From an uncultured Isosphaeraceae bacterium (GTDB taxonomy: Bacteria > Planctomycetota > Planctomycetia > Isosphaerales > Isosphaeraceae), in contig CAWAHD010000003.1 of NCBI GenBank assembly GCA_963781785.1, positions 632,093 to 696,092 on the forward strand: 64,000 nucleotides of DNA. The letters are read 5' to 3'. Both the position numbers and the translations under genes were made by a program. Under the pieces are notes generated by a model. That model worked only from the letters and a program-made list of their open reading frames with translations. It ran no database searches and was not told where the DNA came from. This document shows positions 1 through 64,000 of this stretch, one piece after another (the stretch's first letter is position 1; every line of letters begins with the position of its first letter).

Positions 1-192
1 ATCCTTGAACGGAACGACCGTGTTGATGCCGTCGTTGCCGCCGTTGAGCTGCACGACGACCAGGATGCGGCCGTCCTTCTCGGGGCCGGCGGCGTGCGCC
101 GTGCGCGCCAGGAAGCCGGGCAACGTGGGCGCCAGCGCGATCAGCGTCGACTCCCGTAGGCCGCGGGCGAAGAAGTCTCGGCGCGTGATCAT
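1..192 (-). CDS. DUF1501 domain protein, N-terminal fragment (gene continues past window start); Tat signal MITRRDFFARGL..., then GPEKDGRILVVVQLNGGNDGINTVVP
   Basis: Manual translation of the minus strand from ATG at 192 with a GGAGG RBS; textbook DUF1501 N-terminus; sits downstream of DUF1800 as is usual in Planctomycetes. Confidence 0.8.
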   Translation of the reverse strand, partial: MITRRDFFARGLRESTLIALAPTLPGFLARTAHAAGPEKDGRILVVVQLNGGNDGINTVVPFKD

Positions 193-221
193 GATCTCAC
201 CTCCTGGGAAGAGAAAATGGG

Positions 222-1575
222 TCAAATCCGCTGCGCCTCGGCGGAAGCCAGCAGTCGTACCAGAGCATGCCGGGCCGTTCCCGGCCGTTCGAGAGGGACC
301 TTGGGGCTATCGGCACCGAGCAAGAGCTGCGCGAAGAAAGACGGGTTTCCTCCCTGGCCGTGGCGGGCGGCCAGCGCGATCGGGTCGAACGACGTTCCCA
401 GGCCGGCCGAATCGACACCCACCAGGGCCGCGGCGAAGTTCGCTCGCCCGAGGGCCGAGCGGGTGGTGATCCAGTTGCGCCCGCCGGTCCACCCGCCGAC
501 ATTGGGCGGATAGAACAGGTCCTGGCCGAGCCGGCCGCACCAGTCGGCCAGGACCGGAGTGCTCGGCGCCGGGTCGAGCATCTCGAGGGCCCGCACCGCA
601 CCCAGGATAAAATCGATCGGGCTGGCGATCCGCCGGCCGAGATTGGCGGCGCCAAAGAACAGGCGCGACCGCAGCACCAAGCTGACGCCCCAGCCGATGT
701 CCAGGTCGTGGGCCCGCAATCCAACGGCCAGCGCGCCAATCGCCCCCTCGTCGACCGCCCCCTCTCCGAAGAACTCATGACAGAGCCGCCAGGCCAGGCG
801 GCCTGACGTGGCGGGATGATCGAGGATGCAGCGCGGCCAGCCCGTCCGCGTCGAACGCACGCTTCGTGCCGAGGATGGTCTTGGTGGCTGCGTCGTGTCG
901 CACTGGAACGAATCGCGCCTGGTCGTGCACGAGCTTCCAGCCGGTCAGGGCGCGGGCGGCCTCCTTGACGTCGTCCTCGGAATAATGGCCGATCCCCAGC
1001 GTGAACAGCTCCAGCAGCTCGCGGGCCAGGTTCTCGTTGGGGTGCCGCTTGCTGTTCTCCGGCGCGTCGAGCCAGATCAGAAGCGCCGGGTCGCGGAGCA
1101 TCGCGTGCAGCAGCCGGCCGAACGGGGCGCAACACAGCGAGCGCAGGGTCTCGTTCTGCCGCCGCATCAGCGCCAGGTCGTTGACCTTCAAGTTGCTGGT
1201 GGCGAAGTGGTCATGCCACATGAGGGTCAGGCGCTCGGTCAGCACGTCCGGCCCGAAGAGCATGCGGTAGACCCACCAGCCCTTCAAGCGGTTGGGCTCG
1301 GGTACCGCGAGGGCTCGCTCGGCCAGGCGGTCGGCGAAGGCGGCGAAGCCATCGGGAACGCCGCAGGATCGGGACTTCCCTTCCAGCACCCGGTTGATCG
1401 ACGCCTCGGAGCCATCCTTGAGGTCGCGCTGGATCTCGTCCCAGGTGGCGGCGAAGCCGGCCCGGCGGTGCAGGTGCACAACGCGCCGCAGGTCCCAGGG
1501 CGCCTGGGAATCCGGTACGTAAGGCGCCCACGGGCCGCCCGGGTCCGTGTCTGACGAACGTGGTCGCATCGGCAA
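222..1575 (-). CDS. DUF1800 domain protein, split into two frames (775..1575 N-terminal part, 222..860 C-terminal part); frameshift between ~777 and 860
   Basis: Conserved DUF1800 motifs (WHDHFATS, NENLARELLELFTLG, PPNVGGW); summed length ~478 aa fits the family; partner of DUF1501. Confidence 0.75.
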
Positions 1576-1590
1576 GCTCCTGAAACCGGC

Positions 1591-2394
1591 CTATTCGGCC
1601 GTCACCTTCACGTCGCCCAGGTCACGAACCTCGCCGGGCTCTGCGGTCAGGTTCTTCAGGACCTCGCCGGTGCGATAGCGAACGAACGGCCGCTTGCTGT
1701 CCCTCACGCTGATGATTGTCTTGACGTCCCTCTTCAGACCATCCACCTGAAAACGGCCGTCGGAACCGGCCATGACGGTTTCGTTGTCCGGCCAGAGACC
1801 ATCCGGGCCCCCGGGCAGATTCGCGTGGTCGGCCTCAAAAGTCGTGGCCTCAAGCTGGGCACTCGCGAGAGGCTGGCCGTCTTCATCGACCAGGCGGCCC
1901 TTGACCGAGCCCGCGCGCTCCATGCGCACGACCAGCGGTGCGTCACTTTTGATGTCGTCGTCTTTGAGGACGACCGAGCCCACCAGGTGAAGATCCTGGT
2001 GTGCGAAGACGACCAGACGAGTCAGACCAGGCATCAGCCCATGGACTTCAAACGCGTCGGCCTCGAGAGTCCGGACATCTCCCCACCGGCTGGCCTGGCC
2101 ATAAACGCGCGCTCCGGTCACCGGCTTGCCGGTTGGACCGATCAACCTTCCTTTACGCGTCTCACCGCGGGTCAACTCCAGCTCCACCGCGAGCGACTCG
2201 GTGCCGGGCGGGATGTTGATGAACTGGTAGGTATGCGAGCCGCTGAGCGCAGTGGTGAAGGTCTCGCCATCACCAAAACCGCCGATGCCTTTGCCCCGGT
2301 CCGCGGTCTTCAGGTGGGCGCGGACGTACGGGTCGTCCTTGGTGCTGACGGCTGCAATTGCGGCGATCATCGCGTGGCCGGGCGGGATCGTCAC
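1591..2394 (-). CDS. C-terminal segment of locus-A giant ECF sigma/extension protein (more CarboxypepD_reg-like repeats); GTG start overlaps the upstream TGA (GTGA), or is joined by a 1-nt indel at 2423-2447
   Basis: Repeat motifs VKGRLVDEDGQPLASAQL and VTGARVYG; this frame opens directly after a TAA in the C4G4 palindrome region. Confidence 0.55.
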   Translation of the reverse strand: MTIPPGHAMIAAIAAVSTKDDPYVRAHLKTADRGKGIGGFGDGETFTTALSGSHTYQFINIPPGTESLAVELELTRGETRKGRLIGPTGKPVTGARVYGQASRWGDVRTLEADAFEVHGLMPGLTRLVVFAHQDLHLVGSVVLKDDDIKSDAPLVVRMERAGSVKGRLVDEDGQPLASAQLEATTFEADHANLPGGPDGLWPDNETVMAGSDGRFQVDGLKRDVKTIISVRDSKRPFVRYRTGEVLKNLTAEPGEVRDLGDVKVTAE

Positions 2395-4010
2395 ACCGAA
2401 CCTCGCGCCGGCCAGCCTGGAGAACCCCGGGGCGCTTCCCCGGGGTTCACGTTATCAGGCGTCTTGAAATAGCTGATATATGCTGGTGGGACTGCACGTC
2501 CCGTCGCCGAGTCAACCAGCCGCCCGGTCACGATTACCCCCGGGCACAGCTCGATTGTCTGCTCGATCGGCTTGAGCCCTTCGGTGTCATCGACAATGAC
2601 GGTGTGGCGGAGGAACCGGTCGATTCCCGTCCTCGGGTTAAAGCTCAGTTGGTAGAACTCCCCCTTGGGCACACCATTGAGGCGGAAGCGGCCGGCGTCA
2701 TCGGTCCGGACGGTGACGATGGTATGGGTCGCCGCGTCGGCGACCCGCACGAGGGCGCCTGCGACCGGTTTGCCGGACCCCTTCAAACGGACAACGCCCA
2801 TGAATGGCTTGGACGGGCTGGCGATGTAGTCGAAGGTCGCGCCGACGAGCTGCACCCGCTGGGGGTAGACGCCGATGAACGCGCCATCCCGGCCGAACAT
2901 CAGCGACTCGGACTGCGTAGCCGGCCGCGCCTTGGGCGGGGTCTTCGGGGCGCGGGCGATCACGTCGAGCGTGCCGTCTGCCACGCCGCCGCCGTGGAAG
3001 TTCAATCGGGCGACGCGGTCGCGGCCGATGCCTTGGATTTCGAAGCCACCGTCGGCGCCGGTGATCCACGCGTCCGGGCCGCCTGTCCAGACTGGTGCGA
3101 TCTCCGCCTCCCGGGGTGGGCCCAGGAGGTCGAGCCCATACCAGCTTGTGATCCGACGTTCCGCCATCTGTCCCGAGGCCAGCATCGCGTCCAGGTCGAC
3201 CCCGTCTTTGAGGGTGCCGATCACTCGGAGCCGGACGACGACCCCCGCAACGGGCCGGCCTTGCGAATCCAGGACACGCCCGCGGACCGGCACGTCGTCG
3301 CGGACCAGGTGCAAGATCGCCTCGCCTCCCTTCGCGAGGTCGCCAGCCTCCACCCAGGCCGGTGCGAATCCGCGAGCGGCGGCCACGATCTGGGACTTGT
3401 GCCAGCCGGGCCCGCCATCGGACAGGACGCCGCCCGAAGTCTTGTCTAACTCGAACTGGAACCGCCCGTCGGCATCAGTTACCGCCGAAGGCGCCTTTTG
3501 CGGCCCGGCCGTCGGGTCCATCGGGGGCTCAACCGGTTCGGCGTAGGGGCGCACGTGGACTTGAGCGCCGGCGACCGGCTTGCCATCGGGGTCGAGCACC
3601 CGGCCGCGCACGGGGAACATGCCTTCCGTGTCGGCTGAGGCCGGTTTCGGCTGCGGCAGAGCGGTATTGGCCGCGGGGCGGCCGGCCGGTGCCGCGGGCG
3701 CGGGCGTCCCCTTCGGCGCCGTCTGTCCGAGCGAAACGAGGGCGGCCGACGCCCCCCAGCCGATGAGGCCGGCGGCCAGCAGCGTGGCTGATGCCAATTT
3801 GATCTTTTGGAGCAACATGACCTTGAACACCTCCTGAGCCAACTGCTGAGCCGCCGCCGAGACCCCAAGGGCGGTGATTGTGGAATTCAGTGTCGCGACC
3901 GCGGCACGAACGGTCGCTTCGCTCCAGGCCGGCGGCACGGCGGCGCGCGCTTCGCGCAGGAATACTGCGCCGAGAGCTGCGCTGTCGGGTGCCAGCCCGC
4001 ACCGGGCCAA
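2391..4010 (-). CDS. Extracytoplasmic extension of locus-A ECF sigma: TM/signal-like helix (MLLQKIKLASATLLAAGLIGWGASAALVSLG) followed by at least 4 CarboxypepD_reg-like Ig-fold repeats; probably the same polypeptide as the sigma domain upstream
   Basis: Repeats of type VRGRVLDPDGKPVAGAQVHV; the N-terminal frame (AIERRLARCGLAPDSAALGAVFL) continues the sigma region-4 helix consensus. Confidence 0.7.
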   Translation of the reverse strand: MARCGLAPDSAALGAVFLREARAAVPPAWSEATVRAAVATLNSTITALGVSAAAQQLAQEVFKVMLLQKIKLASATLLAAGLIGWGASAALVSLGQTAPKGTPAPAAPAGRPAANTALPQPKPASADTEGMFPVRGRVLDPDGKPVAGAQVHVRPYAEPVEPPMDPTAGPQKAPSAVTDADGRFQFELDKTSGGVLSDGGPGWHKSQIVAAARGFAPAWVEAGDLAKGGEAILHLVRDDVPVRGRVLDSQGRPVAGVVVRLRVIGTLKDGVDLDAMLASGQMAERRITSWYGLDLLGPPREAEIAPVWTGGPDAWITGADGGFEIQGIGRDRVARLNFHGGGVADGTLDVIARAPKTPPKARPATQSESLMFGRDGAFIGVYPQRVQLVGATFDYIASPSKPFMGVVRLKGSGKPVAGALVRVADAATHTIVTVRTDDAGRFRLNGVPKGEFYQLSFNPRTGIDRFLRHTVIVDDTEGLKPIEQTIELCPGVIVTGRLVDSATGRAVPPAYISYFKTPDNVNPGEAPRGSPGWPARGSV

Positions 4011-4597
4011 TCGGCGCTCGATCGCGCTCGCCCCTCGCCCAGCCGCTGGTGGATCGTCCGTTCGCTCCAGTGCAATTGCCGGGCGGCCTCCGCCTGGGTC
4101 ATGCCTTCCAGGTCGCAGTGGACGACCGCGAGACGGTACTTCTCGGGCAGCCGCGCGATCTCCTCATGAAGCGCGGGCAGCAAATCATCCGAGGCTGGCG
4201 GCCCGTTTGCACCCGTCGCGACAGCCATCTCTCCCACCTGCCTTTCGAGCGTGCGCCGCCGGGCGAGGGCGTTATTGGCCTGGATCGCGACGCGATGCGC
4301 GACCTGGTGCAGCCAACCCGCCAAGGTGTCTCGTCCCCGGATTGTGCCGCCCTTCTTGACCAGGACCAGAAAGGTTGCCTGGAAGGCGTCCTCGGCATCG
4401 TGCGGGTCGCGCAGGATCCCCCGGCAGACGCTCAGGACCATGGGTCCGTGCCGCCCCACCAGCGCTTCGAAGGCGCCGCCGTCACCCCGGCTGAGGAAAC
4501 GCTCCAGGAGCTGGGCGTCGGAGAGCCCAGCGGCCACGCCCTCGGCGAACAAGCGGTCGATCTGTCGCAGGGCAGCGCCCAGTGTCTCGCCGGCCAT
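3887..4597 (-). CDS. ECF-type RNA polymerase sigma factor module (sigma-70 regions 2 and 4) of locus A; ORF tail after ~aa 190 is out of frame and the true protein likely continues in the 2391..4010 frame
   Basis: RHGPMVLSVCRGILRDPHDAEDAFQATFLVL (region 2) and LEGMTQAEAARQLHWSERTIHQRL (region 4.2); paralog of 11184..11789. Confidence 0.85.
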   Translation of the reverse strand: MAGETLGAALRQIDRLFAEGVAAGLSDAQLLERFLSRGDGGAFEALVGRHGPMVLSVCRGILRDPHDAEDAFQATFLVLVKKGGTIRGRDTLAGWLHQVAHRVAIQANNALARRRTLERQVGEMAVATGANGPPASDDLLPALHEEIARLPEKYRLAVVHCDLEGMTQAEAARQLHWSERTIHQRLGEGRARSSADWPGAGWHPTAQLSAQYSCAKRAPPCRRPGAKRPFVPRSRH

Positions 4598-4753
4598 GTT
4601 TCGGAGTCCCCTCGTCCTCGTGCTCTATTCGTTAATGAGAGCCCGGCGCGGGCCGTCCCGCAAATTTTCTTGAGGATTTTCGCCGGTTCCGGTCGGCTGA
4701 TTCCTCGCCGCGATCGTCGGTAGGCCGAGCCGGATTGCTGCCGATCTTGGCGA

Positions 4754-5146
4754 GTGTTACGATGGCTTTTGGCTTCGGTTCAACGCCCGACGATTCCATA
4801 TCTTATGGCACACAAGACAGTCACGGCAAAACCGGAGCCGGTAGGTACAGCGATGGTTGAGCAAATCGCTGGCCTCGATGCCAAGAGCATTTCGCCCCAG
4901 ACGGCGCGCCATTTCCTGGATCTCTTGTTCTCCCGGTCACACCAGCAGCAGGTCGATGCACTGTCGCAGAAGGCGCAGGCGGGATCACTCACGCCCGCGG
5001 AGCGCGCCAAACTGGACGAGTTCATTCGCGTGGCTGACCTGCTCGCGATCCTGCAATCACGCGCACGCCAAGCCCTGAAGCGCGGGGGCCTCCTCTTGAT
5101 CATCGATGGTGGCGATGGTGCAGAATTGGGGAGATCGGCGAGATGA
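4754..5146 (+). CDS. hypothetical protein (likely start MAHKTV or MVEQIAGL)
   Basis: ORF only; no recognisable domain. Confidence 0.3.
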   Translation: MLRWLLASVQRPTIPYLMAHKTVTAKPEPVGTAMVEQIAGLDAKSISPQTARHFLDLLFSRSHQQQVDALSQKAQAGSLTPAERAKLDEFIRVADLLAILQSRARQALKRGGLLLIIDGGDGAELGRSAR

Positions 5147-5203
5147 ACAGGCTCACTCGGGTCGGCGCGAGGCGGAAAACCAGTAATCCTCTGGCCGGGA
5201 GTC

Positions 5204-5407
5204 TTGTTATCGGCAGGGGGCGTCGTAGCCACCGTGCTGATCGGCTACTCGCTCATGGTGGCGGGCGGCGGGGGTTCGTTCGCCGTCCTTCTCGCATTGA
5301 TGAGCGCGATCATTTGCCTGGGACTGATTGCGTTCGATGTCCGAATCAAGCTTTCGCTGCCAGCGGATTCCCTGCCGCGGATGGACGAACGCGGGGAGAA
5401 TCGGTGA
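5204..5407 (+). CDS. small hypothetical membrane protein (two hydrophobic helices)
   Basis: Hydrophobic profile LSAGGVVATVLIGYSLMVAGGG...AVLLALMSAIICLGLIAF. Confidence 0.2.
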   Translation: MLSAGGVVATVLIGYSLMVAGGGGSFAVLLALMSAIICLGLIAFDVRIKLSLPADSLPRMDERGENR

Positions 5408-5733
5408 GCTGCCGGATTTCTTGACGTCTCTCCGTTGGCAATGGTCGGCCGAACGCGGGGTGAGCGGGCAGGCAGCCGGCACGGCGTTGATCTCGGTGCT
5501 GCCCAGCTTGGGCGCACGAGGTGTTAGCGAAAGCCCTGAAGACGAGAGCACTCGATGCCATCCGCGAGTTGATCGGCCACAACATCTGCCCGGGCCGGAT
5601 CGGTGCAGGGCCGATCGAATTCCGGAGCAAAGGATGCACACAGCCAGAAAATGACTTCGACGAAGTCCGGTCCGGCTCTCGTCGAAGCGACCCGGAAGCC
5701 GCGTGACTGCGCCTGGGAATCAGGGGCAGAGCT

Positions 5734-6261
5734 TCAAGAGACCAAGAGCAATTCACCTTTCAGTCCGTCGTAGACGAACTGGCAGTGCGCGAGCATGTCC
5801 CGACCGATCAGCGCCAGAACGCCTGGGTCGGCGGGAACGACAGCCGCGGATTCAATTCCGACCCAGGAACCAGTCACTGGCGAGACTATGGCCCCGCCGA
5901 ACGCCACTCGTGGCATCAGATGACCGCGCTCGGGATGTGATGCACCGGCTAGGAGGGCGAGACTTGCTTCACGAAAAGAGGCCCGATTCCGAACCGCGAG
6001 TAACCTGCGTCGAGAGCCTCGTCTCGAGACTCGTAGAAGCCGTCGACCTGGTCGCCCTTGATCAGTCCGAAACTCGCGAGACGATGTGAGGGACTCCAGA
6101 ACAGTGGTGATGATCGGGACCACCGGTTTCAGAACGGATTTATCCTGGCTGGGACGCGAATGCGACTGAGAAAACCCATCCATGGTCATGTCGTCGATCA
6201 TTCGCTGCCGCAAGCGAGTCATGGTAAGCTCGTGCGCTGAGGTCGAGGGGTGGGAAACCAC
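5734..6261 (-). CDS. hypothetical protein; C-terminal half weakly resembles a retropepsin-like (clan AA) fold with a degenerate DTGAS motif (LLAGAS); possible gene remnant
   Basis: ORF plus weak motif similarity only. Confidence 0.2.
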   Translation of the reverse strand: MVSHPSTSAHELTMTRLRQRMIDDMTMDGFSQSHSRPSQDKSVLKPVVPIITTVLESLTSSREFRTDQGRPGRRLLRVSRRGSRRRLLAVRNRASFREASLALLAGASHPERGHLMPRVAFGGAIVSPVTGSWVGIESAAVVPADPGVLALIGRDMLAHCQFVYDGLKGELLLVS

Positions 6262-6328
6262 CCTAATGGCGGCTCAGGCAGCGGGCGACGTCGGCCCAAT
6301 TCAGGAAACCTGATCGAGGATAACTCCC

Positions 6329-6583
6329 GTGGCCGTACCCGATTTTCAATCCGTGATGTTGCCCTTCCTGGAGACTTTGCAGGATGGCAAGGAACGTACG
6401 ATGCGGGAACTGACGGAACAATTGGCGCTGGGGTTCAAGCTAACCGAGGAAGAGCGCCAGGAACATTTACCAAGCGGCCCGCAATCGTTGTTCTACAATT
6501 GCAGAGCTGATGATCGAGCACAACCTTGGCGTCACCAGGACCAAGACCTACGAACTGAAGGAAGTCTCCAACGACTTTTTTGA
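6329..6583 (+). CDS. Mrr_N-like winged-helix domain protein (N-terminal domain of Mrr type IV restriction enzymes), truncated or frameshifted remnant
   Basis: MAVPDFQSVMLPFLETLQDGKERTMRELTEQLALGFKLTEEERQEHLPSGPQ matches the Mrr_N consensus; reading frame breaks after LPSGPQSLFYN. Confidence 0.4.
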   Translation: MAVPDFQSVMLPFLETLQDGKERTMRELTEQLALGFKLTEEERQEHLPSGPQSLFYNCRADDRAQPWRHQDQDLRTEGSLQRLF

Positions 6584-6690
6584 CGAAAGTGAACTCTGAT
6601 TTCAAAATGGAAGGCTTATCCAAAGCACGCGACTTCCTTCGACCGCCGGTCAGGATCTGCCACGGCCGAATACCTGGTCATGGGGCGTTT

Positions 6691-6984
6691 ATGAAGAGGA
6701 CAAAAATGAGCCTGGAAACGAGGTCGACGGACGCGAAGGGCCGTGTCAGCCTGCCCAAAGCGTTCGCCAATGCAACGGTCGTCATCGAGCAGTTGAACGA
6801 GAACGAGCTGCGCATTCGCAAAGCATGTGTGATCCCGGTGGACGAAATCCGTTTCTCGGAAGCAGCGCCGATCGTACTGTCGGATCGGGAGCGTGAGCGG
6901 TTCTTGCAAGCGCTCGATCATCCGCCCAAGCCGAACGCCGCACTCTCTCGCCTGATAGCAGGGAAGGCCAAGAAACGTGGATGA
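6691..6984 (+). CDS. type II antitoxin-like protein: AbrB/MazE-like swapped-hairpin N-terminus plus DUF1778-like C-terminus (LSDRERERFLQALDHPPKPNAAL)
   Basis: KGRVSLPKAF...ELRIRKA (AbrB-like) and the PPxPN motif of DUF1778 antitoxins; no intact toxin ORF downstream. Confidence 0.45.
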   Translation: MKRTKMSLETRSTDAKGRVSLPKAFANATVVIEQLNENELRIRKACVIPVDEIRFSEAAPIVLSDRERERFLQALDHPPKPNAALSRLIAGKAKKRG

Positions 6985-7434
6985 GTGGCGGATCGAGCAA
7001 CTCGACCACGGGCATATGCGGCACAGCTACGGCTGCGGCAAGCCCTCGGGCAACTCGGATTCTTGCCTTTGACGGACGACGAGATGCGGCTGTTCCTTCC
7101 CATGAGCACCATCCGATCGGCCGCGCAGCCATAGCAAGTAAGGAACGAGGAGATGAAGGCTTCGACGGGCAAAACAATACGACGTTCTGGCCCGGAGAAG
7201 GCTGTTGGCCGTTCCCGAAACGAGCCTTCGGCCGGGACGGTCAGGCGTTGATCTCGGTACGAAACGGCGGGTATCTTCCGAGAATACGCTGCGAACTCCG
7301 CAGCGGCGCCTCCTTGCCAAGCGGCGCCACAGCGGTGACCGTGCGTCCGGCGTGCGGCACATCGCTCGCGAATTGGCCGATGCCTTGCGCCGGTTCCACG
7401 GTCGTTATCGAGCCGTTGAGCGAGGGCAGTCCCA

Positions 7435-7925
7435 TGCGAACCAACACATCCTTCCAGCGGCTTGAGCCGCACTCTTCGCCGATGCTCGCGCTCATTTTCT
7501 TTCTGGTCTTCCCTCCGCTCTGTCGTGCTCACGATGGAATTGCCAAACGCGCGGCTCAGCCACAAGCAAAACCCGCGCTGAAGGTCGGGATTCAGGTCGT
7601 TCTGAAGACGTCCGACACTCCGCTCGACGACAACGGCAAGGCCATCTCGATCAAGGACAATCTCAGGACCTGGATCGAGAAGATCGATGGCGAGCGGGTC
7701 TTGCTGGTTGTAAGCGACGTCATGAAGGCGGGCTGGGTCCGGAGCGAGCAGGTTCTCCCCCGCGACGAGTCCCTCGCTCGGATGCTGGCAACCTGTGTTG
7801 ACGCGTCGATCCGCGCCGGCAAACGGTCCGTCGCGGAGGCGACCGCAGAACCTCAATCGGCTGGCTCGAGCGCGCCAACGAATAGCCATCCCAATACACT
7901 TGGACGCGCGATCGAATTCTGTTGA
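7435..7925 (+). CDS. hypothetical secreted protein (signal peptide MLALIFFLVFPPLCRA)
   Basis: Inner ATG of ORF 6981..7925; signal-peptide-like N-terminus. Confidence 0.3.
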
Positions 7926-7986
7926 CGATCATCATTTCACTTCCTACCAGGGGTAGAGAAGCAGTGCTCCGTGGGCCTGAGGCCGG

Positions 7987-8241
7987 TCATTCCCCGACGA
8001 ATTGCCTCCGAACCTGCTCATGAGTTTGGAACTGACCGGCATCGATTCGACCGCGGATCTCACGACAATGGGCGCGGAACTTGGGACTCCTCTCAACGAG
8101 GAAATCGATGAGGTCGTCATCGAGGGGGATCACGGCGTAACGCCCCTGACCCTGGGATTCCACTACGATGCCATCGGTGCCTGCGGCCTTGAGGATCTCG
8201 CCGATCGGTGTATTCGGGTCGTCGACAGGCTGTACACTCAT
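7987..8241 (-). CDS. Phd/YefM family antitoxin
   Basis: LVERSPKFRAHCREIRGRIDAGQ aligns to the YefM C-terminus [22 protein letters not shown]; N-terminal half aligns to the YefM core; ATGA overlap with the upstream toxin stop. Confidence 0.65.
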   Translation of the reverse strand: MSVQPVDDPNTPIGEILKAAGTDGIVVESQGQGRYAVIPLDDDLIDFLVERSPKFRAHCREIRGRIDAGQFQTHEQVRRQFVGE

Positions 8242-8522
8242 GGCGATCCTCCGAGGTAATCAATGGAATCCTGCTTGGTGAGGATCTCGACGATGACGAC
8301 GGCTTCTTCTTGGATATCGTAGAACACGCAGAATTCGCCGACACGAAGGCGGTACTGGGTTGGCGAGGGCTCACGGAGCCGCTTGATTCGCGACTTGCTT
8401 GTCAATGTCGGGTTCACACTCAGTATCTGCTCAATTTGATCGAGGATGGTGCTTCGGTCGAAGCCTTTCAACTTCTTGAGTCGCTCGACAGCCTCATTTG
8501 AGTATCGTATCGCGAAGCCCAT
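8238..8522 (-). CDS. RelE/ParE family toxin
   Basis: YRLRVGEFCVFYDIQEEAVVIVEILTKQD is the RelE/ParE C-terminal signature; 94 aa. Confidence 0.75.
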   Translation of the reverse strand: MGFAIRYSNEAVERLKKLKGFDRSTILDQIEQILSVNPTLTSKSRIKRLREPSPTQYRLRVGEFCVFYDIQEEAVVIVEILTKQDSIDYLGGSP

Positions 8523-9186
8523 TCCGCAACTCCCGGCCCACTCTCATTCTAACAGCCTCGTCGAGTCCGACATGCAATTATTTCCGTCCTCGGGCCTGCG
8601 CCTTGGTTGGTGCCCGGCGCCATCGCGATACTCCCCATCCGTCACCCGCCGCGCACCCCCGCTACCCGAGTCGGTCTTGAAATGAGGCGTTCACACCGCT
8701 TCGGATCTGTAAGATCTCCCCGGGGCTTTCTTCCCGACTCGCTGCCTGCTCGTTGCGTAACAAAAACGCTCGGTCGCGAAGCTCGCCCCAGGATGCCTCG
8801 CCCCGGGGCGCCGGGGACCGTGGCAGTCAGAAGTGCGCGGCTTAGCGGGAACCCAGTCGTCGACGAACGGCCGTACGCGGCCACCGGGAGCCAGTCCGCT
8901 GGGATGGGTAACAGATGTCCATCACTATGGATGCGACCGGGGCCGTCTTAGCGTCGCCTAACTTTCTTCTGGGAAATGAGGCATCTCCCATGTTGAGAGC
9001 CCCTTGCGCCCCTACTGATCGAAACCTACCGTACGGTAGCATGGGGAGTTCCGCGCACCACGTTGCATAATTGAAGTATCAAACAATTCGTGCGACGGCC
9101 AGGTCGAGGCCGTCTCTTTCTGTTGCGCACATCCGGTCGGTCCAACCGACCTGTCAATGCACCCCGATCCAGGCGACTGTGTGCTC

Positions 9187-9307
9187 GTAGGACAGGCTTT
9201 CCAGCCTGACGGCCGAGCGTAGGTCAGGCTTTCCAGCCTGACGGCCCAACGCAGGTCAGGCTTTCCAGCCTGACGGCCCAACGTCGGTCAGGCTTTCCAG
9301 CCTGACG
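9187..9307. repeat. Tandem array (4 units, 32-bp period) of a palindromic repeat with core GTAGGTCAGGCTTTCCAGCCTGAC (8-bp stem GTCAGGCT/AGCCTGAC, loop TTCC)
   Basis: Read directly from sequence; same family as 60902..61190. Confidence 0.85.
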
Positions 9308-9402
9308 CACTGCATCCTTTGTCCCCCGCTCCCGCTCGGGATCAACTCATGTACGACTCCACTGCATGAACACGGAAACTTAACAACGAGGAACATCCGG
9401 CA

Positions 9403-11183
9403 ATGGCGACATCGCAACGCCGCTTAGATGCGAATCGACGCAACTGCCTCAAGTCGACCGGGGCCAGGACAGTGAACGGCCGTTCCGTATCACGTCTCAA
9501 CGGCCTGAAACATGGCCTGACGGCCAAGACCGTGGTGATTCCCAGCGAGGATCCCGCGGAGTATCACCAGCTCCTGGCGGACGTTTCCGGTACGCTTGTG
9601 CCGAGAAACCGGATTGAAACGATTTTGACGGCTCAAATCGCGCACGCATCGTGGATGCACGACCGCGTCGTGCGTGCCCAAACCGCGCGGCTCACGTCGG
9701 CGATCGAAGGGGCCGCTGATGTTGCACTCGAGGAGGTCTACAACCTGGGCGCCCGGCTGTTCCACGATCGAAGAGTTCCCACCGCGATCTCGGGCGCGAT
9801 CCCCTGGAATCATGTCGGGCCGCGGACCTCCCACTCGGGAGCCGCGATTGACCCGGACGATCCCGCGCGGATCGTGCGGAAGCTCTCCACCACCGTTCAC
9901 GGCTGCGATTGGATGCTGAAAGAGTGGTCGGCTCTGAGGGCGCTCCTTGAGCAAGGAGGGGCCTGGCAGGGCAACCATAAATTCATGGCAGTGAGACTAC
10001 TGGGTCACCAGCCCATCGACTGTTGGAAATCCAGGGAGATTTCGACCCTCTACGTCGCGGCCTGGTCGCTCAATTCCTTGCGCGGCAACGCGTACTCCGA
10101 GATCCGTAGCGACCTGGGGGCGACCGAGTACAAGCACTACACGCGGCGGGTGCGGGGCACATGGACAGATATGATCAATGCGATGGACCACGAGAACGCG
10201 CGGCGAGTGCTCATCGGGATCGTCGATCGGGCGATCGAACGAGTGCAGGCGCACCGCGCTTTAGCCCAGGAGCGGGCCGCGCGCGACGAGGCACGCCGGG
10301 CCGACTGTCTGTCGTTCGACGACAGCCACGAGGGAGAGCTCCAGAGGCGGTACGAAACGAGCAATCATCGTAAGTTCACCCGGTCCATCAATGAATTCTT
10401 TAAGTTTCGCCGCGCCGCCGAGGAAAATGGGTGCGAGGAGTTCCTGGAAGCCGGCGAGATTGGCGATCAAGGCGACACGTCAGCCGCTCCAGAGGTCTGC
10501 GATCCGGAGCCTGACAATTGCCACAATCCCACCCTACCGCAAACTGCGGATTTACAACCCACGGCGGACGACTCGAACAATCCGCAAACGGATGACGATC
10601 GACCGGCAACGGACAACCCCTCCAGTTCCATCGATCCGCAAAGTGAGAACCGAGAATCGGCGACGGACAACATCTCAATCGCTCCTCGATTTTTGCGAAC
10701 CGAAGCCAATGAGCCTCACCAAGCCGCACCAGACACCCCCGACCAATGCGCAGTCGATATCAAACCACACGATCGCGGCGCGGTCGATTGCGAAATCGAA
10801 CGGAATGACACGAACACGGCTGGAACTGAAAAGGACCCGCGCCGACGGGTTTCATCCGCCACAAAGCTACTCGTCTCCCTGATCTTGGTGTTCGCCGCGG
10901 CTCTCTGGGCGGCCGTCGCTGGCCGCGCGGCTGCCAGCCATGAACGCGTTGCTCTCGAGTCACGCGATGGCCCGGCCATCCCACGCCGGGCGAAGCCCGC
11001 GCGCGTCGCTGCCGATGAGCCACAACACCCAGCCGCAGCTCAGGTTCAGGAGCATGAAGCAAAAAGGAACAGCACACCCGGAACGGCGGAATCCAGAAAA
11101 TTCTCATGCGGGTTAGAGGCAGACCGTGCAGTAGTGATAATGAGGGGCACGGTTGTGGCCGGCGGTCTTTGGGGGCTTGATTC
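9403..11183 (+). CDS. hypothetical protein: ~350-aa N-terminal domain of unknown function, an acidic Asp/Pro/Thr-rich disordered linker (aa ~380-470), one TM helix (LLVSLILVFAAALWAAVAG); 3' end uncertain because the ORF frame runs into the sigma-B gene
   Basis: ATG 9403 with an AGGA RBS; composition and hydrophobicity; no recognised domain. Confidence 0.45.
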
Positions 11184-11789
11184 ATGGCGAGCGGACAGCA
11201 AGGGGCATTTCTCCGAGAAATCCACCAGTTGTTCGGCGCGGGCACCGTCGTCGGGCTTGGCGACGAGGACCTGGTCGGCCAATTCGCCGCGCGGCGGGAC
11301 GAGGCTGCATTCGCGGCACTGGTCACGCGTCACGGGCCGATGGTGTTGAGCGTCTGTCGCCGGCGGCTGCGCGACCCGCGCGATGCGGAGGATGCCTTCC
11401 AGGCGACCTTCCTGGTCTTGATCCGCAAAGCCGGCTCGATCCAGAAGCCGCATCTGCTGGGGCCCTGGCTGTATGGAGTCGCCGATCGGGTGGCGCGGCG
11501 AGCGCAGAAAATCGCTGCCCGCAGAGTCGAGCGCGACCGGATCGCGGTCAATACGGAGCCAGCCGACGTGGAAGATACTGGGCGGGCCGGTCGATCCGCC
11601 GAGCAGAATGAGTTGCGAGCCGTCCTCGATCAGGAGATCAATCGACTGCCGGAAACGTTGCGGCTACCGGTCGTGCTTTGCCACGTCGAGGGTCTGAGCC
11701 AGCCGGAAGCGGCTGTACGGCTCCGGACAACGCCAGACGGTGTCCGCGGCCGGTTGGCTCGGCGCGCGAAACGCTTCGATCGAGGCTGA
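11184..11789 (+). CDS. ECF-type RNA polymerase sigma factor module of locus B; true protein likely continues in the -1 frame into 11678..14659
   Basis: RHGPMVLSVCRRRLRDPRDAEDAFQATFLVL and LSQPEAAVRLRTTPDGVRGRLAR; paralog of 3887..4597. Confidence 0.85.
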   Translation: MASGQQGAFLREIHQLFGAGTVVGLGDEDLVGQFAARRDEAAFAALVTRHGPMVLSVCRRRLRDPRDAEDAFQATFLVLIRKAGSIQKPHLLGPWLYGVADRVARRAQKIAARRVERDRIAVNTEPADVEDTGRAGRSAEQNELRAVLDQEINRLPETLRLPVVLCHVEGLSQPEAAVRLRTTPDGVRGRLARRAKRFDRG

Positions 11790-14659
11790 CCCGACGCGGA
11801 TTCGCCCTGACCGGCGGAGTCTTGACCCTCGACCTCGCGGCCGATACTGCCTGGTCGGCACCGTCGGCTCGCTTGACCGAGGCGACTCTGGGGATGGGAC
11901 GCGCCGGAGCCGCGCCGCCCTATGCGGTGGCATCCCTTGCGGCAGGAGTCGTTCGAGCCATGTCTTTCTTCAGTTTGAAGGTGATCGCCGGGGTCGGCGC
12001 CGCGCTGGCGGTGGCCATCGCTGCCGCGATCGCGACCGGGATCGGCACAGTGAGAACCAGCGACGGGGCCACGGCCGTGGTGAACCGGTCCGATCAGCCC
12101 ACAGTTAAACCGCAAGACACCTCCCAGCCTGGAAAAGCCGAGCGACCTCCGGCAGTTGCCGCGCTCCCCGGAAACCAGCCGCTCGAGATCACGATCGAAG
12201 CGCGCGACCTCTTTACCGACAAGCCCATCCCGGACGTGCAGCTTATGCTCAACGTGCCGTCAACCACGCTCTCGAACCCGAAAGCGACCACCGACAAGTC
12301 GGGCACCGCCCGTTTCTCTCTTGCCGGCGCGGCGGGTATCAAGTGGATGAAAGCTTTTGCCACCCGCGAGGGTTTCGTTCCTCTTGGCATCATGTGGTCT
12401 TACAACGACCCGGGCTCGGTCGCGCCGCCCGGCCACTGGCTCTTTCAGATGGAAAAAGCAACGACCATCACCGGCCGCGTCCTCGATCAGGACAACAATC
12501 CGCTGGCGGGCGCCACCGTCTTCATCAGTGCGAGCAAGCGCTATCCCAGGTCTGAACAATGGGTTGCCGTCGGGTATGAGCAGGCTTCGACGGACGCGCG
12601 GGGCCGCTGGTCTTACTCGGGCGTACCCGAGCGGCCGGATGCCGTCAGTCTGGCGGCTCATCACCCGCTTTGCCTGTCCGAACTTGCGTCGTTCCAGGAG
12701 AAGGAATTCACGCCTCTTGCCGCACTTCGAGATGGCTCTGCGGTTCTCCGCCTCGAGCGCGGCACGCGCATCGAGGGGACAGTCGTCGGGCCCGATCATC
12801 GGCCGGTGCCCAACGCCGAAATCTTCTACGGAGAAGGGCGGAGGTTCGGCAACTCCGTACCCTCCATGAAAGCCGACGCTCGCGGCCGGTTCACGGTCGG
12901 GATCAAGCCCGGCACGGTGACGAGCCTCACGGCTCAATGTGCCGGATTTGGTCCAGCGGGTCAGGCCATCCGGGTCGGCACGGAAACCCAACAGCTCACT
13001 CTCACGCTTCACCCAGCCCAGAAGATCGGTGGTCGGGTCGTCGATCGCGCCGGCAAGCCGGTCGCCAAAGCAAGCCTCACCGTGGGATGGTCGCCGGTCA
13101 GGCGCGAGACCTCGGGGCGAGGGTCCGAAGCAATCTCGCGCGAGTTGACGACCGACGCGGACGGCCGATTCGCGTGGAACGACGCGCCCGGCGATGGGGT
13201 TCACGCGGAAGTTTATGCCGCTGGCTACTTGGGGCGGGCCGTACGGTTGTCGATCGGGCTCCAGAACGAAATCGTCCTGACAGCCGCAACCAAGATCAAA
13301 GGCACCGTATTCGACAAAGAGACCGGCCAGATCGTCCCGCTGTTCACGCTCACGTACAGCGCCGTCTGGAATCCCGGCGAGGGCCTGATCTCGCAGCGGA
13401 TCTCGGGGATGGACCGGGATGCCCGGAAAGCGCCGGGATCATTCGAGTATACCTTTGACCGCGCGGCGGAACAGCTCGTCGTGCGCGTCGAGAGCGACAA
13501 TCATCTGCCGGCGGAATCGGAGCCGTTTGTGCCCGATGGCTCGACGCGCGAGCTCACATTCCGCCTGACCAGGGCTCGTCCGGTCGCCGGCAGGATCATC
13601 AATGCGGAGGAAACTCCCGCGCGTGACGTGATCGTTTACCTGGTTCCCGCCGGAGAGCAGCTTAATATCGAGAATGGCGACGTTCGTGAGTCGTACCGGC
13701 GGGGTTCGATCCAGGGAAAAACCGCGGTGGATGGCGGCTTTTCGCTTCCCCCCCAGCGCAACGACTACCAGCTCGTGGCCTTGAGCGACGCCGGCATTGT
13801 CACGGCTCGTCGTCGCGATCTCCATGGCAATGACTCTCTCCAGCTCCGGCCATGGGCGCGCGTGGCCGGCAGTGTGAAGATCGATGGCAAGCCGGCCGCC
13901 GGCGTCTGGCTGTCCGATAGCCCCGAGGACCTGGAACCGTGGGTCGAGGGCGCGCCCCGCGTAAATCACCGGCTCTACCAGGAGACGGACTCAGCCGGAC
14001 GATTCGAGTTCACCCGGGTCATGCCTGGGCGCCACTCGCTGGGCCACTCCGTGCCGAACGGGGCTCCCAATCGTCGGTGGTTCATCAGGATGGCCACATT
14101 CGACGCCGAGAGCGGCCAGACGATCAACCTGAATATCGGCAGCGGCGGGCGCTCCGTGACCGGACGGCTCGTGCTGCCGACATCGACCGGGTGGATGGTC
14201 AGGCGAGCCTCGATCGAGCCGAGCGGCGCGGGGGACCCGTTAAGAGTGCGCGGTGTGCAGGTGTTCGAAGACGGCCGTTTCCGCGCTGAGGATCTGGAGC
14301 CTGGCGAATACAGGCTATTGATCAAGATCCACGAGCCGCCGCCGGCAGACGAATGTGGCTGGGGCCGGCTGATCGCTGGGTTTTCCCACATGTTCAAGGT
14401 CCCTGGCGTCGTGAAGGGAGGTCTCTTCGACCTTGGCAGCCTGGAACCGGTCGAGATCGGAGGCCAGCCCTTGAAGATCGGCGACGACGCCCCGTCTTTC
14501 ACGGTGAAAACACTGGACGGCAGGGACCTCAGTCTGGCCGAGCTCAAGGGTAAGCTGGTCCTGCTCGACTTCTGGGCGACCTGGTGCGCCCCTGCGTCGC
14601 CGAGCTGTCAAACCTCAAGGCCGTCCACGAGGCGCTGGGCACGACCCCCCAGTTCGTGA
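11678..14659 (+). CDS. Extracytoplasmic extension of locus-B ECF sigma: linker (ARETLRSRLTRRGFALTGGVLTL), TM helix (FFSLKVIAGVGAALAVAIAAAIATGIG), ~8 CarboxypepD_reg-like Ig repeats, start of C-terminal TlpA-like thioredoxin domain (LVLLDFWATWCAP)
   Basis: Repeat motifs ITGRVLDQDNNPLAGATVFI, IGGRVVDRAGKPVAKASLTV and similar; thioredoxin WCxPC motif interrupted by a frameshift at ~14590. Confidence 0.75.
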   Translation: MPRRGSEPAGSGCTAPDNARRCPRPVGSARETLRSRLTRRGFALTGGVLTLDLAADTAWSAPSARLTEATLGMGRAGAAPPYAVASLAAGVVRAMSFFSLKVIAGVGAALAVAIAAAIATGIGTVRTSDGATAVVNRSDQPTVKPQDTSQPGKAERPPAVAALPGNQPLEITIEARDLFTDKPIPDVQLMLNVPSTTLSNPKATTDKSGTARFSLAGAAGIKWMKAFATREGFVPLGIMWSYNDPGSVAPPGHWLFQMEKATTITGRVLDQDNNPLAGATVFISASKRYPRSEQWVAVGYEQASTDARGRWSYSGVPERPDAVSLAAHHPLCLSELASFQEKEFTPLAALRDGSAVLRLERGTRIEGTVVGPDHRPVPNAEIFYGEGRRFGNSVPSMKADARGRFTVGIKPGTVTSLTAQCAGFGPAGQAIRVGTETQQLTLTLHPAQKIGGRVVDRAGKPVAKASLTVGWSPVRRETSGRGSEAISRELTTDADGRFAWNDAPGDGVHAEVYAAGYLGRAVRLSIGLQNEIVLTAATKIKGTVFDKETGQIVPLFTLTYSAVWNPGEGLISQRISGMDRDARKAPGSFEYTFDRAAEQLVVRVESDNHLPAESEPFVPDGSTRELTFRLTRARPVAGRIINAEETPARDVIVYLVPAGEQLNIENGDVRESYRRGSIQGKTAVDGGFSLPPQRNDYQLVALSDAGIVTARRRDLHGNDSLQLRPWARVAGSVKIDGKPAAGVWLSDSPEDLEPWVEGAPRVNHRLYQETDSAGRFEFTRVMPGRHSLGHSVPNGAPNRRWFIRMATFDAESGQTINLNIGSGGRSVTGRLVLPTSTGWMVRRASIEPSGAGDPLRVRGVQVFEDGRFRAEDLEPGEYRLLIKIHEPPPADECGWGRLIAGFSHMFKVPGVVKGGLFDLGSLEPVEIGGQPLKIGDDAPSFTVKTLDGRDLSLAELKGKLVLLDFWATWCAPASPSCQTSRPSTRRWARPPSS

Positions 14660-14922
14660 TGGTTGCCTTGAGCGTCGATGAGAAGCCGGACGACGTTCGA
14701 AGGTTCGTGAAGGCCGAGAAGCTCGCGTGGCTGCAAGGCTATCTCGGCCCGGACTCGCCCGTGGCGGCCGCTTACGGCGCCACCGCCATCCCGGCGACCT
14801 TCTTGATCGGTCCCGACGGTCGCGTCCTCGCCCGTGATCTCAAGGGTGAACAGACGCGAAGGGCGATCGAGAAGGCACTCGGGCCGTTGAAACCGTCCCC
14901 TGCCGGCTCGCCGCGGAAATGA
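14584..14922 (+). CDS. Remainder of the TlpA/ResA-like thioredoxin domain (C-terminal piece of the locus-B protein after a 1-nt frameshift inside the CxxC codons)
   Basis: CVAELSNLKAVHEALG...AIPATFLIGPDGRVLARDL is the classic redoxin/TlpA fold continuation; correcting one C in the C4 run restores WCAPCVAEL. Confidence 0.7.
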   Translation: MRPCVAELSNLKAVHEALGTTPQFVMVALSVDEKPDDVRRFVKAEKLAWLQGYLGPDSPVAAAYGATAIPATFLIGPDGRVLARDLKGEQTRRAIEKALGPLKPSPAGSPRK

Positions 14923-14992
14923 TCCAGGCTCCGGCAATCTGGACATGTTCGTCTGAACACATCGCATTCGGCTGAACGGGTGATCTCCGCTC

Positions 14993-15021
14993 TTGCGGAA
15001 TGGCGATGCACCGACTATATT
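14993..15021 (+). promoter_or_regulatory. sigma-70-like promoter candidate TTGCGG-N17-TATATT upstream of rpmJ
   Basis: Hexamer match and 17-nt spacing read from sequence, ~100 nt upstream of rpmJ. Confidence 0.3.
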
Positions 15022-15122
15022 GGTTAATTCGGCCGGGGCCGTGACGATATTGTTTTCGGGATCATGCTGACTTTTCGGCTGTTAAATTGGAGCCGAGAGC
15101 CGAGCGAAGTGATTGAATCATC

Positions 15123-15236
15123 ATGAAAGTGCGATCGAGCGTGAAGCGGATTTGCGAGAACTGCAAGATTGTGCGCCGCCAGGGAAAGGTGTATGTGATC
15201 TGCACCAATCCGCGTCACAAGCAACGGCAGGGATAG
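15123..15236 (+). CDS. rpmJ: 50S ribosomal protein L36
   Basis: [37 protein letters not shown], 37 aa. Confidence 0.9.
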
Positions 15237-15314
15237 ATAAAAAAGGCCGATGCCGGTCCATCGTGCCCGGTCAAGCTCGATCGGTTGAGAAGAAAACCCT
15301 CGGAGACAGGACGG

Positions 15315-15696
15315 ATGCCGCGCATTCTCGGTGTCGATATTCCTAACGATAAGCACACGCTGATCTCGCTCCAGTACATCTACGGCGTCGGCGCGCATCT
15401 GGCGGGCGAGCTGTGCCAGCGCACGGGGATCGACCCGAACCGGCGCGCGGGACCTGTCGGATGACGACCTGGCCAAGCTGGCCTCGCTGTTGGACAACGA
15501 ATACACGGTCGAGGGCCAGCTTCGCCGCCAGGTGCAACAGAGCATCGCCCGGCTGCGCGACATCGGCTGTTACCGTGGCCTGCGGCACCGCAAGGGGCTG
15601 CCGGTTCGCGGCCAGCGCACGCGCACCAACGCCCGGACTCGGAAGGGACCGCGGAAGACGGTCGCCGGCAAGAAGGGCGTCAAGGAGCTGCGGTAA
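15315..15696 (+). CDS. rpsM: 30S ribosomal protein S13, disrupted by a +1 frameshift near 15445 (extra base in the GGG run)
   Basis: [45 protein letters not shown] then, in the +1 frame, [27 protein letters not shown]...[28 protein letters not shown]. Confidence 0.85.
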
Positions 15697-15735
15697 GAAA
15701 ATCGATTGATTCAGAAGACCAGGAGACGCGCAACC

Positions 15736-16116
15736 GTGGCGAAGGCCAAGAAGCGGAAGACACGACGCAACGTCAGCCGGGCGGTCGTGCACATCAAGGC
15801 GACGTTCAACAACACGACGGTCACGATCACCGACCCCAACGGAGACGCGCTCTGCTGGGCCTCGTCCGGCACCGTCGGGTTCAAGGGAAGCCGCAAGAGC
15901 ACGCCGTTCGCCGCCCAGCGCGCCGCCGAGACGTGTGCGGCCACGGCCACAAAGTACGGCGTCAAGGAGGTCGAAGTCAAAGTCAAGGGCCCCGGGTCGG
16001 GCCGGGAAAGCGCCATCACAGCCATCCAGGCCTCGGGCCTGTTGATCAAAGCCATCGAAGACGTCACGCCGTTGCCTCACAACGGCTGCCGCCCTCCCAA
16101 GAAGCGCCGGGTCTAG
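15736..16116 (+). CDS. rpsK: 30S ribosomal protein S11 (GTG start with an AGGAGA RBS; ORF could start at 15706)
   Basis: [45 protein letters not shown]. Confidence 0.9.
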
Positions 16117-16389
16117 CGTGACACGACTAGCTCAGGCTCGAGTCGTGATCGGTCGCCGGCTAGCGGGCGAGCGGCACGTCCGCCTGCCTCAGAGAATCCA
16201 AGAGCGGCCTTGGCCGGGCAAGACGCACCCGGCCAGGCTAAGGCTTGAGACGAATCGACGCGAACAGTGCCATTGAATGGAAAAAAAGCCAGGGAGCCCC
16301 ACCCCAAGGGGGAGCGGTTCCCTGAGGGCGACCACGAACGACAACTTTTTTCACGACTCTAATTTCGACCGAGGGGCCGTTATTCCGCC

Positions 16390-17020
16390 ATGGGACGTCA
16401 TACTGGACCGGTTTGTCGACTTTGCCGCCGCGAAGGGGCCAAGCTTTTCCTGAAGGGAACGCGGTGCGACACGCCCAAGTGCGCCATTGACCATCGCGAC
16501 GGCATGCCCGGCATGCATCAATTCCGCCGCGGCAAGCCCAGTGAATACGCGATCCGGCTGCGCGAGAAACAAAAAGTGAAGCGGTACTACGGAGTTTATC
16601 GAGCGCCAGTTCCGCAAGTACTACGAAGAGGCCACTCGCCGGCCGGGCAACACGGGCGATGCCCTGATGTCGCTTCTGGAGCGGCGGCTCGACAATGTGG
16701 TCACCCGGCTCGGGTTCGCTTCGAGTCGCCCCCAGGCCCGGCAGATGATCACCCACGGGCATATCACGGTCAACGGGCGGAAGCTCGATATCCCCAGCTA
16801 CCTGGTCCGCCCGGGCGACCAGATCCAGATCAAGAACCGCGAACATTCGCGCAAGATGGCCACCGAAAACCTGGCCACCGGCATCAGCCCTCCGGTTCCG
16901 GAGTGGCTGGACCGCATGAGTACCGACCCGCCGGAGGGGCGCGTCAGCCGGTTGCCGTCGGCGCAGGACGTCGGCCTGCCCGTGACACCCCAGTTGATCA
17001 TCGAGTTGTTGAGCCGCTGA
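16390..17020 (+). CDS. rpsD: 30S ribosomal protein S4, disrupted by a 1-nt insertion near 16596 (TTT run)
   Basis: N-terminus [36 protein letters not shown]...KVKRYYGV, then in the +1 frame [61 protein letters not shown]. Confidence 0.85.
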
Positions 17021-17064
17021 CAAGCCCACGGTCAATTGCTTTCTGGGATGGGGAGACGATCACA

Positions 17065-18066
17065 ATGCGAATCCGTTGGCGTGGCCTTGAACTACCCAGC
17101 CGGGTCATTTGCAACCGCGAAACCCTGACCGACACCTTCGGCGAGTTCCACGTCGAGCCATTCGAACGCGGCTTTGGCCATACCGTCGGCAACAGCCTGC
17201 GGCGAATTCTGCTGTCGAGCCTCGAGGGCAGCGCGATCACCAAGATCAAGATCCTGGGGGTCCAGCACGAGTTCTCGTCGATTCCCGGCATGGTCGACGA
17301 CATCACCGACCTGGTGCTGAACGTCAAGCTGCTGGTGGTCAAGAACCACTCCGAGAGCTCGCGCACGATCCGGATCGACCGCGACCGCCGAGGCGTCGTC
17401 ACCGCCGCCGACATCCTGCACGACGAGTCCGTCGAGATCATCAATCCCGATCACATCCTCTGCACCCTGACCGACGATGTGGCGTTCCACCTGGAAATGA
17501 CTGTTGAAAACGGCCGCGCCTACCGCACGGCGGCCGAAGGGCACACCGACGACCTGGAAATCGGCGTGATCCCGGTCGATGCCAGCTTCAGCCCGGTCCA
17601 TCGGGTCGAATACCACGTCGAGAACACCCGCGTCGGCCAGCGCACCAACTACGACAAGCTGATCCTGCGGATCTGGACCACCGGCGTTCTCGGCCCCGAG
17701 ATGGCCTTGGTCGAAGCGGCCAAGATTCTACGCAAGCACCTCAATCCTTTCGTCCAGTACAACGAGCCCGGCCCGGGCCTGCCGTCGGAAGCGCTCGGGG
17801 GCGACGGCTCTCAACATATGCCGATCGACGCCGAGCTGGAACGCAAGCTCGACATGAGCCTGGCCGAGCTCGAGCTGTCCGTCCGCGCCACCAACTGCCT
17901 CGAGAGCGAAGGGATCACGACGGTCCGCCACCTGGTCACCCGCAACGAAGACCAGCTCTTGAACGTCCGCAACTTCGGTGAGACCACACTCAAGGAAGTC
18001 CGGGCCAAGCTGCACGAGATCGGGCTGGATCTCGGCATGAACGTTCCGATGAAGGCCGGCGGGTGA
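17065..18066 (+). CDS. rpoA: DNA-directed RNA polymerase subunit alpha
   Basis: [11 protein letters not shown]...[27 protein letters not shown]; C-terminal domain [21 protein letters not shown]. Confidence 0.9.
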
Positions 18067-18171
18067 CTCAAGCACGGGCTGCACGCCCCAGCCCGGAGCA
18101 CCCGAGAAGGTCGCTCCGGCGCGGCCCTCCGATTCCACCACCAACTTCCACTAACCAGACCGCCCTGAACC

Positions 18172-18591
18172 ATGCGACACCAAAAAGCCGGCCGGAAATT
18201 CAAGCGGTCGCCCTCGCATCGCCGGATGCTCCTGCGCAACCTGGCTACCGCACTGCTGGAGCACGGCAGGATCCAGACAACCCTGGCCAAGGCCAAGGAA
18301 GTCCAGCCATTCACCGAGAAGCTGATCACCCTCGCCAAGGATGGTTGGAATCTCGATCACTTCCGGCGCTGCCTGGCGGTCTTGACCAGCAAGAAGGTTG
18401 CTTACCAGCTCTTCCACGAGATCGGTCCGCGCTACAAGGATCGCTCCGGCGGTTACACGCGGATCTTCAAGCTGGCGAAGGTCCGGCAGGGAGACGCCGC
18501 CCCCATGGCCGTGATCGCGCTATTGGGTGCAAACGAAACCATCAAGGCCCCGGCCAAGCCGGCGGTCGTCGGCTCGACACGCGGCACGTGA
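18172..18591 (+). CDS. rplQ: 50S ribosomal protein L17
   Basis: MRHQKAGRKFKRSPSHRRMLLRNLATALLEHGRIQTTLAKAKE. Confidence 0.9.
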   Translation: MRHQKAGRKFKRSPSHRRMLLRNLATALLEHGRIQTTLAKAKEVQPFTEKLITLAKDGWNLDHFRRCLAVLTSKKVAYQLFHEIGPRYKDRSGGYTRIFKLAKVRQGDAAPMAVIALLGANETIKAPAKPAVVGSTRGT

Positions 18592-18709
18592 CGGCAATCC
18601 ACCGGCCGATAGCCGGAGGCAAATCGGCCTGACGCAGTATTCACAAGCAGGAGGCTTCCGGCCGGCTCGGAGCGGAATTCGGATCCGCGCAAAGCTGGAG
18701 AAGCTCGTG

Positions 18710-19162
18710 ATGTCCCAACAAAAACGCGCTCCGGATTGCGTCTTCTGCAAGATCGTCGGCGGCGAGATCCCCTCGGCCCGCGTCCTGGATACCGATCAGG
18801 CCGTCGCCTTTCTCGACATCAACCCGGTCAATCAGGGGCACACGCTCTTGGTCCCGAAGGCGCACCACGCCCAACTGAGCGAGCTGCCCGAACCGATCGC
18901 TGCCGCAATCGGGGCGCTGTTACCCCGACTCTCTCGAGCGGTCGCTGCCGCCACCGGGGCTGACGGGCTCAACGTGATCGTCAACAACGGCGCCGCCGCC
19001 GGCCAGACGATCGATCATGCTCACTGGCACTTGATTCCCCGCTTCCATGACGATCCGGTCAACTGGCCCTGGCCCCATCAGTCCTATTCCGGCGACGAGC
19101 TCAACCAGATGCAATTCCGCATCGAGCGCGAGCTCGACCTCCAGGGCCGGACCGAGAGTTGA
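18710..19162 (+). CDS. HIT family (histidine triad) hydrolase
   Basis: CVFCKIVGGEIP...DHAHWHLIPRF histidine triad motif; inner ATG with a GGAG RBS. Confidence 0.8.
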   Translation: MSQQKRAPDCVFCKIVGGEIPSARVLDTDQAVAFLDINPVNQGHTLLVPKAHHAQLSELPEPIAAAIGALLPRLSRAVAAATGADGLNVIVNNGAAAGQTIDHAHWHLIPRFHDDPVNWPWPHQSYSGDELNQMQFRIERELDLQGRTES

Positions 19163-19292
19163 TGTCGCGCGCGGGGAGGATCGAACAGCTTGGTCAGCCC
19201 TTTGAGAGCACGGATCATCACTTGTTCAATTTTCGGATTTGAGATTTAGGATTTCGTGCTTGGGTGCGGCTTGGACGTGTTGGGATTCGCTT

Positions 19293-20453
19293 TCATGGCT
19301 TGTCCTTGGGCCGCGTATAGGCCAAAGCTAAGAGGGCATACGCGGTCACCAGGTTGGGGTCGCCCTCCATGAATCGATCGGCCGGGTTGACCCAGCCTCC
19401 CTCGGGCTGCTGACGTTTGGCCAGAGCGAGGGTGAGGTCCGCCCTCCAGTCGTGGGAGACGCCCTTGGCGTCGATCAGGACCGGCTGGCCCAGGACACCC
19501 ATGGTCTTGGCGAAGGTATGATAATAATAGTACAGCCCTTGCTGCCCCAGGCCCGGGTTTTCGTCGAGTGTGTAATGCTGGCTGATATAGGTCAATGCGG
19601 CCTTGACGCGAGGGTCCTCGCGGTCCAGTCCCGCGTAGATCATGCTCTTGAGACCGGCGTAAGTCATGCTTGCATACGAGCGCAGGCCGCCGTCGGCCAG
19701 CTTGGGCGCCATGCTCTGCCCGCCGTTCGCAGCCGTATAAATAAATCCGCCGTCGTTTACCTTGCTCGCCCAGGCCTGGTCGTTGAATTCGCTCTTCAGA
19801 TTCTGGCACCGCGAAACGAAGATGAGAGCCTTCTTCAAATCAGGATCATCGGCTGGCAGGCCCGTCTCGCGCAACGCTTCCATGAAGAAGGCCGTGTTCG
19901 ACAGGTCGGGCCGGCTGTTGCTGCCGCCATAGCCTGCGCCGCCGTAGAAAGCGTCGTCGCGCGTCTTGCCTTCGCCTTCGTCCCACTGCATCGTCTTCAA
20001 GAAAGTCTGGCCCGCCTTGATTGTCCGGTCGTACCGGCCGTTCTTGTTGGCTTGCTGGAAAGCGAGGATCGCGATCGAAGTCGAGTAGTTCGCGTGCGGC
20101 GCCTCGGACAAACCTCCCTTGGGTCCGATAAAGCCTTCGAGATAGGCGAGGGCCTTTGTAACGGCAGGATCAGCGGGAGCAACATGGCCGGACCGCAAGA
20201 GAGCCGTCACGACCAGGGCCGTGACCCCCGGCTCGCGCGCTGTCGACCATCCTCCCTTGGCATCCTGGCGCGGCCGCAGGAATGCAACCCCGCGCTCCGT
20301 CAACGTGCTGGCCGAGACGGCGCTCGGCGGCCCGCCCTTGGGTTTGTCACTCGGCTCTTGTGCGTGCACCGGCCCGTAACCCGCCCAGCCCAGCAAACCG
20401 AGGGTCTTTGCACTTTGCCCGAGGAACCGGCGGCGAGAGGAATCTGCGGCCAT
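19293..20453 (-). CDS. prenyltransferase/squalene-oxidase repeat protein with Tat signal (RRRFLGQSAKTLGLLGWAG)
   Basis: Terpenoid-cyclase-like repeats (QxxxGGW: DAKGGWS, PEGGWVN); Tat motif. Confidence 0.7.
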   Translation of the reverse strand: MAADSSRRRFLGQSAKTLGLLGWAGYGPVHAQEPSDKPKGGPPSAVSASTLTERGVAFLRPRQDAKGGWSTAREPGVTALVVTALLRSGHVAPADPAVTKALAYLEGFIGPKGGLSEAPHANYSTSIAILAFQQANKNGRYDRTIKAGQTFLKTMQWDEGEGKTRDDAFYGGAGYGGSNSRPDLSNTAFFMEALRETGLPADDPDLKKALIFVSRCQNLKSEFNDQAWASKVNDGGFIYTAANGGQSMAPKLADGGLRSYASMTYAGLKSMIYAGLDREDPRVKAALTYISQHYTLDENPGLGQQGLYYYYHTFAKTMGVLGQPVLIDAKGVSHDWRADLTLALAKRQQPEGGWVNPADRFMEGDPNLVTAYALLALAYTRPKDKP

Positions 20454-20692
20454 CGTTCTTGGTCCTTTCTGCGTGGACGGAATCACCGTTGGAAAAGGCC
20501 GCCCGGCGAGTTCCCAGCCCTGTTGACACCGATTCGAACAGCCGAGTCCCTGGGATTCATTCTACACTATAACAGCCCGCCCCGGCTGCTTCATCGCGGT
20601 CGCCTATTCTCTTGCTCTTATTCATCCTTCATCCTTTCAGGTCGATCTCTTGCTTCAGACCCGGCTCCCGGCGACACTGAATTCCGAGTAAG

Positions 20693-22481
20693 ATGCCCGA
20701 TCTCTTCGCGGCTTGCTTTCGATCAAGGATGCTGTCAATCGTGGAATCTCCATTCTTCACACGCGCGGCTGTTTTCAGCATCGCTTGTGCACTCGCGCCG
20801 GCCTTCGGCCGAGCGGACGATGAGCCGGTCAAGCTGGCCGCGATGGCCCGGTTTGACATCTCGGCAGACGCAGACACGGGCGTACTCAACGACGGACAGG
20901 TGGTCGCCGGAAATGGGACCATCGCTCGGATGACTTGGGTGCCCGAAGCCGAGCAGGCGCGGATACACGGTTTCCTTCCCGGTCACGCTCATTGGCTGGC
21001 GTTCGATCGCGGTCCGGTTCACTCCGACCCGGAGCGGCGCCGTGACGGTGACGCTCATGGGTCCGTATGACGAAGCGTCCAAGGGAGTGATCTACCGGCA
21101 GGAGATCCTCTGGGATGACCCGCGAGCCGAGGGTGCGCGGCTGAACGTCGGCGGACTCGAGTCACCGTCCGGTGAGCTCGGCCGCGGCTGGCAAAGCAGC
21201 GGCGGCCGGGTCGTGCGGCAAGCTGCCGGCGTCCCGGTCGTCGAAGGGGCGCGGTATGCTCGAACCTGGCACAACGGCAAGCTGTTTACGGCGATCGAGG
21301 TCACGGCGGGCAGGCCCGTGACAATTCGCGTGAATGCTCGGCCGGTGCGTCCCGACAACCTCCGCGAGATGAAGCGAATCGCGGGCCGAGTTACCCCCGC
21401 TCACATCGCGGCCCGCCGGTTTCTCCGCGGGGTCAACCTGGCTAATGACCTGGAAGCGCCTCCCGGGCAGAACTGGGGCGCCCGCCATACGCCCAAGGAC
21501 CTTCACCTGATTCGCACCCAGGGCTTTGACCACGTTCGAATCCCGGTTGGCTGGCATCATTACACCGGACCGGGTCCGGAATACCGCATCAAGCCAGAGA
21601 TCTTCGCGCGCGTCGACGCTCTGGTGCACGCGGGATTGAACGAGGGGCTTGGGGTCATCATCAACATTCAACATTTCGAAGATTTCACGTCGCACCCCAA
21701 GCAACAGACAGCTCGGTTTAATGCGATCTGGAGCCAGGTTGCCGCCCACTACGCGCAATCGTCCGAGGAGCTTGCCTTCGAACTACTGAACGAGCCGAAG
21801 GACGCGGCCAAGACTGGCGTGATCAGCCCCATCTTCGCCGGGACGATCAAGGAAATTCGCCGGACCAACCCCGCACGGACGATCTTTGTCGGGCCGGGGA
21901 TGTGGAACAGCGTTGCCGAGCTTCCCTTGCTGTGGCTTCCCGACGATGACGACAACCTGATCGTGACCGTGCACAACTATGAACCGTATTACTTCACACA
22001 CCAGGGGGCGCCGTGGTCCGGCCCCGACACAAAAGTGACCGGTATCCAGTTCCCCGGTCCTCCGGCAGAACCACTGGTTCCCAAACCAGCCTCGAACCTG
22101 AATTTCTGGGTCCTGAACTGGATCAAGTCGTACAACACCCTGCCAACCGCGAGCAATCCGAGCAGCCCGATCGCATTTGGCGCGGCGCTCGAACAGGCCC
22201 GCGAGTGGTCAGAACATTACGGCCGGCCGGTTCACCTGGGAGAATTCGGCTGTTACATGACGGCTGACACCGAGTCGCGAGCTCACTACTACCGGGCCGT
22301 CCGGGAAACCGCCGAGCGAGTCGGCATGGGCTGGGCCGCCTGGGACTGGAAGGCTGGCTTTCGTTACTGGAATGAACGGGCGGGTCGTCCCGAGCCCGGA
22401 ATGCATGAGGCGCTGTTCGGGAAGTCGCTCTCGCGTGAGAACAAGAGTTCAGTTTCACTGCCCGAGCAACCGTCGCGATGA
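20693..22481 (+). CDS. glycoside hydrolase family 5 (cellulase-like) with signal peptide and N-terminal beta-sandwich-like region; frame switch near 21030 joins ORFs 20693..21070 and 21042..22481
   Basis: GH5 catalytic motifs ELLNEP (acid/base) and HLGEFG (nucleophile); signal peptide [27 protein letters not shown]. Confidence 0.7.
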
Positions 22482-24604
22482 CCGGGAGAATTTCGCCGAT
22501 GACTGCTAACTCGTCCGAATCCGCGTCCGCTCGGGGCAAGAACACCAATCGCCTGGCCGGCGAGACCAGCCCGTACTTGCTCCAGCACGCGACCAACCCG
22601 GTTGATTGGTATCCCTGGGGACCGGAGGCGCTAGGTCGGGCGAAGTCCGAGAGCAAGCCGATCTTCCTGTCGATCGGTTACTCGGCCTGCCACTGGTGCC
22701 ACGTGATGGAGCACGAGAGCTTCGAGAAACCCGAGATCGCCGCCATGATGAACGAGCATTTCGTGAACATCAAGGTCGACCGCGAAGAGCGTCCCGACCT
22801 CGACCAGATCTACATGTCGGCCGTGATGGCGATGACCGGGCACGGGGGCTGGCCGATGTCGGTGTTCCTGACGCCCGAGTGCGAGCCGTTCTTCGGTGGC
22901 ACGTACTTTCCACCCGTCGACTCCCGTGGCATGGCCGGCTTCCCTCGCGTCCTTCTCGGGGTACACCGTGCCTGGGAGGAGCGACGGGACGAGATCAATC
23001 AATCGGCGGCCGGGATGGCCGAGCAGCTCCGCGCGTTCGGCGCCATTTCCCAGGGCTCTCAATCGCTGGAACTCAAGCTCCTCGACCAGGCAGCGCGTAC
23101 GATCATGCGGAACTATGATTCGGTCCACGGGGGCTTTGGCCGTGCGCCCAAGTTTCCCCACCCGATGGACCTCAAAGTGCTTCTGCGTCACCACGCTCGG
23201 ACCGGCGAGCCCCAGGCGCTTGAGGCTGTCCTCCACACTCTCGGCAAGATGGCCAGAGGCGGCATCTACGACCACCTGGGCGGTGGATTCGCTCGCTACT
23301 CGACCGACGACCGCTGGCTGGTTCCTCACTTCGAGAAGATGCTATACGACAACGCGCTACTCGCGTCGGCTTACCTCGAGGCCTACCAGTTAACGCGCGA
23401 CGCCGAGCTCGCGCGCGTCGCCCGGGAAACGATTGATTATGTCCTGGGCCGAATGACCGGGCCCGAAGGAGGGTTCTATTCGACCGAGGACGCCGACAGC
23501 GAGGGAGTGGAGGGCAAGTACTACGTCTGGTCGCCGGGTGAGATCACCGGACTGCTCGGGCCTGAGCGAGCCAAAACATTTTGCTACGTTTATGACGTTA
23601 CGGATCAAGGCAACTGGGAGGACCACAACATCCTTAATTTGCCGCGGACGATTGGCCAGGCGTCCCAACTGCTGGGCCGCGATCCGGACGAGCTTCGCGC
23701 CGAGCTGGCTGCCGACCGTGCGGTGCTCCTTGTTGCCAGAGCCAAGCGGGTCCCGCCGGGCAAGGATACCAAGGTCCTGGTTTCGTGGAACGGCCTGATG
23801 ATCGCCTCCCTGGCCGAGGGTGGGCGCATTCTCGGTGACCAGCGCTACATCGAGGCAGCCCGCCGGTCGGCAGGCTTCATTCTTGATCGGATGCGCCGCG
23901 ACGACGGGCGCTTGCTCCATACCTACAAGGATGGCCAGGCCAAGCTCGACGCTTATCTTGACGATTATGCCAGCTTCATCGATGGCCTGACGCGATTGTA
24001 CGAGGCATGCGGCGAGCCTCGCTGGATCGAGGCGGCCCTGGACCTGGCCGGGATCTTGATCGCCGAGTTCGCCGACACCGAGCGCGGGGGCTTTTACTTC
24101 ACGGGCCGGCACCACGAGGCCCTGATCGCGCGGCAGAAGGACGTTCACGACAACGCGACGCCTTCGGGAAGCGGCATGGCCGCCACGGCCTTGGTCCGGC
24201 TGGGCGCTTTGACCGGCCGCGACGACCTGACCGCGAGCGGACGGTCTGCATTGGAGTCCATCGGGCAGGTGCTTGAACGCGAAGCCGCTGCCGCAGGCCA
24301 GAGCCTGATCGCGCTCGACTTCCTCCTGGCGCCAATCCAGGAATTTGCCGTCATCGCCGGCCCCGATCGTGCCGAGTATCGCGCCGTCCTGGAAGTCATC
24401 GCTCAACGATTCGCACCGCACAAGGTGGTTGCCCCGGCCACGCACGCGGATGCGACTGCGCTCTCGCCAAAGATGCCGCTCTTGGCCGATCGCCCGCTCA
24501 AGGACGGGCGAACGACCATCTATATCTGCGAGAACTTCCGATGCCGCGAGCCCGTCGTCGGACTGGAGGGTATCGAGAAGGCGCTCACCGAGCGCACGTC
24601 GTGA
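22478..24604 (+). CDS. thioredoxin domain protein, DUF255/YyaL family (N-terminal thioredoxin-like plus six-hairpin domain)
   Basis: [52 protein letters not shown]; ATGA overlap with the GH5 stop. Confidence 0.8.
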
Positions 24605-25123
24605 TCACCGCTTCGTCCGCGGCCGAGATGCGAACCGGTCGAACACGGAGGGCGCGGTAGTCTCATAGACCTTGCTACTGTATCTGTGCACTAAACGACC
24701 ATCGTCCCCAAAGTAGACGGCGACAAGCCCCGTTCTGGTGACCCATACCGCTTGACGACCACTCGTGGACGTTTCGCGCGGGAAGAAATTAATCGCTGAA
24801 GCAACCAACACGCCTCGACGAACGTTCGCCGGTTTGTCCTCCTTCGCAAACCACTCGATGGCCGGTGCCGCAGGTGCGATCTCGGCCGAAACCGGTGGGC
24901 CACTCGCGCGGGGAGCCCAGACGATCGCTGCGTACCTGAGATCGTTTCGCGGCGGTCCGAAGAGCGTCTCTTCGACTTCCGCTTGCGTCATGCCCGCTCT
25001 GAGCCGCTCGAAGTCCTCGTGCGTAACGCCCGGCCTGGACCTCGACGCCCGCAAGGCAAATATCGTCGCCGTGACGGCGAGGGTCGCAAAGGCCGCCACA
25101 ACCAAGGATCTCTTGCGTGTCAT
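24605..25123 (-). CDS. hypothetical membrane-anchored protein
   Basis: ORF with N-terminal TM/signal (VVAAFATLAVTATIFAL); no recognised domain. Confidence 0.35.
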   Translation of the reverse strand: MTRKRSLVVAAFATLAVTATIFALRASRSRPGVTHEDFERLRAGMTQAEVEETLFGPPRNDLRYAAIVWAPRASGPPVSAEIAPAAPAIEWFAKEDKPANVRRGVLVASAINFFPRETSTSGRQAVWVTRTGLVAVYFGDDGRLVHRYSSKVYETTAPSVFDRFASRPRTKR

Positions 25124-25362
25124 ATTAGTGCAACACTTTATAAAGTGCCCGATGTGAGCAGGTTTCGGTCGTCCATGTGGTGTCCCCGAATTCTATTCGG
25201 CGAGCGCCTCGAAACATTGGGTGGCTTGCCAAACAATTTGAGCGGAGGCACTGCGTTCGGGAAATCGGCCGCGGCTACTGCATATCCAGCGGTGCCGGCA
25301 CCGCCCTTGGGAAGGCTCTTGTCATTGGCAACAGCCATCGACGTGCGGCTAAGAGACGCCGT

Positions 25363-27174
25363 CTAACAATACGCCGCAGCCTGGATTGCGTAGAGCTCGG
25401 CGTACTGACCACCCTTGGCGACAAGCTCTTCGTGGGAACCAACCTCGACGACGCGCGAGCCGTCGAGCACGACGATCAGATCGGCCATCCGTACAGTGCT
25501 GAAGCGATGCGACACCAGGATCGTGATCCGGCCGTCGATTCGGTCGGGTGCGCCGTTCGACTTGCCGTCCCGTGCGGCCGCCGCAAAGCGCTCGAAAAGC
25601 GCGTGCTCGGTCTCGGCGTCGAGCGCCGCGGTTGGCTCATCCAGCACCAAAACCAGGGGATGATCCCGCATGAACCCGCGTGCCAAAGCGAGCTTCTGCC
25701 ATTGTCCGAAACTGACCTCCACGCCATCGGGCCAGGTCGGGCCGAGCTGGGTCTCCAGTCCCGCCGCCAGACGGGCAACGACGTCGCTCGCGCCCGCGCG
25801 GTCGACGGCCGCAACGACGGCGGGCTCGTCGTCGAGACGAGGAACATCCCCAAGGCCCACGGTCTGGCGCGCCCGCAGCTCGAACCGGAAAAAATCCTGA
25901 AACGCGCCGGCGAGCCGCAACCGCCAGAGATCAGCGCGCATCCGCGCCAGGTCCAATCCGTCCACGAGGATGCGCCCGCTCGTCGGCAGGTAGAGCCGGC
26001 ACAAGAGCTTCACGAGCGTGGTCTTGCCAGCACCGTTTTCGCCCACAATGGCCACCACGGAGCCGGGCCGGAGGTCCAGGCAAACATCATCGAGCACGCC
26101 GCGCTCGGTGCCCGGATAGGTGAAGGACACGTGCTCGAAGCGAATTCCGCCCGTCAGTCGCTCGGGCACCGGCGCATCGGCGTGCTCAACCAAAGCGGCT
26201 GCGTAGTCCTCGAGCCACGCCATTCGCCTCGAGCCGTCGAGCCAGATCCCGCGCAGGAATCCGATCTCTCCCACCGTGGCACCGATATACGCCGACAACC
26301 GCGAGCCGGCCGCCAGCACCAGCAGCACTTTGCCCGCGGTTGCATGGAGCACAACCGAGACGAACGCTACGGCTGCGATGAATCCGGCGCCAAAAAACGC
26401 CCACGCCAGCGCATGCCACACGGCACTCTCCCACCGAGACCTGGCAACCAGCGCGTACCAGCGAGCCCACGCGGCGCGGCGCTCGCTGACCAGGCGTTCG
26501 CCGATCCCGGTCACGCGCACCTCTTTACCGGGCGGGGCCGTGGTGGCCGTCACGAAGAGGTGGCGCGCCAGCCGATAGTCCGGTACGGCACGTTCCTGGG
26601 CGGCGCGCTCCACGCCCGGCCGCCACGCGGCAGTAAGGACGGTCGGCAGCGCAAACACCGCGAGCAAGGCGAGCGCGGGGTGGATCGATACCAGAAGCGC
26701 CACGGTCACGCCCAGTCGCAGGATCCATCCGCACGTGGAGAACAGCGACATGTACATGTGGTCGAGCACAAACACCTGGTCGCGGAGCATCGCGAGCCGG
26801 TTCACGTACTCAGGCCGCTCATGATGCTCGATGGTGGCCACCGACGCCTGCAATCTCGCCACGTGCGATTCGAGCGCGACGGTCACTCGTTCACGAAACC
26901 GCCGTTGGGTCCGATCGCTGACCACGCGGAGGAACCACGTTGCCGTGGCTGAGAGCCCAAGGCCCACGGCCGCGGCCACCGCGAGCCCGCGGTTGTGCGC
27001 CTGCACGCCGTCGGCAAGCAGCTTGAGCCAAAGCGCCAGGAGCGCATCAGGCAACGCCGCCAAGAGCGACAGGGAGAACGCCACCACGAGCATCGATGGC
27101 TCAGCCTCGTAGCCGCGCTTGAGCGCCCGCCACATTGCCGGCAGCGCGGGCGGCATATCGTCATGCGAGGACAT
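25363..27174 (-). CDS. ABC transporter permease/ATP-binding protein (type I exporter half-transporter, second of tandem pair)
   Basis: Walker A GENGAGKTT, signature VSFGQWQKLALARGF, Walker B LVLVLDEPTAALD; start MSSHDDMPPALPAMW overlaps the upstream gene stop. Confidence 0.85.
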   Translation of the reverse strand: MSSHDDMPPALPAMWRALKRGYEAEPSMLVVAFSLSLLAALPDALLALWLKLLADGVQAHNRGLAVAAAVGLGLSATATWFLRVVSDRTQRRFRERVTVALESHVARLQASVATIEHHERPEYVNRLAMLRDQVFVLDHMYMSLFSTCGWILRLGVTVALLVSIHPALALLAVFALPTVLTAAWRPGVERAAQERAVPDYRLARHLFVTATTAPPGKEVRVTGIGERLVSERRAAWARWYALVARSRWESAVWHALAWAFFGAGFIAAVAFVSVVLHATAGKVLLVLAAGSRLSAYIGATVGEIGFLRGIWLDGSRRMAWLEDYAAALVEHADAPVPERLTGGIRFEHVSFTYPGTERGVLDDVCLDLRPGSVVAIVGENGAGKTTLVKLLCRLYLPTSGRILVDGLDLARMRADLWRLRLAGAFQDFFRFELRARQTVGLGDVPRLDDEPAVVAAVDRAGASDVVARLAAGLETQLGPTWPDGVEVSFGQWQKLALARGFMRDHPLVLVLDEPTAALDAETEHALFERFAAAARDGKSNGAPDRIDGRITILVSHRFSTVRMADLIVVLDGSRVVEVGSHEELVAKGGQYAELYAIQAAAYC

Positions 27175-28975
27175 CGTAGTCCATCCCTTCCTCCAGAGCG
27201 TCGGCGGAAGCGAACCGTGATGCTTGGAGGTCAAACATGGTGCGGTAGCGGCCTCCGGCGGCCATCAACTCCGCGTGCGTACCGAGCTCGACCACCTGGC
27301 CACGCTCGAGCACGCATATCCGGTCGGCGTGACGCACGGTCGAGAACCGGTGCGAGATCAGGATTGTCGTGGTGTGGCGGGTCGCGGTGAGAATACGATC
27401 GAAGATCTCGGCCTCGCCGCGGACGTCAAGCTGCGCGGTCGGCTCATCGAGCAGCACGACTCCCGCGCCGAGCCGCACCGCACATAACACGCGCGCGAGG
27501 GCCACGCGCTGCCACTGTCCGCCGGAAAGCTCTCTACCGCCCTCGTAGCCGCGCGCGAGCACGGTATCGAGATCAGCGAGCCCCGCCGCGCCTGCCTCGT
27601 CCAGGGCATCACGGATGACGTCGTCCGGCGCGCCGGCGGGTGCCACGTTGTCGCGGAGCGGCAGCTCGAATCGGATGAAATCCTGAAACACCGCGGCCAG
27701 TCGCGATCGCCAGGCGTTGAGGTCGAAATCGCGGAGGTCAACGCCGTCGACCAGGATGGCGCCGTCCTGGAGGTCGTAGAGCCTGCAGAGAAGCTTGGCG
27801 AGCGTCGTCTTGCCGGCGCCGTTCTGACCGACGATGGCGAGCGACGACCCGGCCGGGATCGTGAGATCAACACCGGTGAGCACCGGCTCTTTCGCGCCCG
27901 GGTAGCCGAAGGTCACGTTGCGAAAGCGGATATCTCGCGCCGGCATGCCGGACGCCACCTGGGTGCCGCATTTGAGTGCGCCGGCGGGATCCATGGCCTC
28001 TTTGAGGCGAAGCGTCGCCGCGGCTGGTGCCGCGGCACCGTCGAGCGCCCACGACAACCCGCCGAAGGCGATCAAGCTGGTCGTCACCGCGGCGCTTGCG
28101 TACGTCACCAGACGATCGAGTTCCAGTACGCCGTCGGCCGCAGCGCTGGCCATCGACCAGAACACCACGATATTGGCGGCAAGCACCAGGAGCAGGCTCC
28201 ACGCCACGGGTCGCTCGCGCAGCCGGGTGGCGTGCCACCGCAATTCGAGCAGGCGGAGGCGCCGCAAGCGGAAGTGATCCACAGTCCAATCGGCAAGCCC
28301 GAACAGCCGAAGCTCCTTGGCGGCGGGTGGTTCGACCGCAATGCGGTAGGCATAGTCGGCGTGGCGCTGCGCTTCGCGAACTTCCTCGGTGTTCCGGTCA
28401 CGCCACACGGCGGCTTCGCGCAACAGCCAGTGCGTGGCAAGCCACGCGCCGGCGAGCAAGAGCGGCGCCCACCAGGCGTAGCCGGCGAGCACAGCGGCGG
28501 AGGCAAGGCCCGCCACCATTTCTACCAGGCCCGAGCTGATGAAATCCATCGCGATCGACATGGGCGGCCCAGTGATGCCCAGATCGAAATCCCGCGCCAT
28601 CGTGAGGTCGCTTGCGAGCGTCGGGTTTTCGAGGTGGCCCATCCCCGGCGGCCGCACACACGCGACGGCGAGCCGGTCGTACAGCCATGACGCGGTCCGG
28701 CTGCCGAGATTGGCGCCAATTGCCCGATGCAAGGGTGGTAGCAACTGGAGCGGCAAGAACACCGTCCCCACCAGCACCAGAGGCAGCGCGAGGTCATCGC
28801 CCCTTTGCACCGCACCCACGAGCGCGCCGATCAAGATGGCGAACACGGCCGGCAAGATCCCGCGCAAGACGAGCACCATCCACCACGCCGACGCGAGGGT
28901 GCGGTCAGCTTGCGGCAGGATCTCGAAGAATCTCCATTCATTGCGCGCGCGGAGGCGTTCGATCAACAGGCTCAC
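27161..28975 (-). CDS. ABC transporter permease/ATP-binding protein (type I exporter half-transporter, first of pair); GTG start at 28975 overlaps the Gfo gene stop (GTGA)
   Basis: Walker A GQNGAGKTT, signature LSGGQWQRVALARVL, Walker B VVLLDEPTAQLD; longer ORF 27161..29650 is read-through across the upstream gene. Confidence 0.8.
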   Translation of the reverse strand: MSLLIERLRARNEWRFFEILPQADRTLASAWWMVLVLRGILPAVFAILIGALVGAVQRGDDLALPLVLVGTVFLPLQLLPPLHRAIGANLGSRTASWLYDRLAVACVRPPGMGHLENPTLASDLTMARDFDLGITGPPMSIAMDFISSGLVEMVAGLASAAVLAGYAWWAPLLLAGAWLATHWLLREAAVWRDRNTEEVREAQRHADYAYRIAVEPPAAKELRLFGLADWTVDHFRLRRLRLLELRWHATRLRERPVAWSLLLVLAANIVVFWSMASAAADGVLELDRLVTYASAAVTTSLIAFGGLSWALDGAAAPAAATLRLKEAMDPAGALKCGTQVASGMPARDIRFRNVTFGYPGAKEPVLTGVDLTIPAGSSLAIVGQNGAGKTTLAKLLCRLYDLQDGAILVDGVDLRDFDLNAWRSRLAAVFQDFIRFELPLRDNVAPAGAPDDVIRDALDEAGAAGLADLDTVLARGYEGGRELSGGQWQRVALARVLCAVRLGAGVVLLDEPTAQLDVRGEAEIFDRILTATRHTTTILISHRFSTVRHADRICVLERGQVVELGTHAELMAAGGRYRTMFDLQASRFASADALEEGMDYDVLA

Positions 28976-30324
28976 ACCAGGCTCCAGGGCTTGCGATACT
29001 CGTAGTGCAGGAGCTGATTGGCCTGTTCGCAGTTGGTGAACCGCTCGGCCTCCGGGTCCCACTCCAGTCGCTGGCGCGTCGCCAGCGCGATATTGGCCAG
29101 GTGGGCAAACGTGGTTGAGCGGTGCCCCTCCTCGACGTCGGCATTCGGCCGCTTGCGGCTCTTCACGCAATCGAGGAAGTCGCGGGCGGCAAGCTGGTCG
29201 AGATCGCCGTCGGACGACTTGACGAGCTCTCCCTTGCGTCGCGGTGCAGGGTCCTGGAACGCACCACCACGCTCCGGAACGATTTCGTAGCGGTCCGTCC
29301 TCGCGTAAACCGTCCCAAGCGTGCCTTGCAACTCCAGCTCGGCGTTGTGGCCCAGCACGGGCTGACCATTCGCCTCGTGGACGCTGAAGACGGTCAGCAT
29401 CCGCGACGCGTGCTCGAAGATCGCCTCGGTTGTATCCGGGATGGTGCGATCGTCGTCGACGGCGTACCGACCTCCATGCGCCGAGACGGACGCCGGAGCC
29501 AGTTCCCCTGTGAGCCAGCGGATCGCGTCGAAATAGTGCACACCCCAGTTGGCCATCTGCGATGAGTAAAGATTCCACCAGCGGAACTTGTACGGCAGAA
29601 TTGTCGCCTGGAACGGCCGAGCCGGCCGGGGGCCCAGCCACAGGTCCCAATCCAGGCCGGCGGGCGGCTCGGATTGGGGTGCGTGGCCGATCCCACCGGG
29701 GCTCATATTGTTGCAGAAGGCGGCGCGAGCCACGGTTACCTTGCCGATCGCCCCCGAGCGAACCACCCCGGCAAGCTGCGCGAACATCCCGGACGAGCGG
29801 CGGTGAGTACCGACCTGAGCGACGCGGTCGTAACGACGCGCTGCGTCTACCATCGCGCGGCCTTCCACGATCGTCATCGACAGCGGTTTTTCAACGTACA
29901 CGTCCTTGCCCGCCTTGCAAGCCGCGATCATCTGGATCGCATGCCAGTGGTCGGGCGTGGCGATGACGACCGCGTCGATGTCCTTGCGATCCAGAATCGT
30001 ACGAAAGTCCTTGACGCGGGCGACGTCGCTTTCGAGCTTGGGCATCTGCGCGATGCGCTTGCCCAAGCCGGCGAATCGAGGATCGAGCCGATCGAGCGCG
30101 CCCGTGAGATAAGGCTCATAAACGTCACACAGGGCTACGACCCTGGCGTCCGGATGGGCCAGGAAACCCTTCAAGAGCTGGCAGCCTCGATTGCCAACGC
30201 CGACGAAACCAAGGCGAACCTGGTCGTTGGCTCCTAGCACTTGGCCGGGTGCGAGACTCGCGGCCGTGGCCGCGGCAGTCATTGCAGTCTGGGAAAAGGT
30301 ACGACGGTTGATCGCCGCGGACAT
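28972..30324 (-). CDS. Gfo/Idh/MocA family oxidoreductase with Tat signal peptide
   Basis: MSAAINRRTFSQTAMTAAATAASLA (Tat); VRLGFVGVGNRG Rossmann motif; Gfo/Idh/MocA C-terminal domain. Confidence 0.8.
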   Translation of the reverse strand: MSAAINRRTFSQTAMTAAATAASLAPGQVLGANDQVRLGFVGVGNRGCQLLKGFLAHPDARVVALCDVYEPYLTGALDRLDPRFAGLGKRIAQMPKLESDVARVKDFRTILDRKDIDAVVIATPDHWHAIQMIAACKAGKDVYVEKPLSMTIVEGRAMVDAARRYDRVAQVGTHRRSSGMFAQLAGVVRSGAIGKVTVARAAFCNNMSPGGIGHAPQSEPPAGLDWDLWLGPRPARPFQATILPYKFRWWNLYSSQMANWGVHYFDAIRWLTGELAPASVSAHGGRYAVDDDRTIPDTTEAIFEHASRMLTVFSVHEANGQPVLGHNAELELQGTLGTVYARTDRYEIVPERGGAFQDPAPRRKGELVKSSDGDLDQLAARDFLDCVKSRKRPNADVEEGHRSTTFAHLANIALATRQRLEWDPEAERFTNCEQANQLLHYEYRKPWSLV

Positions 30325-30441
30325 GATGGGCCCCCCTTTCGCTGCCAAGACCCGCCGAGGTCAGCACCGCGTGGTGGCCGACCTCGGGTTCTCTGCTCTG
30401 AGCCCATCAGACTGCGCGCCCGTGTCGAAGTCAATGGCCGA

Positions 30442-32773
30442 TCAAGCACCATCCTTCCGGGTCGGTTTCGCCTCGGTGAGCGTCCGGGACGAGGTTGGTA
30501 GGATCGCGGCGGTCGCCGGGGGTCCCGCGCCGTTTCCCTGGTGCACGCCGACGTCGCGGTGGGTTGTGACAGCCTGCTGGATCGCTTCCAGGGCCTGTTT
30601 CGCGATCTTCTCGGTAAACTCGTGCAGGTCAGACCCTGCGGGTTGGTCGATGAGCTGGAAGCCCGATTTCTCGGCGACCAGCATGTTGAGCAGCAAGCCG
30701 AAGACGCCGTTACTCGCGAGCGATCCGACAGCGGACTGACCGTCGGCGCCAGGGCGCTCGCACCTGAGCCACCGGAAATAAAGACGCGCTCGGGAACCAG
30801 TGGCTGGTTGCACTTGCTCAGTCCCTGCGCCACGATCGAAAGGGCATAGAGCCGCGGGTCGGAGAACGACTGGATCTTCCGGAGCAGCACCGAAGCTTCC
30901 GAGAACCCTTCCTGCAAGATTCGCGCGCCCTCGCCGCGCCCCGCCAGGATCCGTTCCTGGCTTTCGGCCTCGGCCGTGACCACCACCTGCTCAGCCTGCT
31001 TGCGAGCCTTGACAAGCTGTGCCTCGGCCTCGTTCTCGGTGATGCGGATCTGTACGAGCGAGTTCGAAAGCTGGGTCTGCATCTGGGCCTGGGCCTGCGC
31101 TTCGTTGAGCGTACGCAGAGTTTGAGCCGCAGCCACTTGCTTCGTATAGGTCTCCACCTGCTCGAGGGAAAGCTGCCGCAGCCGCAATTGTTCGAGAAGG
31201 GTCTCGATTTTGCCCCCGGCTTGCTCGGTATCCGGCTTGCCGATCAAAACGTCGACGCATTCGATGTCGAAGTTGTGAAACTTACGGCCCAACTCGCCGC
31301 TCGATTCGCGCTGAATCGAATCGCGGTCCTGCAGCAGCTCGAGCATGGTGCGCTGTGCGCGACGTCGCGGAAATAAGCGCTAAGCATCGGGTCAAGAGTC
31401 TGGGTGATCAATTTCTTGACATCGCCGAACCGCTGGATCACGTTGGGTGCCTTCTCGTAGTCGATGTGGACAACGACCGAAAGCGGCAAAGTCGGCTCGT
31501 AGGCGTCTCTCGTGACCAGGTCGATCGAGCGGAGGCTCTCGTCGTAACGGTGGGTCTCGGTCCGGCCGGTCACCCAGTGCAGAACGAAATTGGTCGTCGG
31601 CACCATGACGATATTGCCGGCATAGGTGTTGAACGCATACTTGCCTGGCCCGAGCGGTTTCTCCTGGACGCCCCGTTCGCCTTCGGCGACCCGCTCGCCG
31701 TGGCGGAAGGCTTGACCGGAAACGTCGTGTCCGCTCCGGCCATAATAGCTGACTACCACGCCCACGTAGCCGATCGGCACAAGCGTCTTGGGGATCGATT
31801 CGATCGATGCAAACCAGCGATTGATGAAGTAGGTGCCATCGGTGAGCGGTACATACTGCAAGCCGCGGCGCCCGCCCGCCCGCAGGAAAGCTTCGATGTC
31901 CTGGAAGTTGTTGTGAAAGTCTTTATCGTTGCGATCGACGCCAACCGCCGGCGCGATGATCTCTCCCGGAGGCAGCGACGGACCGTCGTGCACCGTCACA
32001 ATGCCGATGCTGTCGATCACAAGGTTTTTGTCGGGATTGAGCGGATCGGGGGCCTGGATCGGGCCGCCGATGATCACGGGGCTGAATCCCTCGATCTCCG
32101 ACAGCTCGGTCTGCCAGCCGACCAGCGCCTTGAGTTCCTTGGAACCTCCGGCTTCCAGACGGTAGACCGTGTCCTCGGTCATGACCGTGAACAATGCCAG
32201 GTTGATCGCGTAAACGCCCTCGCGCAGAATCGCCCGCTGCCGCCCCCGCTGGCCAACCACGGGCTGGTGCTCAGGGCTCGTCGGTTCACCACCCAGGAAG
32301 CGGCGGGCATCCTGGAAGTTGTTGCATGGAATGATCTGGCCCAGCGTTTGGCTCGGCGCCAGAGCCTCGCCGTCTCGAGCGTAGATATATCCGATCTTGC
32401 CTTGCGGCACCGACACGAGTGGCAACCGGTGGATCCGATACTGCCACCGCCACAAGCCGAAATGGATGCCGCCACGGAGAACCTCGGCCTGAAATCCCGC
32501 TTCGCCATCGAGCGAGATGATCCGCCCCTCGGGTATCGACCCCTTCATCGACCACAGCTTTTCCACGACCCCGACCCGGTTGTTTGCAATGTAGCGCAAG
32601 CCGGCAAGTTCGGACCCCAGAACGACCAGCAAGACCAGTCCAACAATCCAGACCAGTCCGCCCCCAAAATCCCCCAGCGCAGCGAACAAGGCCGGCGAGG
32701 TTAACGCACTCGATGTCGAAAACAGAGATGCCACGTGCTCAACAAGCGGCGAGCCCACAGCGAAACTCCTCAT
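30442..32773 (-). CDS. flotillin/YqiK-like SPFH-domain membrane protein, split over three frames (31244..32824, 30279..31346, 30442..30813) by two 1-nt frameshifts (~31335 and ~30790)
   Basis: VVEKLWSMKGSIPEGRIISLDGEAGFQAEVLRGGIHFGLW...; coiled-coil middle (EAQAQAQMQTQL...); C-terminus GSLASNGVFGLLLNMLVAEKSGF. Confidence 0.7.
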
Positions 32774-33111
32774 TGAACGAACGCGAAGGGCCTGCTCACG
32801 ACGGAACACCCCGAGGTGAGACACACCCTTACAGATTACCCGATCAGTCGGGTGCCCGGAGATTGGTTCAACCTCCCCAGGTGACGGTTATTCGTCGGCA
32901 ACACGGATTATTGAGGTAAATCGCGCTTTCACATCACTGTCATCTTGCACCAACTCAAAACAGGCCCCCGATTCCCGAATCGACCTCTGTGTGCACGCAT
33001 TGATGATCGCTGCTGATGGACAGCCTTGCTCATTTCATCGAGAGACCGAAGCGCCCGTCGCCGCCATGCGGGCGATTGACCGCCACGCACTGCGCGTCTA
33101 CCTTGTAGGTC

Positions 33112-33753
33112 ATGGGCTTCGAGGTGGAGGTCAAATACCGGTTGGCTGATTCCGACGACCTCGTCCAGCGGCTGAGGAAGCGCGGTGCAGCGCAGAGTTC
33201 GGAAATCCACCAAGAAGACACGTATCTGTCACATCCCGCTCGCGATTTCGCCGTCACCCAGGAGGCGTTCCGGATCCGCCGGGCCAGAGAAGAGAACCGG
33301 ATTACCTACAAGGGCCCGCGACAGAGTGGGCCCACCAAGACCCGCGAGGAGATCGAGATCCGCTTCGTCGATGGGGACGAAGCGCGCCGTCAGCTTTTGC
33401 GTCTCCTCGAGAACCTGGGATTCCGGCCGGTCCACACCATCCGTAAGAGTCGGACGCCATTTCAGCTCAACGTCGAAGGTCGCGCGATCGAAGTCGTGGT
33501 CGACCAAACCGAGGGCCTAGGGCAATTCGCGGAAATCGAGACACTCGCGGCCGCTCTTGACGACCTCCCCGCGGCCCAGATGGCAGTCCTGGCAGTCGCC
33601 AATGAATTGGGGCTGACCGAAATCGAGCCTAGATCGTATCTTCGGATGGCACTTGAATCGCGGCTCTCGGCCCGGCTCGGCCTCGCGTCCAGCCCGGGCG
33701 GCCTTCCTGCCGACCCCGGCGCGGGTGGCGGCCCTCGTACGCAAACTGGCTAG
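33112..33753 (+). CDS. CYTH domain protein (class IV adenylyl cyclase / triphosphate tunnel metalloenzyme family)
   Basis: MGFEVEVKYRLAD... EIE/EVE motifs typical of CyaB/CYTH. Confidence 0.65.
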   Translation: MGFEVEVKYRLADSDDLVQRLRKRGAAQSSEIHQEDTYLSHPARDFAVTQEAFRIRRAREENRITYKGPRQSGPTKTREEIEIRFVDGDEARRQLLRLLENLGFRPVHTIRKSRTPFQLNVEGRAIEVVVDQTEGLGQFAEIETLAAALDDLPAAQMAVLAVANELGLTEIEPRSYLRMALESRLSARLGLASSPGGLPADPGAGGGPRTQTG

Positions 33754-34008
33754 CCACAGTTCGTCGATTATGTTAAGAACGGCACGCTTCCACGGACGGG
33801 ATGTTGCCGTCACTTCGCCTGTCGAGCGCCCGCTCGGGCCTACGTCGACCACTGCAAACCCATCGTCGAATTGGCCTGGTGGATTCGGTCCGGGCTTATT
33901 CTTGATGTCATTGGCGTCGCCGCAGTAGTCGGTCACGGCGACTCTGCGATCCACGAAACGCACTGTCCGCACGACTTGAGCGTGTTCCTTCACAAGGAGA
34001 TCCGCGCG

Positions 34009-34863
34009 ATGGACCGCCGCCGGTTTATCCCTTCCCGCGAAGGACTGGAGGGCCGTACGCTGCTAGCCTCCACCAACCTGAACACGTTGTTCGGGCTCCA
34101 GATCAATTCCAACCTCAATATACCGATTACCTGGCAGCAAAAGTCGCTTCGGATTGAGCGCCTCCCTTATTACCTCGATAAGATCGCGCCCAACGGACGA
34201 TTTCTTCCCAAGACCGAGATCCAGCAAATCAAGGATTCCCTTTTCGAGATGGTCGACGCCATCCATAGACCGCCGCCACAGGCGCTCAACAACTACAACT
34301 ACCAGCTCCGCCACGTGGTCTCGAAGCAATCGCTCACGGCAACCGACATTCATCGCCTCGACTATTCCTTCGCTGCGACCCTCAAAGCCGCGAAGACGCC
34401 CGCCGGCTCAGTCAGCGGACTGCGTTCGGCCCTTTTTTCTCTCGTTTCGCAAGTCGATACGGCGAGCGTGCTGCCGGTCTACCTGGGGACCAACGACTAC
34501 ACGCTCGTGCTCGAAACCGCACTGGCCATCGGACGGCCCATGCCGCCCCCATCCCTCCCGCGAATCAAAAAAAACCAGGGCATTCAGGCCGACGCCCAGC
34601 ATATGAAAACTCCCCTGGCACGGCCCATCCTGGTCGGCACCTATCATTTCCACACCTACATCCAGGTCATCACCCCCGCGGGCATCGTCGTGGGATCGAT
34701 CAATGTCCTCAAGAATAACAACTTCCATGTCCCGATCTCGACGCCCCAGACCTTGGGCGTACACGAGTTCAGGTTGCAGGCGGTCGACTCCGTGGGCCAT
34801 ATCAGCAGGGTCAGCAGGCCCTTCCTCATCAAGTTCGTGCCGAGGAAACACCATTCCAAATGA
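34009..34863 (+). CDS. hypothetical secreted protein with planctomycete N-terminal motif (MDRRRFIPSREGLEGRTLLAS)
   Basis: ATG 34009 with an AAGGAGA RBS; LE-R-LLA motif common in planctomycete extracellular proteins. Confidence 0.45.
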   Translation: MDRRRFIPSREGLEGRTLLASTNLNTLFGLQINSNLNIPITWQQKSLRIERLPYYLDKIAPNGRFLPKTEIQQIKDSLFEMVDAIHRPPPQALNNYNYQLRHVVSKQSLTATDIHRLDYSFAATLKAAKTPAGSVSGLRSALFSLVSQVDTASVLPVYLGTNDYTLVLETALAIGRPMPPPSLPRIKKNQGIQADAQHMKTPLARPILVGTYHFHTYIQVITPAGIVVGSINVLKNNNFHVPISTPQTLGVHEFRLQAVDSVGHISRVSRPFLIKFVPRKHHSK

Positions 34864-35266
34864 ACGGCGCATTCTCGAAACGCTCCGCGCGGCCGCAATC
34901 CAATCTGCCAGCCGCCCAGGTTCCCTTGTACCGAGGGGCCGACGGTCGCAATAATGGTCCTCACCGACGGTGGGCTATGGGCCTGCCCCAGCAGATTCAC
35001 CGACCCGAGTGAAGGAGCCCGCCCGGCTTATGAAGGTCAAGACACGACATCGCAAAAGCTACAAATGGCGCAAACGGTGCGACAGCTCACCGGTCGCCAA
35101 GTGCCGGCGCCCCAAGATCCGTGGAAAGCGCAATCCACGTAAAGCTAAGCACTTAGGTGGGCGCGGCCTTTGAGGGCGGGCGGCATCTCTTAGCGGCTGC
35201 AGAGATGATTCGGGGCCGGGCTGGAATGGGCGCCTGCTCGTTATTGCACCTTGGTGCTTCCAGCCT

Positions 35267-36496
35267 CTACATGCCGCCGAGGATCCGGGCGCGGCCGACG
35301 CGTGAAATCGCTCTCATAAAGGCGGCGGTACGGAGGGTAACATCGCGGCGCTGCGCGAGTTCGTAGACCTCACGAAACGCCTCGACGAGCCTGTGCTCTT
35401 CCTCGCGCTGGATCTGTTCGAGCGGCCAACGAAAGTGCTGAAGGTTCTGAACCCATTCGAAATAACTCACGATCACTCCGCCCGAATTTGCGAGTACGTC
35501 GGGAACGACGGCGATTCCGCGGGCTTTGAAGATTTCGTCGGCTTCGGGCCAAGTCGGGGAATTGGCGGCCTCGACGACCACCTTCGCAGCGACCGCCTTG
35601 GCGAGCTCTCGGTCAAAGACTCCCCCAAGTGCGGCGGGAATTAATACATCGACCGGCATCGTGAGGAGCTGTTCGTTGGTGATGGCATCGCCTCCAGCGA
35701 ACCCGACAATCTTGCGTGCTCGAGCGACATGCTTGTCGAGCTCGGCGATGCTGAGCCCTTCGGGATTGACAACCGCGCCGTAGGCATCGGAAACGCTGAC
35801 AATCTTCCCTCCCATCTGATCGAGGCACCTGGCGGTGTGACTGCCGACATTTCCATATCCCTGGATGGCGAATGTAGCGCCGGCGATGGCGCGCTTCATT
35901 CGCGCGAGGAGCTCGCGGGTGACGAGGGCCACACCGAACCCAGTCGCCGCCTCGCGGCCGGCGGAGCCATGAAATTCGACCGGCTTGCCGGTGACGCAGG
36001 CCGGCTGAAACCCCTCGTACTTGCCGTATTCGTTCATGATCCAGGCCATGACTTGGGCGTCGGTCCCCATGTCGGGCGCAGGAATGTCCTTATGCGGCCC
36101 GATCATGTCGTGGATCTTCTCGATGAACTTCCGTGTCAGACGCTCTAGCTCCCCGCGCGACAGTTTGGTGGGATCACAGTTGATCCCGCCCTTTGCGCCG
36201 CCGAACGGAAGGTCGACTAGCGCCGTCTTCCAGGTCATCAGGCTGGCCAGCGATCGGGCTTCATCCTGGTCGACCGTCGGGTGGTAGCGCAACCCCCCCT
36301 TGAAAGGCCCCCGGGCATTGTCGTGCTGCACTCGGTATCCGATGAAGTTGCCGATGGTCCCCGAATCGAGTTCGATCACGACTTCGACTCGCACCTCACG
36401 ATCGGGCGTGATCATGAGCGTGCGGACGTTTTCCGACAGGTCGAGGCAGTTGGCCGCCTGCCGGAAGTAGTAGTTGGTCGCCTCAAAGGCTTGCAT
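35267..36496 (-). CDS. gdhA: glutamate dehydrogenase (Glu/Leu/Phe/Val dehydrogenase family)
   Basis: FKGGLRYHPTVDQDEARSLASLMTWKTALVDLPFGGAKGG; C-terminal NAD(P)-binding domain. Confidence 0.9.
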   Translation of the reverse strand: MQAFEATNYYFRQAANCLDLSENVRTLMITPDREVRVEVVIELDSGTIGNFIGYRVQHDNARGPFKGGLRYHPTVDQDEARSLASLMTWKTALVDLPFGGAKGGINCDPTKLSRGELERLTRKFIEKIHDMIGPHKDIPAPDMGTDAQVMAWIMNEYGKYEGFQPACVTGKPVEFHGSAGREAATGFGVALVTRELLARMKRAIAGATFAIQGYGNVGSHTARCLDQMGGKIVSVSDAYGAVVNPEGLSIAELDKHVARARKIVGFAGGDAITNEQLLTMPVDVLIPAALGGVFDRELAKAVAAKVVVEAANSPTWPEADEIFKARGIAVVPDVLANSGGVIVSYFEWVQNLQHFRWPLEQIQREEEHRLVEAFREVYELAQRRDVTLRTAAFMRAISRVGRARILGGM

Positions 36497-36750
36497 CGGA
36501 GCGACGTTCCCTGCATAAACTGGATTCTAACCAAGCCGACTGGCCCGGTCCTCGCGCTCAGATCGTAACGGACTGACCCCGCGACAGGCAATGGCCCTGG
36601 GGGGATGCAGGACGTGCCCTCGAGCCGATTGAGGGCCACCCGCGGCGAACGAGAACAGCCGCAGCGGAGTCCGCAATACCACCGACGTGAGACATGCACT
36701 AAATCAAGCAGTCATCCACTTGCAGGCCCCGACGGGAAGGACGAGCTCCG

Positions 36751-37518
36751 ATGCAACGCTGGCGGCTGGATGAGATCACCTATGGACAAGTCAAGACCGA
36801 TGCCGTCTATGAGGTTGCGGTGCTTCCCCTGGGAGCGACCGAGCCGCATAACCTTCACCTCCCGTACGGTACAGACACGTTTCAGGTGGAGGTCATCGCC
36901 CGGCGGGCATGCTCGCTGGCCAGCGAACAGGGAGCCCGCGTACTCCTCATGCCGACATTGCCCTATGGGACCGAGACCAACCAGATGAAGTTTCCGCTTG
37001 CCATGAACCTGAATCCGACGACCGTGGCGCGGGTGATCGGCGACCTGGTGGAGTCGCTAGAAGTGCATGGAATCAGGCGGTGCCTGCTCTTGAACGGGCA
37101 CGGGGGCAACGATTTGAAATGGGTCTTGCGGGAGTTGCATCGTTCCACGACAGTTCATGTTTTCTTATGCAATTGGTATAAGGTCGCTTCAGACGTGTAT
37201 TCGACGATATTCCAGGAAAAGGACGACCACGCCGGCGAGATGGAGACGAGCATGGGGCTGGCTCACTTTCCGGGGCTGGTCATGCTCGAACGCGCCGACC
37301 ACGGTACAGTGCGACCCAGCCGGTTCGAGGCGGTCAATCGGGGCTGGGTCGAGATCACCCGGCCCTGGCACCTACTAACGACGAACTCGGGGGCCGGCGA
37401 CCCCCGAGCTGCCACCGCCGCCAAGGGCGAAGCCCTTACCAAGCTGGTCGCAGAGCGAATCGGCGGGTTCTTGAGAGATCTGGCCGCAAGCCCGCTGGAC
37501 GACGCCTTTCCTTTTTGA
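36751..37518 (+). CDS. creatininase family amidohydrolase
   Basis: VLPLGATEPHNLHLPYGTD...LLNGHGGN creatininase-family motifs. Confidence 0.75.
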   Translation: MQRWRLDEITYGQVKTDAVYEVAVLPLGATEPHNLHLPYGTDTFQVEVIARRACSLASEQGARVLLMPTLPYGTETNQMKFPLAMNLNPTTVARVIGDLVESLEVHGIRRCLLLNGHGGNDLKWVLRELHRSTTVHVFLCNWYKVASDVYSTIFQEKDDHAGEMETSMGLAHFPGLVMLERADHGTVRPSRFEAVNRGWVEITRPWHLLTTNSGAGDPRAATAAKGEALTKLVAERIGGFLRDLAASPLDDAFPF

Positions 37519-37548
37519 TTGGCCCAGCGCGATGCCAGGGAGAATCGC

Positions 37549-38571
37549 ATGAATGCTGAGCGCAGTGTATTGATTCTATACGTTTTGCGATTTCACGTCC
37601 GATGCTTTGGTCTGCTAGTCCTGTTCGCCATGGCGAGTGGATGTGGTCAGCCGAACTCTGGCGAGCCGGCGGCCTCCCCGGCGGCTGGGCCGAACCAGCC
37701 TCGCCGCGAAAGCAACCGCGCCGCGCCGGGCCGTACCGTGACGAATTACCCGATCGAGGGGGTGGTGAAGAGGGTCGAGAAAGAATTCGAGCATGTGAGA
37801 ATCGCTCACGAGGCGATCCCGGGTTTCATGGATGCAATGGAGATGCGCTTCCCCTATCCGGACAAGACGGCGCTGGAAACGCTCCGCCCGGGCGACCGCG
37901 TCTCCGGGACGCTCAGGGTCTTCAAGGAGAACGGCGTCGTGACCGATTATGCACTGCTGGGGCTGACGGTCACCGAACCGGCGCCCCCGCCGCGGATGGT
38001 ACTGGACACGTCCAGAGGAAAAGTTCAGGTCCGTGAGGCGCCCAAGCGGCTAACCCCTCTCGATTCGGTCCCAGACTTCACCATGACCCTTCAGGACGGA
38101 AAAGCACTGAAGCTGTCCAGTTTGCAGGGAAATGTCGTTGTACTTACGTTTATTTATACAAGATGTCCGCTACCCGATTTCTGCCCGCTCATGGACAAAA
38201 AGTTCAGCGACCTTGCGCAACGGATACAGGCATCTGCGGCACACGCCCGCTCAGTTCGGCTAATCTCTCTTTCTTTCGATCCAGACCACGATACTCCCGA
38301 AGTGCTGTCGAGGCATGCACAGATACACGGGGCTAGGCCCCCGTTGTGGACTTACGCGGTTGCGTCTCACGACGAGCTGGCGAAGATCGGTCCGCCGCTG
38401 GGATTGTTCTATGCGCCCGGTAAGAAGGAAATCGCGCATAATCTCTGCACGGTCGTCATTGATCGGCACGGGAAGCTTGCTCGCCTCGAAGTGGGGACAG
38501 CCCACAATAAATGGACAACAGCCGACATTCTCAAAACAATTGACTCGCTGATCCCTGCTGCACAGAACTGA
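37549..38571 (+). CDS. SCO1/SenC family copper chaperone lipoprotein with N-terminal Met-rich CusF-like domain
   Basis: Lipobox LVLFAMASGC; FIYTRCPLPDFCP (CxxxCP thioredoxin-like motif of SCO); N-terminal IEGVVKRVE...HEAIPGFMDAMEMRF. Confidence 0.75.
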   Translation: MNAERSVLILYVLRFHVRCFGLLVLFAMASGCGQPNSGEPAASPAAGPNQPRRESNRAAPGRTVTNYPIEGVVKRVEKEFEHVRIAHEAIPGFMDAMEMRFPYPDKTALETLRPGDRVSGTLRVFKENGVVTDYALLGLTVTEPAPPPRMVLDTSRGKVQVREAPKRLTPLDSVPDFTMTLQDGKALKLSSLQGNVVVLTFIYTRCPLPDFCPLMDKKFSDLAQRIQASAAHARSVRLISLSFDPDHDTPEVLSRHAQIHGARPPLWTYAVASHDELAKIGPPLGLFYAPGKKEIAHNLCTVVIDRHGKLARLEVGTAHNKWTTADILKTIDSLIPAAQN

Positions 38572-39127
38572 CACCTCAACTGCCCATTGTGCACGAGCGG
38601 TGTTTGGCCCTTGGCTGCAAGGTGCACTCACGCAGTTACTTGAGGTTAGCGGACCTCCGGGGGTCTGCTGGTTCGTCGTGTTCACGACGTGGAAGGGATC
38701 GCTCGAACAAATGTGACGAATCAAAGCGCGAAAAGATTGCAGATTACCGTTGACAGTTGTTAGAAAAGCACTAAGATGTCGACAACCACCCACGTTGAGA
38801 TACGTTCGCGCAAGATCGTGATGGCATCGTTGTCGAATTGGTGCCGGTTACGTGTGGATCAATCGACGTGGCCGTTGGTGGTTGTGCCGGCTTGACTTAG
38901 GGCTAACCGTCTCCATACCGCGGGCAGCTTGGAGGCCCGTGCCGGAAGTTTGGTTTCGGGTCAGGCCCTCGATGCGCAGCCGCCATTCGTGGATCGATAG
39001 TGGGTGATTCGAGGGGGATGATGTCCCTCGCTTCACTGTTTCGACGTGACCGCGAGCCCCGCGGACGGAGCGGGAGCGGCCGATTCTAGCGCGCATTGGC
39101 ACCAACCACGTTGAGGAGGACAGATTC

Positions 39128-39484
39128 ATGGCAGTAGCGAAAACCAGCGTCAAGAGCTCCGCTTCGAGAGCCTCGGCGACCAAGCCCAAGGCTTTCCGTG
39201 GAGCCGAACAGAGATATCATCAGGCTCGCCGCGCGTCGATCTTGCTCAAACACGTCAGCGACCCGACACGCCTGCAGGTCATTTTGATTCTTGCCGATGG
39301 TGAGCGGCACGTGGGGGCCCTGTGTGCTCAGCTCAGCCAGAGCCAACCCGCCGTCAGCCATCATCTGGCGTTGCTCCGCCACGGCGGAATCATCGCGCCG
39401 CGCCGGCAAGGCAAGAACAACTTCTACAGCCTGACCGACACCGGCACCGATCTGGCGCGCGTCGTCAAGCACCTTATCGCCTGA
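39128..39484 (+). CDS. ArsR/SmtB family metalloregulatory transcriptional repressor
   Basis: HTH LADGERHVGALCAQLSQSQPAVSHHLALLRHGGII. Confidence 0.8.
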   Translation: MAVAKTSVKSSASRASATKPKAFRGAEQRYHQARRASILLKHVSDPTRLQVILILADGERHVGALCAQLSQSQPAVSHHLALLRHGGIIAPRRQGKNNFYSLTDTGTDLARVVKHLIA

Positions 39485-39634
39485 GCGCATACATGGATGT
39501 TTTGTCATTCGATGTGACAAGCATGAACACGCTCTGATAGTCGCCCCAAGGCCACAAACGTGTCCATTGGCGCTTTTCGGACGGTCCGGGCAGCCAGGAG
39601 TGGTCGCCCGGACCTTCTTGTCCCCCCGGGTCAA

Positions 39635-41267
39635 TTACGGCAGGATGCGCTGACCGGTCACCGTGTTGAGCATCAGCATGCTGCGACGATGCCGTGCGGC
39701 TGAATCGAGATATGCCTTCACCATATCGTTGTAGCGGCGCTGGGTGTCCAGGTAGACGAATATGGTGACTTCACCCTCCACGAAGAGTTTGAACCGGGCT
39801 TCCCGGGCACGCCCGAGTGGAGGGATCACCTGGGTGCGGAGCTGCCGCGCCACTTGACCGCTCACTTGATATTCGTTAACCGCTTGCTGAATCTCGGTGA
39901 CGACTCGGCGCTCGTACTGGTTCAACTGGACTTGAGACTGCTCTACGTTGAACCGCGCGCGGAGGATGTTCCCCTGGTTGCGGTTGTAAATCGGAAATGG
40001 AACCGTAATCCCGACAGCCCACGATGTAGCGCTCTGGGTGCCATACGGGGCATTGTTCTGAAACGTGTACGGCTGAAAGAGCAGATAAGCATCGGCGAAA
40101 CGATTCGCCCGCTGGAGCTGGAAGTTTGCCTCCGCGGCGGCAATCCCGCGGTGAAAGGCCGTGACATCGGGGCGGCAGGCTAGCGCCATCTGGATCAGCT
40201 CTTCCTGGCGAGGAGGGGATGGTCCAAGGTCTGCGATCGTTCCCCGCAGCTCGAGCCGTTCGGCCTGGTCGGGGGGCAGGTTCAGGATCTCTCCCACCGC
40301 CTGCTTCCGCAGCAGCAAGTCCCCGTTTGCGCTCGCGACCCCGGCGATCGCGGTCTGCCGGTCCGCGATTGCCTGGTCGACGTCGGCACTCGTGGCTTTG
40401 TACAGCTTGTACAATTCTCGATTGGCTCTCAACACCTCGTCGAGCCCCTTGATGCTCTCTCGCATGGCGCGCACCGTTTCGCGCGCCAGCAGCACGTCGA
40501 CATACGCATTGTAAAGGTTCTGGATCGCCACTCGGACTTCGTTCTGATACTGGGCCTCCATCACCTCCAGTGCGCGAGTCGCGTACGCCATTCGAGCCCG
40601 CCGCTTGTGCGAGTAATCAATCGGATGGGAGAAATTCACGTCGTATTGAGTGGGTCCTCCGGGACGTTTGACCGAATCCGAGCCATACGGAACGAGCTGG
40701 CTGTCGGCGTAAAAGATCGGGTTGGCGCAGACCGGCGGTCAAGACGTCGGCGCGGGCCTGTGGGATCTCGTACGCCTTGGCTCGAAGGTCGAGGTTTTGC
40801 CGCTTGAGTAGCTCGATGGCCTGGTCGAGCGTCAAGCCATCGGGCGGCCCGTCGTCCGCGTCTTTCGGTAATTCCAGCGTGCCATACAGGGGAGCCCTCG
40901 GCACCGGAAGCGGTTGGGCCGTGGGAGTCCCGCGCCCCGATGGCGGGCCCTGGTACACTCCCCCGGGCGTTGTGATCGACGTGGGAACTCGCGGCGCCGA
41001 CGTGCCGATCCGGCCTAGCAGCATGTCATCTCGGCCCGGTTGCATCCCCATACTCACTCCACTCGCTCCAGGCATTGGCCCTAGCAGTGAATCCATCGAA
41101 CCCGGCTTGGTCGCAAGTGAACCGCCTGCGACGATCCCCTGCTGTTCGATCGTCGGCGCCTGAGCCCGGCTCACTCCCGGAAGCGAGCATGCAACCACCA
41201 TCCAGGCGAGGATCAGCCCTTCCACAAACCGACGATCCCGCATTCCTCCCCCTCTCCTGCCAGTCAC
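39635..41267 (-). CDS. TolC-like outer membrane efflux protein, split by a frameshift near 40620-40730 (ORFs 40617..41267 and 39635..40639)
   Basis: Signal peptide, then LTLDQAIELLKRQNLDLRAKAYEI (TolC N-terminal repeat); C-terminal repeat with LYKATSADVDQA...QYER. Confidence 0.7.
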
Positions 41268-41413
41268 CGATCCTTGTATCGCCTGTTGACTGAACGATCG
41301 AAGGCATCTCGCTCCGTTATGCGCTCCCTCTAGCGATCTTATCGGCTCAACTCAAAACCCGGATTAATCGGATTTTGCCAGGACAACGTAAACTCGTTAT
41401 TCTCGGCATAATT

Positions 41414-42929
41414 CGCCCAATTGATAGAATCCGCCGGAAGTGACCTTCGAGATAACGGCCGTTTCCGATCCGGGTGCGCCAACAGATTCTGGCAGTTTGG
41501 TCGGGAGATGGGTATAAAGCGGTAGTTGGCGTTACCTAAGGATGGAACACCGCTCAAGGATGATGCACTCATGCTCCCCTCTGATCTTGATCGCCTCACT
41601 CCGCTACAAAGACTCATCGTCGAACAGGCTGTTGTTATGGCCCAAGAACTCGAGGCAGCCGCCGACGCTGCCCCTTACGGACAGGTACTCGACCATTGCG
41701 AATCGTTCTTGCTGGGCAACGGCCGTGCCTTCTTGAAGAAGGCATTGGAGTCAACCCTGCAAAGCCGAGCAGAAACCCTGGAAAAAAAGGGGGCGCCGCT
41801 CGAATCTGCCCGTGTGGAGCTACGGGACGTCACAAAGGCGGTGCGCCTAAAACGGTGATGACCGCACTCGGGGCGATTGTGCTTCGACGTACCTATTTCT
41901 CCTGCGCATCCTGTGATTTAGGGGGCTACGCGGCTGATCGTTTCTTGGGCCTGGAAGGGTTCCTCACGCGACAGGCGAGCCGGCTGATCTGTCTGCTTGG
42001 AGGCCAGAATTCCTTCGAGGCATCTGGGCGGCTACTGTCCGAGTGCTGTGGCTGGACGATCAGCGATGAACGGATTCGGCAAGCTTGCCAGGCAGAGTCC
42101 ACTCGGATTGCCGACTTCCGGGCCAATTCGCCGGTCGTGGCCAAGGCATTCGCTGATGCCCCCGGGGATATCGAATTCCAGACCGACGCTGCCAAGGTCA
42201 ACACGCCCGAAGGTTGGCGGGACATGAAGATTGGCATCTTCGCCCGCCGGGAGCGTGGCGAACCATCTACGCCTTCGGATTGGGACAAGCGGCATCTACC
42301 CGCCCCAACGACGCGGTTCGCGTTCGCTGCGATCGAGACGATCGACGATTTCGCGCCCCGTTGGGGTGAATGGGCGATCCGGTTGGGGATCGAGGATCGG
42401 AGCACGATCACCGTCTTGGGAGACGGTGCCGAATGGATCTGGAACGCCTCGTCGCGACAGTTCCCTGGCTGTACTCAAGTTCTCGATATCTACCACGCCG
42501 CCGAGCACATCGCCGACGCGGCGCGAAAAAAGTACGGCGAGGGAACGGCGGCCGCGACAGAATGGCTGAACCGGGGCCGCGGGTTACTGTTGTCCGATGG
42601 CTGGGCTGGCCTCTGCGACCAATTAGGCCAGACGCTGACACCGGGTGATGGACCAGACGACCGCGCCCCACTGGACGAATTGATGAGCTATTTCGCCGTG
42701 CATACCGAGCGCCTCAACTACTGCCACCGCTTGTATACGGGGCAGTCAATCGGCAGTGGAATGGTCGAAGGCGCGGCCAAGAATTTGGTCGGCCGCCGAC
42801 TCAAACAAACGGGAGCTCGGTGGCAGCTCGACAACGTCAACCGAATGGCCGAGTTATGTTGTTTGACCTACAGCGACCATTGGGATCCTTATTGCGCGTC
42901 TCGAAACTGACCGCCAGAATCAATTGGCG
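41414..42929 (+). mobile_element. ISKra4-family-like insertion sequence (~1.5 kb) with imperfect terminal inverted repeats (CGCCCAATTGATAGAATCCGCCGG / CCGCCAGAATCAATTGGCG), inserted 57 bp upstream of tRNA-Glu
   Basis: IR pair found by eye at 41414-41437 and 42911-42929, flanking the transposase ORFs. Confidence 0.45.
41526..42910 (+). CDS. ISKra4-like transposase, split into 41526..41858 and 41696..42910 by a frameshift at an A7/G5 homopolymer (~41800)
   Basis: N-terminal zinc finger CPCG...TVMTALGAIVLRRTYFSCASCD; catalytic-core motifs TVLGDGAEWIWN and VLDIYHAAEHI. Confidence 0.7.
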
Positions 42930-42986
42930 CACCCTTCCGATCCCTTGACTGACAGCCCGTGCCAATTATGATAGCAATGGTTACAA

Positions 42987-43059
42987 GCCCCCATCGTCTA
43001 GCGGCCTAGGATACTTGGTTCTCAGCCAAGGGACCGGGGTTCGAGTCCCCGTGGGGGTG
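42987..43059 (+). tRNA. tRNA-Glu (anticodon CUC)
   Basis: Manual cloverleaf: acceptor GCCCCCA/TGGGGGT, D-arm TCGTCTAGCGGCCTAGGATAC (near-identical to E. coli tRNA-Glu), anticodon stem CTTGG/CCAAG, loop TTCTCAG, T-arm CGGGG-TTCGAGT-CCCCG. Confidence 0.85.
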
Positions 43060-43402
43060 CTTCCGGGTGCGATGATCTGTCCTACACACGCCATGCGACC
43101 CGGTAGGCAGGGCACCCACTTGCGGTTAAGATGGGAGTCGAACCGGCCGGCATTCGCTCGTGTCTTGCCTGGCCGGAGGTCACAGTTTCGGCTGCCGGCT
43201 TCCGGTCGCCGAACTGCAACTTGTCGGGGACTGACCTCCGCTCACGCGGACGAATGGAATGGCCAACCAACATACTGCTGACAGCTCACCCGTCTCCGAA
43301 CCTGCACCTAACCTTTCCAAGCGGAGTCGTCGTTCCCGTGCGATGCGCACGGCGCAGGACGAAGTGCCGTACCACGCGACCGAGCGCCGCGATCCGCGTC
43401 GC

Positions 43403-43758
43403 ATGCTGAGGGCGCTCCGCACGCCCAAGCCTGCGCCCGAATCGCCGACGACAATCGAGCCAAGGACATCCTGCTGCTCGACCTTCGGCAAACGACTCCC
43501 CTGGTTGATTTCTTCGTGATTGCGACTACAGTCTCCCGTCGGCAAAGCCGCGCCACCGCCAGCGAGATCGACCAGGCGATGAAGAGACGGGGAGAGCTGA
43601 AGCTGGGGCTCGAGGGATCTGAGGAAGGCCGCTGGACGTTAATCGATTACGGCGACTTTGTCGTCCACATTTTTTCGCCCGAAGGCAGGGCCTTTTACGC
43701 CCTGGAAGAAATCTGGGGCGACGCACCTCAGCTCGACTGGCAAGAGACTCCAAGCTGA
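43403..43758 (+). CDS. rsfS: ribosome silencing factor RsfS (Iojap); N-terminal start region frameshifted (~43430-43440)
   Basis: ARIADDNRAKDILLLDLRQTTPLVDFFVIATTVSRRQSRATASEI...WTLIDYGDFVVHIF. Confidence 0.6.
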
Positions 43759-45476
43759 TGAACGTGCTCGAGCGATTGCGATTGATATTGGGCTCGGCAC
43801 TGCCTGAGGGACTGGATCGGGCGGCCTTTGCGAAGGCGGTACGTCCAGCGACGGATTCCAAGTTTGGTGATTATCAAGCTAACGGCTGCATGGCACTGGC
43901 GGGCGTAATGGGGCGGAGACCGCGTGACCTGGCGCAGGCGATCGCGCATGCCATCGACCTCTCGCCGATAGCCGAAGCACCTGAGGTGGCGGGCCCCGGG
44001 TTTCTCAATGTTAGGCTGAACGATTCGTGGGTCGCCGCGACCTTGCGGGCGCTTCTGCAGGACGACTCGCTGGGTCTGGAGGCACCGACACGCGCGCGGT
44101 CGATTGTCATCGATTTCTCTTCACCCAACGTGGCCAAGCCGATGCACGTGGGGCATCTTCGCTCTACGGTAATCGGAGACAGCCTGGCGCGGATCTTTGC
44201 CGCACTGGGGCATCGGGTAGTCCGCGACAACCACCTGGGTGATTGGGGCTCGCAATTTGGCATGATTCTGTGGGGTTGGAAGCACGCCGGCGACGAATCG
44301 CGGTTTGCCGCAGATCCCGTCGGCGAGCTGGCTCGGCTGTACCGACTTGCCCAGGATCGCATCAAGGAAGGGGACGCGTCGGTCGAAGATGCCGCGCGGC
44401 TGGAGACAGCCCGGCTACACGCGGGTGATCCCGAGAACCGGGCTCTCTGGAGCCGGTTTATCCCGTACTGTCTGAGCGCGCTTCAAGCGATCTACGATCG
44501 CCTGGGCGTCCGGTTCGACGTCCAGCTTGGCGAGAGCTTCTACGACGCCAGGCTCGGCTCGATCGTAGCTGATCTTGAGGAAAGGGGGATCGCCACCCGG
44601 AGCGAGGGGGCCGTCGTCGTGTTCGTCGAGACGACCGAAGCACCCTTCATCATTCGCAAGAGTGACGGGGCCTACACTTACGCAACGACTGACCTGGCGA
44701 CCATTCGTTATCGCGTCGAGACCTGGCATCCGGATCAGATTCTGTATGTGGTCGATCATCGGCAGGGGGATCATTTCAAGCAGCTTTTCGAGGTGGCTCG
44801 CAAGTGGGGCTACGACTCGGTCGATCTCGAGCACGTGACCTTCGGGACGATCTTGGGTGCTGATCGCCGCCCGTTCAAGACCCGCGAAGGTGACGTTATC
44901 GGCCTGGAATCGCTGCTGGACGAAGCGACGATCCATGCGCGGCACATCGTCGACGAGAACAGCCGGGATCTTGAACCCGAGGAAAAACAGCAGGTTGCCG
45001 AGGTGGTCGGACTGGGCGCGATCAAGTATGCCGACCTCTGCCAGAATCGGACAAGCGACTATGTGTTCGACTGGCGGAAGATGATGGCGATGAACGGCAA
45101 TACCGCGACTTACCTTCAATATGCCTACGCGCGAACCCAGAGCATCTTTCGAAAGGGAGGGGTCGCACCCGAAGAAATCCGGCGCCAGCGGCCCACGATC
45201 GCGCTTGACCATCCCGCCGAGCGCGGCCTGGGAGTGCGGCTGCTCCGTCTGCCGGAAGTGCTCGATCTGGCCGCCTCCGAACTCAAGCCAAACATTTTGA
45301 CGGACTATTTGTTTGACCTGGCCAATGCGTTCAGCACGTTCTTCGAGGAGTGTCCGGTGCTGAAAGCCGAACCGGCCGGGCGTCGCGACAGCCGGCTGGC
45401 GCTGTGCGACGTGACCGGAAGGACCTTGAAAAAAGGGCTGCATCTTCTTGGAATCGATATCGTGGAACGAATGTAG
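43758..45476 (+). CDS. argS: arginine--tRNA ligase
   Basis: Class I HIGH motif PNVAKPMHVGHLRSTVIGD; full-length 572 aa; anticodon-binding C-terminal domain. Confidence 0.9.
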   Translation: MNVLERLRLILGSALPEGLDRAAFAKAVRPATDSKFGDYQANGCMALAGVMGRRPRDLAQAIAHAIDLSPIAEAPEVAGPGFLNVRLNDSWVAATLRALLQDDSLGLEAPTRARSIVIDFSSPNVAKPMHVGHLRSTVIGDSLARIFAALGHRVVRDNHLGDWGSQFGMILWGWKHAGDESRFAADPVGELARLYRLAQDRIKEGDASVEDAARLETARLHAGDPENRALWSRFIPYCLSALQAIYDRLGVRFDVQLGESFYDARLGSIVADLEERGIATRSEGAVVVFVETTEAPFIIRKSDGAYTYATTDLATIRYRVETWHPDQILYVVDHRQGDHFKQLFEVARKWGYDSVDLEHVTFGTILGADRRPFKTREGDVIGLESLLDEATIHARHIVDENSRDLEPEEKQQVAEVVGLGAIKYADLCQNRTSDYVFDWRKMMAMNGNTATYLQYAYARTQSIFRKGGVAPEEIRRQRPTIALDHPAERGLGVRLLRLPEVLDLAASELKPNILTDYLFDLANAFSTFFEECPVLKAEPAGRRDSRLALCDVTGRTLKKGLHLLGIDIVERM

Positions 45477-45555
45477 GTTGGGGGGACGGCCAGGTACGGA
45501 TAAGACCGGCGGCCAGACGAGCCGGAGACTGATCGACTTGCCGAGGACGCATTCC

Positions 45556-47433
45556 ATGGGAAATCGAACAGAATCAACCCAGGCAGCCGTCTCGCTGGGA
45601 ATTATCCTGGGGATCGTCGTTTTGGCGTTCTGCCCTCGAGGGGTGGCCCGTAGCGATCGCGCGACGGGGTCTGAGCCGAAACCAGCCTCCGCTGGTGACC
45701 CGCATCGTTCACCGATCGCACTGGCTCTCGCCGGCGACGGCACACGACTTTTGGTGGCCAACCAGACGTCAGGCTCGGTGTCACTCGTGGATGTGATCGG
45801 CGCGCGTGTCCTCCATGAACTCAATACCGGCGACAAGCCCGCCGGAGTGGCCTTGTCGCGAGACGGCCGTCGCGGGGCTGTCGCTCATTGGTATGGCTAC
45901 GACGTGGCTCTGCTCGAGGTGAAGGACGACAAGATCATGTTGGTCGGCCGCGTTGGGGTCGGGCCGGAGCCGCGAGGCGTCGCAATGACAGCCGATGGGA
46001 CGATTGCGTTCGTGGCGGTGGGTGTCAGTAACGAGGTGGTGCGCGTCGATTGCAACGCCCGGAAGATCAGTGGGAGGCTGGGCGTCGGCCGAGAGCCGCG
46101 CGGTATCGCTCTCTCACCCGACGAGTCGCGGCTTCTGGTAGGCAACGCGCGATCGCAGAGCGTTTCCGTCGTCGATGCCCGAGCATTGACCGTCATCCAG
46201 ACGATCCCGATCGACGGTGACAACTTGCGTCAAGTTGCTATCAGTGCGGATGGGAAGATGGGCTACGTCGCCAACATGCGGAATCGGCGATTCCCGACCA
46301 CCAAAAACAACATCGACTTGGGCTGGGTATTGGGCCAGCGGCTGACGCGCGTCCCGCTGAGCGGCTCCACGTCATATGCCACACTCTCGCTCGACACGCA
46401 AGGAAAAGCATCGAGCGATGCCCACGGCGTGGCCATCAGCCGGGACCAGAAGTACGTGGCCGTCAGTTGCGGCGGCACGCACGAGGTCATGATCTTCCAG
46501 ACGGATCTCAAACCTTTGCCGTGGCGGCCGGACGGCTCGCGAGACTTGATCGCACCCGAGCTCCTCAGGAAGGACGGCCGACACCGGCGGGTGTTCGTCG
46601 GCGGGCGCCCCACCGAGCTCGCATTCGGACCGGATGGCGAAAGCCTGTACGTAGCAAACTACCTGGCCGATGCCATTCAGGTCATTAACGTGAAGGCGGC
46701 CAAACTCGTCAGGACGATCGCCCTGGGCAGCCCGAAAACCCTGTCACCAGCTCGCCTCGGCGAGATCGTCTTCCACGACGCCGTGCATTCCTTCAACCAG
46801 TGGTATAGCTGCAACACCTGCCACAGCGATGGGCACACGAGCGGGATGGATTTCGACACCCTCAATGACGGCCGGCAGGACTTGAGCACGTTCCACGTGC
46901 GCAGTCGCAAGAAGGTTCCCAGCCTCCGTCGCGTCACCAGGACCCAGCCCTGGACCTGGCATGGCTGGCAGAAAAGTCTCGAAGATTCGGTGTTCGAGTC
47001 GTTTACCAAGAGCATGCAGGGCTCGAAGCCAAAGCCGCAGGACGTCAAAGCTCTGGTGGCCTATCTGGACACGCTGGATTATCCCAAGAACCCTTTCCGC
47101 ACCGCCGACAATGGTCTGAAAGACGCCGCCGAACGAGGTCGCAAGGTATACCGCTCGGCGAAAGCGGCCTGCAATACCTGCCACGGCGGCCCAGAGCTGA
47201 CCGACGGAAAAATCCACGAAGTTGGGCTCGAAGAGCCCGACGACGCTTATCGCGGCTACAATCCCCCGTCCCTCCGCGGTGTCTACGACAAGGATCCCTA
47301 CCTCCATGACGGCCGCGCCAAGAGCCTACGCGAGGCTCTTGCCGGACCCCACAGCGCCGACAGCGTCACGGGCCAAGGCGAGCTGAGCGCGCAAGAGCTC
47401 GATGACTTGATCGCTTATCTCAAGAGCCTTTGA
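45556..47433 (+). CDS. secreted fusion protein: YVTN-type beta-propeller repeats plus C-terminal di-haem cytochrome c peroxidase-like domain (two CxxCH)
   Basis: Signal peptide; repeated LSPDGxxLYVAN-like blades; haem motifs YSCNTCHSDGH and AACNTCHGGPEL. Confidence 0.65.
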   Translation: MGNRTESTQAAVSLGIILGIVVLAFCPRGVARSDRATGSEPKPASAGDPHRSPIALALAGDGTRLLVANQTSGSVSLVDVIGARVLHELNTGDKPAGVALSRDGRRGAVAHWYGYDVALLEVKDDKIMLVGRVGVGPEPRGVAMTADGTIAFVAVGVSNEVVRVDCNARKISGRLGVGREPRGIALSPDESRLLVGNARSQSVSVVDARALTVIQTIPIDGDNLRQVAISADGKMGYVANMRNRRFPTTKNNIDLGWVLGQRLTRVPLSGSTSYATLSLDTQGKASSDAHGVAISRDQKYVAVSCGGTHEVMIFQTDLKPLPWRPDGSRDLIAPELLRKDGRHRRVFVGGRPTELAFGPDGESLYVANYLADAIQVINVKAAKLVRTIALGSPKTLSPARLGEIVFHDAVHSFNQWYSCNTCHSDGHTSGMDFDTLNDGRQDLSTFHVRSRKKVPSLRRVTRTQPWTWHGWQKSLEDSVFESFTKSMQGSKPKPQDVKALVAYLDTLDYPKNPFRTADNGLKDAAERGRKVYRSAKAACNTCHGGPELTDGKIHEVGLEEPDDAYRGYNPPSLRGVYDKDPYLHDGRAKSLREALAGPHSADSVTGQGELSAQELDDLIAYLKSL

Positions 47434-48102
47434 ACGGAATGATCCAGAGCGAGTAATTAGCCGCAAAGAAGCCGGTCAAGGTCCTGGCGACGTGAGTCCA
47501 GGCCGCCGCAGTCAACATCTTCGCGACGACTTCGTCTTCGGCGGGGTTCGTCACGCCGGCGGCCTGGAGAAACTCCCGGCCGCGGCGGCTGGCGTCGACT
47601 TCGATCGGTAGGTTGATGAGCTGCAAAACAAGGGTGAGCGAAAGGACCAACACTCCAGCCATGACGAACCGCGTCATGCCGATCAAGAAACCGGACAGGA
47701 CCAGGATCCACAAGCCGATCGACCCAATAGGCGCCAGCGGCACCACGAGATTGCGAACGATCAATCCAGGATGATGCATCCGATCCTGGATGGCGTGGCC
47801 GGCCTCGTGTGCGGCAATCGCGGCGGCGGCGAGCGAGCGACCGGCATAAGCTCCTTCCGAGAGGTACAGGACCTTGAGTTGTGGGTCGTAGTGATCGCCT
47901 GGCTCGGCGGCGGCCGGCTCGATCTGGACGCCGGAAACTCCGGCGGCGGTCATCACGATCACGGCTGCATCGGCACCGGAGCAGCCCGAGGCGCATGGAA
48001 CGCGCGAGGCGGCGGTCCGCGCACGCCAGATCGCGACCTGTGCCCAGATCGACAACAAGAGTCCGGGAAGCGCGTAGAGGAAGAAGTCGAGCACAAGCAT
48101 CA
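47420..48102 (-). CDS. YugP-like putative zinc metallopeptidase (membrane)
   Basis: HEAGHAIQ zinc-binding motif flanked by TM segments; start MMLVLDFF with a GGGGGAAG RBS. Confidence 0.6.
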
Positions 48103-49293
48103 TTTTTCTTCCCCCGACGCCCGGCGATCGGTCGAGCCCGGCATTTGGTTGTCGCAGGCGGCTTCCAGGCGCGACAGCCATTCTCGCTCTTGCCTGACCA
48201 GGCGCGACCGGCATTCCGCAAAGCTTTCTCCGACGGCCATGATCGTCATCACGGGCTCGTGCCGGTTGAAGCGGGTTCCCGGCCACGGAACGTCGGCGAC
48301 TGTCGGCACGACAAAGAGGTCTGCCCTGTCGCCGTCGTCAGAAGCGACTTCCGGAGCAACCAGGCGTCGAGGCGCATGGAGGATCAACTTGCCAACAACA
48401 CGCGGGAGCGGCCGATCGGGTCGGCTTTGCAGCGTGCTGTCGCCGGCAGTCCCGTGGCAGGCGCGGTGATGCTCGGCGAGCAGGGCTTGGCCCGAGGCCA
48501 GCTCGTGGATTTCCAGCGAAGCAGGATAGCGAGGGTTGATCTCGACCGGCCAGGGATCGCCACCGTGCTGGATGTAATCGATCCCGAACCAGCCCACTAG
48601 CTCGAACGCGGAGGCGATCGCGTTTCCCAGCGTAACCAGCTTCGTAGTGAGTATGCTAGAGGTTTCCAGCGGTCCGATGCTTCCTCGGTACGCAAACGGC
48701 GAGCCTGCGATACCGATGAGCTGGCGCGTTACGCCCACCAATCGCACCTGGCGATTCATGCCGATATACAGGGCCGAGAAGCTTGGCCCGCGAATCCGCT
48801 CCTGGAAGTAACAGCACGCGGCGTCCTGGTCGTTTTCGAGCGTCAGTGATTTGACACCCCGGCCCCCCGCCGAGCGGAGGGGCTTGACCAGCCAGCTTCC
48901 GTCGCGCGGCAGCGTCCGGCGATCAAGCGTCACATTAGGGCTGGGAAGTCCAAGTCGTTTCAGGCTCTCGGAGACCCGGATCGGATCGCGCACGGCCCGA
49001 AGGGTATCCGCATCGATTCCCCAAAGACGATGTTTACGAGCGATCTGCTCGACCCACTCGGGGTGGTTTTCGAAGCCGCCCGTGTAGATCCAGGACGAAG
49101 GGGGAAGAGACGCGGCCAGCGCGATGAATTGCTGGTCTGCGTGATTTGGGTCGATGCGCTCGACAGGGCACACGGCCGCGAGATCGCGATCGGCGAAGTA
49201 ATCGGCGCAAATAGGACGAAGGCCGGCTCGCAACGCCGAGAATGCGGCAGACCGGCAACTCGCGCCAAGGATCAGAAGGTCGTGAGGCACCAA
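48100..49293 (-). CDS. ATP-grasp domain protein (possibly H4MPT/cofactor-biosynthesis associated)
   Basis: WLVKPLRSAGGRGV...EINPR ATP-grasp motifs; lies in the H4MPT gene neighbourhood. Confidence 0.55.
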   Translation of the reverse strand: MVPHDLLILGASCRSAAFSALRAGLRPICADYFADRDLAAVCPVERIDPNHADQQFIALAASLPPSSWIYTGGFENHPEWVEQIARKHRLWGIDADTLRAVRDPIRVSESLKRLGLPSPNVTLDRRTLPRDGSWLVKPLRSAGGRGVKSLTLENDQDAACCYFQERIRGPSFSALYIGMNRQVRLVGVTRQLIGIAGSPFAYRGSIGPLETSSILTTKLVTLGNAIASAFELVGWFGIDYIQHGGDPWPVEINPRYPASLEIHELASGQALLAEHHRACHGTAGDSTLQSRPDRPLPRVVGKLILHAPRRLVAPEVASDDGDRADLFVVPTVADVPWPGTRFNRHEPVMTIMAVGESFAECRSRLVRQEREWLSRLEAACDNQMPGSTDRRASGEEK

Positions 49294-49410
49294 GCAAAAA
49301 GACCGACCTCGGCGAGTTTGTGCAGCTCGCCGAGGTGGGAGAAAAGCCGAAAGCCGCGTTCGCCACTCAGTGGTGGTGAACGCCGGTCTCCGAAGGGCGT
49401 GTGACGACGA

Positions 49411-49761
49411 TTATTCTTTCTCGACCTTCTCGATCTTCTCGGCGGTCATCTCGTGCTTGTCGTCTTTCACCTCGACCGTGCCGGTGACCTTCACTTTGAC
49501 CGGACTGTCCTTGGTGGCCCTGCAGAACCCAATCTCTTGATGTGCGTCTTTGGCAACCTGATTGGCGACCAGGTAGTAGGTCGTCTTCTTGCCGTCCTTG
49601 GTCACGATGACGGCGTTCTGGCACTTCGTGGTCTCCTTCAAGGCACACTTGGCACAAAGGCCGTCGCCCTCGATGGTGACTTTCTTGTCATCATCGGCCT
49701 TGAGAACGCCCAAGCATGAGAAGAGCACGCCCACGGCCCCGACCATCAACAGCTTTCGCAT
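49411..49761 (-). CDS. small secreted Cys-containing hypothetical protein
   Basis: Signal peptide MRKLLMVGAVGVLFSCLGVLKA; four Cys residues. Confidence 0.4.
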   Translation of the reverse strand: MRKLLMVGAVGVLFSCLGVLKADDDKKVTIEGDGLCAKCALKETTKCQNAVIVTKDGKKTTYYLVANQVAKDAHQEIGFCRATKDSPVKVKVTGTVEVKDDKHEMTAEKIEKVEKE

Positions 49762-50183
49762 TGCCGATCTCCCAAAAAAGTGATCAGAACCCAATCCATC
49801 GACTCGATACCTCGGGTGTGGCGCACGGGCCGCACCTGTTGAACACATTGAAACACCTTCGCCGGTCTGTGACAACCACTCTCTTCGGATTCACGGTGCA
49901 CTTCTGCTTCCAACCGAGTCTGATGTCCCCGTCGTTACCCAGGTTTCCTGGAGTGACGAGCGAGAATGCTGAATGAATTTCGTTGGTTACAGACACCGGA
50001 GACCGTCGCGCCTGGGGGTTGCTAGCCGACTCGGCGGCGTCTATGATTCGGGTCTAAATACTGCGTTCAGTTCGACTCGTGCCGGCGCGAACGCCCAGGC
50101 CGGCACCCGGGTTTGCATCAACGGGTCGGAATCGGCGAAGTCAATCTGTCACCCACGATCTATCCACCACGGAGAGCAACGTC

Positions 50184-50690
50184 ATGGCCAGCAGCATCGT
50201 CATGAACATCGGTGAAGCACTGGTTGGCGAAGGGAATGAAGTTGCGCACATCGATTTGCTCATCGGCGACAAGACCGGACCGGTCGGGACCGCCTTTGCG
50301 AACGCACTGGCCAATCAGTCGGCTGGCCACACCAATCTCATGGCTGTTCTCACGCCCAACTTGCTCGCCAAGCCGGCAACGGTCCTGATCACGAAAGTGA
50401 CGATCAAGGGGATGAAACAGGTGGTCCAGATGTTCGGGCCGGCGCAGTACGCCGTAGCAAAGGCGGTCGCCGACTGCGTGGCGGACGGGACGATTCCGGC
50501 CAGCCAGGCCGACGACCTGGTCATCGTCTGCGGAGTATTCATCCACCCCGCGGCCGAAGACAACGCCAAGATCCTCAAGTACAACTACGAGGCGGTCAAG
50601 CTCGCGATCGTTCGCGCCATGAAGAATCTTCCCACGCCCACCGAAATCAGCTCGCAGAAGGATACCGTCAAGCATCCCTTCGCCGGTTGA
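50184..50690 (+). CDS. fae: formaldehyde-activating enzyme (5,6,7,8-tetrahydromethanopterin hydro-lyase)
   Basis: Near-collinear with Methylobacterium Fae: IGEALVGEGNEVAHIDLLIG...VQMFGPAQ...DDLVIVCGVFIHP...KYNYEAVKLAI...HPFAG. Confidence 0.9.
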   Translation: MASSIVMNIGEALVGEGNEVAHIDLLIGDKTGPVGTAFANALANQSAGHTNLMAVLTPNLLAKPATVLITKVTIKGMKQVVQMFGPAQYAVAKAVADCVADGTIPASQADDLVIVCGVFIHPAAEDNAKILKYNYEAVKLAIVRAMKNLPTPTEISSQKDTVKHPFAG

Positions 50691-50777
50691 GAGCCGGTCG
50701 AAGCTTCGTCGATTGGCCGAGCACGCTCGGATTCTGACTTGGCGTGCGACCTGCATTCAGGCCGCGGATCGCGACCC

Positions 50778-51652
50778 ATGAGCAGCACGAAACCAAAGAT
50801 ACTGATCCAGCTCGACGCGGATCCGCAGCCGAGTGTCTTCGACGCGGTCGTGGCGGTGGATTCGGGTGTCGAGCACGTGTTTCGCCACGGCGGTGTGACA
50901 GCAGGCAACGTGCGCGAGCTCGTTCACGGAGCCTTATTCACGCGCGGTCCCGCCGAGCTCAGCGCGACCGCCATCTTCATCGGCGGCTCTGACGTGAAAG
51001 CGGGCGAGGCGGTTCTGGCGGCTGTGAAAGAAACCTTCTTCGGGCCGTTCCGGGTTTCGATCCTGTTTGACGCGAGCGGTGCGAACACGACCGCGGCGGC
51101 CGGTGTGCTGGCCGCCCTTCGGAGCCTGGGAAACTCGCTCGAGGGAGTATCCGCAGCCGTGCTGGCCGCGACCGGCCCGGTCGGACAGCGGGTTGCCCGG
51201 TTGCTCTGCCGGCTGAAAGCCAATGTCGCTGTGGGATCGCGCAGCTCCGATCGTGCCCGTGCCCTCGCGGAAAGTCTCCGCCAGGAAACGGGGAGCACGG
51301 CGGTACCCTTACCCCCGCCGGGAACGAACGACCTGGCCGCCGCCCTCCAGGACACCCGGCTCATCTTCAGCGCCGGGGCGGCGGGCGTGACGCTCCTGGC
51401 CGCCTCAACCTGGCGAAGCCTGCCGGCCCTCGAGATCCTCATCGACTTGAACGCCGTGCCACCCGCGGGCATCGAGGGAGTCGAGCCCACCGACAAGAAC
51501 ACCCAGCGAGGATCGGTGCACTGCTGGGCGCGCTCGGCGTCGGCGGGACCAAGATGAAGATCCACAAGAAGGCCATCCAGGAGTTGTTCGTATCCAACGA
51601 CCGGATCTTTGACGCCGAGCAGGTGCTCGAGTTAGGTCGCTCCTTGACCTGA
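50778..51652 (+). CDS. mtdB: methylene-tetrahydromethanopterin dehydrogenase (MtdA/MtdB family); C-terminal ~40 aa in the -1 frame after a frameshift near 51525
   Basis: KPKILIQLDADPQPSVFDAVVAVDSG...GPAELSATAIFIGG; shifted-frame end LLGALGVGGTKMKIHKKAIQELFVSNDRIFDAEQVLELGRSLT. Confidence 0.75.
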
Positions 51653-51753
51653 GCGGCGTCGCCTGACCTGCCAAAATTAACGCTCCCTCCGAATATCGGT
51701 CTGTCGGGAAACCGGCTGCTACCCGCTGGAAGTCGCGAGAACCGAGGTGACGC

Positions 51754-52768
51754 ATGGTCCGTGTGATCGGCAGCGATCCCGGAACCACCAGCCTCGACCT
51801 GCTCCTGCTGGAAAACGGCATCGTCGTGGATCAAGCGCGTCACTTTCCCGACGATCTCGTGCGTGATTCCGCGCTCCTCGATCGCTTGCTCGAAAACTGG
51901 GCGCCGATCGATCTGGTCGCCGCTCCGTCGGGACATGGACTTCCGCTCGTGCGGGGCGAAGCCTTCACGGAAGACCACCTCGATCAGATGTGTCTGATCA
52001 GGCCGGACGAACGTGGACGCCCAAGCGGCGTCATCGGGTTTCGAGCCTGGATTCGCGCCTTTCTGCGCTCCGGGGTGCCGGTCGTATTCCTGCCCGGAGG
52101 GCTGCACCTTCCAACGATTCCCGCCCATCGCAAGGTAAACAGCGTCGACATCGGAACAGCCGACAAGGTAGCCGTGGCGGCGCTCGCCCTCTGGTTCGAT
52201 GCGCTCGAGTCGGGCGGCTGTGGCCACTCGACGTTCGCCGTGGCCGAGATCGGGTCGGCTTTCACGGCAATCCTGGTCATTGAGCTGGGGCGCTTGGTCG
52301 ACGCCTCCGCCGGAACCCGCGGCCCGATCGGACTACGTTCCGGAGGTAGCTGGGACGGCGAAGTCGCCTACTGGCGCGGCCCACTCACCAAGGAAGACCT
52401 GTTTCGAGGAGGCTTTCCAGACCTGGGATCCGTGGCTGCCGACGCATTTCGCGAATCCCTCGTCAAGCACGCCGCCGGCTTACGATCCGTCACGCCGTTC
52501 GAACGGATCTACCTTTCCGGGAGGGGACTCGAGCAGCCCGAGATCGCTCGGCTGGCGCGAGGCACTTGGGCGTTTTGGCCGGGTCACCACCTTGCCGATA
52601 CTTCCTGGGGCTTGGGTCAAGCATGCTGCGCAGGGTTCAGCCGTCCTGGCGGATGCCCTCGCCGGTGGCCGATTCGCCCCGGTCGCCGAAGCGCTCGAGA
52701 TCAGGTCCGCCAGAGGCTCGGTCTGGGATGTGCTCGAACGGCCAGTGAACTATCGAGACAAAAGTTGA
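51754..52768 (+). CDS. H4MPT-linked C1-transfer pathway associated protein (ASKHA-fold, DUF1464/TIGR03123-like); frameshift near 52575
   Basis: N-terminus VRVIGSDPGTTSLDLLLLENG (actin-like ATPase phosphate-1 motif); genomic context with fae/mtdB. Confidence 0.5.
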
Positions 52769-52795
52769 CGAACACCATTTCGCGGGGCGAACCGA

Positions 52796-53161
52796 TCACT
52801 TCTTGGCTTGAACAAACTTGTTCGGGGTGCCCTCGAGCGGACCTCCCGGCTCAGGACGCCAGAGAACGGTTTCCTCGATCTTCCGGGCCAGGGCAAAATC
52901 CTTGTCGGTGATTCCTCCCTCGGAATGGGTCTTGAGCTTGACCCAGACCTTGCCCCAGGTCACAGACAGATCGGCGTGATGCCAGGCGGCTTCACACAGG
53001 TAGCCAACAGCATTCACGAGCATCAGTGTCGTCGGCCAGCCGTCGGTATTGTATTTTCGACGCAGCCAGCCGTCTTCCAACGACCAGGCGTCGAGCCCGT
53101 CGGCCTGAAGCCGGGCTGTCACTTCCTCGTCGCCGTACACCTTCATCTTACCCTCGGACAT
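52796..53161 (-). CDS. pterin-4-alpha-carbinolamine dehydratase (PCD/DCoH)
   Basis: EDGWLRRKYNTDGWPTTLMLVNAVGYLCEAAWHHADLSVTWGKVWVKLKTH matches the PCD consensus (E-x-HHP-core). Confidence 0.75.
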   Translation of the reverse strand: MSEGKMKVYGDEEVTARLQADGLDAWSLEDGWLRRKYNTDGWPTTLMLVNAVGYLCEAAWHHADLSVTWGKVWVKLKTHSEGGITDKDFALARKIEETVLWRPEPGGPLEGTPNKFVQAKK

Positions 53162-53173
53162 GGTCAGCCTCCT

Positions 53174-54229
53174 TCAGAAGCCGAGACCCTTGGTCGAGAG
53201 GCGAACGCGGCCGATGTACATGTCGGCCGTGATATAGAGAACCGACCCGTCGCCACCCCAGCCGCAGTTGGCCGTCGCCTGGCCCGTGCTGAAGGTGCCG
53301 AGATGGGTCCCGTCCGGTGCGAACACCAGGACGCCGCCAGGCCCAGTCGCGAACAGGTTACCGGCGACATCGACTTTCATGCCGTCGGGCAACCCTTTCT
53401 TCGTCGAGGTTTCGCTGGTCGTATCGGCGAACACACGCCCCTCGCCGAGCATGCCGTCACCTTTGACCGGGAAGGCCATCCAGATCGCTCGCTTGGGGTC
53501 TGAGTTTGCCACGTACAGAGTTTTCTCATCAGGCGAAAACGCGATCCCGTTGGGGAAAGTGAGCTCCCTGGTAAGCAAAGTCAGAGTACCGTCGGCCGCG
53601 GAGAGCCGGTACACGCCATTGAAATCAAGCTCCTTGGCCCGATCCTGATTGTTCTTGATGAGACCATAAGGCGGATCGGTGAAATAGAGGTCGCCGTTGG
53701 ACTTGAAGACGCCGTCGTTGGGGCTGTTGAGCCGCTTTCCCATGTACTCGCTGGCCAGGGTCGTGAACTTCCCGTCAGACTCGAGGCGAGCGACTCGGCG
53801 GTCTCCATGCTGGCACAGCACCAAGCGGCCCTGCCGGTCCATGAGCAGACCATTCGAGCCAGGCTCGCCACCGCGCGGGACCGAGCCGGTGTAGCCACTG
53901 GGCTTGAGGAAAACGCTGGCTCCCTTGCCTTCCTCCCACTTGAAGACCGTGTTAAGCGGAACGTCCGAAAACAACAGAAAATGATTTGCCCGGTCCCAGA
54001 CGGGTCCTTCGGACCAGTCGAACCCATCGGCGATGCGTTCGACCCGCGCATCCTTGGGGACGAGCCGGTCGAAGCGCGGCTCGATCCGCTCGATCGTGCC
54101 GAGGGTGGGCAGCTCGGTTTTCACCTGGGCCGTCGCTTGCTGAACTCCAAGGCCAAGCCACGCGCCAAGGGTCAAGGCGGCGAATGCCGCACAGCCAGGC
54201 AATCTGCGTTCTGATCGGTGTCTCTTCAT
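53174..54229 (-). CDS. SMP-30/gluconolactonase/LRE family protein, secreted
   Basis: Signal peptide; DGFDWSEGPVWD...NSPNDGVF...FPNGIAFSPDEKTLYVA six-bladed propeller motifs. Confidence 0.75.
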   Translation of the reverse strand: MKRHRSERRLPGCAAFAALTLGAWLGLGVQQATAQVKTELPTLGTIERIEPRFDRLVPKDARVERIADGFDWSEGPVWDRANHFLLFSDVPLNTVFKWEEGKGASVFLKPSGYTGSVPRGGEPGSNGLLMDRQGRLVLCQHGDRRVARLESDGKFTTLASEYMGKRLNSPNDGVFKSNGDLYFTDPPYGLIKNNQDRAKELDFNGVYRLSAADGTLTLLTRELTFPNGIAFSPDEKTLYVANSDPKRAIWMAFPVKGDGMLGEGRVFADTTSETSTKKGLPDGMKVDVAGNLFATGPGGVLVFAPDGTHLGTFSTGQATANCGWGGDGSVLYITADMYIGRVRLSTKGLGF

Positions 54230-54385
54230 GATGACCAGGTCCCGGAGCCGCCAATCGATCGTCGGACGAAGCCACCCGCCCCGCCACCCGATTACTTACG
54301 TTATCTCGCGCCGGCCGCCCGAGCAACGATCCACTGCGTGCAATCGGCTCGGTGGCCCCAGCCCGGTTCGAGCCGATCCTACCAG

Positions 54386-55581
54386 TCAAGCGGTCCTTGC
54401 GGTCATGTCCTTCTTGTGCAGTTCGCCGGCAAGCTCGTCGAAACAATCAAGCAAGGCGCGCGCCGAACGGTCCCAGGAGAACAAGCTCGACTGCTCTCGG
54501 GCCAAGCCGGCCAGCTCGTGACGAAGGGCCGGATCACCCATGAATGAACGAATGGCCTGCGCGATCGAGCCGATGTCGTTGGGGTCGAAGTAGACGCCGG
54601 CACGGCCCACAACTTCGGGCAACGAACCGGCCAGGCTCGAGAGGACCGGCGTGCCGCAGGCCATTGCCTCGACCGCCGGCAGTCCGAATCCTTCCAGGAG
54701 CGAAGGCAGCACCAGAGCACTTGCACGGCTATAGAGGAAGACGAGATCTTCGTCCGGCACAAATCCCGTCATGATCACGCGGTCGTTCAAGTGATGCCTT
54801 GCGATCGCCGAGCGGATCTGCGGCACGTGGGTATGGAATACGTCATGAATGTCGCCCGTGAGCACGAGCCTTGTCTCTGCCGGTGCCGATTGGGCAAACG
54901 CATCGACCAGCCGGAGCAGGTTTTTATGCGGGCTCAAGCCGCCGACGTACAGCAGGAAAGGCGCGTCTTGCGGGATGGCCAGGCGATCGAGTACAGCGCC
55001 GGCGCGGAAATCGTCGCCCCGGGGCTGAAAGATCGGATCGGGTCCTTCCGTGATCACGGCAATCTTCCGATCGGGCCAGCCTGACCATGCCGAGATGGCG
55101 CGGCGGGACGCTTGGGAGACGGTCACGAGCCGGTCGGCCCGGCGAACCGCGGCTCCTTCCTTGAGCCGCCACGCAAGCCGGCCTGCAAGCGTCGGAAAGA
55201 CGAGATCGGGATGAGTGAAGGGCAGCGTGTCGTGCATGGTCACGACGACCTTGGCGACGTTCCAGACGGGGAAGTAGCTGTAAGTCGCCGGAAAGTACAT
55301 GAGGTCGATCCCGGACCGAGCGACTGCAAAACTCATCGCGAGCAAGTCGCGCCATCCCCGCCGGCCGCTGGCCGACGCCGCCTGGCTGGCGCTTCCCGGA
55401 CGTCGACCACGACCCGGCTGAACGCCGCCGGGATGGAGACATCGGCCGCGGAGGGACGATCGATGAAGACAGTGAAACGATGACTGGCCGGCTGATGCGA
55501 AAGCGCTTCGAGCAGCAGTCGAGCAAAGCGACCAAACCCGCGGCGATTCGACAGACAGCTTCCGTCGATTCCTATTCTCAT
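54386..55581 (-). CDS. glycosyltransferase family 4 (GT-B), frameshifted near 55340 (ORFs 55333..55626 and 54386..55345)
   Basis: N-terminus MRIGIDGSCLSNRRGFGRF; C-terminal EGFGLPAVEAMACGTPV motif. Confidence 0.7.
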
Positions 55582-55629
55582 GACCGGGCTCTCGTGCGGG
55601 CCGTATTGATCGTGCGACGGACTCACAGA

Positions 55630-56786
55630 CTATCGCGCTTTAGCTCTCCAGCGTGCCAGCCCGAGCGGCCGCCTCGCGGCCGCCGGCTTGGGGATCGATC
55701 GGGCGCCCTTGTCCGTTCGTTCGCGCGAGGCACTTCGAATCGTGTCCGTGGGGCGCTTCTGTGCGAGCCAGTAAAACTGGGCGATCAACACCGACAACCC
55801 GCAGCAGCAGTAGTAGAGACAGTGGAGAGGTACGGCGGCGACTGTCAACGCAAAGCCTCCGCGGCGGGCGAAGAGTCGAAAGAGATCAAAGTTCAAGCCG
55901 ACGATTGCCGCCAGGCCGGCGGGCACGCCGATCGAGGCGAGTGGCAAGAGCGGGGAGCAAAGGCCAGCCAGCAGTGTCAGGCCGGTCACAGCCACGCACG
56001 CTTTCTGGCGGCGGCTGACGTTGAGGTCGGATTCCAGCGTGCCGGTTCGCTTGATCAGGAGCATCCAGGGAACACCACGGCGAAAGACGTCGGTGCGCAC
56101 CATCTCGAACAGGGTCCACCGCTTGAGGTGGGTCGCCAGAACGTCGCGCCCAGGACAATTTGGTGGCCGGCGCGGGTCAGGCGGTAGCCCAGCTCGATAT
56201 CCTCGATGGCAGGACGGGGATATAACCGAGGGTCGAACCCGCCAAATTCGAGAAACGCCTCGCGGCGGATGATTCCACAGCCGGTCCAGAAAGTATGGGC
56301 AGGTCGGATTCCGCCGTGGAACGTCCCCTGCTGGTGGACGAAGTGATGGAGCAGATTCCGGTACTGGCTGACAACTCCCGGGGCGGCTGGGTAATCGTCG
56401 TACGACCCGAACAAAGCGGTGAGCGCCGGCTCGGCCTCGAACCGGGCCAGGGCAAGCCCCAGAGTTTCCGGGTGCACGGCCACGTCGGCATCGAGGAAGA
56501 AGATCAACGGTGATGCGGCAGCCCGGGCGCCCAGATTGCGGGCAGCCGCTGGACCTCGCGGCGTCGGAACCCGGACCACGACGGCCCCCGCCTGGAGCGC
56601 CAGAGATCCCGAGTCGTCGGTCGAGCCGTCATCAACGACGATCAGCTCGAAATCGGAGAGGAGCGAAGCGCGAAGCCGCTGGAGGCAGCGCTCGAAGTCG
56701 CGGCCACCGTTTCGCACGGGGACCACGACCGAGAGCGACGGCCTCCGCAGCGCCGGGCTCGCCGGACCGGCGGGGACGTCGTCCAT
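55630..56786 (-). CDS. glycosyltransferase family 2 with C-terminal membrane domain; frameshifted near 56080
   Basis: SVVVPVRNGG...IVVDDGSTDDS...FLDADV GT2 motifs; C-terminal TM region in ORF 55630..56103. Confidence 0.7.
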
Positions 56787-57098
56787 GATTGACCCTCGCC
56801 CGTCAATTCTCGACACGCGCCGGAATGCGCCTCCATCCGTGGGATCGCCCAAACGCGCACCGATACAGCATTGCGGCAAAACGGGGCGAATAATCGCCGC
56901 GAGAAGGTCGAGGTGTCGCGTCCAGCCGCGCCGCCGCAAGACTGTCGCGACGAGCCGGCGAACTCTATCCTGAACGCCCAGGTCTGTCAATCTGGCCCGG
57001 AGTCCCCGTTCGTCGACAAACGTGCATTCGCGACTTCGGACCGACGCGCGATCCCTCCACGAATTGGGTTCAACAGCCGGGACCGACCCTCACCGGAG

Positions 57099-57848
57099 TC
57101 ACGGCGGGTCCGTACGCTGCCTCATGAACGGACGGCAATAATTCAGAAGACTCAAGTCGCTCAATTCTTCCTCGAGATCGTTCTGAGTGGGGCAGCTCAG
57201 GCTGGCCAGCACTTCTGCTAGTAAAAAGTTAACATATTTGCGTCTCGATCGCTGGAGGGCCTGCCGCACGGCTCCGGGAGAGAGGGGCCGGCCGAGCGTG
57301 ACGGCCAGTCGCTCGGCAAGCTGGCCGGAGGACAGCTCGGGATGGTCGACCCGGAATCGGAGCACCGTGTTATAAGGCTGGCCGGTGCTCTTCTCGAGAG
57401 CCGACAGCGAACTCCAGGCACGATCCAAAAGGTCGGTCCGCCAGCTCTCGAGAAACTGCCGCTCGAATTGCGCGGGCCCGTCGTCATCGACGCCGGGCTC
57501 TGTGCCCCCCGAGTTTCTCAACCGGTCTGATCGCTTGCGCCGGTGATAGTCATTGATCAGATTCTGGACGGCACGCTTCACGTAGTCGCGAAAGCGGCCT
57601 CGCTTGGGGTCGGCATGACGAAAGCTGCCCTGGAGGAACCGCACCGCGAATTCCTGGTCAAGCTCGGCAGCGGCATCAGGATCTTTGAGCGCCTTGAGCA
57701 AGTAGCGATGGACGGCTCCGGAATAACGGCACATCAGCTCGGAGACCGCAACGTTCATCTTGCCCGGCTTACCAGAATGGGCCTCGAACACCATGGTCCA
57801 GTGAGTCGACAAGTCGCTGAGCAACGGTTCCGATTCGACGTGTTCCAC
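57099..57848 (-). CDS. ECF-like sigma-70 family sigma factor (planctomycete-type, 249 aa)
   Basis: Region-2-like FRDYVKRAVQNLINDYHRRK and region-4-like HTH LSSGQLAERLAVTLGRPLSPGAVRQALQRSRRKYVNFL. Confidence 0.65.
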   Translation of the reverse strand: MEHVESEPLLSDLSTHWTMVFEAHSGKPGKMNVAVSELMCRYSGAVHRYLLKALKDPDAAAELDQEFAVRFLQGSFRHADPKRGRFRDYVKRAVQNLINDYHRRKRSDRLRNSGGTEPGVDDDGPAQFERQFLESWRTDLLDRAWSSLSALEKSTGQPYNTVLRFRVDHPELSSGQLAERLAVTLGRPLSPGAVRQALQRSRRKYVNFLLAEVLASLSCPTQNDLEEELSDLSLLNYCRPFMRQRTDPP

Positions 57849-58125
57849 GATTCACGCTCCGGCACCGAAGGGTTTCCACGGGAGAGGAGTTCGGTCGAGA
57901 TCCGAGTTCGAGCCAGCCGGCACCTGTCATTTTACACGTGGCGATCAAGGGCTTGCAAAAGCACGAAGCCCAAAAAAATCGCTGGGGTCGCGCAAGACAG
58001 GCGCCCCACTTGCCCGTATGAGAGAGCGGAATGGTTGAAAGACAGCGGGCCGCGGCGAGTTCGGTGAAGCCGGACCAGCGACCCTAGCGGAAGCCAAGAG
58101 ACGGATCCCGTTATCGAGGCTGGTC

Positions 58126-59166
58126 ATGAACGGTACTTTTCCTTGTCTTATGCGGTCATACACTCCCATGCCCATCGACGAAATGCCGAAGACTGAAGTC
58201 GCCTGGCACGCACTGCTCAATCGCCCGGAGGCCCGAGTTCTGGACGCGACGGAGGAACGCGAGCTGTTGATCGAGCTGATCGATCACCGCACCCAGCTTT
58301 TCGCCTGTCTGGGCCAGACCAGTGAGCAGGATTGGGGCACTCCGGGCGGGGAACTGGAATTTCAGCAACGAGTGCGCGAGCTGGCCAGCCCGATCACCCC
58401 CCTCGATCCCGCCTGCGCCGCGGCTGTACCCGTGGCACGTCGGTATCAGGAGCTCAGGACCAAACTGGCGATGGCCAATGTGCGCCTGGTCGCCCACGTC
58501 GCCAAGCGATACCACGGCCGGGGGATCCCGCCCGGCGACCTGATCCATGAAGGAGTCTGCGGCCTGCTCTCGGCGATCGACCGATTCGATCTCATGAACG
58601 ATACCCGTCTGGCCACCTACGCGATCTGGTGGATCCGCCAGGGCATTCAGCGCGCCATTGCCAACGGAGCGTATCCGGTTCGATTGAACCCCAGGCAGCT
58701 TCACCAGTTGGCGAGAGCCCAGAATGAGCCGGACGGAGCGGACAGCCCGTCTGTGCCCATGACCAGAGCACGGGTCGATCAACCGGGCGGGATGTGTTCG
58801 CAAACCTACGAGCGTCTGCTCATGGCCACGCGGCCCACACTTTCCCTCGATGCACCCCGAGGCTGGAACGGCAGCCGGTCGCTCGTCGACTACTTCCAGG
58901 CCCACAACGACGACGAGCCACCCCAAGAAGACATGGGCGAGTGCGTGGGAGACATGATCAAGATGCTCAATCCTCGCGAGCAGTACGTGCTCAAGCTGCG
59001 GTTTGGCCTGGCCGGCGCGACACCTCATACCCTCGTCCAGGTCAGTCGGACGCTGGGTGTTTCCAAGGAGCGAATTCGCCAGATCCAGGCTCGCGCAATC
59101 AGCAAGCTTCGAAATTCGCCGCTGGCACGGTCTCATCGAAGACTAGCCGAAGCCGCGGCCGTGTGA
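58126..59166 (+). CDS. sigma-70 family RNA polymerase sigma factor (group 3-like; regions 2, 3, 4); start uncertain
   Basis: Region 2 RLVAHVAKRYHGRGIPPGDLIHEGVCGLLSAIDRFD...TYAIWWIRQGIQRAI; region 4 LNPREQYVLKLRFGL...LVQVSRTLGVSKERIRQIQARAISKLR. Confidence 0.75.
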   Translation: MNGTFPCLMRSYTPMPIDEMPKTEVAWHALLNRPEARVLDATEERELLIELIDHRTQLFACLGQTSEQDWGTPGGELEFQQRVRELASPITPLDPACAAAVPVARRYQELRTKLAMANVRLVAHVAKRYHGRGIPPGDLIHEGVCGLLSAIDRFDLMNDTRLATYAIWWIRQGIQRAIANGAYPVRLNPRQLHQLARAQNEPDGADSPSVPMTRARVDQPGGMCSQTYERLLMATRPTLSLDAPRGWNGSRSLVDYFQAHNDDEPPQEDMGECVGDMIKMLNPREQYVLKLRFGLAGATPHTLVQVSRTLGVSKERIRQIQARAISKLRNSPLARSHRRLAEAAAV

Positions 59167-59321
59167 TCACGCCGAGACAGCCCGAAGGGCCGCGGCGTGA
59201 ACAGAGTGAAGCCAGAAGCCTGATTGATGGGTACTGGCTCGAAGGGGGCTGAGGCGACGTCGCCTCCCCCCCGAGAGCCAGGTGTGAACAGGGACGATCG
59301 CACCGGGCTCGACTCCACGAT

Positions 59322-60422
59322 CTATGCCCCGGCAGCATCAGGGCCGCCTCCGTTTCGCTCGCGCTCGAGAATGAGCCGGTCAAAGCCATGGAGGAGCATT
59401 TCGCGGGGCGAATAGGGCCCGGATCGATAGGCGCACGAAGAAAGGCCAAGCTGCATCTGTTCGCAGACGTACCAGTCTTGACGATTCGTCAAGTCCCAGA
59501 ACGTCACCGCGTCGTCGGGGTCGAAATCGGACGCGGCGATCGCGTCGGGGTGAAACAGCCATTCGCACACAATCTCGGTACGGTCGACTGCACGCGGCCA
59601 GAGGCTGTGAGTCAGCACATAATCCGGATGCAGGCTGAGCAGCAAATTCGGCAGGAACGCGTAGAAGTAAACGTAGCGGCAATCTTGAGCGGTCAGTCCC
59701 GGCAAGCAACAGCGGCGCAGCCGGCCGTCAGACGACATGGTGTCAATCCCTTCACGCAAAAGCATTCGGCCCCCGAGATAGCTCGATTCGGCGGGCTCAT
59801 TCACGCCGCTCAGGTAGTGCGATAGCTTCTGGAGCTGCGGGTGAACTCCCGGGCAATGCAGACACTCGGAATAATTGTGGATGATCAGCTTCCAGTTGGC
59901 GGCGACGTCGTAAGCGACGCGCTTGCCGAGCTTGAGCCCGTCCATTCCCCAGGCGCGGAACCGCTCGTCCATGCCGTTGAGCTGCCGTGAGAGCGGCGCA
60001 GGTTTCTCCGCCAGGTTGAGGAACAAATTCCCGTCCCAGATACTGGCGGCGACCGCCTGGAGCGGGTAATCCTCGAGCCGAAAATTGGCGACGCCCTCCA
60101 TCTGCGGGGCAGCCACCAGGCAGCCGCCCAGGTTGTAGGTCCACGCGTGGTAAGGACATTGAATGGTCGCCGCGAACCGTCCCGATCGCTGGGCGACCAG
60201 CCGGGTTCCCCGGTGGCGGCAAACGTTGCAATACGCTCGGATACTGCCAGAATTGTCGCGGACGACGATCAGGCTCTCGCCGGCGATCTCGCGCACAACG
60301 AAGTCGCCGGGACCAGGGATCTCGTCGGCCCGGCCGGCATGAAACCACGCGCCACGGAAGAATGAATCGAGCTCGGCGTGGTAATGACGGTCGTCGATGT
60401 AATATCGGGCGGGCAGGCTCAT
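59322..60422 (-). CDS. Rieske [2Fe-2S] domain oxygenase (ring-hydroxylating dioxygenase alpha-subunit-like)
   Basis: Rieske motif CNVCRHRG...CPYHAW; C-terminal catalytic-domain-like region. Confidence 0.7.
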   Translation of the reverse strand: MSLPARYYIDDRHYHAELDSFFRGAWFHAGRADEIPGPGDFVVREIAGESLIVVRDNSGSIRAYCNVCRHRGTRLVAQRSGRFAATIQCPYHAWTYNLGGCLVAAPQMEGVANFRLEDYPLQAVAASIWDGNLFLNLAEKPAPLSRQLNGMDERFRAWGMDGLKLGKRVAYDVAANWKLIIHNYSECLHCPGVHPQLQKLSHYLSGVNEPAESSYLGGRMLLREGIDTMSSDGRLRRCCLPGLTAQDCRYVYFYAFLPNLLLSLHPDYVLTHSLWPRAVDRTEIVCEWLFHPDAIAASDFDPDDAVTFWDLTNRQDWYVCEQMQLGLSSCAYRSGPYSPREMLLHGFDRLILERERNGGGPDAAGA

Positions 60423-60901
60423 CGCGGCAGGTTCTTGCGCACTCAAGAGATGATCCTCCCCGCCTGCATGAACAGAACTCGCGCTTGTGGCACCGATCCG
60501 AGATCCGGAAGCCGAATCGTCGAAAAGCGGACGGCTCGGATCCACGATGGGAGATTCTAAGTCCGGAACGCGGAATCGGGAATCGGGCAAGGTGTCGAAC
60601 CGACATTTTTCGGGCAAACACCTCGGCCGCCTGGCATCGCGGCGGCGCCGAGATGGTCGCACTGGCCGTGTCGCCGGTTAGAGTTTCTTGCCTGGCAAGT
60701 GCCATTTTGGCAGTTGGGTTCGTTTCGCAATTTTTGGTACCCCGATCGCGTCAGGAAGCGCGCCATTCTGGCAGTTGGATTCGGTCGGCGCCGTCGGCGC
60801 GGTGGGCATTGTGACGATTAATCGGAATCGGTCGATTCACGTCGCAGTTGGAAACAACGACGCGACACACGGCTAGACAGCCGGGTCTTTTGTAGGTCAG
60901 G

Positions 60902-61190
60902 CTTTCGAGCCTGACGGTTCGAGAGTAGGTCAGGCTTTCCAGCCTGACGGTTCGAGAGTAGGTCAGGCTTTCGAGCCTGACGGTTCGAGGGTAGGTCAGG
61001 CTTTCCAGCCTGACGGTTCGAGGGTAGGTCAGGCTTTCCAGCCTGACGGTTCGAGAGTAGGTCAGGCTTTCGAGCCTGACGGTTCGAGAGTAGGTCAGGC
61101 TTTCCAGCCTGACGGTTCGAGAGTAGGTCAGGCTTTCGGGCCTGACTCTTTGGGATGTCAGGCTGGAAAGCCTGACCTACGGGAATCGAA
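60902..61190. repeat. Tandem array of 8 direct copies (33-bp period) plus 1 inverted copy of palindromic repeat GTAGGTCAGGCTTTC(C/G)AGCCTGACGGTTCGAG(A/G)
   Basis: Read directly; units abut without spacers; variation confined to the hairpin loop (TTCC/TTCG) and linker; same family as 9187..9307. Confidence 0.85.
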
Positions 61191-61335
61191 TGGGGGCCCG
61201 GGCCCGGCAACAGTTCTAGCCACCTCTCGGGCCATTGTTCGGAAACGCGAGGTTCGAAAGCGCGCAAAGTCGCGCGAACCACCGAAAGCGCCAAAAACTG
61301 CCTCGTTGCCTTAACTACCTATGATAATTGCAGTT

Positions 61336-61574
61336 GCGCCATGTCGTTGGAATAATCGGAACATGAAGGCCCGTTATAACTCTTGAGCTGGATTACACTT
61401 GCACATGTCGTTGGAATAATCGGAAATCTCGGGTTCGTTGCCACATCTCCTTACTAAGAAATCACTTGGCGCATGTCGTTGGAATAATCGGAACTTGATA
61501 GCGAAAATCGGGTGTTTCTGCCACATCTCCTTACCAAATCGTGAGATAGCGCATGTCGTTGGAATAATCGGAAC
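61336..61574 (+). repeat. CRISPR-like mini-array: 4 direct repeats of ~27-35 nt (core GCGCATGTCGTTGGAATAATCGGAAC) separated by 38/41/53-nt spacers; no cas genes in the window
   Basis: Repeats at 61336, 61401, 61468, 61548; spacers 2 and 3 share a 15-nt motif (GCCACATCTCCTTAC), which is atypical for CRISPR. Confidence 0.4.
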
Positions 61575-61711
61575 AGGCCATTCAACCGGCGTTCGAGGGC
61601 TTGTCCGTCGTCGGTTACGAAATTGTTCCCGTTCGCAGCCCGTTGATCGCCTGTCGGCGGCCTTTTGGCCGCCGGCGACGCTGATAGACCGCGCGGTTCG
61701 CATTCGTTGTT

Positions 61712-62332
61712 TCAGTCCGCGTCGAAAACCGCGCTCACGGCGACCGAGAATCCTGCCAACAACACCGATGCCGCCGTATCCCCGCGCCGGTAGACTCCGG
61801 CTTCCTCGTAAGCCTCCCCGCTCAGACGGAGAATCGTGATGGTTTCGGTCTGCGGGTTGACGATCCAGTATTCCGGGACGCGGCCCTCGGCATAGTCGCC
61901 CCGCTTGTCCACCAGATCTCGTTCCGGCTTCTCTTCGCTCACGACTTCCAGGGCGAGGTCGGCGCCCAGCCAGAAACGGTTCTGCCGGCGCGGATCGGCG
62001 GCTTTGAGCAGCAACAGAACATCGGGTTCACGGAATTTGCCCTCCCGGATTCGCAGCCGGAGTGGAGCAAAATGGACTTTGCCGCCCTGGGGCTGCACAA
62101 AGTTGAACAAAGCAAGAAACAAGAACTGGAGGACGCTCTGGTGCTTGTCGGTAGGCATTGGCAGCGCTTCCAGAAAGCCGTCTGTGAACTCGACCAGCCG
62201 GCTCCGGCAGTCGGTCAAGACGAGATACTCCTCGTCGCTCCATTGCCCCTGGGGCGGAAGGAGTTCCTCGAGCAGATCCTTCCATTCCTGGGCAGGCGGA
62301 AGCGTGGTCGCGAGCTCGGGCACAGTCGCCAT
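61712..62332 (-). CDS. Uma2 family endonuclease (DUF820, PD-(D/E)xK nuclease-like)
   Basis: QWSDEEYLVLTDCRSRLVEFTDGFLEALPMPTDKHQSV...EPDVLLLL...YWIVNPQTETITILRL matches Uma2 family topology. Confidence 0.75.
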   Translation of the reverse strand: MATVPELATTLPPAQEWKDLLEELLPPQGQWSDEEYLVLTDCRSRLVEFTDGFLEALPMPTDKHQSVLQFLFLALFNFVQPQGGKVHFAPLRLRIREGKFREPDVLLLLKAADPRRQNRFWLGADLALEVVSEEKPERDLVDKRGDYAEGRVPEYWIVNPQTETITILRLSGEAYEEAGVYRRGDTAASVLLAGFSVAVSAVFDAD

Positions 62333-62595
62333 GGCGGTCCCCGGAAAAGGGCTTTCATTCCCAAGCTCAGTATACTAGGAAATGTCAAGTTCCACGACAT
62401 GCGGGAGAGCCCGGCGAGACAATCGCACAAATCGGAAGTTGGTGACCCAATATCGGGCCGTCCTCCTCTACCAGCTTGACCTGGCCGAGACCATGTCCGA
62501 CAAAGGCGGCATGTGCGCGGGATGCGTTCGTTGCCCGCTCCGTCAGAATGGCGGCAGTCCATCTCCAGTCGGACCGCTTGCACGAGGAGAATGCC

Positions 62596-63585
62596 ATGGC
62601 CAAAGTCGTGCGATTTCACGAGACCGGGGACCCTGAAGTCCTGAAGATCGAGGAGCTGGATGTCTCGCCGCCTGGCAAGGGCGAAGTCCAGATTCGCATC
62701 CATGCGTTGGGCCTCAACCGAGCCGAATCGATGTTTCGCCGCGGTCAGTACCTGGAAGATCCCAAGCTGCCCGCGCGTCTGGGATACGAGGCTGCGGGCA
62801 CCGTCGCCGCGATCGGGCCGGGAGTGAGCGGGTTCAAGGTGGGTGATGCGGTCAGCACCATCCCGAGCTTCTCGCTGAACGCTTATGGGCTCTACGGCGA
62901 ACTGGCCAACGCCCCGGTCCACGCCGTGACCCATCATCCGGCGTCGCTCTCGTGGCCGGCCGCGGCCGCCGTATGGATGCAGTACCTGACCGCCTACGGA
63001 GCCGTGATCGACATCGCCAATCTGCGTCAAGGCGACAAGCTCGTGGTTCCGGCGGCCTCGAGCAGCGTGGGTCTCGCGGCCATCCAGATCGCCAACAAGG
63101 TCGGGGCGGTTCCGATTGCGCTCACGCGCGGCAGCTCGAAGCGGCAGGCCCTGCTGGACAAGGGCGCTGCCCACGTGATCGCGACGGACGAACAGGACCT
63201 GGTCAAGGAGATCCTCAAGCTCACGGGCGGTAAAGGGGCCCGCGTCGTGTTCGACCCCGTCGGCGGCCCGACCGTCACGAAGCTCGTGCAGGCAACGTCC
63301 AAGCTGGGCATCCTGTTTCTCTACGGCGCCCTGAGCCCTGAGCCGACGCCGCTGCCACTGTTCGACGTCCTCGCCCGGTGGACGACGATCCGCGGCTACG
63401 TGATGATGGAAATCACGAGCGATCCAGCACGGCTCGAACGCGCCAAGACGTTCATCAACGGCGGGCTCGCCGACGGTACCTTGAAGCCGATCATCGCCAA
63501 GACGTTCCCACTCGAACAGATCGTCGAAGCGCACCGATACCTCGAGTCCAACCAGCAGATCGGCAAGGTCGTCGTGACGGTCTGA
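62596..63585 (+). CDS. zinc-binding alcohol dehydrogenase family / NADPH:quinone oxidoreductase (MDR superfamily)
   Basis: MAKVVRFHETGDPEVLKIEELDVSPPGKGEVQIRIHALGLNRAE...GDKLVVPAASSSVGLAAIQIA cofactor-binding motif. Confidence 0.8.
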   Translation: MAKVVRFHETGDPEVLKIEELDVSPPGKGEVQIRIHALGLNRAESMFRRGQYLEDPKLPARLGYEAAGTVAAIGPGVSGFKVGDAVSTIPSFSLNAYGLYGELANAPVHAVTHHPASLSWPAAAAVWMQYLTAYGAVIDIANLRQGDKLVVPAASSSVGLAAIQIANKVGAVPIALTRGSSKRQALLDKGAAHVIATDEQDLVKEILKLTGGKGARVVFDPVGGPTVTKLVQATSKLGILFLYGALSPEPTPLPLFDVLARWTTIRGYVMMEITSDPARLERAKTFINGGLADGTLKPIIAKTFPLEQIVEAHRYLESNQQIGKVVVTV

Positions 63586-64000
63586 TGGCGCACGTCAGGT
63601 ATCTGTCGGCGGCCCGTGGTTGCCCGACTGCGGTTCTCTCTGGGCAGCTCGAGGCGGCCACACTCACAATCAGTTCATGGCCTGAACTGCATTTACCCTT
63701 TCGCAGGTAGGACGGCTCCGGCTGTTGGGACGCAGCGGTCCGTCGTCTGGTCCGTCACCGGTCCACTCGCCCCGGCAGCGGGTTGGGGAAAGACCCTGTA
63801 CCGCCCCTGTCCGAAGCTGGCAGCCTTGCCGACGTGCACCCACTGGCCGACGATGAGATACGGCCAGAGCGGCTGGGCGATATTGGCCACGAGGGCGCAT
63901 CCGGTCAAACCGGAAAGCGGGTGCTTGATCCCCCGTCGGCTGCTCAATCGCTCCCACTCGCGCAGCGCGCACATCTTGTTCCTTCACGACGACCTGTTCG

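Follow-up and report, generated by a model that had tools for sequence, protein, structure and literature searches.

The two loci and their products

The window, i.e. the whole 64,000-nt stretch of DNA that was analysed, contains two divergently oriented loci, A (1591..4597, minus strand) and B (11184..14922, plus strand). Their coordinates and content were reported correctly in a preliminary description of this DNA, and agree with the ORFs and Pfam domains found here. As assembled, each locus consists of three overlapping ORFs, resulting from two 1-nt deletions that change the frame by −1. In locus A, ORF 1 (4597..3887) contains Sigma70_r2 (E 7e-12) and Sigma70_r4_2 (E 2e-13), whereas ORFs 2 and 3 (4010..2391 and 2394..1591) contain CarboxypepD_reg. 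In locus B, ORF 1 (11184..11789) contains Sigma70_r2 and Sigma70_r4_2, ORF 2 (11678..14659) contains CarboxypepD_reg followed by positions 1-41 of the AhpC-TSA profile, and ORF 3 (14584..14922) contains positions 40-121 of that profile. Inserting one base at each of four sites (plus strand, after 11762 and after 14592; minus strand, between 4023/4022 and between 2442/2441) yields single polypeptides of 1002 aa (A, of a type without thioredoxin) and 1246 aa (B, with a thioredoxin domain at the C terminus). Of the 1060 to 1270 aa previously estimated, B is within the range and A falls below it. Both proteins display the same order of domains: sigma2-sigma4, a conserved juxtamembrane linker of ∼55-60 aa, one transmembrane (TM) helix, a Pro-rich spacer, and six to eight β-sandwiches. 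The earlier proposal of one polypeptide per locus, composed of a sigma module, a single TM helix and a β-sandwich ectodomain, is supported by intact single-ORF orthologues. We regard the identity and architecture of both proteins as close to certain, and consider it highly probable that each locus is one gene for a one-component ECF sigma factor that is anchored in the membrane and belongs to the planctomycete (Isosphaerales-type) family with long C-terminal extensions.

The sigma2-sigma4 modules span aa 1-200 in A (3999..4597, minus strand) and aa 1-205 in B (11184..11797, plus strand), as assessed by Pfam and alignment. Sigma70_r2 and Sigma70_r4_2 are the only sigma regions detected by Pfam in both loci, as in ECF (group 4) factors. 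The PDB matches of the sigma module are SigH, RpoE, and SigW, and P0001, a close orthologue of B, scores 71.7 bits against the NCBIfam sigma70-ECF model TIGR02937 (cutoff 42.9). Two cysteines are conserved, one in sigma2 and one in sigma4 (in A, within SVCRG and VVHCDLEG, respectively). A and B both have them, as do all 11 further cassette proteins aligned, and those of B (C58 and C166) are kept in at least 90% of 31 homologues. The sigma module is followed by the linker and TM helix, delineated by hydropathy and cassette alignment (A: linker aa 201-262 and TM aa 263-291, 3726..3998, minus strand; B: linker aa 206-258 and TM aa 259-290, 11798..12052, plus strand). In each protein this is the sole hydrophobic segment (aa ∼263-291 in A, ∼259-290 in B). 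In an AlphaFold2 (AF2) model, the linker and TM of B are helical, with low confidence in this part. Neither linker has an HxxxCxxC or other His/Cys motif, or a Pfam match.

The extensions, ∼800 aa in A and 1040 aa in B, are dominated by arrays of β-sandwich domains. The array in A (aa 329-1002; 1594..3614, minus strand) comprises ∼6 CarboxypepD_reg-type repeats (E 1e-23 and 3e-8), with repeat motifs at aa 330, 438, 599, 815, and 899. In B (aa 336-1095; 12188..14467, plus strand) there are ∼8 CarboxypepD_reg/prealbumin-like domains (E 1e-36), and the AF2 model of the extension is all-β from ORF residue 166 to ∼930, with pLDDT mostly >90 and a pTM of 0.69. A Foldseek search with this ectodomain model returned nothing beyond generic Ig/MG-array matches (TM-score ≤0.11). 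The last domain of B (aa 1096-1246; 14468..14922, plus strand) is a TlpA/ResA-like thioredoxin, as previously proposed, with matches to AhpC-TSA, Redoxin, and Thioredoxin_8 that are divided between two ORFs, and matches in the PDB to 3fkf (E 7e-17) and to ResA and TlpA structures (E 1e-17 to 1e-11). Its WCAPC active site, restored by a 1-nt correction, is present in orthologues, and both cysteines (C1135 and C1138) are kept in at least 90% of the aligned sequences. From hydropathy and domain logic, we infer that the sigma part is cytoplasmic and that the array and thioredoxin are extracytoplasmic. The pointers to the location of the thioredoxin are the TM helix after the sigma module, the signal peptide of a standalone homologue, and the position of the same ectodomain behind the BlaR1 membrane domain in other proteins.

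The two genes are separated by 6.6 kb (4598..11183) of lower GC content (0.56-0.62), which harbours ORFs for a ParE toxin (8238..8522, minus strand) and for a TacA/MazE-like antitoxin (6580..6984, plus strand), along with others that match no family. This is consistent with the accessory nature attributed to it previously. In another context, L083, the members of a divergent sigma pair are just ∼240 bp apart. Upstream of the genes, the classical ECF promoter motif (AAC-N15-19-CGT) matched once, which is chance level, and scans for the sigma-70 consensus and for terminators gave nothing useful. An element GAAAA..TGCG..TAnnnT recurs, of which the pattern search caught a part only.

Origin of the frame breaks

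All four junctions, two in each locus, are −1 frame changes. In A1 (4022..4023, minus strand), a base is absent in GAGCGCG^ATCG, within the last helix of sigma4, where orthologues read AEGRARLKRRLARRGL in frame. In A2 (2441..2442, minus strand), a base is absent in the run AACCCCGGGG; upon correction the sequence is PDNVNPRGSAPGFSRLAG, and orthologues read PDNVGAGHAALGFSRLAD, of equal length. Both corrected junctions agree residue by residue with intact A orthologues, with a length difference of zero, and locus A as assembled runs collinear with P0104, spread over three frames. In B1 (11761..11762, plus strand), again in the last helix of sigma4, a GGG is reduced to GG in GCTCGG^GCGCGC, where P0001 and P0004 read GRLARARETLRSRLTRRGFAL. 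In B2 (14592..14593, plus strand), a base is absent in TGCGCCCC^TGC, within the CxxC motif. When locus B was aligned at the DNA level with the intact orthologue in L001 (78% identity), there were only triplet gaps except for two 1-nt gaps in the window, at 11761 and 14593, which fall exactly at B1 and B2.

More than 200 intact single-ORF homologues, with identities of up to 74-77%, read through all four junctions, including proteins from Aquisphaera giovannonii and Singulisphaera genomes that are complete or derive from isolates. Orthologues of the B type include P0001 (77% identical), P0004 (73%), P0013, and P0015, the latter a single 1234-aa ORF in the complete genome of A. giovannonii (CP042997). 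Those of the A type (P0267 to P0386) comprise >100 intact homologues of ∼1000 aa with 45-74% identity and 100% coverage, among which P0267 (1004 aa) is 74% identical, and Singulisphaera sp. GP187 has an A-type protein of 1003 aa. An A-like paralogue in a related MAG is broken at different positions, and in that protein the passage from sigma4 to the TM helix is in frame. Within the window, a single Pfam domain is divided over two frames in rpsM, in rpsD, and in a DUF1800 gene. The first two, both essential, are broken <2 kb from locus B, and the errors lie in (GC)n repeats or homopolymer runs. Because homologues read through and because rpsM, rpsD, and the DUF1800 gene are likewise frameshifted, the breaks are attributed to assembly and not to biology. 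Judging from these sequences, the four breaks are single-base deletions in an assembly that looks error-prone, resembling a long-read assembly, and their corrections are those indicated by the orthologues. A GC3 frame plot (at ∼63% GC) had too weak a signal for mapping frameshifts across the window. Since the match between L001, the closest B orthologue, and the window is limited to the gene itself, its flanks could not be used for counting frameshifts either.

These data also bear on three other explanations of the broken frames. It is very unlikely that the frameshifts are real and that both genes are decaying pseudogenes. Four disruptions in two non-essential, multi-copy paralogues would fit decay, and loss of either gene would be tolerable because planctomycetes carry several copies (a mean of 5.3 ECF57 copies per genome; PMC7826278). 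This is at odds with the disruption of the essential rpsM and rpsD nearby and with the presence of every error in a GC-repeat or homopolymer run. Furthermore, the genes have no stop codons beyond the 1-nt gaps and are under purifying selection, with dN/dS versus the orthologue of 0.15 for sigma, 0.36 for the array, and 0.22 for the thioredoxin. Highly improbable are ordinary two- or three-gene operons, in which a free ECF sigma factor would be followed by an overlapping, separate gene for a membrane anti-sigma factor or sensor. Indeed, the sigma ORFs as assembled have their own stops (3887 and 11789), the following ORFs start at TTG within the sigma4 coding region, and the source annotation has locus B as a 945-aa protein that lacks sigma (P0002). 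However, the frame change bisects the last sigma4 helix and, in B, also the CxxC of one thioredoxin domain, the out-of-frame tails have no homologues, the DNA alignment has exactly two 1-nt gaps, and no anti-sigma domain is found. Orthologues, in which the preliminary description had suggested looking for separate sigma and extension genes, have single ORFs. Programmed −1 ribosomal frameshifting at the end of sigma4, which would yield a short soluble and a long tethered sigma factor, is barely conceivable: the two paralogues do shift within four codons of a homologous position in the last sigma4 helix, but both sites lack a slippery heptamer, close orthologues are in frame there, the remaining two breaks cannot be programmed, and the shared position of A1 and B1 is explained by the GCGCGC runs that Arg-Ala-Arg codons form, as broken in rpsM. 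The single-gene reading of both loci carries a warning, which is that GC-repeat and homopolymer indels in uncorrected error-prone assemblies make such fusions mimic sigma/anti-sigma operons.

A shared cassette with diverse ectodomains

ECF sigma factors number in the dozens in planctomycetes, and many of them carry huge extensions; to our knowledge, none of those with extensions has been studied experimentally. A and B fit this published class (PMC7671368, PMC7826278, PMC8999054), in which the C-terminal extensions were acquired through insertion of duplicated sigma modules, an origin described as "fortuitous insertion" (PMC7671368). A search of the literature returned no relevant work on sigma-thioredoxin fusions. 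Among the best 120 matches for each query, 49 proteins have the B-type and >100 the A-type architecture, mostly annotated as "sigma-70 family sigma factor". The combination of domains in B, which the preliminary description did not recognise as characterised, is not rare or new to databases; the tethered-sigma family is uncharacterised, large and already catalogued.

The two sigma modules had been called near-identical and paralogous. In fact, the N-terminal sigma-linker-TM cassettes of A and B share just 42% identity over 273 aa, and the 35-residue sigma motif on which the comparison had drawn is conserved family-wide. A and B do share the cassette, but they are members of different, old subfamilies and their relationship is less recent than was implied. 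The identical type of cassette is joined elsewhere to WD40, LRR+Redoxin+S8, or Redoxin-only ectodomains, and the fused architecture, together with a specific juxtamembrane motif, is kept down to ∼30% identity across these differing ectodomains. No match to FecR or another anti-sigma Pfam family was obtained, whether in the ORFs or in intact orthologues. Across five contexts (the window, L001, L082, L083, and L084) there is no conserved partner or anti-sigma gene among Pfam-recognisable families, and no protease gene linked to the loci was detected. The proposed "sigma/anti-sigma-like" architecture therefore holds as a one-component tethered sigma factor, and as regards an anti-sigma part it is only an analogy.

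The ectodomain has a distribution of its own. Its 150 best representatives include 12 fused to sigma, 33 fused to Peptidase_M56 (BlaR1-type), and 77 in which array and thioredoxin occur without either; the standalone form carries a signal peptide. In L002, the M56 fusion is encoded beside a Penicillinase_R repressor gene. WCxxC is retained in 56/69 thioredoxin-bearing homologues. These findings identify the ectodomain as a pre-existing module of exported proteins, which is found also alone or on BlaR1-type M56 transducers.

Judged by the features described for ECF groups, the family is most like ECF57 (formerly ECF01-Gob type). Common features are planctomycete origin, a sigma2-sigma4 module with a very long extension behind it, a conserved cysteine in each of sigma2 and sigma4 (PMC8999054), no neighbouring anti-sigma gene, and several copies per genome (PMC8999054, PMC7826278). 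Moreover, P0091 and other WD40-bearing proteins share the N-terminal cassette with ∼43% identity. On the other hand, WD40-like repeats are reported to be prevalent, though not universal, in ECF57, whereas the window proteins have no WD40 but a CarboxypepD_reg array (plus thioredoxin in B). IutY of Pseudomonas putida (ECF243) similarly combines a cytoplasmic ECF sigma factor, one TM helix and a periplasmic domain in one polypeptide, but it belongs to another sigma group has a FecR-type anti-sigma/periplasmic domain, and works with a TonB-dependent receptor. Here there is no FecR and no receptor gene, and the ectodomain is ∼950 aa. Actinobacterial ECF48/52/53 (e.g. SCO4117) likewise unite an ECF sigma factor, TM helices, and an extracytoplasmic domain, and proteolytic activation has been proposed for them (PMC8999054). 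They are from another phylum, however, and have a zinc-finger (ZAS-like) anti-sigma and a carbohydrate-binding domain, whereas the window genes have no ZAS motif. BlaR1/MecR1 (M56) with BlaI is comparable in that an outside sensor governs transcription via proteolysis, and relatives (L002, P0096) bear the homologous array and thioredoxin on M56, with the Penicillinase_R gene adjacent. There, the output is a metalloprotease with a separate repressor instead of a fused sigma factor, and M56 is absent from the window genes. Finally, as to the ResA/TlpA/DsbE extracytoplasmic thiol-disulfide oxidoreductases, the C-terminal 150 aa of B match the structures of ResA and TlpA and keep WCxPC, but this domain sits at the far end of a 1246-aa sigma factor, lacks a cytochrome-maturation gene context, and scores far under the orthology cutoffs of ResA (NF002854, 71 bits versus 170) and TlpA (NF047696, 55 versus 230).

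Possible modes of activation

By analogy, we tentatively propose proteolytic release of the sigma module on an envelope or redox cue, to which we give slightly less than an even chance. The membrane tether would confine sigma or keep it inactive. When the ectodomain senses a change, site-1 trimming and site-2 (RseP-type) intramembrane cleavage would follow, and the latter would free the sigma module for binding to RNA polymerase. In B, the redox state or substrate engagement of the CxxC domain would serve as the signal; in A, a ligand of the β-sandwich array would do so. The experimental precedent for such a scheme is the sigma/anti-sigma fusion IutY, which is activated by sequential proteolysis and released by Prc and RseP (PMC5411451, PMC8999054). 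The sigma2 and sigma4 cysteines may constitute a second, cytoplasmic redox or metal switch.

It is somewhat unlikely that sigma is never released from the single polypeptide. Sigma might act while tethered, in a ToxR/CadC-like manner, or its fusion might be a fortuitous capture in which the ectodomain is enzymatic and the two halves do not signal to each other. The predominance of standalone forms in the ectodomain family (77/150 best representatives) and the "fortuitous insertion" origin proposed for planctomycete extensions (PMC7671368) agree with this, as do the lack of a detectable protease or anti-sigma element and the finding of Tuwongella ECF sigma factors in detergent-soluble, not Tris-soluble, fractions (PMC8567305). 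Indeed, the ectodomain may be primarily an enzyme and not a sensor. On the other hand, conservation of the fusion and of the juxtamembrane motif over such divergence, independent attachment of the ectodomain to another signalling platform (BlaR1 with BlaI), and dN/dS <1 in all parts argue against this view, and a holoenzyme held at the membrane would be mechanistically awkward, though not impossible. A bolder version of the proteolytic release model is that array and thioredoxin form a dedicated envelope sensor of thiol-redox state or substrate load, wired independently to tethered ECF sigma factors and to BlaR1/BlaI, in which oxidation or trapping of the CxxC would directly trigger sigma release. 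We consider this improbable; if true, it would define a new class of extracytoplasmic redox-to-transcription one-component systems.

The two genes of the window add no new category of sigma factor. The question on which they bear is how a membrane-anchored sigma factor gets switched on. The sigma-linker-TM cassette serves as an output module that is portable, and among its commonest partners is a conserved ectodomain with a CxxC thioredoxin that also supplies BlaR1-type transducers. Intact members of the family exist in cultured strains (A. giovannonii, Singulisphaera). The conserved CxxC offers a concrete, mutable handle on the mechanism of activation.

Frame changes and their correction

Each of the two divergent sigma loci is read as three overlapping ORFs: 4597..3887, 4010..2391 and 2394..1591 on the minus strand for locus A, and 11184..11789, 11678..14659 and 14584..14922 on the plus strand for locus B. 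At both loci, the first ORF matches Sigma70_r2 and Sigma70_r4_2 in Pfam, and the later ORFs match CarboxypepD_reg. At locus B, the AhpC-TSA/Redoxin profile is divided between the second ORF, whose end matches positions 1-41, and the third, which matches positions 40-121; one thioredoxin domain is therefore interrupted by a frame change within its CxxC motif. As assessed by three-frame translation, the frame change is -1 at all four junctions. At both sigma junctions, the last sigma4 helix is carried on in the other frame (GRLAR followed by ARETLRSRLTRRGFAL in B, GEGRAR followed by IERRLARCGL in A). With one base inserted at each site, namely 11761/2 and 14592/3 in B and 4022/3 and 2441/2 in A, the predicted products are 1246 and 1002 aa long, respectively.

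These one-base corrections are justified on four independent grounds, i.e. intact homologues, a clean DNA alignment, other broken genes and error-type sites. Searching with corrected B retrieved many homologues of ~1200-1250 aa that unite sigma, CarboxypepD_reg and Redoxin domains in a single ORF, among them P0001 and P0004, displaying 77 and 73% identity to the query. Intact B-type homologues include P0013, carried by a 4.4-Mb contig, and P0015 (1234 aa), annotated as ECF sigma factor SigE in the complete genome of Aquisphaera giovannonii. Such homologues have GRLARARETLRSRLTRRGFAL and FWATWCAPCVAEL, identical to the corrected B protein. Among the matches listed for corrected A, more than 100 proteins of ~1000 aa show 45-74% identity with 100% coverage, including proteins from Singulisphaera sp. 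GP187 and Isosphaeraceae/Isosphaerales MAGs; the A-type homologues agree with corrected A at both junctions, without insertion or deletion. At the DNA level, locus B and the intact orthologue on contig L001 are 78% identical; every gap in their alignment is a triplet, apart from a 1-nt gap in the window at each of 11761 and 14593.

Breaks of this kind in the window are not confined to the sigma loci. By Pfam, rpsM (S13; 15300-15700, plus strand) matches profile positions 1-44 and 81-128 in different frames, rpsD (S4; 16390-17020, plus strand) matches positions 1-67 before the frame change and 68-95, with the S4 domain, after it, and a DUF1800 gene (200-1590, minus strand) matches positions 1-232 in ORF 1575..775 and 235-362 in another frame. 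Ribosomal genes are essential and cannot be pseudogenes; the splits in rpsM and rpsD thus mark the assembly as error-prone and rich in indels. Past the rpsD frameshift, the out-of-frame reading meets no stop before the rpoA frame, creating an artefactual 558-aa ORF (16390-18066, plus strand) that joins the S4 N-terminal domain to the RNA_pol_A_bac, RNA_pol_L and alpha-CTD domains of rpoA, within an rpmJ-rpsM-rpsK-rpsD-rpoA-rplQ cluster of usual order (15.1-18.6 kb). Elsewhere, the DUF1800 gene is followed by what looks like the start of a Tat-signal DUF1501-type gene extending past the window end, and the sole tRNA in the window, tRNA-Glu(CTC) (42987-43060, plus strand), is followed by an intact argS (43758..45476).

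At loci A and B the breaks fall in (GC)n or homopolymer runs (GGCGCGCG, GAGCGCGATCG, GCCCC and AACCCCGGGG), as is typical of sequencing errors; the corresponding contexts are CGGCGCGCGGG in rpsM, near 15445, and GTTTATC in rpsD, near 16590. Both sigma genes are broken at a homologous position, at most four codons apart, because the last sigma4 helix contains Arg-Ala-Arg, whose codons make up a GCGCGC run. An A-like paralogue adjoining the B orthologue in a long-contig MAG (L083 4890-7760, minus strand) is also split into three called genes, with its frame changes in the sigma2-sigma4 linker and mid-array, and sigma4 in frame with the TM helix. That the positions differ is another sign that splits of this kind arise from assembly noise. 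Contig names in the relatives' assemblies resemble nanopore output. The preliminary description, which had proposed that each split locus encodes one tethered sigma polypeptide, is thus borne out by the four corrected -1 breaks and by orthologues in A. giovannonii, Singulisphaera sp. GP187 and MAGs, where sigma and extension form one ORF.

Architecture and class of the corrected proteins

Both proteins consist of a sigma2-sigma4 module (aa 1-200 in A, 1-205 in B), a conserved juxtamembrane linker of ~55-60 aa, a single hydrophobic helix (aa 263-291 in A, 259-290 in B), a Pro/Ala-rich spacer and an array of about six (A) or about eight (B) beta-sandwich repeats, followed in B by a thioredoxin domain. 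The Pfam matches uphold the sigma, CarboxypepD_reg and thioredoxin assignments made earlier. Modelled with AlphaFold2 on 39 aligned sequences (pTM 0.69), the B extension is all-beta between ORF residues 166 and ~930, where pLDDT is mostly >90, whereas the linker and TM helix are helical at low confidence. When the B ectodomain was compared with the PDB using Foldseek, only generic Ig/prealbumin arrays were found (SpyCEP, pilins and alpha-2-macroglobulin; TM-score ≤0.11). The last 150 aa of B match structures of ResA, TlpA and related thiol-disulfide oxidoreductases (E down to 7e-17), and score far under the NCBIfam ResA/TlpA cutoffs.

C58 (sigma2), C166 (sigma4) and both WCAPC cysteines are each kept by at least 90% of 31 aligned B-type proteins. 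Every part of locus B is under purifying selection, with dN/dS values relative to the L001 orthologue of 0.15 (sigma), 0.44 (linker and TM), 0.36 (array) and 0.22 (thioredoxin). Neither protein contains an anti-sigma domain, a FecR domain or a ZAS motif, as assessed by Pfam and cassette alignment. Placed by described features, both genes very probably work like, and belong to, the planctomycete long-extension class ECF57, which averages 5.3 copies per planctomycetal genome, conserves two cysteines and lacks an anti-sigma gene (PMC7826278, PMC8999054). They share the two cysteines, the long extension and the absence of an anti-sigma gene, whereas WD40, described as prevalent in ECF57, is absent from both extensions. 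Our literature search found no publication on a sigma extension combining CarboxypepD_reg and thioredoxin. Novelty had nevertheless been overstated, since public databases already contain hundreds of such fusions under the annotation sigma-70 family sigma factor, and the window genes are therefore further members of a known, uncharacterised kind.

A recurrent promoter-like element, GAAAA[AT]..TGCG[GC] - ~19 nt - TAnnnT (often GCAGTAAT), precedes cassette-type sigma genes in many genera, at a distance of 60-85 nt from the start codon. It is present upstream of locus B (~11095-11150, plus strand) and locus A (~4640-4700, minus strand), and of the sigma genes in L001, L082, L083, L084, L059, L012 and L033. 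A strict regex matched 5 of 27 upstream regions versus 0.2 expected. The element is distinct from the AAC..CGT motif classical for ECF sigma factors. On the plus strand, the locus A copy scores as a terminator-like hairpin (4648-4661).

Possible release of the tethered sigma factor

Because a sigma factor has to reach RNA polymerase, the tether would restrain or localise it. The best precedent for release is IutY of Pseudomonas putida, a sigma/anti-sigma fusion freed by Prc and the site-2 protease RseP (PMC5411451), and a similar release has been proposed for the actinobacterial ECF48/52/53 fusions (PMC8999054). On these grounds we tentatively favour activation by proteolysis, in which the ectodomain would be trimmed in a signal-dependent manner and intramembrane cleavage would follow. 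Activity of the sigma factor in its tethered form, or an absence of signalling between the two halves, seems to us less likely. If release is proteolytic, the likely cue in B would be the redox or substrate state of its CxxC domain, and the two sigma cysteines could form a second switch, as proposed for ECF57 (PMC8999054).

Paralogy, genomic setting and modularity

The preliminary description had called the sigma modules near-identical, but the A and B cassettes are 42% identical over 273 aa and the whole proteins 34% identical over their first ~450 aa, and the motif it quoted is conserved across the whole family. A and B are old paralogues. The accessory segment noted between them is a 6586-bp spacer (4598-11183) of lower GC (0.56-0.62). 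Its ORFs include one for a ParE toxin (8238..8522, minus strand), one for a TacA/MazE-like antitoxin (6580..6984, plus strand) and others, a large one starting at 9403 among them, that match no family. In L083, the divergent A-like paralogue is only ~240 bp from the B orthologue. Given its GC and gene content and this close pair, the spacer looks like an accessory island inserted into an older divergent pair. No conserved partner gene was found around B orthologues in the contexts examined. Upstream of the closest B orthologue, L001 carries TerB_N/TerB/TerB_C, BrxC/BrxD-like ATPase and DEAD helicase genes (2998-9546, minus strand), which look like a defence island and have no counterpart in the window.

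The cassette, which keeps both sigma cysteines and a LAxGVxRxMxxxxLK motif before the TM helix, is joined to diverse extensions: WD40 propellers (P0091, 1983 aa), LRR, Redoxin and subtilase (P0100), Redoxin only (P0110 and about 18 others), or regions without known family. Among the best 120 matches to B, 49 proteins (median 1233 aa) combine sigma, array and thioredoxin, 46 sigma and array, and 18 sigma and thioredoxin. The array-plus-thioredoxin ectodomain forms a large family of its own: a library clustered at 50% identity contains 1308 of its representatives at E ≤ 1e-30. In the best 150 of these 1308, it is fused to sigma in 12 and to a BlaR1-type Peptidase_M56 in 33; 77 (median 978 aa) have array and thioredoxin with neither sigma nor M56, and 28 are other contexts or fragments. 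One standalone example has a signal peptide. Peptidase_M56 transducers carry the array ectodomain with or without thioredoxin (L002 6097-11507, L045 6699-10253 and P0096); in L002, a Penicillinase_R (BlaI-type) repressor gene lies directly ahead of the M56 fusion (1657 aa), and one M56-plus-array protein is encoded on a Singulisphaera plasmid. This modularity fits the published model for planctomycete extensions, in which a duplicated sigma2-sigma4 module lands before another gene (PMC7671368). Recruitment of the same ectodomain by two membrane chassis that control transcription argues that it serves as an input module.

What the first reader, a model, noticed from the sequence alone, without database searches (positions are those of the whole stretch)
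9187..9307. Dispersed family of palindromic 32/33-bp tandem repeats (REP-like) at two loci 51.6 kb apart
The core GTAGGTCAGGCTTTCCAGCCTGAC (8-bp stem, 4-nt loop) is tandemly repeated 4 times at 9187-9307 with linker GGCCCAAC. It is repeated 8 times plus one inverted copy at 60902-61190 with linker GGTTCGAGA. The units abut with no spacers. Variation is confined to the loop (TTCC/TTCG) and the linker. That pattern argues for a conserved hairpin structure rather than coding, although a minus-strand ORF would translate the second array as an 11-aa repeat (KPDLLSNRQAG). The arrays lie in long intergenic gaps next to accessory genes (a TA module and an upstream hypothetical; a Uma2 gene and a CRISPR-like array). 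Candidate roles are transcription attenuation or termination, RNA stabilisation, a recombination hot spot, or a protein-binding array.
Basis: seen in the sequence. Interest (0 to 1): 0.55.

Follow-up and report, generated by a model that had tools for sequence, protein, structure and literature searches.

The report
Planctomycete REP palindrome clusters
The two repeat arrays are clusters of a classic bacterial "REP" element, a short GTAG-tagged DNA hairpin that is spread by a dedicated tyrosine transposase (RAYT). This is an ordinary kind of genomic repeat, and the one unusual point is that this sequence is almost unchanged across the whole phylum Planctomycetota.

Summary
The unit GTAG + GTCAGGCT-TTCS-AGCCTGAC occurs 13 times in the window against 0.01 expected. 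Four are head-to-tail copies at 9187-9306 (32-bp period). Eight are head-to-tail copies at 60892-61146 (33-bp period), followed by one inverted copy at 61157-61180.

The unit has the anatomy of a GTAG-tagged REP: a 5' GTAG at the foot of an 8-bp stem with a 4-nt loop. The exact 20-mer occurs in more than 118 stretches from about 75 species-level genomes. Nearly all are Planctomycetota, from at least seven families. Most copies lie between genes, usually as inverted "GTAG-outside" doublets.

In all four RAYT loci examined in other planctomycetes, the Y1/HUH transposase gene is flanked on both sides by this same hairpin. One of them also carries 8 tandem copies plus inverted copies. Of 120 RAYT homologues, 37 end in REP-encoded residues.

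The 158-aa minus-strand ORF is an artefact. No RAYT lies in this window. Array B is absent from a syntenic relative. The neighbouring "CRISPR-like" array is not CRISPR.

Verdict: a new member of a known kind (a REP/RAYT system), and only moderately interesting.

The parts
9187..9306 (+). Array A: four head-to-tail REP units with a 32-bp period. Each unit is tag + GTCAGGCT-TTCC-AGCCTGAC + an 8-nt linker (GGCCGAGC, then GGCCCAAC twice). The tags are GTAG, GTAG, GCAG, GTCG. Unit 1 has a stem mismatch (GACAGGCT). There is no inverted partner.
60892..61146 (+). Array B: eight head-to-tail REP units with a 33-bp period. All carry a GTAG tag. The loops read TTCG, TTCC, TTCG, TTCC, TTCC, TTCG, TTCC, TTCGGG. 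The linker is GGTTCGAGA or GGTTCGAGG.
61157..61180 (-). One inverted REP copy (GTAGGTCAGGCTTTCCAGCCTGAC on the minus strand).
61123..61180 (.). Terminal inverted ("GTAG-outside", head-head) REP doublet with a 10-nt spacer. This is the arrangement that dominates in other planctomycete genomes.
60818..61294 (-). A 158-aa ORF that reads through array B (KPDLLSNRQAG repeats). It is judged a non-coding artefact of the 33-bp (3 x 11) period.
   Evidence: GC3 is 0.56 against 0.66-0.88 for the window's called ORFs. Arrays elsewhere have periods of 31, 32 and 37 bp. The Pfam BH3 match has no individually significant stretch.

Best explanation
Both arrays are clusters of a GTAG-tagged REP (repetitive extragenic palindrome). 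The 24-nt unit is GTAG followed by an 8-bp stem and a 4-nt loop.

As single-stranded DNA, this unit is the kind of substrate that a REP-associated tyrosine transposase (RAYT/TnpAREP, an HUH-Y1 enzyme) recognises by its hairpin and its 5' GTAG guide. The enzyme cleaves and rejoins there, which disseminates and maintains the element across the chromosome. That step is inferred by homology to E. coli TnpAREP.

The window holds only non-autonomous copies. Each array most likely arose locally, by tandem amplification of one REP together with its own 8-9-nt 3' flank. The route would be slippage, unequal exchange or repeated RAYT cut-and-rejoin. In array B the amplification started from a pre-existing inverted doublet. 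This origin is inferred from the array-specific linkers and from the recurrence of (G-loop, A-linker)(C-loop, A-linker) pairs, which suggests 66-bp duplications.

Any effect on neighbouring genes, such as stabilising or blocking transcripts, would be secondary.
For: **Anatomy**
- The unit is a 5' GTAG directly at the foot of an 8-bp stem with a 4-nt loop. This matches the definitions in PMC3733652 and PMC6006769.
- Among perfect or near-perfect consensus hairpins in 118 loci, the tag is GTAG in 164 of 210 and GTAC in 25.

**Dispersal**

**Arrangement**
- Of 131 clusters, 82 are inverted doublets with GTAG outside, and none is a simple GTAG-inside doublet. Spacers run 1-101 nt with a mode of 11.

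**Structure under constraint**
- The compensated stem GTCAGCCT/AGGCTGAC occurs 16 times. GTCGGGCT/AGCCCGAC also occurs.
- There are 15 double-sided changes against 3.8 expected, reached by 0 of 500 shuffles.

**Cognate transposase**
- L089 6632-7294 encodes a Y1_Tnp protein (Pfam E = 8e-9). Three tandem REPs lie directly upstream and six lie over and after its stop codon.
- Three further homologues (L119, L120, L121) are each flanked on both sides by the same REP. L120 has 8 head-to-tail copies at a 37-bp period plus 2 inverted copies, the same architecture as array B.
- Of 120 homologues, 37 carry exact REP-encoded peptides such as RSGFPA* and VGQAFQPD, almost all at the C-terminus.
- Of 120 homologues, 115 keep the NH(V)H, WQ and YIENNP motifs.
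- The best NCBIfam model is the REP-associated tyrosine transposase, and the only PDB match is E. coli TnpAREP 4ER8.

**Location**
- By a crude gene call, 105 of 121 classifiable clusters are intergenic.

**Local origin of the arrays**
- The linkers differ between arrays A and B, L089 and L120.
- The array-B linker junction has no exact match in the metagenome collection.
- Array B is missing from a syntenic relative.
Against: - No RAYT gene lies in the 64-kb window. Whether the source genome has one could not be checked.
- The RAYT homologues score just under NCBIfam's curated cut-off (65-79 bits against 80), and only their C-terminal two-thirds align.
- No cleavage or transposition has been shown for this family. 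The enzymology is borrowed from E. coli.
- Doublet spacers vary in length and sequence, unlike the conserved spacers of Pseudomonas REPINs.
- In array A, three of the four units depart from the consensus. Two have mutated tags (GCAG, GTCG) and one has a stem mismatch, so that array may be an inactive relic.
- The covariation signal rests mainly on one base pair. It comes from copies related by descent and from loci chosen because they carry the consensus.
Confidence: 0.85

Rival explanations
1. The hairpins are primarily host regulatory RNA elements. They would act as transcription terminators or attenuators, or as 3' stabilisers of mRNA, and would be kept by selection on gene expression rather than by a transposase.
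For: - Each unit folds into a stable hairpin of -13.7 kcal/mol, and the arrays have fold z-scores of -4.9 to -10.9.
- In co-directional intergenic gaps, the clusters sit a median of 11-17 nt after the upstream gene's stop, against 46-77 nt from the next start.
- REPs in other bacteria are reported to terminate transcription and to stabilise mRNA (PMC6006769 background).
Against: - No T-run follows the hairpins, and the terminator scan flags none of them.
- Clusters fall in co-directional, convergent and divergent gaps in the same proportions as all gaps: 59/20/21% against 58/22/20%.
- Both window arrays lie upstream of the nearest start codon. Array A is 96 nt before the 9403 ORF, and array B is 446 nt before the Rieske gene start.
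- A generic terminator would not need an invariant 24-nt sequence with an asymmetric GTAG tag, and it would not bracket RAYT genes.
- This reading is compatible with the main one as a secondary role.
Confidence: 0.1
2. Array B encodes a real protein with 11-residue repeats (the 158-aa ORF at 60818-61294 on the minus strand).
For: - The ORF is open for 158 codons.
- Pfam reports BH3 at 31.5 bits.
Against: - GC3 is 0.56, below the window's overall GC (0.63) and far below the called ORFs (0.66-0.88).
- The same unit forms arrays with periods of 32 bp (array A), 31 bp (L089) and 37 bp (L120), which cannot keep a reading frame.
- The BH3 match has zero stretches that pass on their own, so it is a repeat artefact.
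- The array is absent in the syntenic relative.
Confidence: 0.02
3. The palindrome is a double-stranded operator, bound as a symmetric site by a conserved dimeric regulator or nucleoid protein. The arrays would then be binding-site clusters.
For: - The core is a near-perfect 20-bp palindrome that is very strongly conserved.
- E. coli REP/BIMEs are known to bind IHF, gyrase and Pol I (PMC6006769 background).
Against: - The element is asymmetric. The GTAG tag sits on one side only, and the loop orientation (TTCC against GGAA) is strictly kept relative to the tag.
- Stem variants are compensatory, which preserves pairing rather than a fixed half-site.
- Placement shows no link to promoters.
Confidence: 0.04
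4. The doublets are miniature inverted-repeat transposable elements (MITEs) of a DDE-type insertion sequence, with the 24-nt unit serving as the terminal inverted repeat.
For: Most copies occur as inverted pairs with the conserved ends facing outward.
Against: - Internal segments run from 1 to 101 nt and share no sequence, and flanks were not examined for target-site duplications.
- Singletons and head-to-tail arrays are common.
- The only transposase repeatedly found next to the repeat is a Y1/HUH enzyme, not a DDE enzyme.
Confidence: 0.02

Closest known systems
GTAG-tagged REP super-family (Di Nocera, De Gregorio and Rocco 2013, PMC3733652). It includes the Rhodopirellula baltica families GTAG-20 and GTAG-21.
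   Same: - A 5' GTAG tag at the foot of a short G+C-rich hairpin (stems of 6-9 bp are typical).
- Singletons, head-head dimers and "grouped" clusters.
- A mostly extragenic location.
- REPs that flank or overlap the ends of RAYT genes.
- Complementary stem variants that define sub-families.
   Different: - The sequence differs from the R. baltica families, whose REP-encoded peptides are SRIRQEF, VTGFARIR and RSVVLHR. Here the peptides are VGQAFQPD, RSGFPA and VRLESLTY.
- The exact sequence was not found in the paper library.
- Head-to-tail runs are described there as rare, but they recur in this family (window arrays A and B, L089, L120).
- The head-head dimers here have variable spacers, whereas the paper's rule of thumb is conserved spacers for that type.
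E. coli REP/BIME with TnpAREP (RayT/YafM; structure 4ER8)
   Same: - A hairpin with a 5' GTAG guide.
- An HUH-Y1 enzyme with HxH, WQ and Y(I)xxNP motifs and a DWP(W/F)S tail. This is the only solved structure matched.
- A REPtron layout, with the gene bracketed by its own REPs.
   Different: - The match to the E. coli protein is weak (E = 1.4e-4, covering only 99 of 221 residues).
- The planctomycete protein is about 219 aa, with roughly 100 extra N-terminal residues that do not align.
- The hairpin is shorter and simpler: 8 perfect pairs and no bulge.
- No Y/Z alternation and no IHF-type linker motifs of BIMEs were seen.
REPIN-RAYT systems of Pseudomonas fluorescens (Bertels and Rainey 2011, as cited in PMC3733652 and PMC6006769)
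   Same: - The inverted REP doublet is the dominant form.
- The doublet is linked to a RAYT gene.
- Singletons plausibly derive from decayed doublets.
   Different: - Spacers here are not conserved (1-101 nt), so the doublet as a whole is not an obviously conserved replicating unit.
- The REP sequence here is shared across families and classes of a phylum, rather than being specific to a species or genus.
- The RAYT motif signature (NHVH / WQ / YIENNP) fits Quentin's subclass 2.4 or 2.7 rather than Pseudomonas subclass 2.5. This is a comparison of motifs only, with no tree built.

Membership tests
REP, GTAG type (PMC3733652; PMC6006769) | A GT[AG]G tetranucleotide lies 0-2 nt 5' of the foot of a hairpin. 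| tested here: met
   GTAG lies directly at the foot in 11 of the 13 window copies. The exceptions are GCAG and GTCG in array A. In the loci, 164 of 210 consensus hairpins have GTAG and 25 have GTAC.
REP, GTAG type | A short, fully paired stem (about 6-13 bp) with a small loop (2-5 nt). | tested here: met
   The stem is 8 bp and the loop is 4 nt (TTCC or TTCG), folding at -13.7 kcal/mol. 92% of cells are paired across 80 distinct variants.
REP, GTAG type | The operational RNAMotif filter of Quentin 2018 for short hairpins requires at least 3 G/C among the first four basal stem bases. | tested here: not met
   The basal stem GTCA has 2 G/C of 4, although the whole stem is 62% G+C. This is a search heuristic rather than a biological definition. 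It may explain why this family was not picked up automatically in that study.
REP, GTAG type | Many dispersed, mainly extragenic copies within a genome. | tested here: inconclusive
   The window has 2 clusters in 64 kb. The 118 loci (832 kb) hold 130 clusters, and 105 of 121 classifiable clusters are intergenic.
REP, GTAG type | Copies are often paired in inverted orientation (HH or TT dimers). | tested here: met
   82 of 131 clusters are GTAG-outside doublets. The window has one such doublet at 61123-61180.
REPtron (REP plus its cognate RAYT) | A Y1/HUH RAYT gene is flanked by the same REP. | tested here: met
   This holds in 4 of 4 RAYT loci from other planctomycetes: L089, L119, L120 and L121. 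37 of 120 homologues carry REP-encoded peptides, almost all at the C-terminus. It does not hold inside this window, which has no RAYT.
RAYT / TnpAREP protein family | An HUH motif, a catalytic Tyr in Y-x-x-x-NP, a WQ motif, and a score above the curated family threshold. | tested here: inconclusive
   All three motifs are present in 115 of 120 homologues. Pfam Y1_Tnp is above its cut-off (36-45 bits against 23). NCBIfam NF047646 is the best model but scores 65-79 bits against a cut-off of 80. PDB 4ER8 is the only structural relative.
RAYT / TnpAREP protein family | The enzyme binds and cleaves the single-stranded GTAG hairpin. | not testable with these tools
   This needs biochemistry with the purified planctomycete protein.
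REPIN (Bertels and Rainey) | Two inverted REPs separated by a conserved spacer, replicating as one unit. | tested here: not met
   Spacers run 1-101 nt and share no sequence. 52 of 82 doublets have arms that differ, and 16 of the variant arms are the compensated GTCAGCCT/AGGCTGAC stem.
CRISPR array | Direct repeats separated by unique spacers of similar length. | tested here: not met
   The units abut, with a constant 8-9-nt linker and no spacers. cas genes were not searched for.
Intrinsic (Rho-independent) terminator | A G+C-rich hairpin followed by a T/U run. | tested here: not met
   None of the REP hairpins is followed by a T-run, and the scans flag only unrelated hairpins at 9094, 60662 and 60870.
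Any curated RNA family (Rfam 15) | A score at or above the family's gathering threshold. | tested here: not met
   The whole window matches only a tRNA at 42987. Permissive scans of both loci give only chance hairpin matches at 17-25 bits, against thresholds of 56-100 bits.

The most novel reading that the evidence does not exclude
This REP and its RAYT may form one ancient partnership, inherited mostly vertically and present across Planctomycetota, both Planctomycetia and Phycisphaerae. The 24-nt hairpin would then have stayed essentially frozen while the enzyme diverged to about 60-70% identity. That would imply unusually tight co-constraint, for example a host-level job for the RAYT-hairpin pair. 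It would be among the most widely conserved REP families described.
Probability: 0.3. Interest if true: 0.55.

Novelty: new member of a known kind. Interest (0 to 1): 0.3.

Why it matters
**For annotation**
- These 24-nt units generate spurious ORFs. Peptides such as VGQAFQPD, RSGFPA, QAGKPDL and VRLESLTY appear in predicted proteins, and the array ORF even draws a false Pfam BH3 call.
- Recognising the repeat lets annotators mask it in planctomycete genomes and MAGs.

**For biology**
- REP/RAYT systems have been studied almost entirely in Proteobacteria.
- This family has an intact, divergent RAYT clade: more than 1000 homologues, with catalytic motifs kept in 115 of the 120 examined.
- Its REP is nearly identical in Gemmataceae, Isosphaeraceae, Pirellulaceae, Lacipirellulaceae, Planctomycetaceae, Thermoguttaceae and Tepidisphaeraceae.
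- That gives a tractable case for asking how long a REP-RAYT pair can persist, whether it spreads vertically or horizontally, and how head-to-tail arrays form.

For this particular window, the arrays are ordinary non-autonomous copies. Array B sits in a variable region.

Tried and rejected
- **Coding repeat protein.** Rejected on GC3, on array periods that cannot hold a frame, and on the spurious Pfam match.
- **CRISPR, or a known RNA family.** Rejected because there are no spacers and nothing passes in Rfam.
- **Classical terminator.** Rejected because no T-tract follows the hairpins.
- **RAYT inside the window.** tblastn with the L084 RAYT protein found nothing in the window (best E = 8). 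My first L089 query was translated in the wrong frame, so only the L084 result counts, together with a motif scan that also found nothing.
- **Identifying the source record.** Exact-protein look-ups for five window proteins found no record. The cluster look-up gave no name. All that is known is an 890,839-bp NCBI/ENA contig whose ArgRS relatives are labelled Isosphaerales or Isosphaeraceae.
- **Finding the same arrays elsewhere.** Metagenome scans for the left boundary of array B and for its linker junction gave 0 hits.
- **Phage carriage.** Only 2 of 2.9 million viral contigs hold the 24-mer.
- **Nine loci from four MAGs labelled Alcaligenaceae, Actinomycetota or proteobacterium.** A Pfam scan of their largest ORFs was not taxonomically informative, so mis-binning against real spread outside the phylum is unresolved.
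- **L084's second, more canonical RAYT** (NF047646 at 118 bits). No copy of this REP lies adjacent to it, and I did not identify its own repeat.
- **Literature.** The exact sequence gives no hits. Searches for RAYT or REPIN with planctomycetes return only the two general surveys.

Full report
**1. The observation**

Reading the sequence and running Tandem Repeats Finder confirm two arrays.
- Array A lies at 9186-9307 (period 32, 3.8 copies, score 209).
- Array B lies at 60892-61146 (period 33, 7.7 copies, score 461).

The 20-nt core GTCAGGCTTTCCAGCCTGAC, with up to 3 mismatches, occurs 13 times. Dinucleotide-preserving shuffles give 0.01.
- Four copies are in array A.
- Eight are direct copies in array B.
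- One is an inverted copy at 61157-61176.

A relaxed search and a generic scan for GTAG hairpins find no further copy and no second family in the 64 kb.

- In array A the four bases before the stem are GTAG, GTAG, GCAG and GTCG. Unit 1 has a stem mismatch.
- In array B all eight units carry GTAG, and unit 8 reads TTCGGG.
- The last direct copy and the inverted copy form an inverted doublet with a 10-nt spacer. It folds into a long hairpin at -79 kcal/mol, z = -10.9.
- Loop and linker variants in array B recur as (G-loop, A-linker)(C-loop, A-linker) pairs at units 1-2 and 6-7. This suggests 66-bp duplications.

**2. What the unit is**

They come from about 75 assemblies.
- 109 of the 118 are labelled as Planctomycetota lineages: Gemmataceae, Isosphaeraceae, Pirellulaceae and Pirellulales, Lacipirellulaceae, Planctomycetaceae, and Tepidisphaeraceae of class Phycisphaerae.
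- Nine loci from four MAGs carry other labels. I could not resolve whether these are mis-binned.

In these 832 kb I found 130-131 clusters.
- 82 are inverted doublets, always in the order [GTAG-stem-TTCC-stem] spacer [stem-GGAA-stem-CTAC]. The GTAG tag faces outward on both arms.
- No simple doublet has the tag facing inward.
- Spacers run from 1 to 101 nt (mode 11) and share no sequence.
- A minority variant tag, GTAC, appears on both arms of the same doublet.

The unit is therefore GTAG plus an 8-bp stem and a 4-nt loop. That is the published definition of a canonical GTAG-tagged REP (Di Nocera et al. 2013, PMC3733652; Quentin et al. 2018, PMC6006769). The doublets are the "head-head" dimers of that literature.

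The stem shows compensatory variants.
- GTCAGCCT/AGGCTGAC occurs 16 times.
- GTCGGGCT/AGCCCGAC and a few others also occur.
- On 80 distinct variants, 92% of cells pair. There are 15 double-sided changes against 3.8 in shuffles, reached by 0 of 500 shuffles.
- The caveat is that the copies are related by descent, the loci were chosen for carrying the consensus, and most of the signal comes from one base pair.

**3. The link to a transposase**

A motif scan of all ORFs in the loci found two HUH/Y1 proteins. Both match Pfam Y1_Tnp.

The L089 gene (6632-7294) is a textbook REPtron.
- Three head-to-tail REPs at a 31-bp period end 22 nt before its ATG.
- Six REPs start inside its last codons and supply its stop codon.

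This protein has more than 1000 homologues at E <= 1e-10.
- The best 120 are 53-88% identical, and most are 59-70%.
- Several are named RayT or transposase from Planctomycetota, Planctomycetaceae or Thermoguttaceae.

I fetched DNA for three of them, L119, L120 and L121.
- In every case the gene is bracketed on both sides by this same REP.
- L120 has eight head-to-tail copies at a 37-bp period followed by two inverted copies upstream, and twelve more copies downstream. This is the architecture of window array B.

Without needing DNA, 37 of the 120 homologues contain exact REP-encoded peptides, almost all at the C-terminal end (…RSGFPA*, …VGQAFQPD…). Many others carry near-matches.

The enzyme looks intact and is a genuine but divergent RAYT.
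- 115 of 120 keep the NH(V)H, WQ and YIENNP motifs.
- The best NCBIfam model is "REP-associated tyrosine transposase", just under its cut-off at 65-79 bits against 80.
- The only solved relative is E. coli TnpAREP, 4ER8.
- The motif signature fits Quentin's class 2 (subclass 2.4 or 2.7). It does not fit the class 3 enzymes that paper associates with Planctomycetes. This is a motif comparison only.

**4. Context in the window**

The window has 62.8% G+C. Its ArgRS is 100% identical to a protein on an 890,839-bp NCBI/ENA contig. The nearest named relatives are Isosphaerales or Isosphaeraceae at 78-81% and Paludisphaera at 74%.

No RAYT lies in the window.

Array A:
- It sits about 660 nt from the 5' end of a ParE-type toxin gene (8238-8522, minus strand).
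- It sits 96 nt upstream of a 648-aa ORF with no family match.

Array B:
- It sits 446 nt upstream of a Rieske oxygenase gene. Relatives call this gene at 374 aa, which places it at 59322-60446.
- It sits about 530 nt downstream of a Uma2 gene.

A relative with about 80% nucleotide identity (L124) is syntenic from 53690 to 60472. Synteny then stops, and that locus has no REP anywhere in its 13 kb. Array B, the adjacent repeats and the Uma2 gene therefore lie in a variable segment.

The array-B linker junction and its left boundary have no exact match in the metagenome collection. Linkers also differ between every array seen: GGCCCAAC, GGTTCGAGA, GTCAGCC, AGGGGTCGCCAAT.

I infer that each array grew locally by tandem amplification of one REP plus its own flank. 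For array B this started from an inverted doublet.

**5. Rivals**

- **Coding repeat protein.** The ORF at 60818-61294 has GC3 of 0.56, against 0.66-0.88 for the window's called ORFs. It is open only because 33 is a multiple of 3. The same unit forms arrays of 31, 32 and 37 bp elsewhere. Its Pfam BH3 "hit" has no significant stretch.
- **Classical terminator.** No T-tract follows the hairpins.
- **Regulatory element.** By a crude GC3-based gene call, clusters fall in co-directional, convergent and divergent gaps in the same proportions as all gaps. In co-directional gaps, though, they sit close behind the upstream stop codon, at a median of 11-17 nt. A secondary RNA role is therefore possible but not indicated as the reason the family exists.
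- **Symmetric double-stranded operator.** This does not fit the one-sided tag, the fixed loop orientation or the compensatory stems.
- **DDE-type MITE.** This does not fit the unrelated 1-101-nt interiors or the Y1 enzyme.
- **Known RNA family.** Rfam has nothing.

**6. Known or new**

REPs, their GTAG tag, head-head dimers, grouped clusters, REPtrons and REPs that overlap RAYT gene ends are all established (PMC3733652, PMC6006769). GTAG REPs have been reported in one planctomycete, Rhodopirellula baltica.
- The REP-encoded peptides listed for those R. baltica families differ from the ones here.
- The exact sequence is absent from the paper library.
- Targeted searches return only the two general surveys.
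- The basal stem GTCA fails the G+C filter used for automated REP detection in the 2018 survey.

I therefore file it as a new member of a known kind. The one feature a specialist might find notable is that the 24-mer is essentially identical across families and two classes of a phylum, while its enzyme has diverged to about 60-70% identity. Whether that reflects ancient vertical inheritance or horizontal spread was not testable here.

**7. Limits**

- The source genome could not be scanned, so neither its copy number nor its RAYT is known.
- The loci were ascertained on the consensus 20-mer, which inflates apparent conservation.
- Gene contexts rest on a home-made ORF caller.
- The enzymology is inferred from E. 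coli TnpAREP.

Noticed in passing
window 61337-61573: There are four copies of a 25-nt repeat, GCRCATGTCGTTGGAATAATCGGAA, at start-to-start spacings of 64, 68 and 80 nt. Three of them share about 40 nt of similar upstream sequence. The irregular spacing and the related sequences between copies argue against CRISPR. No copy occurs in the 118 planctomycete loci, and two sigma-70-like -10 matches fall inside the repeats. What it is remains unexplained.
   Followed up: partly
window 60701-60783: There are two copies of a 22-nt repeat, GCCATTYTGGCAGTTGGRTTCG, 61 nt apart. They lie between the Rieske gene start and array B.
   Followed up: no
window 60472-62332, compared with L124 5560-6000: Synteny with an ~80%-identical relative ends just upstream of the Rieske gene. 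The 1-kb repeat-rich gap (array B and the two other repeat families) and the Uma2 gene are replaced there by a DUF1573 gene. This marks a variable region or rearrangement breakpoint.
   Followed up: partly
window 16390-17020: rpsD looks frameshifted. The N-terminal S4 domain is in the frame that starts at 16390, and the C-terminal S4 domain is in a different frame (ORF 16667-17020). The first frame runs on without a stop into rpoA, giving a 558-aa ORF. This is probably an assembly indel, which suggests the contig carries some indel errors.
   Followed up: partly
P0001-P0120 (RAYT homologues), C-termini: The conserved tail of these RAYTs, …W-P-x-G-Q-P-F/Y…, resembles the REP-encoded VGQAFQPD. 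The end of the gene may derive from an ancient overlapping REP.
   Followed up: no
L119 1-2253 and 248-338; L119 6451-6660: Three REPs lie inside a called MmeI-type methyltransferase gene. The RAYT REPtron sits between that gene and a BrxL-like gene, a BREX-like defence neighbourhood. By my crude gene call, about 13% of REP clusters (16 of 121) fall inside long ORFs.
   Followed up: partly
L084 3859-4377: A second, more canonical RAYT occurs in a planctomycete MAG (NCBIfam NF047646 at 118 bits, 37% identical to the L089 enzyme). It is not flanked by this REP. Its own repeat, if it has one, was not identified.
   Followed up: partly
window 60818-61294 (minus strand): Pfam reports Beclin-1 BH3 (PF15285) at 31.5 bits, above its cut-off, for the REP-array ORF. 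No individual stretch is significant. This is a false positive caused by summing weak matches over the 11-aa repeat.
   Followed up: yes
L010, L021, L035, L098, L099, L115, L116, L080, L110: Nine REP-bearing loci come from four MAGs labelled Alcaligenaceae, proteobacterium or Actinomycetota. Their G+C (59-67%) resembles that of planctomycetes. Whether this is mis-binning or mislabelling, or real spread outside the phylum, is unresolved.
   Followed up: partly

Follow-up and report, generated by a model that had tools for sequence, protein, structure and literature searches.

Frame Breaks Beside GCGC Motifs in rpsM, rpsD and Other Genes of an Isosphaeraceae Assembly Are Very Probably Consensus Errors

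Gene Neighborhood and Reference Loci

The genes for ribosomal proteins S13 (rpsM; positions 15315–15696, forward strand) and S4 (rpsD; 16390–17020, forward strand) are each split into two reading frames in an Isosphaeraceae (Planctomycetota) genome. They lie within a stretch of 64,000 nt (G+C content of 62.8%), which was analyzed in full and is termed the window here. Comparable frame breaks are found in genes on both sides of this pair, including those encoding an ECF sigma factor fused to a long C-terminal extension, a GH5 cellulase-family protein, an SPFH/flotillin-like protein, a TolC/OEP outer-membrane protein, RsfS, and two glycosyltransferases. An insertion sequence (IS) with two ORFs is also present, at 41526–42910 on the forward strand.

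The RNA polymerase subunit RpoA, encoded just downstream of rpsD, was used to retrieve 80 loci (L001–L080) from species-representative genomes, all of which belong to the Isosphaeraceae or to other Planctomycetota. The best of these loci have 96–97% protein identity and ∼78–85% DNA identity to the window. The closest relatives are all metagenome-derived, and many of them are Microflora Danica metagenome-assembled genomes (MAGs), which were assembled from Nanopore reads only, using Flye and one round of Medaka (PMC12313526). The short-read MAGs and isolates among the RpoA loci served as controls against the Nanopore MAGs. Homolog sets were compiled separately for each neighborhood: the RpoA loci, 80 metagenome loci surrounding fae, syntenic contigs obtained via the flotillin and DUF1800 homologs, and a set of GT2 representatives.

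Candidate frame switches were proposed by a codon-usage Viterbi model trained on the window itself. At each junction, every insertion or deletion of 1 or 2 nt was then tried, and the repaired translation was scored against the reference proteins (the edit scan). The Viterbi model recovered the true junctions; further switches that it flagged at 27164, 28975, 48105, and 62514 proved upon translation to be adjacent or overlapping genes, and were discarded.

Frame Breaks in rpsM and rpsD

The ORF that opens at 15315 stops after 49 codons, and the remainder of S13 is encoded in the next frame; the Pfam S13 profile is matched at positions 1–44 in one frame and at positions 81–128 in the +1 frame. 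S13 is intact in 72 of 73 relatives. An edit scan with 60–70 relatives places the break at 15446–15448, where two bases (CG) are missing in ccggcg[CGC]ggg. At this site, all 73 relatives read K/R-A-R/K/H-D/E, whereas the window reads NRRA|DLS, so that an Arg/Lys/His codon present in each of the relatives (73/73) is absent from rpsM in the window. The missing codon is most parsimoniously explained by deletion of 2 nt (CG) from CGGCGCGCGGG, with the lost CG placed in CGGCGCGCGCGGG; the break falls inside a GCGC tetranucleotide. A reading made earlier from the sequence alone (hereafter, the sequence-only reading) had placed a single-base indel in the GGG run here, but the loss of the conserved codon argues against an extra G. 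Once repaired, S13 has 127 amino acids (aa), as in the relatives, and matches TIGR03631 over positions 1–113 of 113.

In rpsD, the S4 N-terminal profile is matched at positions 1–69 in one frame, and positions 69–95 plus the S4 domain follow in the next frame. S4 is intact in 75 of 79 relatives. The best edit, based on ∼70 relatives, is the removal of one extra base at 16598 (gttt[A]tcgagcgcc), directly 5′ of the 9-mer TCGAGCGCC. The relatives read YYG[IV][FY]ERQF at this site, and deletion of the A in GTTT[A]TCGAG yields GVFERQF, as found in most of them. Deletion of a T from the TTT run, to which the indel had previously been assigned, instead yields an Ile that occurs in none of 78 relatives. 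The repaired S4 has 209 aa, the length of its homologs, and matches NF003717 over positions 1–202 of 202.

Both repaired proteins cover the bacterial equivalog models completely, and have identities of up to ∼90–92% to their closest relatives over the full length. The split of these two genes, as described in the sequence-only reading, was confirmed near 15446 and 16598 by the distribution of the Pfam profiles across frames. Among the relatives, there are five broken S13 or S4 genes; all five come from Microflora Danica Nanopore MAGs, and none of their breaks coincides with those in the window.

Census of Broken Genes

In total, 16 breaks in 13 genes were verified against intact homologs or domain models, or ∼1 break per 4 kb. 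The density claimed from the sequence alone (one per 3.5 kb) was thus close to the observed value, while the count of about 18 affected genes was too high: it reduces to these 13 genes, plus the IS. With the 16 edits, each of 1–2 nt, homolog-length ORFs were obtained in all 12 genes that were recomputed; in the 13th gene, rsfS, the repair was established by the homolog edit scan and the match to the RsfS domain. Fourteen of the break sites were objectively placed, and those in the GT4 and GT2 glycosyltransferase genes were placed by hand.

Three broken genes lie upstream of rpsM. The DUF1800 gene (222–1569, reverse strand) has one extra base at 827; a single Pfam DUF1800 hit extends across the junction, the edit is backed by 121 references, and the repaired ORF has 448 aa, as do the homologs (85–88% identity). 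The ECF sigma factor gene with the long C-terminal extension (1591–4597, reverse strand) is broken at 4022 (one base missing) and at 2436 (one base missing or two extra). On contig L167, from a related organism, the sigma/extension protein is encoded by a single ORF of 1007 aa adjoining DUF1800, and this intact homolog aligns to the window in three consecutive frames; the repaired ORF has 1001 aa. A second sigma/extension gene, with an AhpC/TSA-type domain at its end (11184–14922, forward strand), lacks one base at each of two sites, 11762 and 14590–14593. The Pfam AhpC-TSA domain spans the second junction and Sigma70_r4_2 extends over the first; both breaks are backed by four loci (L003, L050, L167, and L168), and the repaired ORF has 1246 aa.

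The GH5 cellulase-family gene (20693–22481, forward strand) lacks two bases at 20957–20958, in cag[GC]gcgg. Nine relatives, as well as the intact gene of a syntenic contig (L161, from a related organism), align over two frames, and the repaired protein has 596 aa. The SPFH/flotillin-like gene (30442–32773, reverse strand) lacks one base at 31352–31354 and another at 30753; the merged protein matches single proteins of 770–780 aa at up to 91% identity and 100% coverage, the edit scan drew on 67–107 references, and the repaired ORF has 777 aa, which is the length of reference P0001. In the TolC/OEP gene (39635–41243, reverse strand), two bases are missing at 40723–40725, in ctgcg[CCA]acc on the coding strand. 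The repaired junction, AGLRxNPIFYAD, matches AGLRANPIFYAD, and the repaired ORF has 536 aa, vs. 534 aa for the intact OEP protein of L161. All three of these proteins are encoded by single genes on contig L161 (TolC, 534 aa; flotillin, 772 aa; and GH5, 578 aa).

The conserved RsfS domain of rsfS (43343–43758, forward strand) has no in-frame start codon, and three relatives align over both frames. One base is missing at ∼43420, and the repaired protein contains the full RsfS domain (positions 2–98 of 98). An mtdB-like gene (methylene-H4MPT dehydrogenase; 50778–51652, forward strand) lacks one base at 51530; the edit, ctgggc[G]cgctcgg, is backed by 35 metagenome loci and yields an ORF of 291 aa. 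A manual placement of this break at an ACCC run was replaced by position 51530 from the homolog-based scan. The DUF1464 gene (51754–52768, forward strand) lacks two bases at 52557–52559, in ggc[GCG]agg; this edit is backed by nine loci, and the repaired protein matches the DUF1464 domain unbroken over positions 1–324 of 327.

Both glycosyltransferase genes are on the reverse strand, and each lacks one base. In the GT4 gene (54386–55581; break at ∼55387), the start codon shares a frame with residues 1–65 and the remainder of the protein is encoded in another, while the merged protein matches Pfam Glyco_transf_4 across the junction (positions 3–167 of 170). In the GT2 gene (55630–56786; break at 56146–56148), the homolog alignments end at the break, over which three representatives (P0361, P0369, and P0375) read VLARDVL.HLK.W; the repaired ORF has 385 aa, as does P0361. 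Several of the best-hit database representatives themselves have nonsense C-termini.

Both halves of each broken gene are still conserved, and the downstream frames are open exactly to the homologous stop. Pseudogene-type decay was not observed, and the repaired proteins align over their full length with intact homologs. None of the break positions is shared with relatives, and the homologs of the broken genes other than rpsM and rpsD are intact; comparison with sister genomes, a check that had been proposed along with the sequence-only reading, thus finds these frame breaks in the window only. Indel differences between the window and its relatives also occur at 28967, 33821, 34915, and 38912; these are intergenic and were excluded from the break count.

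Sequence Context of the Breaks

The breaks are closely associated with the tetranucleotide GCGC, which occurs once per 102 nt in the window. It is found within 5 nt of all 16 sites (random expectation 2.1; binomial p = 8e-15), and the association holds for the 14 objectively placed sites only (p = 4e-13). Within 1 nt, GCGC is found at 12 of 16 sites (expectation 1.0; p = 7e-12). Ranked by association with the break sites among all 136 strand-symmetric 4-mers, GCGC is first.

Losses of 1–2 bases predominate among the 16 breaks. At least four breaks, including that in rpsM, are 2-nt CG deletions in which one CG unit was lost from a short CG repeat, and at least two, including that in rpsD, are single-base insertions at non-repeat positions. 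A longer context also recurs: the 9-mer TCGAGCGCC has six copies in the window, of which three are flanked by an indel at the same point on the 5′ side (rpsD at 16598, the first sigma/extension gene at 4022, and the intergenic difference from relatives at 33821).

Homopolymer runs do not account for these positions. The longest run touching a break site has a mean length of 2.0 nt, vs. 2.1 nt at random positions, and all 124 runs of ≥5 nt in the window, C7 and A8 among them, are untouched by the 16 breaks tested. The statement that the breaks fall nearly always at a homopolymer is therefore not borne out, and tabulation of indel positions against run length, as the same reading had suggested, reveals no length dependence. 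Generic homopolymer indel noise, of the kind expected from an uncorrected long-read or flow-chemistry assembly, would be compatible with the few sites that adjoin short C or G runs (GCGCCCC at 14590 and GGG at 56146), and with the abundance of frameshifts in related Nanopore MAGs. Given runs of chance length, the untouched long runs, the CG deletions, and the insertions at non-repeat positions, we consider this explanation very unlikely; as a mechanism, systematic homopolymer error is contradicted by the clustering of the sites in GCGC and CG-repeat contexts.

The motif association also bears on two further explanations. Soil assemblies often contain mixed strains, and the window's closest relatives are metagenome-derived, which would be in keeping with the collapse of co-assembled strains into a consensus with chimeric indels. 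Such a collapse predicts neither frame-breaking alleles in essential genes nor a single tetranucleotide context at every site, and is judged to be highly improbable. Alternatively, the indels might be real, and belong to a pseudogenizing genome or to a hypermutator with a GCGC hotspot. A site-specific mutational process would likewise produce an association with a motif, but roughly one in four genes of the window would then be nonfunctional, among them the essential, single-copy rpsM and rpsD. Downstream decay is absent, and no short-read relative is similar. In light of this evidence, a biological origin by mutation appears exceedingly unlikely.

Programmed Frameshift in the Insertion Sequence

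The IS at 41526–42910 (forward strand) belongs to the ISKra4 family and is of the ISMich2 type. It consists of orfA (41526–41858) and orfB (41858–42910), with a slippery A7G5 run at 41782–41793. Almost all of the top 120 homologs of its transposase are orfB products of 346–354 aa. Twelve loci sampled from short-read assemblies retain the orfA/orfB layout together with an A7G5 or A8G run; these loci represent three distinct sequences, with orfB products 96, 78, and 72% identical to that of the window. In those loci, the orfA stop codon overlaps the start of orfB (TGATG or TAATG), and the run is located 76 nt upstream. All 12 carry an A AAA AAG heptamer at the same place, in the frame required for −1 slippage. 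Between the slippery run and the ATG, the orfB frame encodes a conserved KKGGAARICPCG (CxCG) motif, while the orfA frame is not conserved there. The fused OrfAB matches the ISKra4-family model NF033572 (216.9 bits, above the cut-off) and is unbroken across the junction. A conserved stimulatory RNA structure 3′ of the slippery site is unsupported, with a consensus folding energy of −13.5 kcal/mol and a covariation term of about zero among four sequences.

A conserved −1 frameshift has been described in the ISMich2 group, which is present in Planctomycetes among other phyla (Guérillot et al.; PMC3942029). As judged by sequence comparison, the break in the window IS is a genuine and already known programmed −1 frameshift, rather than an artifact; its inclusion among the assembly errors in the sequence-only reading is at odds with the recurrence of the layout and the slippery run in the 12 short-read loci and their three sequences.

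The presence of one true programmed frameshift in the window (at 41782) could suggest that the remaining indels are also real and are bypassed in the cell, by programmed frameshifting, transcriptional slippage, or editing. The 16 sites would require +1, −1, and −2 corrections in unrelated GC-rich contexts. No slippery heptamer or long A/T run was found at any of the 16 sites, and no site is conserved in the 70–120 homologs, which are single ORFs. The probability of such a bypass is accordingly regarded as negligible.

Contrast Between Sequencing Technologies

Frameshift signatures, defined as one reference protein aligned in two adjacent frames, were counted in the relatives using ORFs from short-read and isolate genomes as references. 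The support threshold was tightened because a low-threshold census was contaminated by gene-boundary artifacts at rpsD/rpoA and by shadow-frame ORFs. Across 390 kb of conserved coding sequence, the Nanopore-only Microflora Danica MAG loci have 36 well-supported signatures (in 17 of 28 loci), compared with 2 in 427 kb from short-read MAG loci and 1 in 114 kb from isolate loci; the part of the window covered by this census (9.4 kb) has 2. The rate of 0.9 signatures per 10 kb in Nanopore MAGs is ∼18-fold that in short-read MAGs (0.05 per 10 kb), which indicates that frame breaks follow the sequencing platform and not the lineage. Along with the damage to essential genes, the conserved flanks, and the unshared break positions, this contrast upholds the view, already taken in the sequence-only reading, that the breaks in the window are assembly artifacts.

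In the related Nanopore MAGs, GCGC adjoins 8 of 48 sites (∼17%), a mild excess over the background of 5.4%. About two thirds of their sites are single extra bases, and 2 of 50 are 2-nt losses in CGCGC. With mostly extra bases and only a mild GCGC excess in these MAGs, the error spectrum of the window differs from theirs.

These data inform the question of whether the GCGC errors could arise purely from sequence context, i.e., from a weakness of the basecaller, assembler, or polisher such as the contraction of CG repeats, with the DNA itself unmodified. The CGCGC losses and the mild GCGC excess in the Nanopore MAGs suggest that a general weakness of this type exists. At the same time, MAGs from a single pipeline have GCGC at ∼17% of sites, vs. 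75–100% in the window, a difference that suggests either that some factor specific to the organism is involved or that the window came from another pipeline. We regard context alone as a possible explanation, although one with the odds against it.

Probable Origin of the Breaks

The evidence described above indicates that the frame breaks are very probably indel errors in the consensus, tied to GCGC and introduced during sequencing, basecalling, or polishing, with Nanopore-type long reads as the most likely source. Under this explanation, the small indels that entered the consensus would take three forms: a (CG)n repeat shortened by one unit, a single base missing next to GCGC, and a single base added 4–5 nt upstream of it, as exemplified by the extra base before TCGAGCGCC. 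Each such error within a coding region would break the frame, so that 13 genes would come to resemble pseudogenes, the essential rpsM and rpsD among them.

The proximate cause may be a base modification at GCGC for which the basecaller has no model; alternatively, the basecaller or polisher may have an inherent weakness with particular k-mers. Methylation-motif errors in Nanopore data are known to be systematic and strain-specific, to occur at or near a short motif, and to persist in the consensus (PMC11610573; PMC11610603). Modified GCGC is thus a plausible cause of the indels, but the methylation step is speculative, as the published methylation-induced Nanopore errors are mainly substitutions; in the papers checked on methylation-motif errors, substitutions only are described, and no report of methylation-induced indels was found. 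The main alternative to a modified GCGC is that CG repeats are inherently difficult for the basecaller or polisher. A further conceivable scenario, in which the indels are present in the DNA and are corrected at GCGC-linked sites during transcription or translation, would amount to genome-wide, motif-directed recoding, and is extremely improbable; a lineage-specific GCGC modification that pushes basecallers toward indels would be far likelier.

Implications for Annotation

Of the ∼55 genes in the window, 13 (about a quarter) are liable to be miscalled as pseudogenes, split proteins, or recoding candidates, and such consensus errors leak into public protein databases. The caution against trusting pseudogene or recoding calls in this assembly is well founded for the 16 breaks, with the IS set apart, and a blanket rule that all frameshifts are errors would lose the true programmed frameshift of the IS. 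The broken genes in the window appear to carry no biological story; their value is rather that of a quality warning, accompanied by a specific and testable error model. Since all of the errors lie within 5 nt of GCGC, they are predictable and could be targeted by re-polishing or masking, while homopolymer-aware correction would miss them. The pattern also hints at an unmodeled base modification or a k-mer weakness, which is relevant for long-read assemblies of GC-rich planctomycetes.

Comparison With Known Systems

In the endosymbionts Buchnera and Blochmannia, frameshifted essential genes are rescued by transcriptional slippage at poly-A tracts. That process requires a long A/T homopolymer at the lesion, and 0 of the 16 sites in the window have one. 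Homopolymer errors in 454, Ion Torrent, and older Nanopore data are similar to the errors described here in that small indels give rise to apparent pseudogenes across an assembly, but they depend on run length and the breaks in the window do not.

The IS of the window is an ordinary member of the ISMich2 group of the ISKra4 family (PMC3942029), with two ORFs, the slippery heptamer, conserved copies elsewhere, and a full-length fused transposase. This likeness covers the IS only (41526–42910), as distinct from the 16 other breaks.

The Microflora Danica Nanopore MAGs resemble the window in having breaks in conserved and ribosomal genes, at positions that differ between genomes. They differ from it in context (∼17% of sites adjoin GCGC, vs. 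12 of 16 in the window) and in the type of error (extra bases, vs. losses of 1–2 bases). The documented methylation-motif errors of Nanopore sequencing are purine or pyrimidine substitutions, whereas those of the window are indels; in positional pattern, the documented errors are like those seen here at GCGC and at TCGAGCGCC (PMC11610573; PMC11610603).

Frameshift damage in related genomes and protein databases

Damage of the kind found in the window also occurs in public relatives. Among the loci retrieved via RpoA, the S4 or S13 genes (rpsD and rpsM) are broken in four Microflora Danica MAGs (L009, L012, L023, and L055), which are Nanopore-only assemblies, and one base has been lost between rpsM and rpsD in the "complete" chromosome of Singulisphaera sp. 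Ch08 (L025, position about 8770), at a place that matches that of rpsK (S11) in the window. In L168, a related contig examined with 10 kb flanks, the AMP-binding, AtuA, and sigma/extension genes are all split. The proteins P0361 and P0365, the best-match representatives of the GT2 glycosyltransferase in the public protein library, have a conserved N-terminal part followed by arginine-rich nonsense to the end, so gene calls that carry frameshifts from assemblies of this type are already in use as cluster representatives.

Indels between genes and at a recurrent 9-mer

Relative to the closest syntenic contigs, the window has indel differences at 34915-34917 and 38912-38914, both in conserved intergenic stretches and one of them within a C run; these differences may be either additional errors in the consensus or natural variation. 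Near 38.9 kb, the conserved DNA contains no obvious gene. The 9-mer TCGAGCGCC is present in six copies, half of which have an indel directly adjoining their 5' end (16599, 33822, and, on the minus strand, 4013) and half of which have none (25619, 28041, and 22184). Because the copy at 33821 lies between genes, its indel was scored solely as a difference from relatives.

Other features of the window

Two paralogous ECF sigma factors (1591-4597 and 11184-14922) are fused to long extensions of about 800-1050 amino acids with CarboxypepD_reg-like repeats, the second ending in a thioredoxin-fold AhpC/TSA domain. This fused architecture is confirmed by a 1007-amino-acid homolog that is intact in a related contig (L167). 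The region from about 4600 to 9400, which has a lower G+C content (0.59-0.60) and only short ORFs, breaks into the usual ribosomal gene neighborhood upstream of rpmJ, and looks like an accessory island. Judged by reading translations alone, its ORFs include candidates for a RelE/ParE-like toxin (8238-8522), an adjoining antitoxin-like ORF (7987-8241), and an AbrB/MazE-like ORF (6580-6984).

Within a stretch of little coding signal (60.4-61.7 kb) lies a tandem repeat (60892-61146; 7.7 copies of a 33-nt unit, 95% identity), each unit of which contains the hairpin GTCAGGCT...AGCCTGAC; its minus-strand translation consists of SNRQAGKPDLL repeats. In the syntenic contig L161, no insertion sequence adjoins the TolC gene, and the gene order on that side is also unlike that of the window. 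The insertion sequence in the window (41526-42910) is of the ISKra4 family and ISMich2 type, comprising orfA and orfB with a slippery run at 41782-41793, and its -1 frameshift site, A AAA AAG, is conserved.
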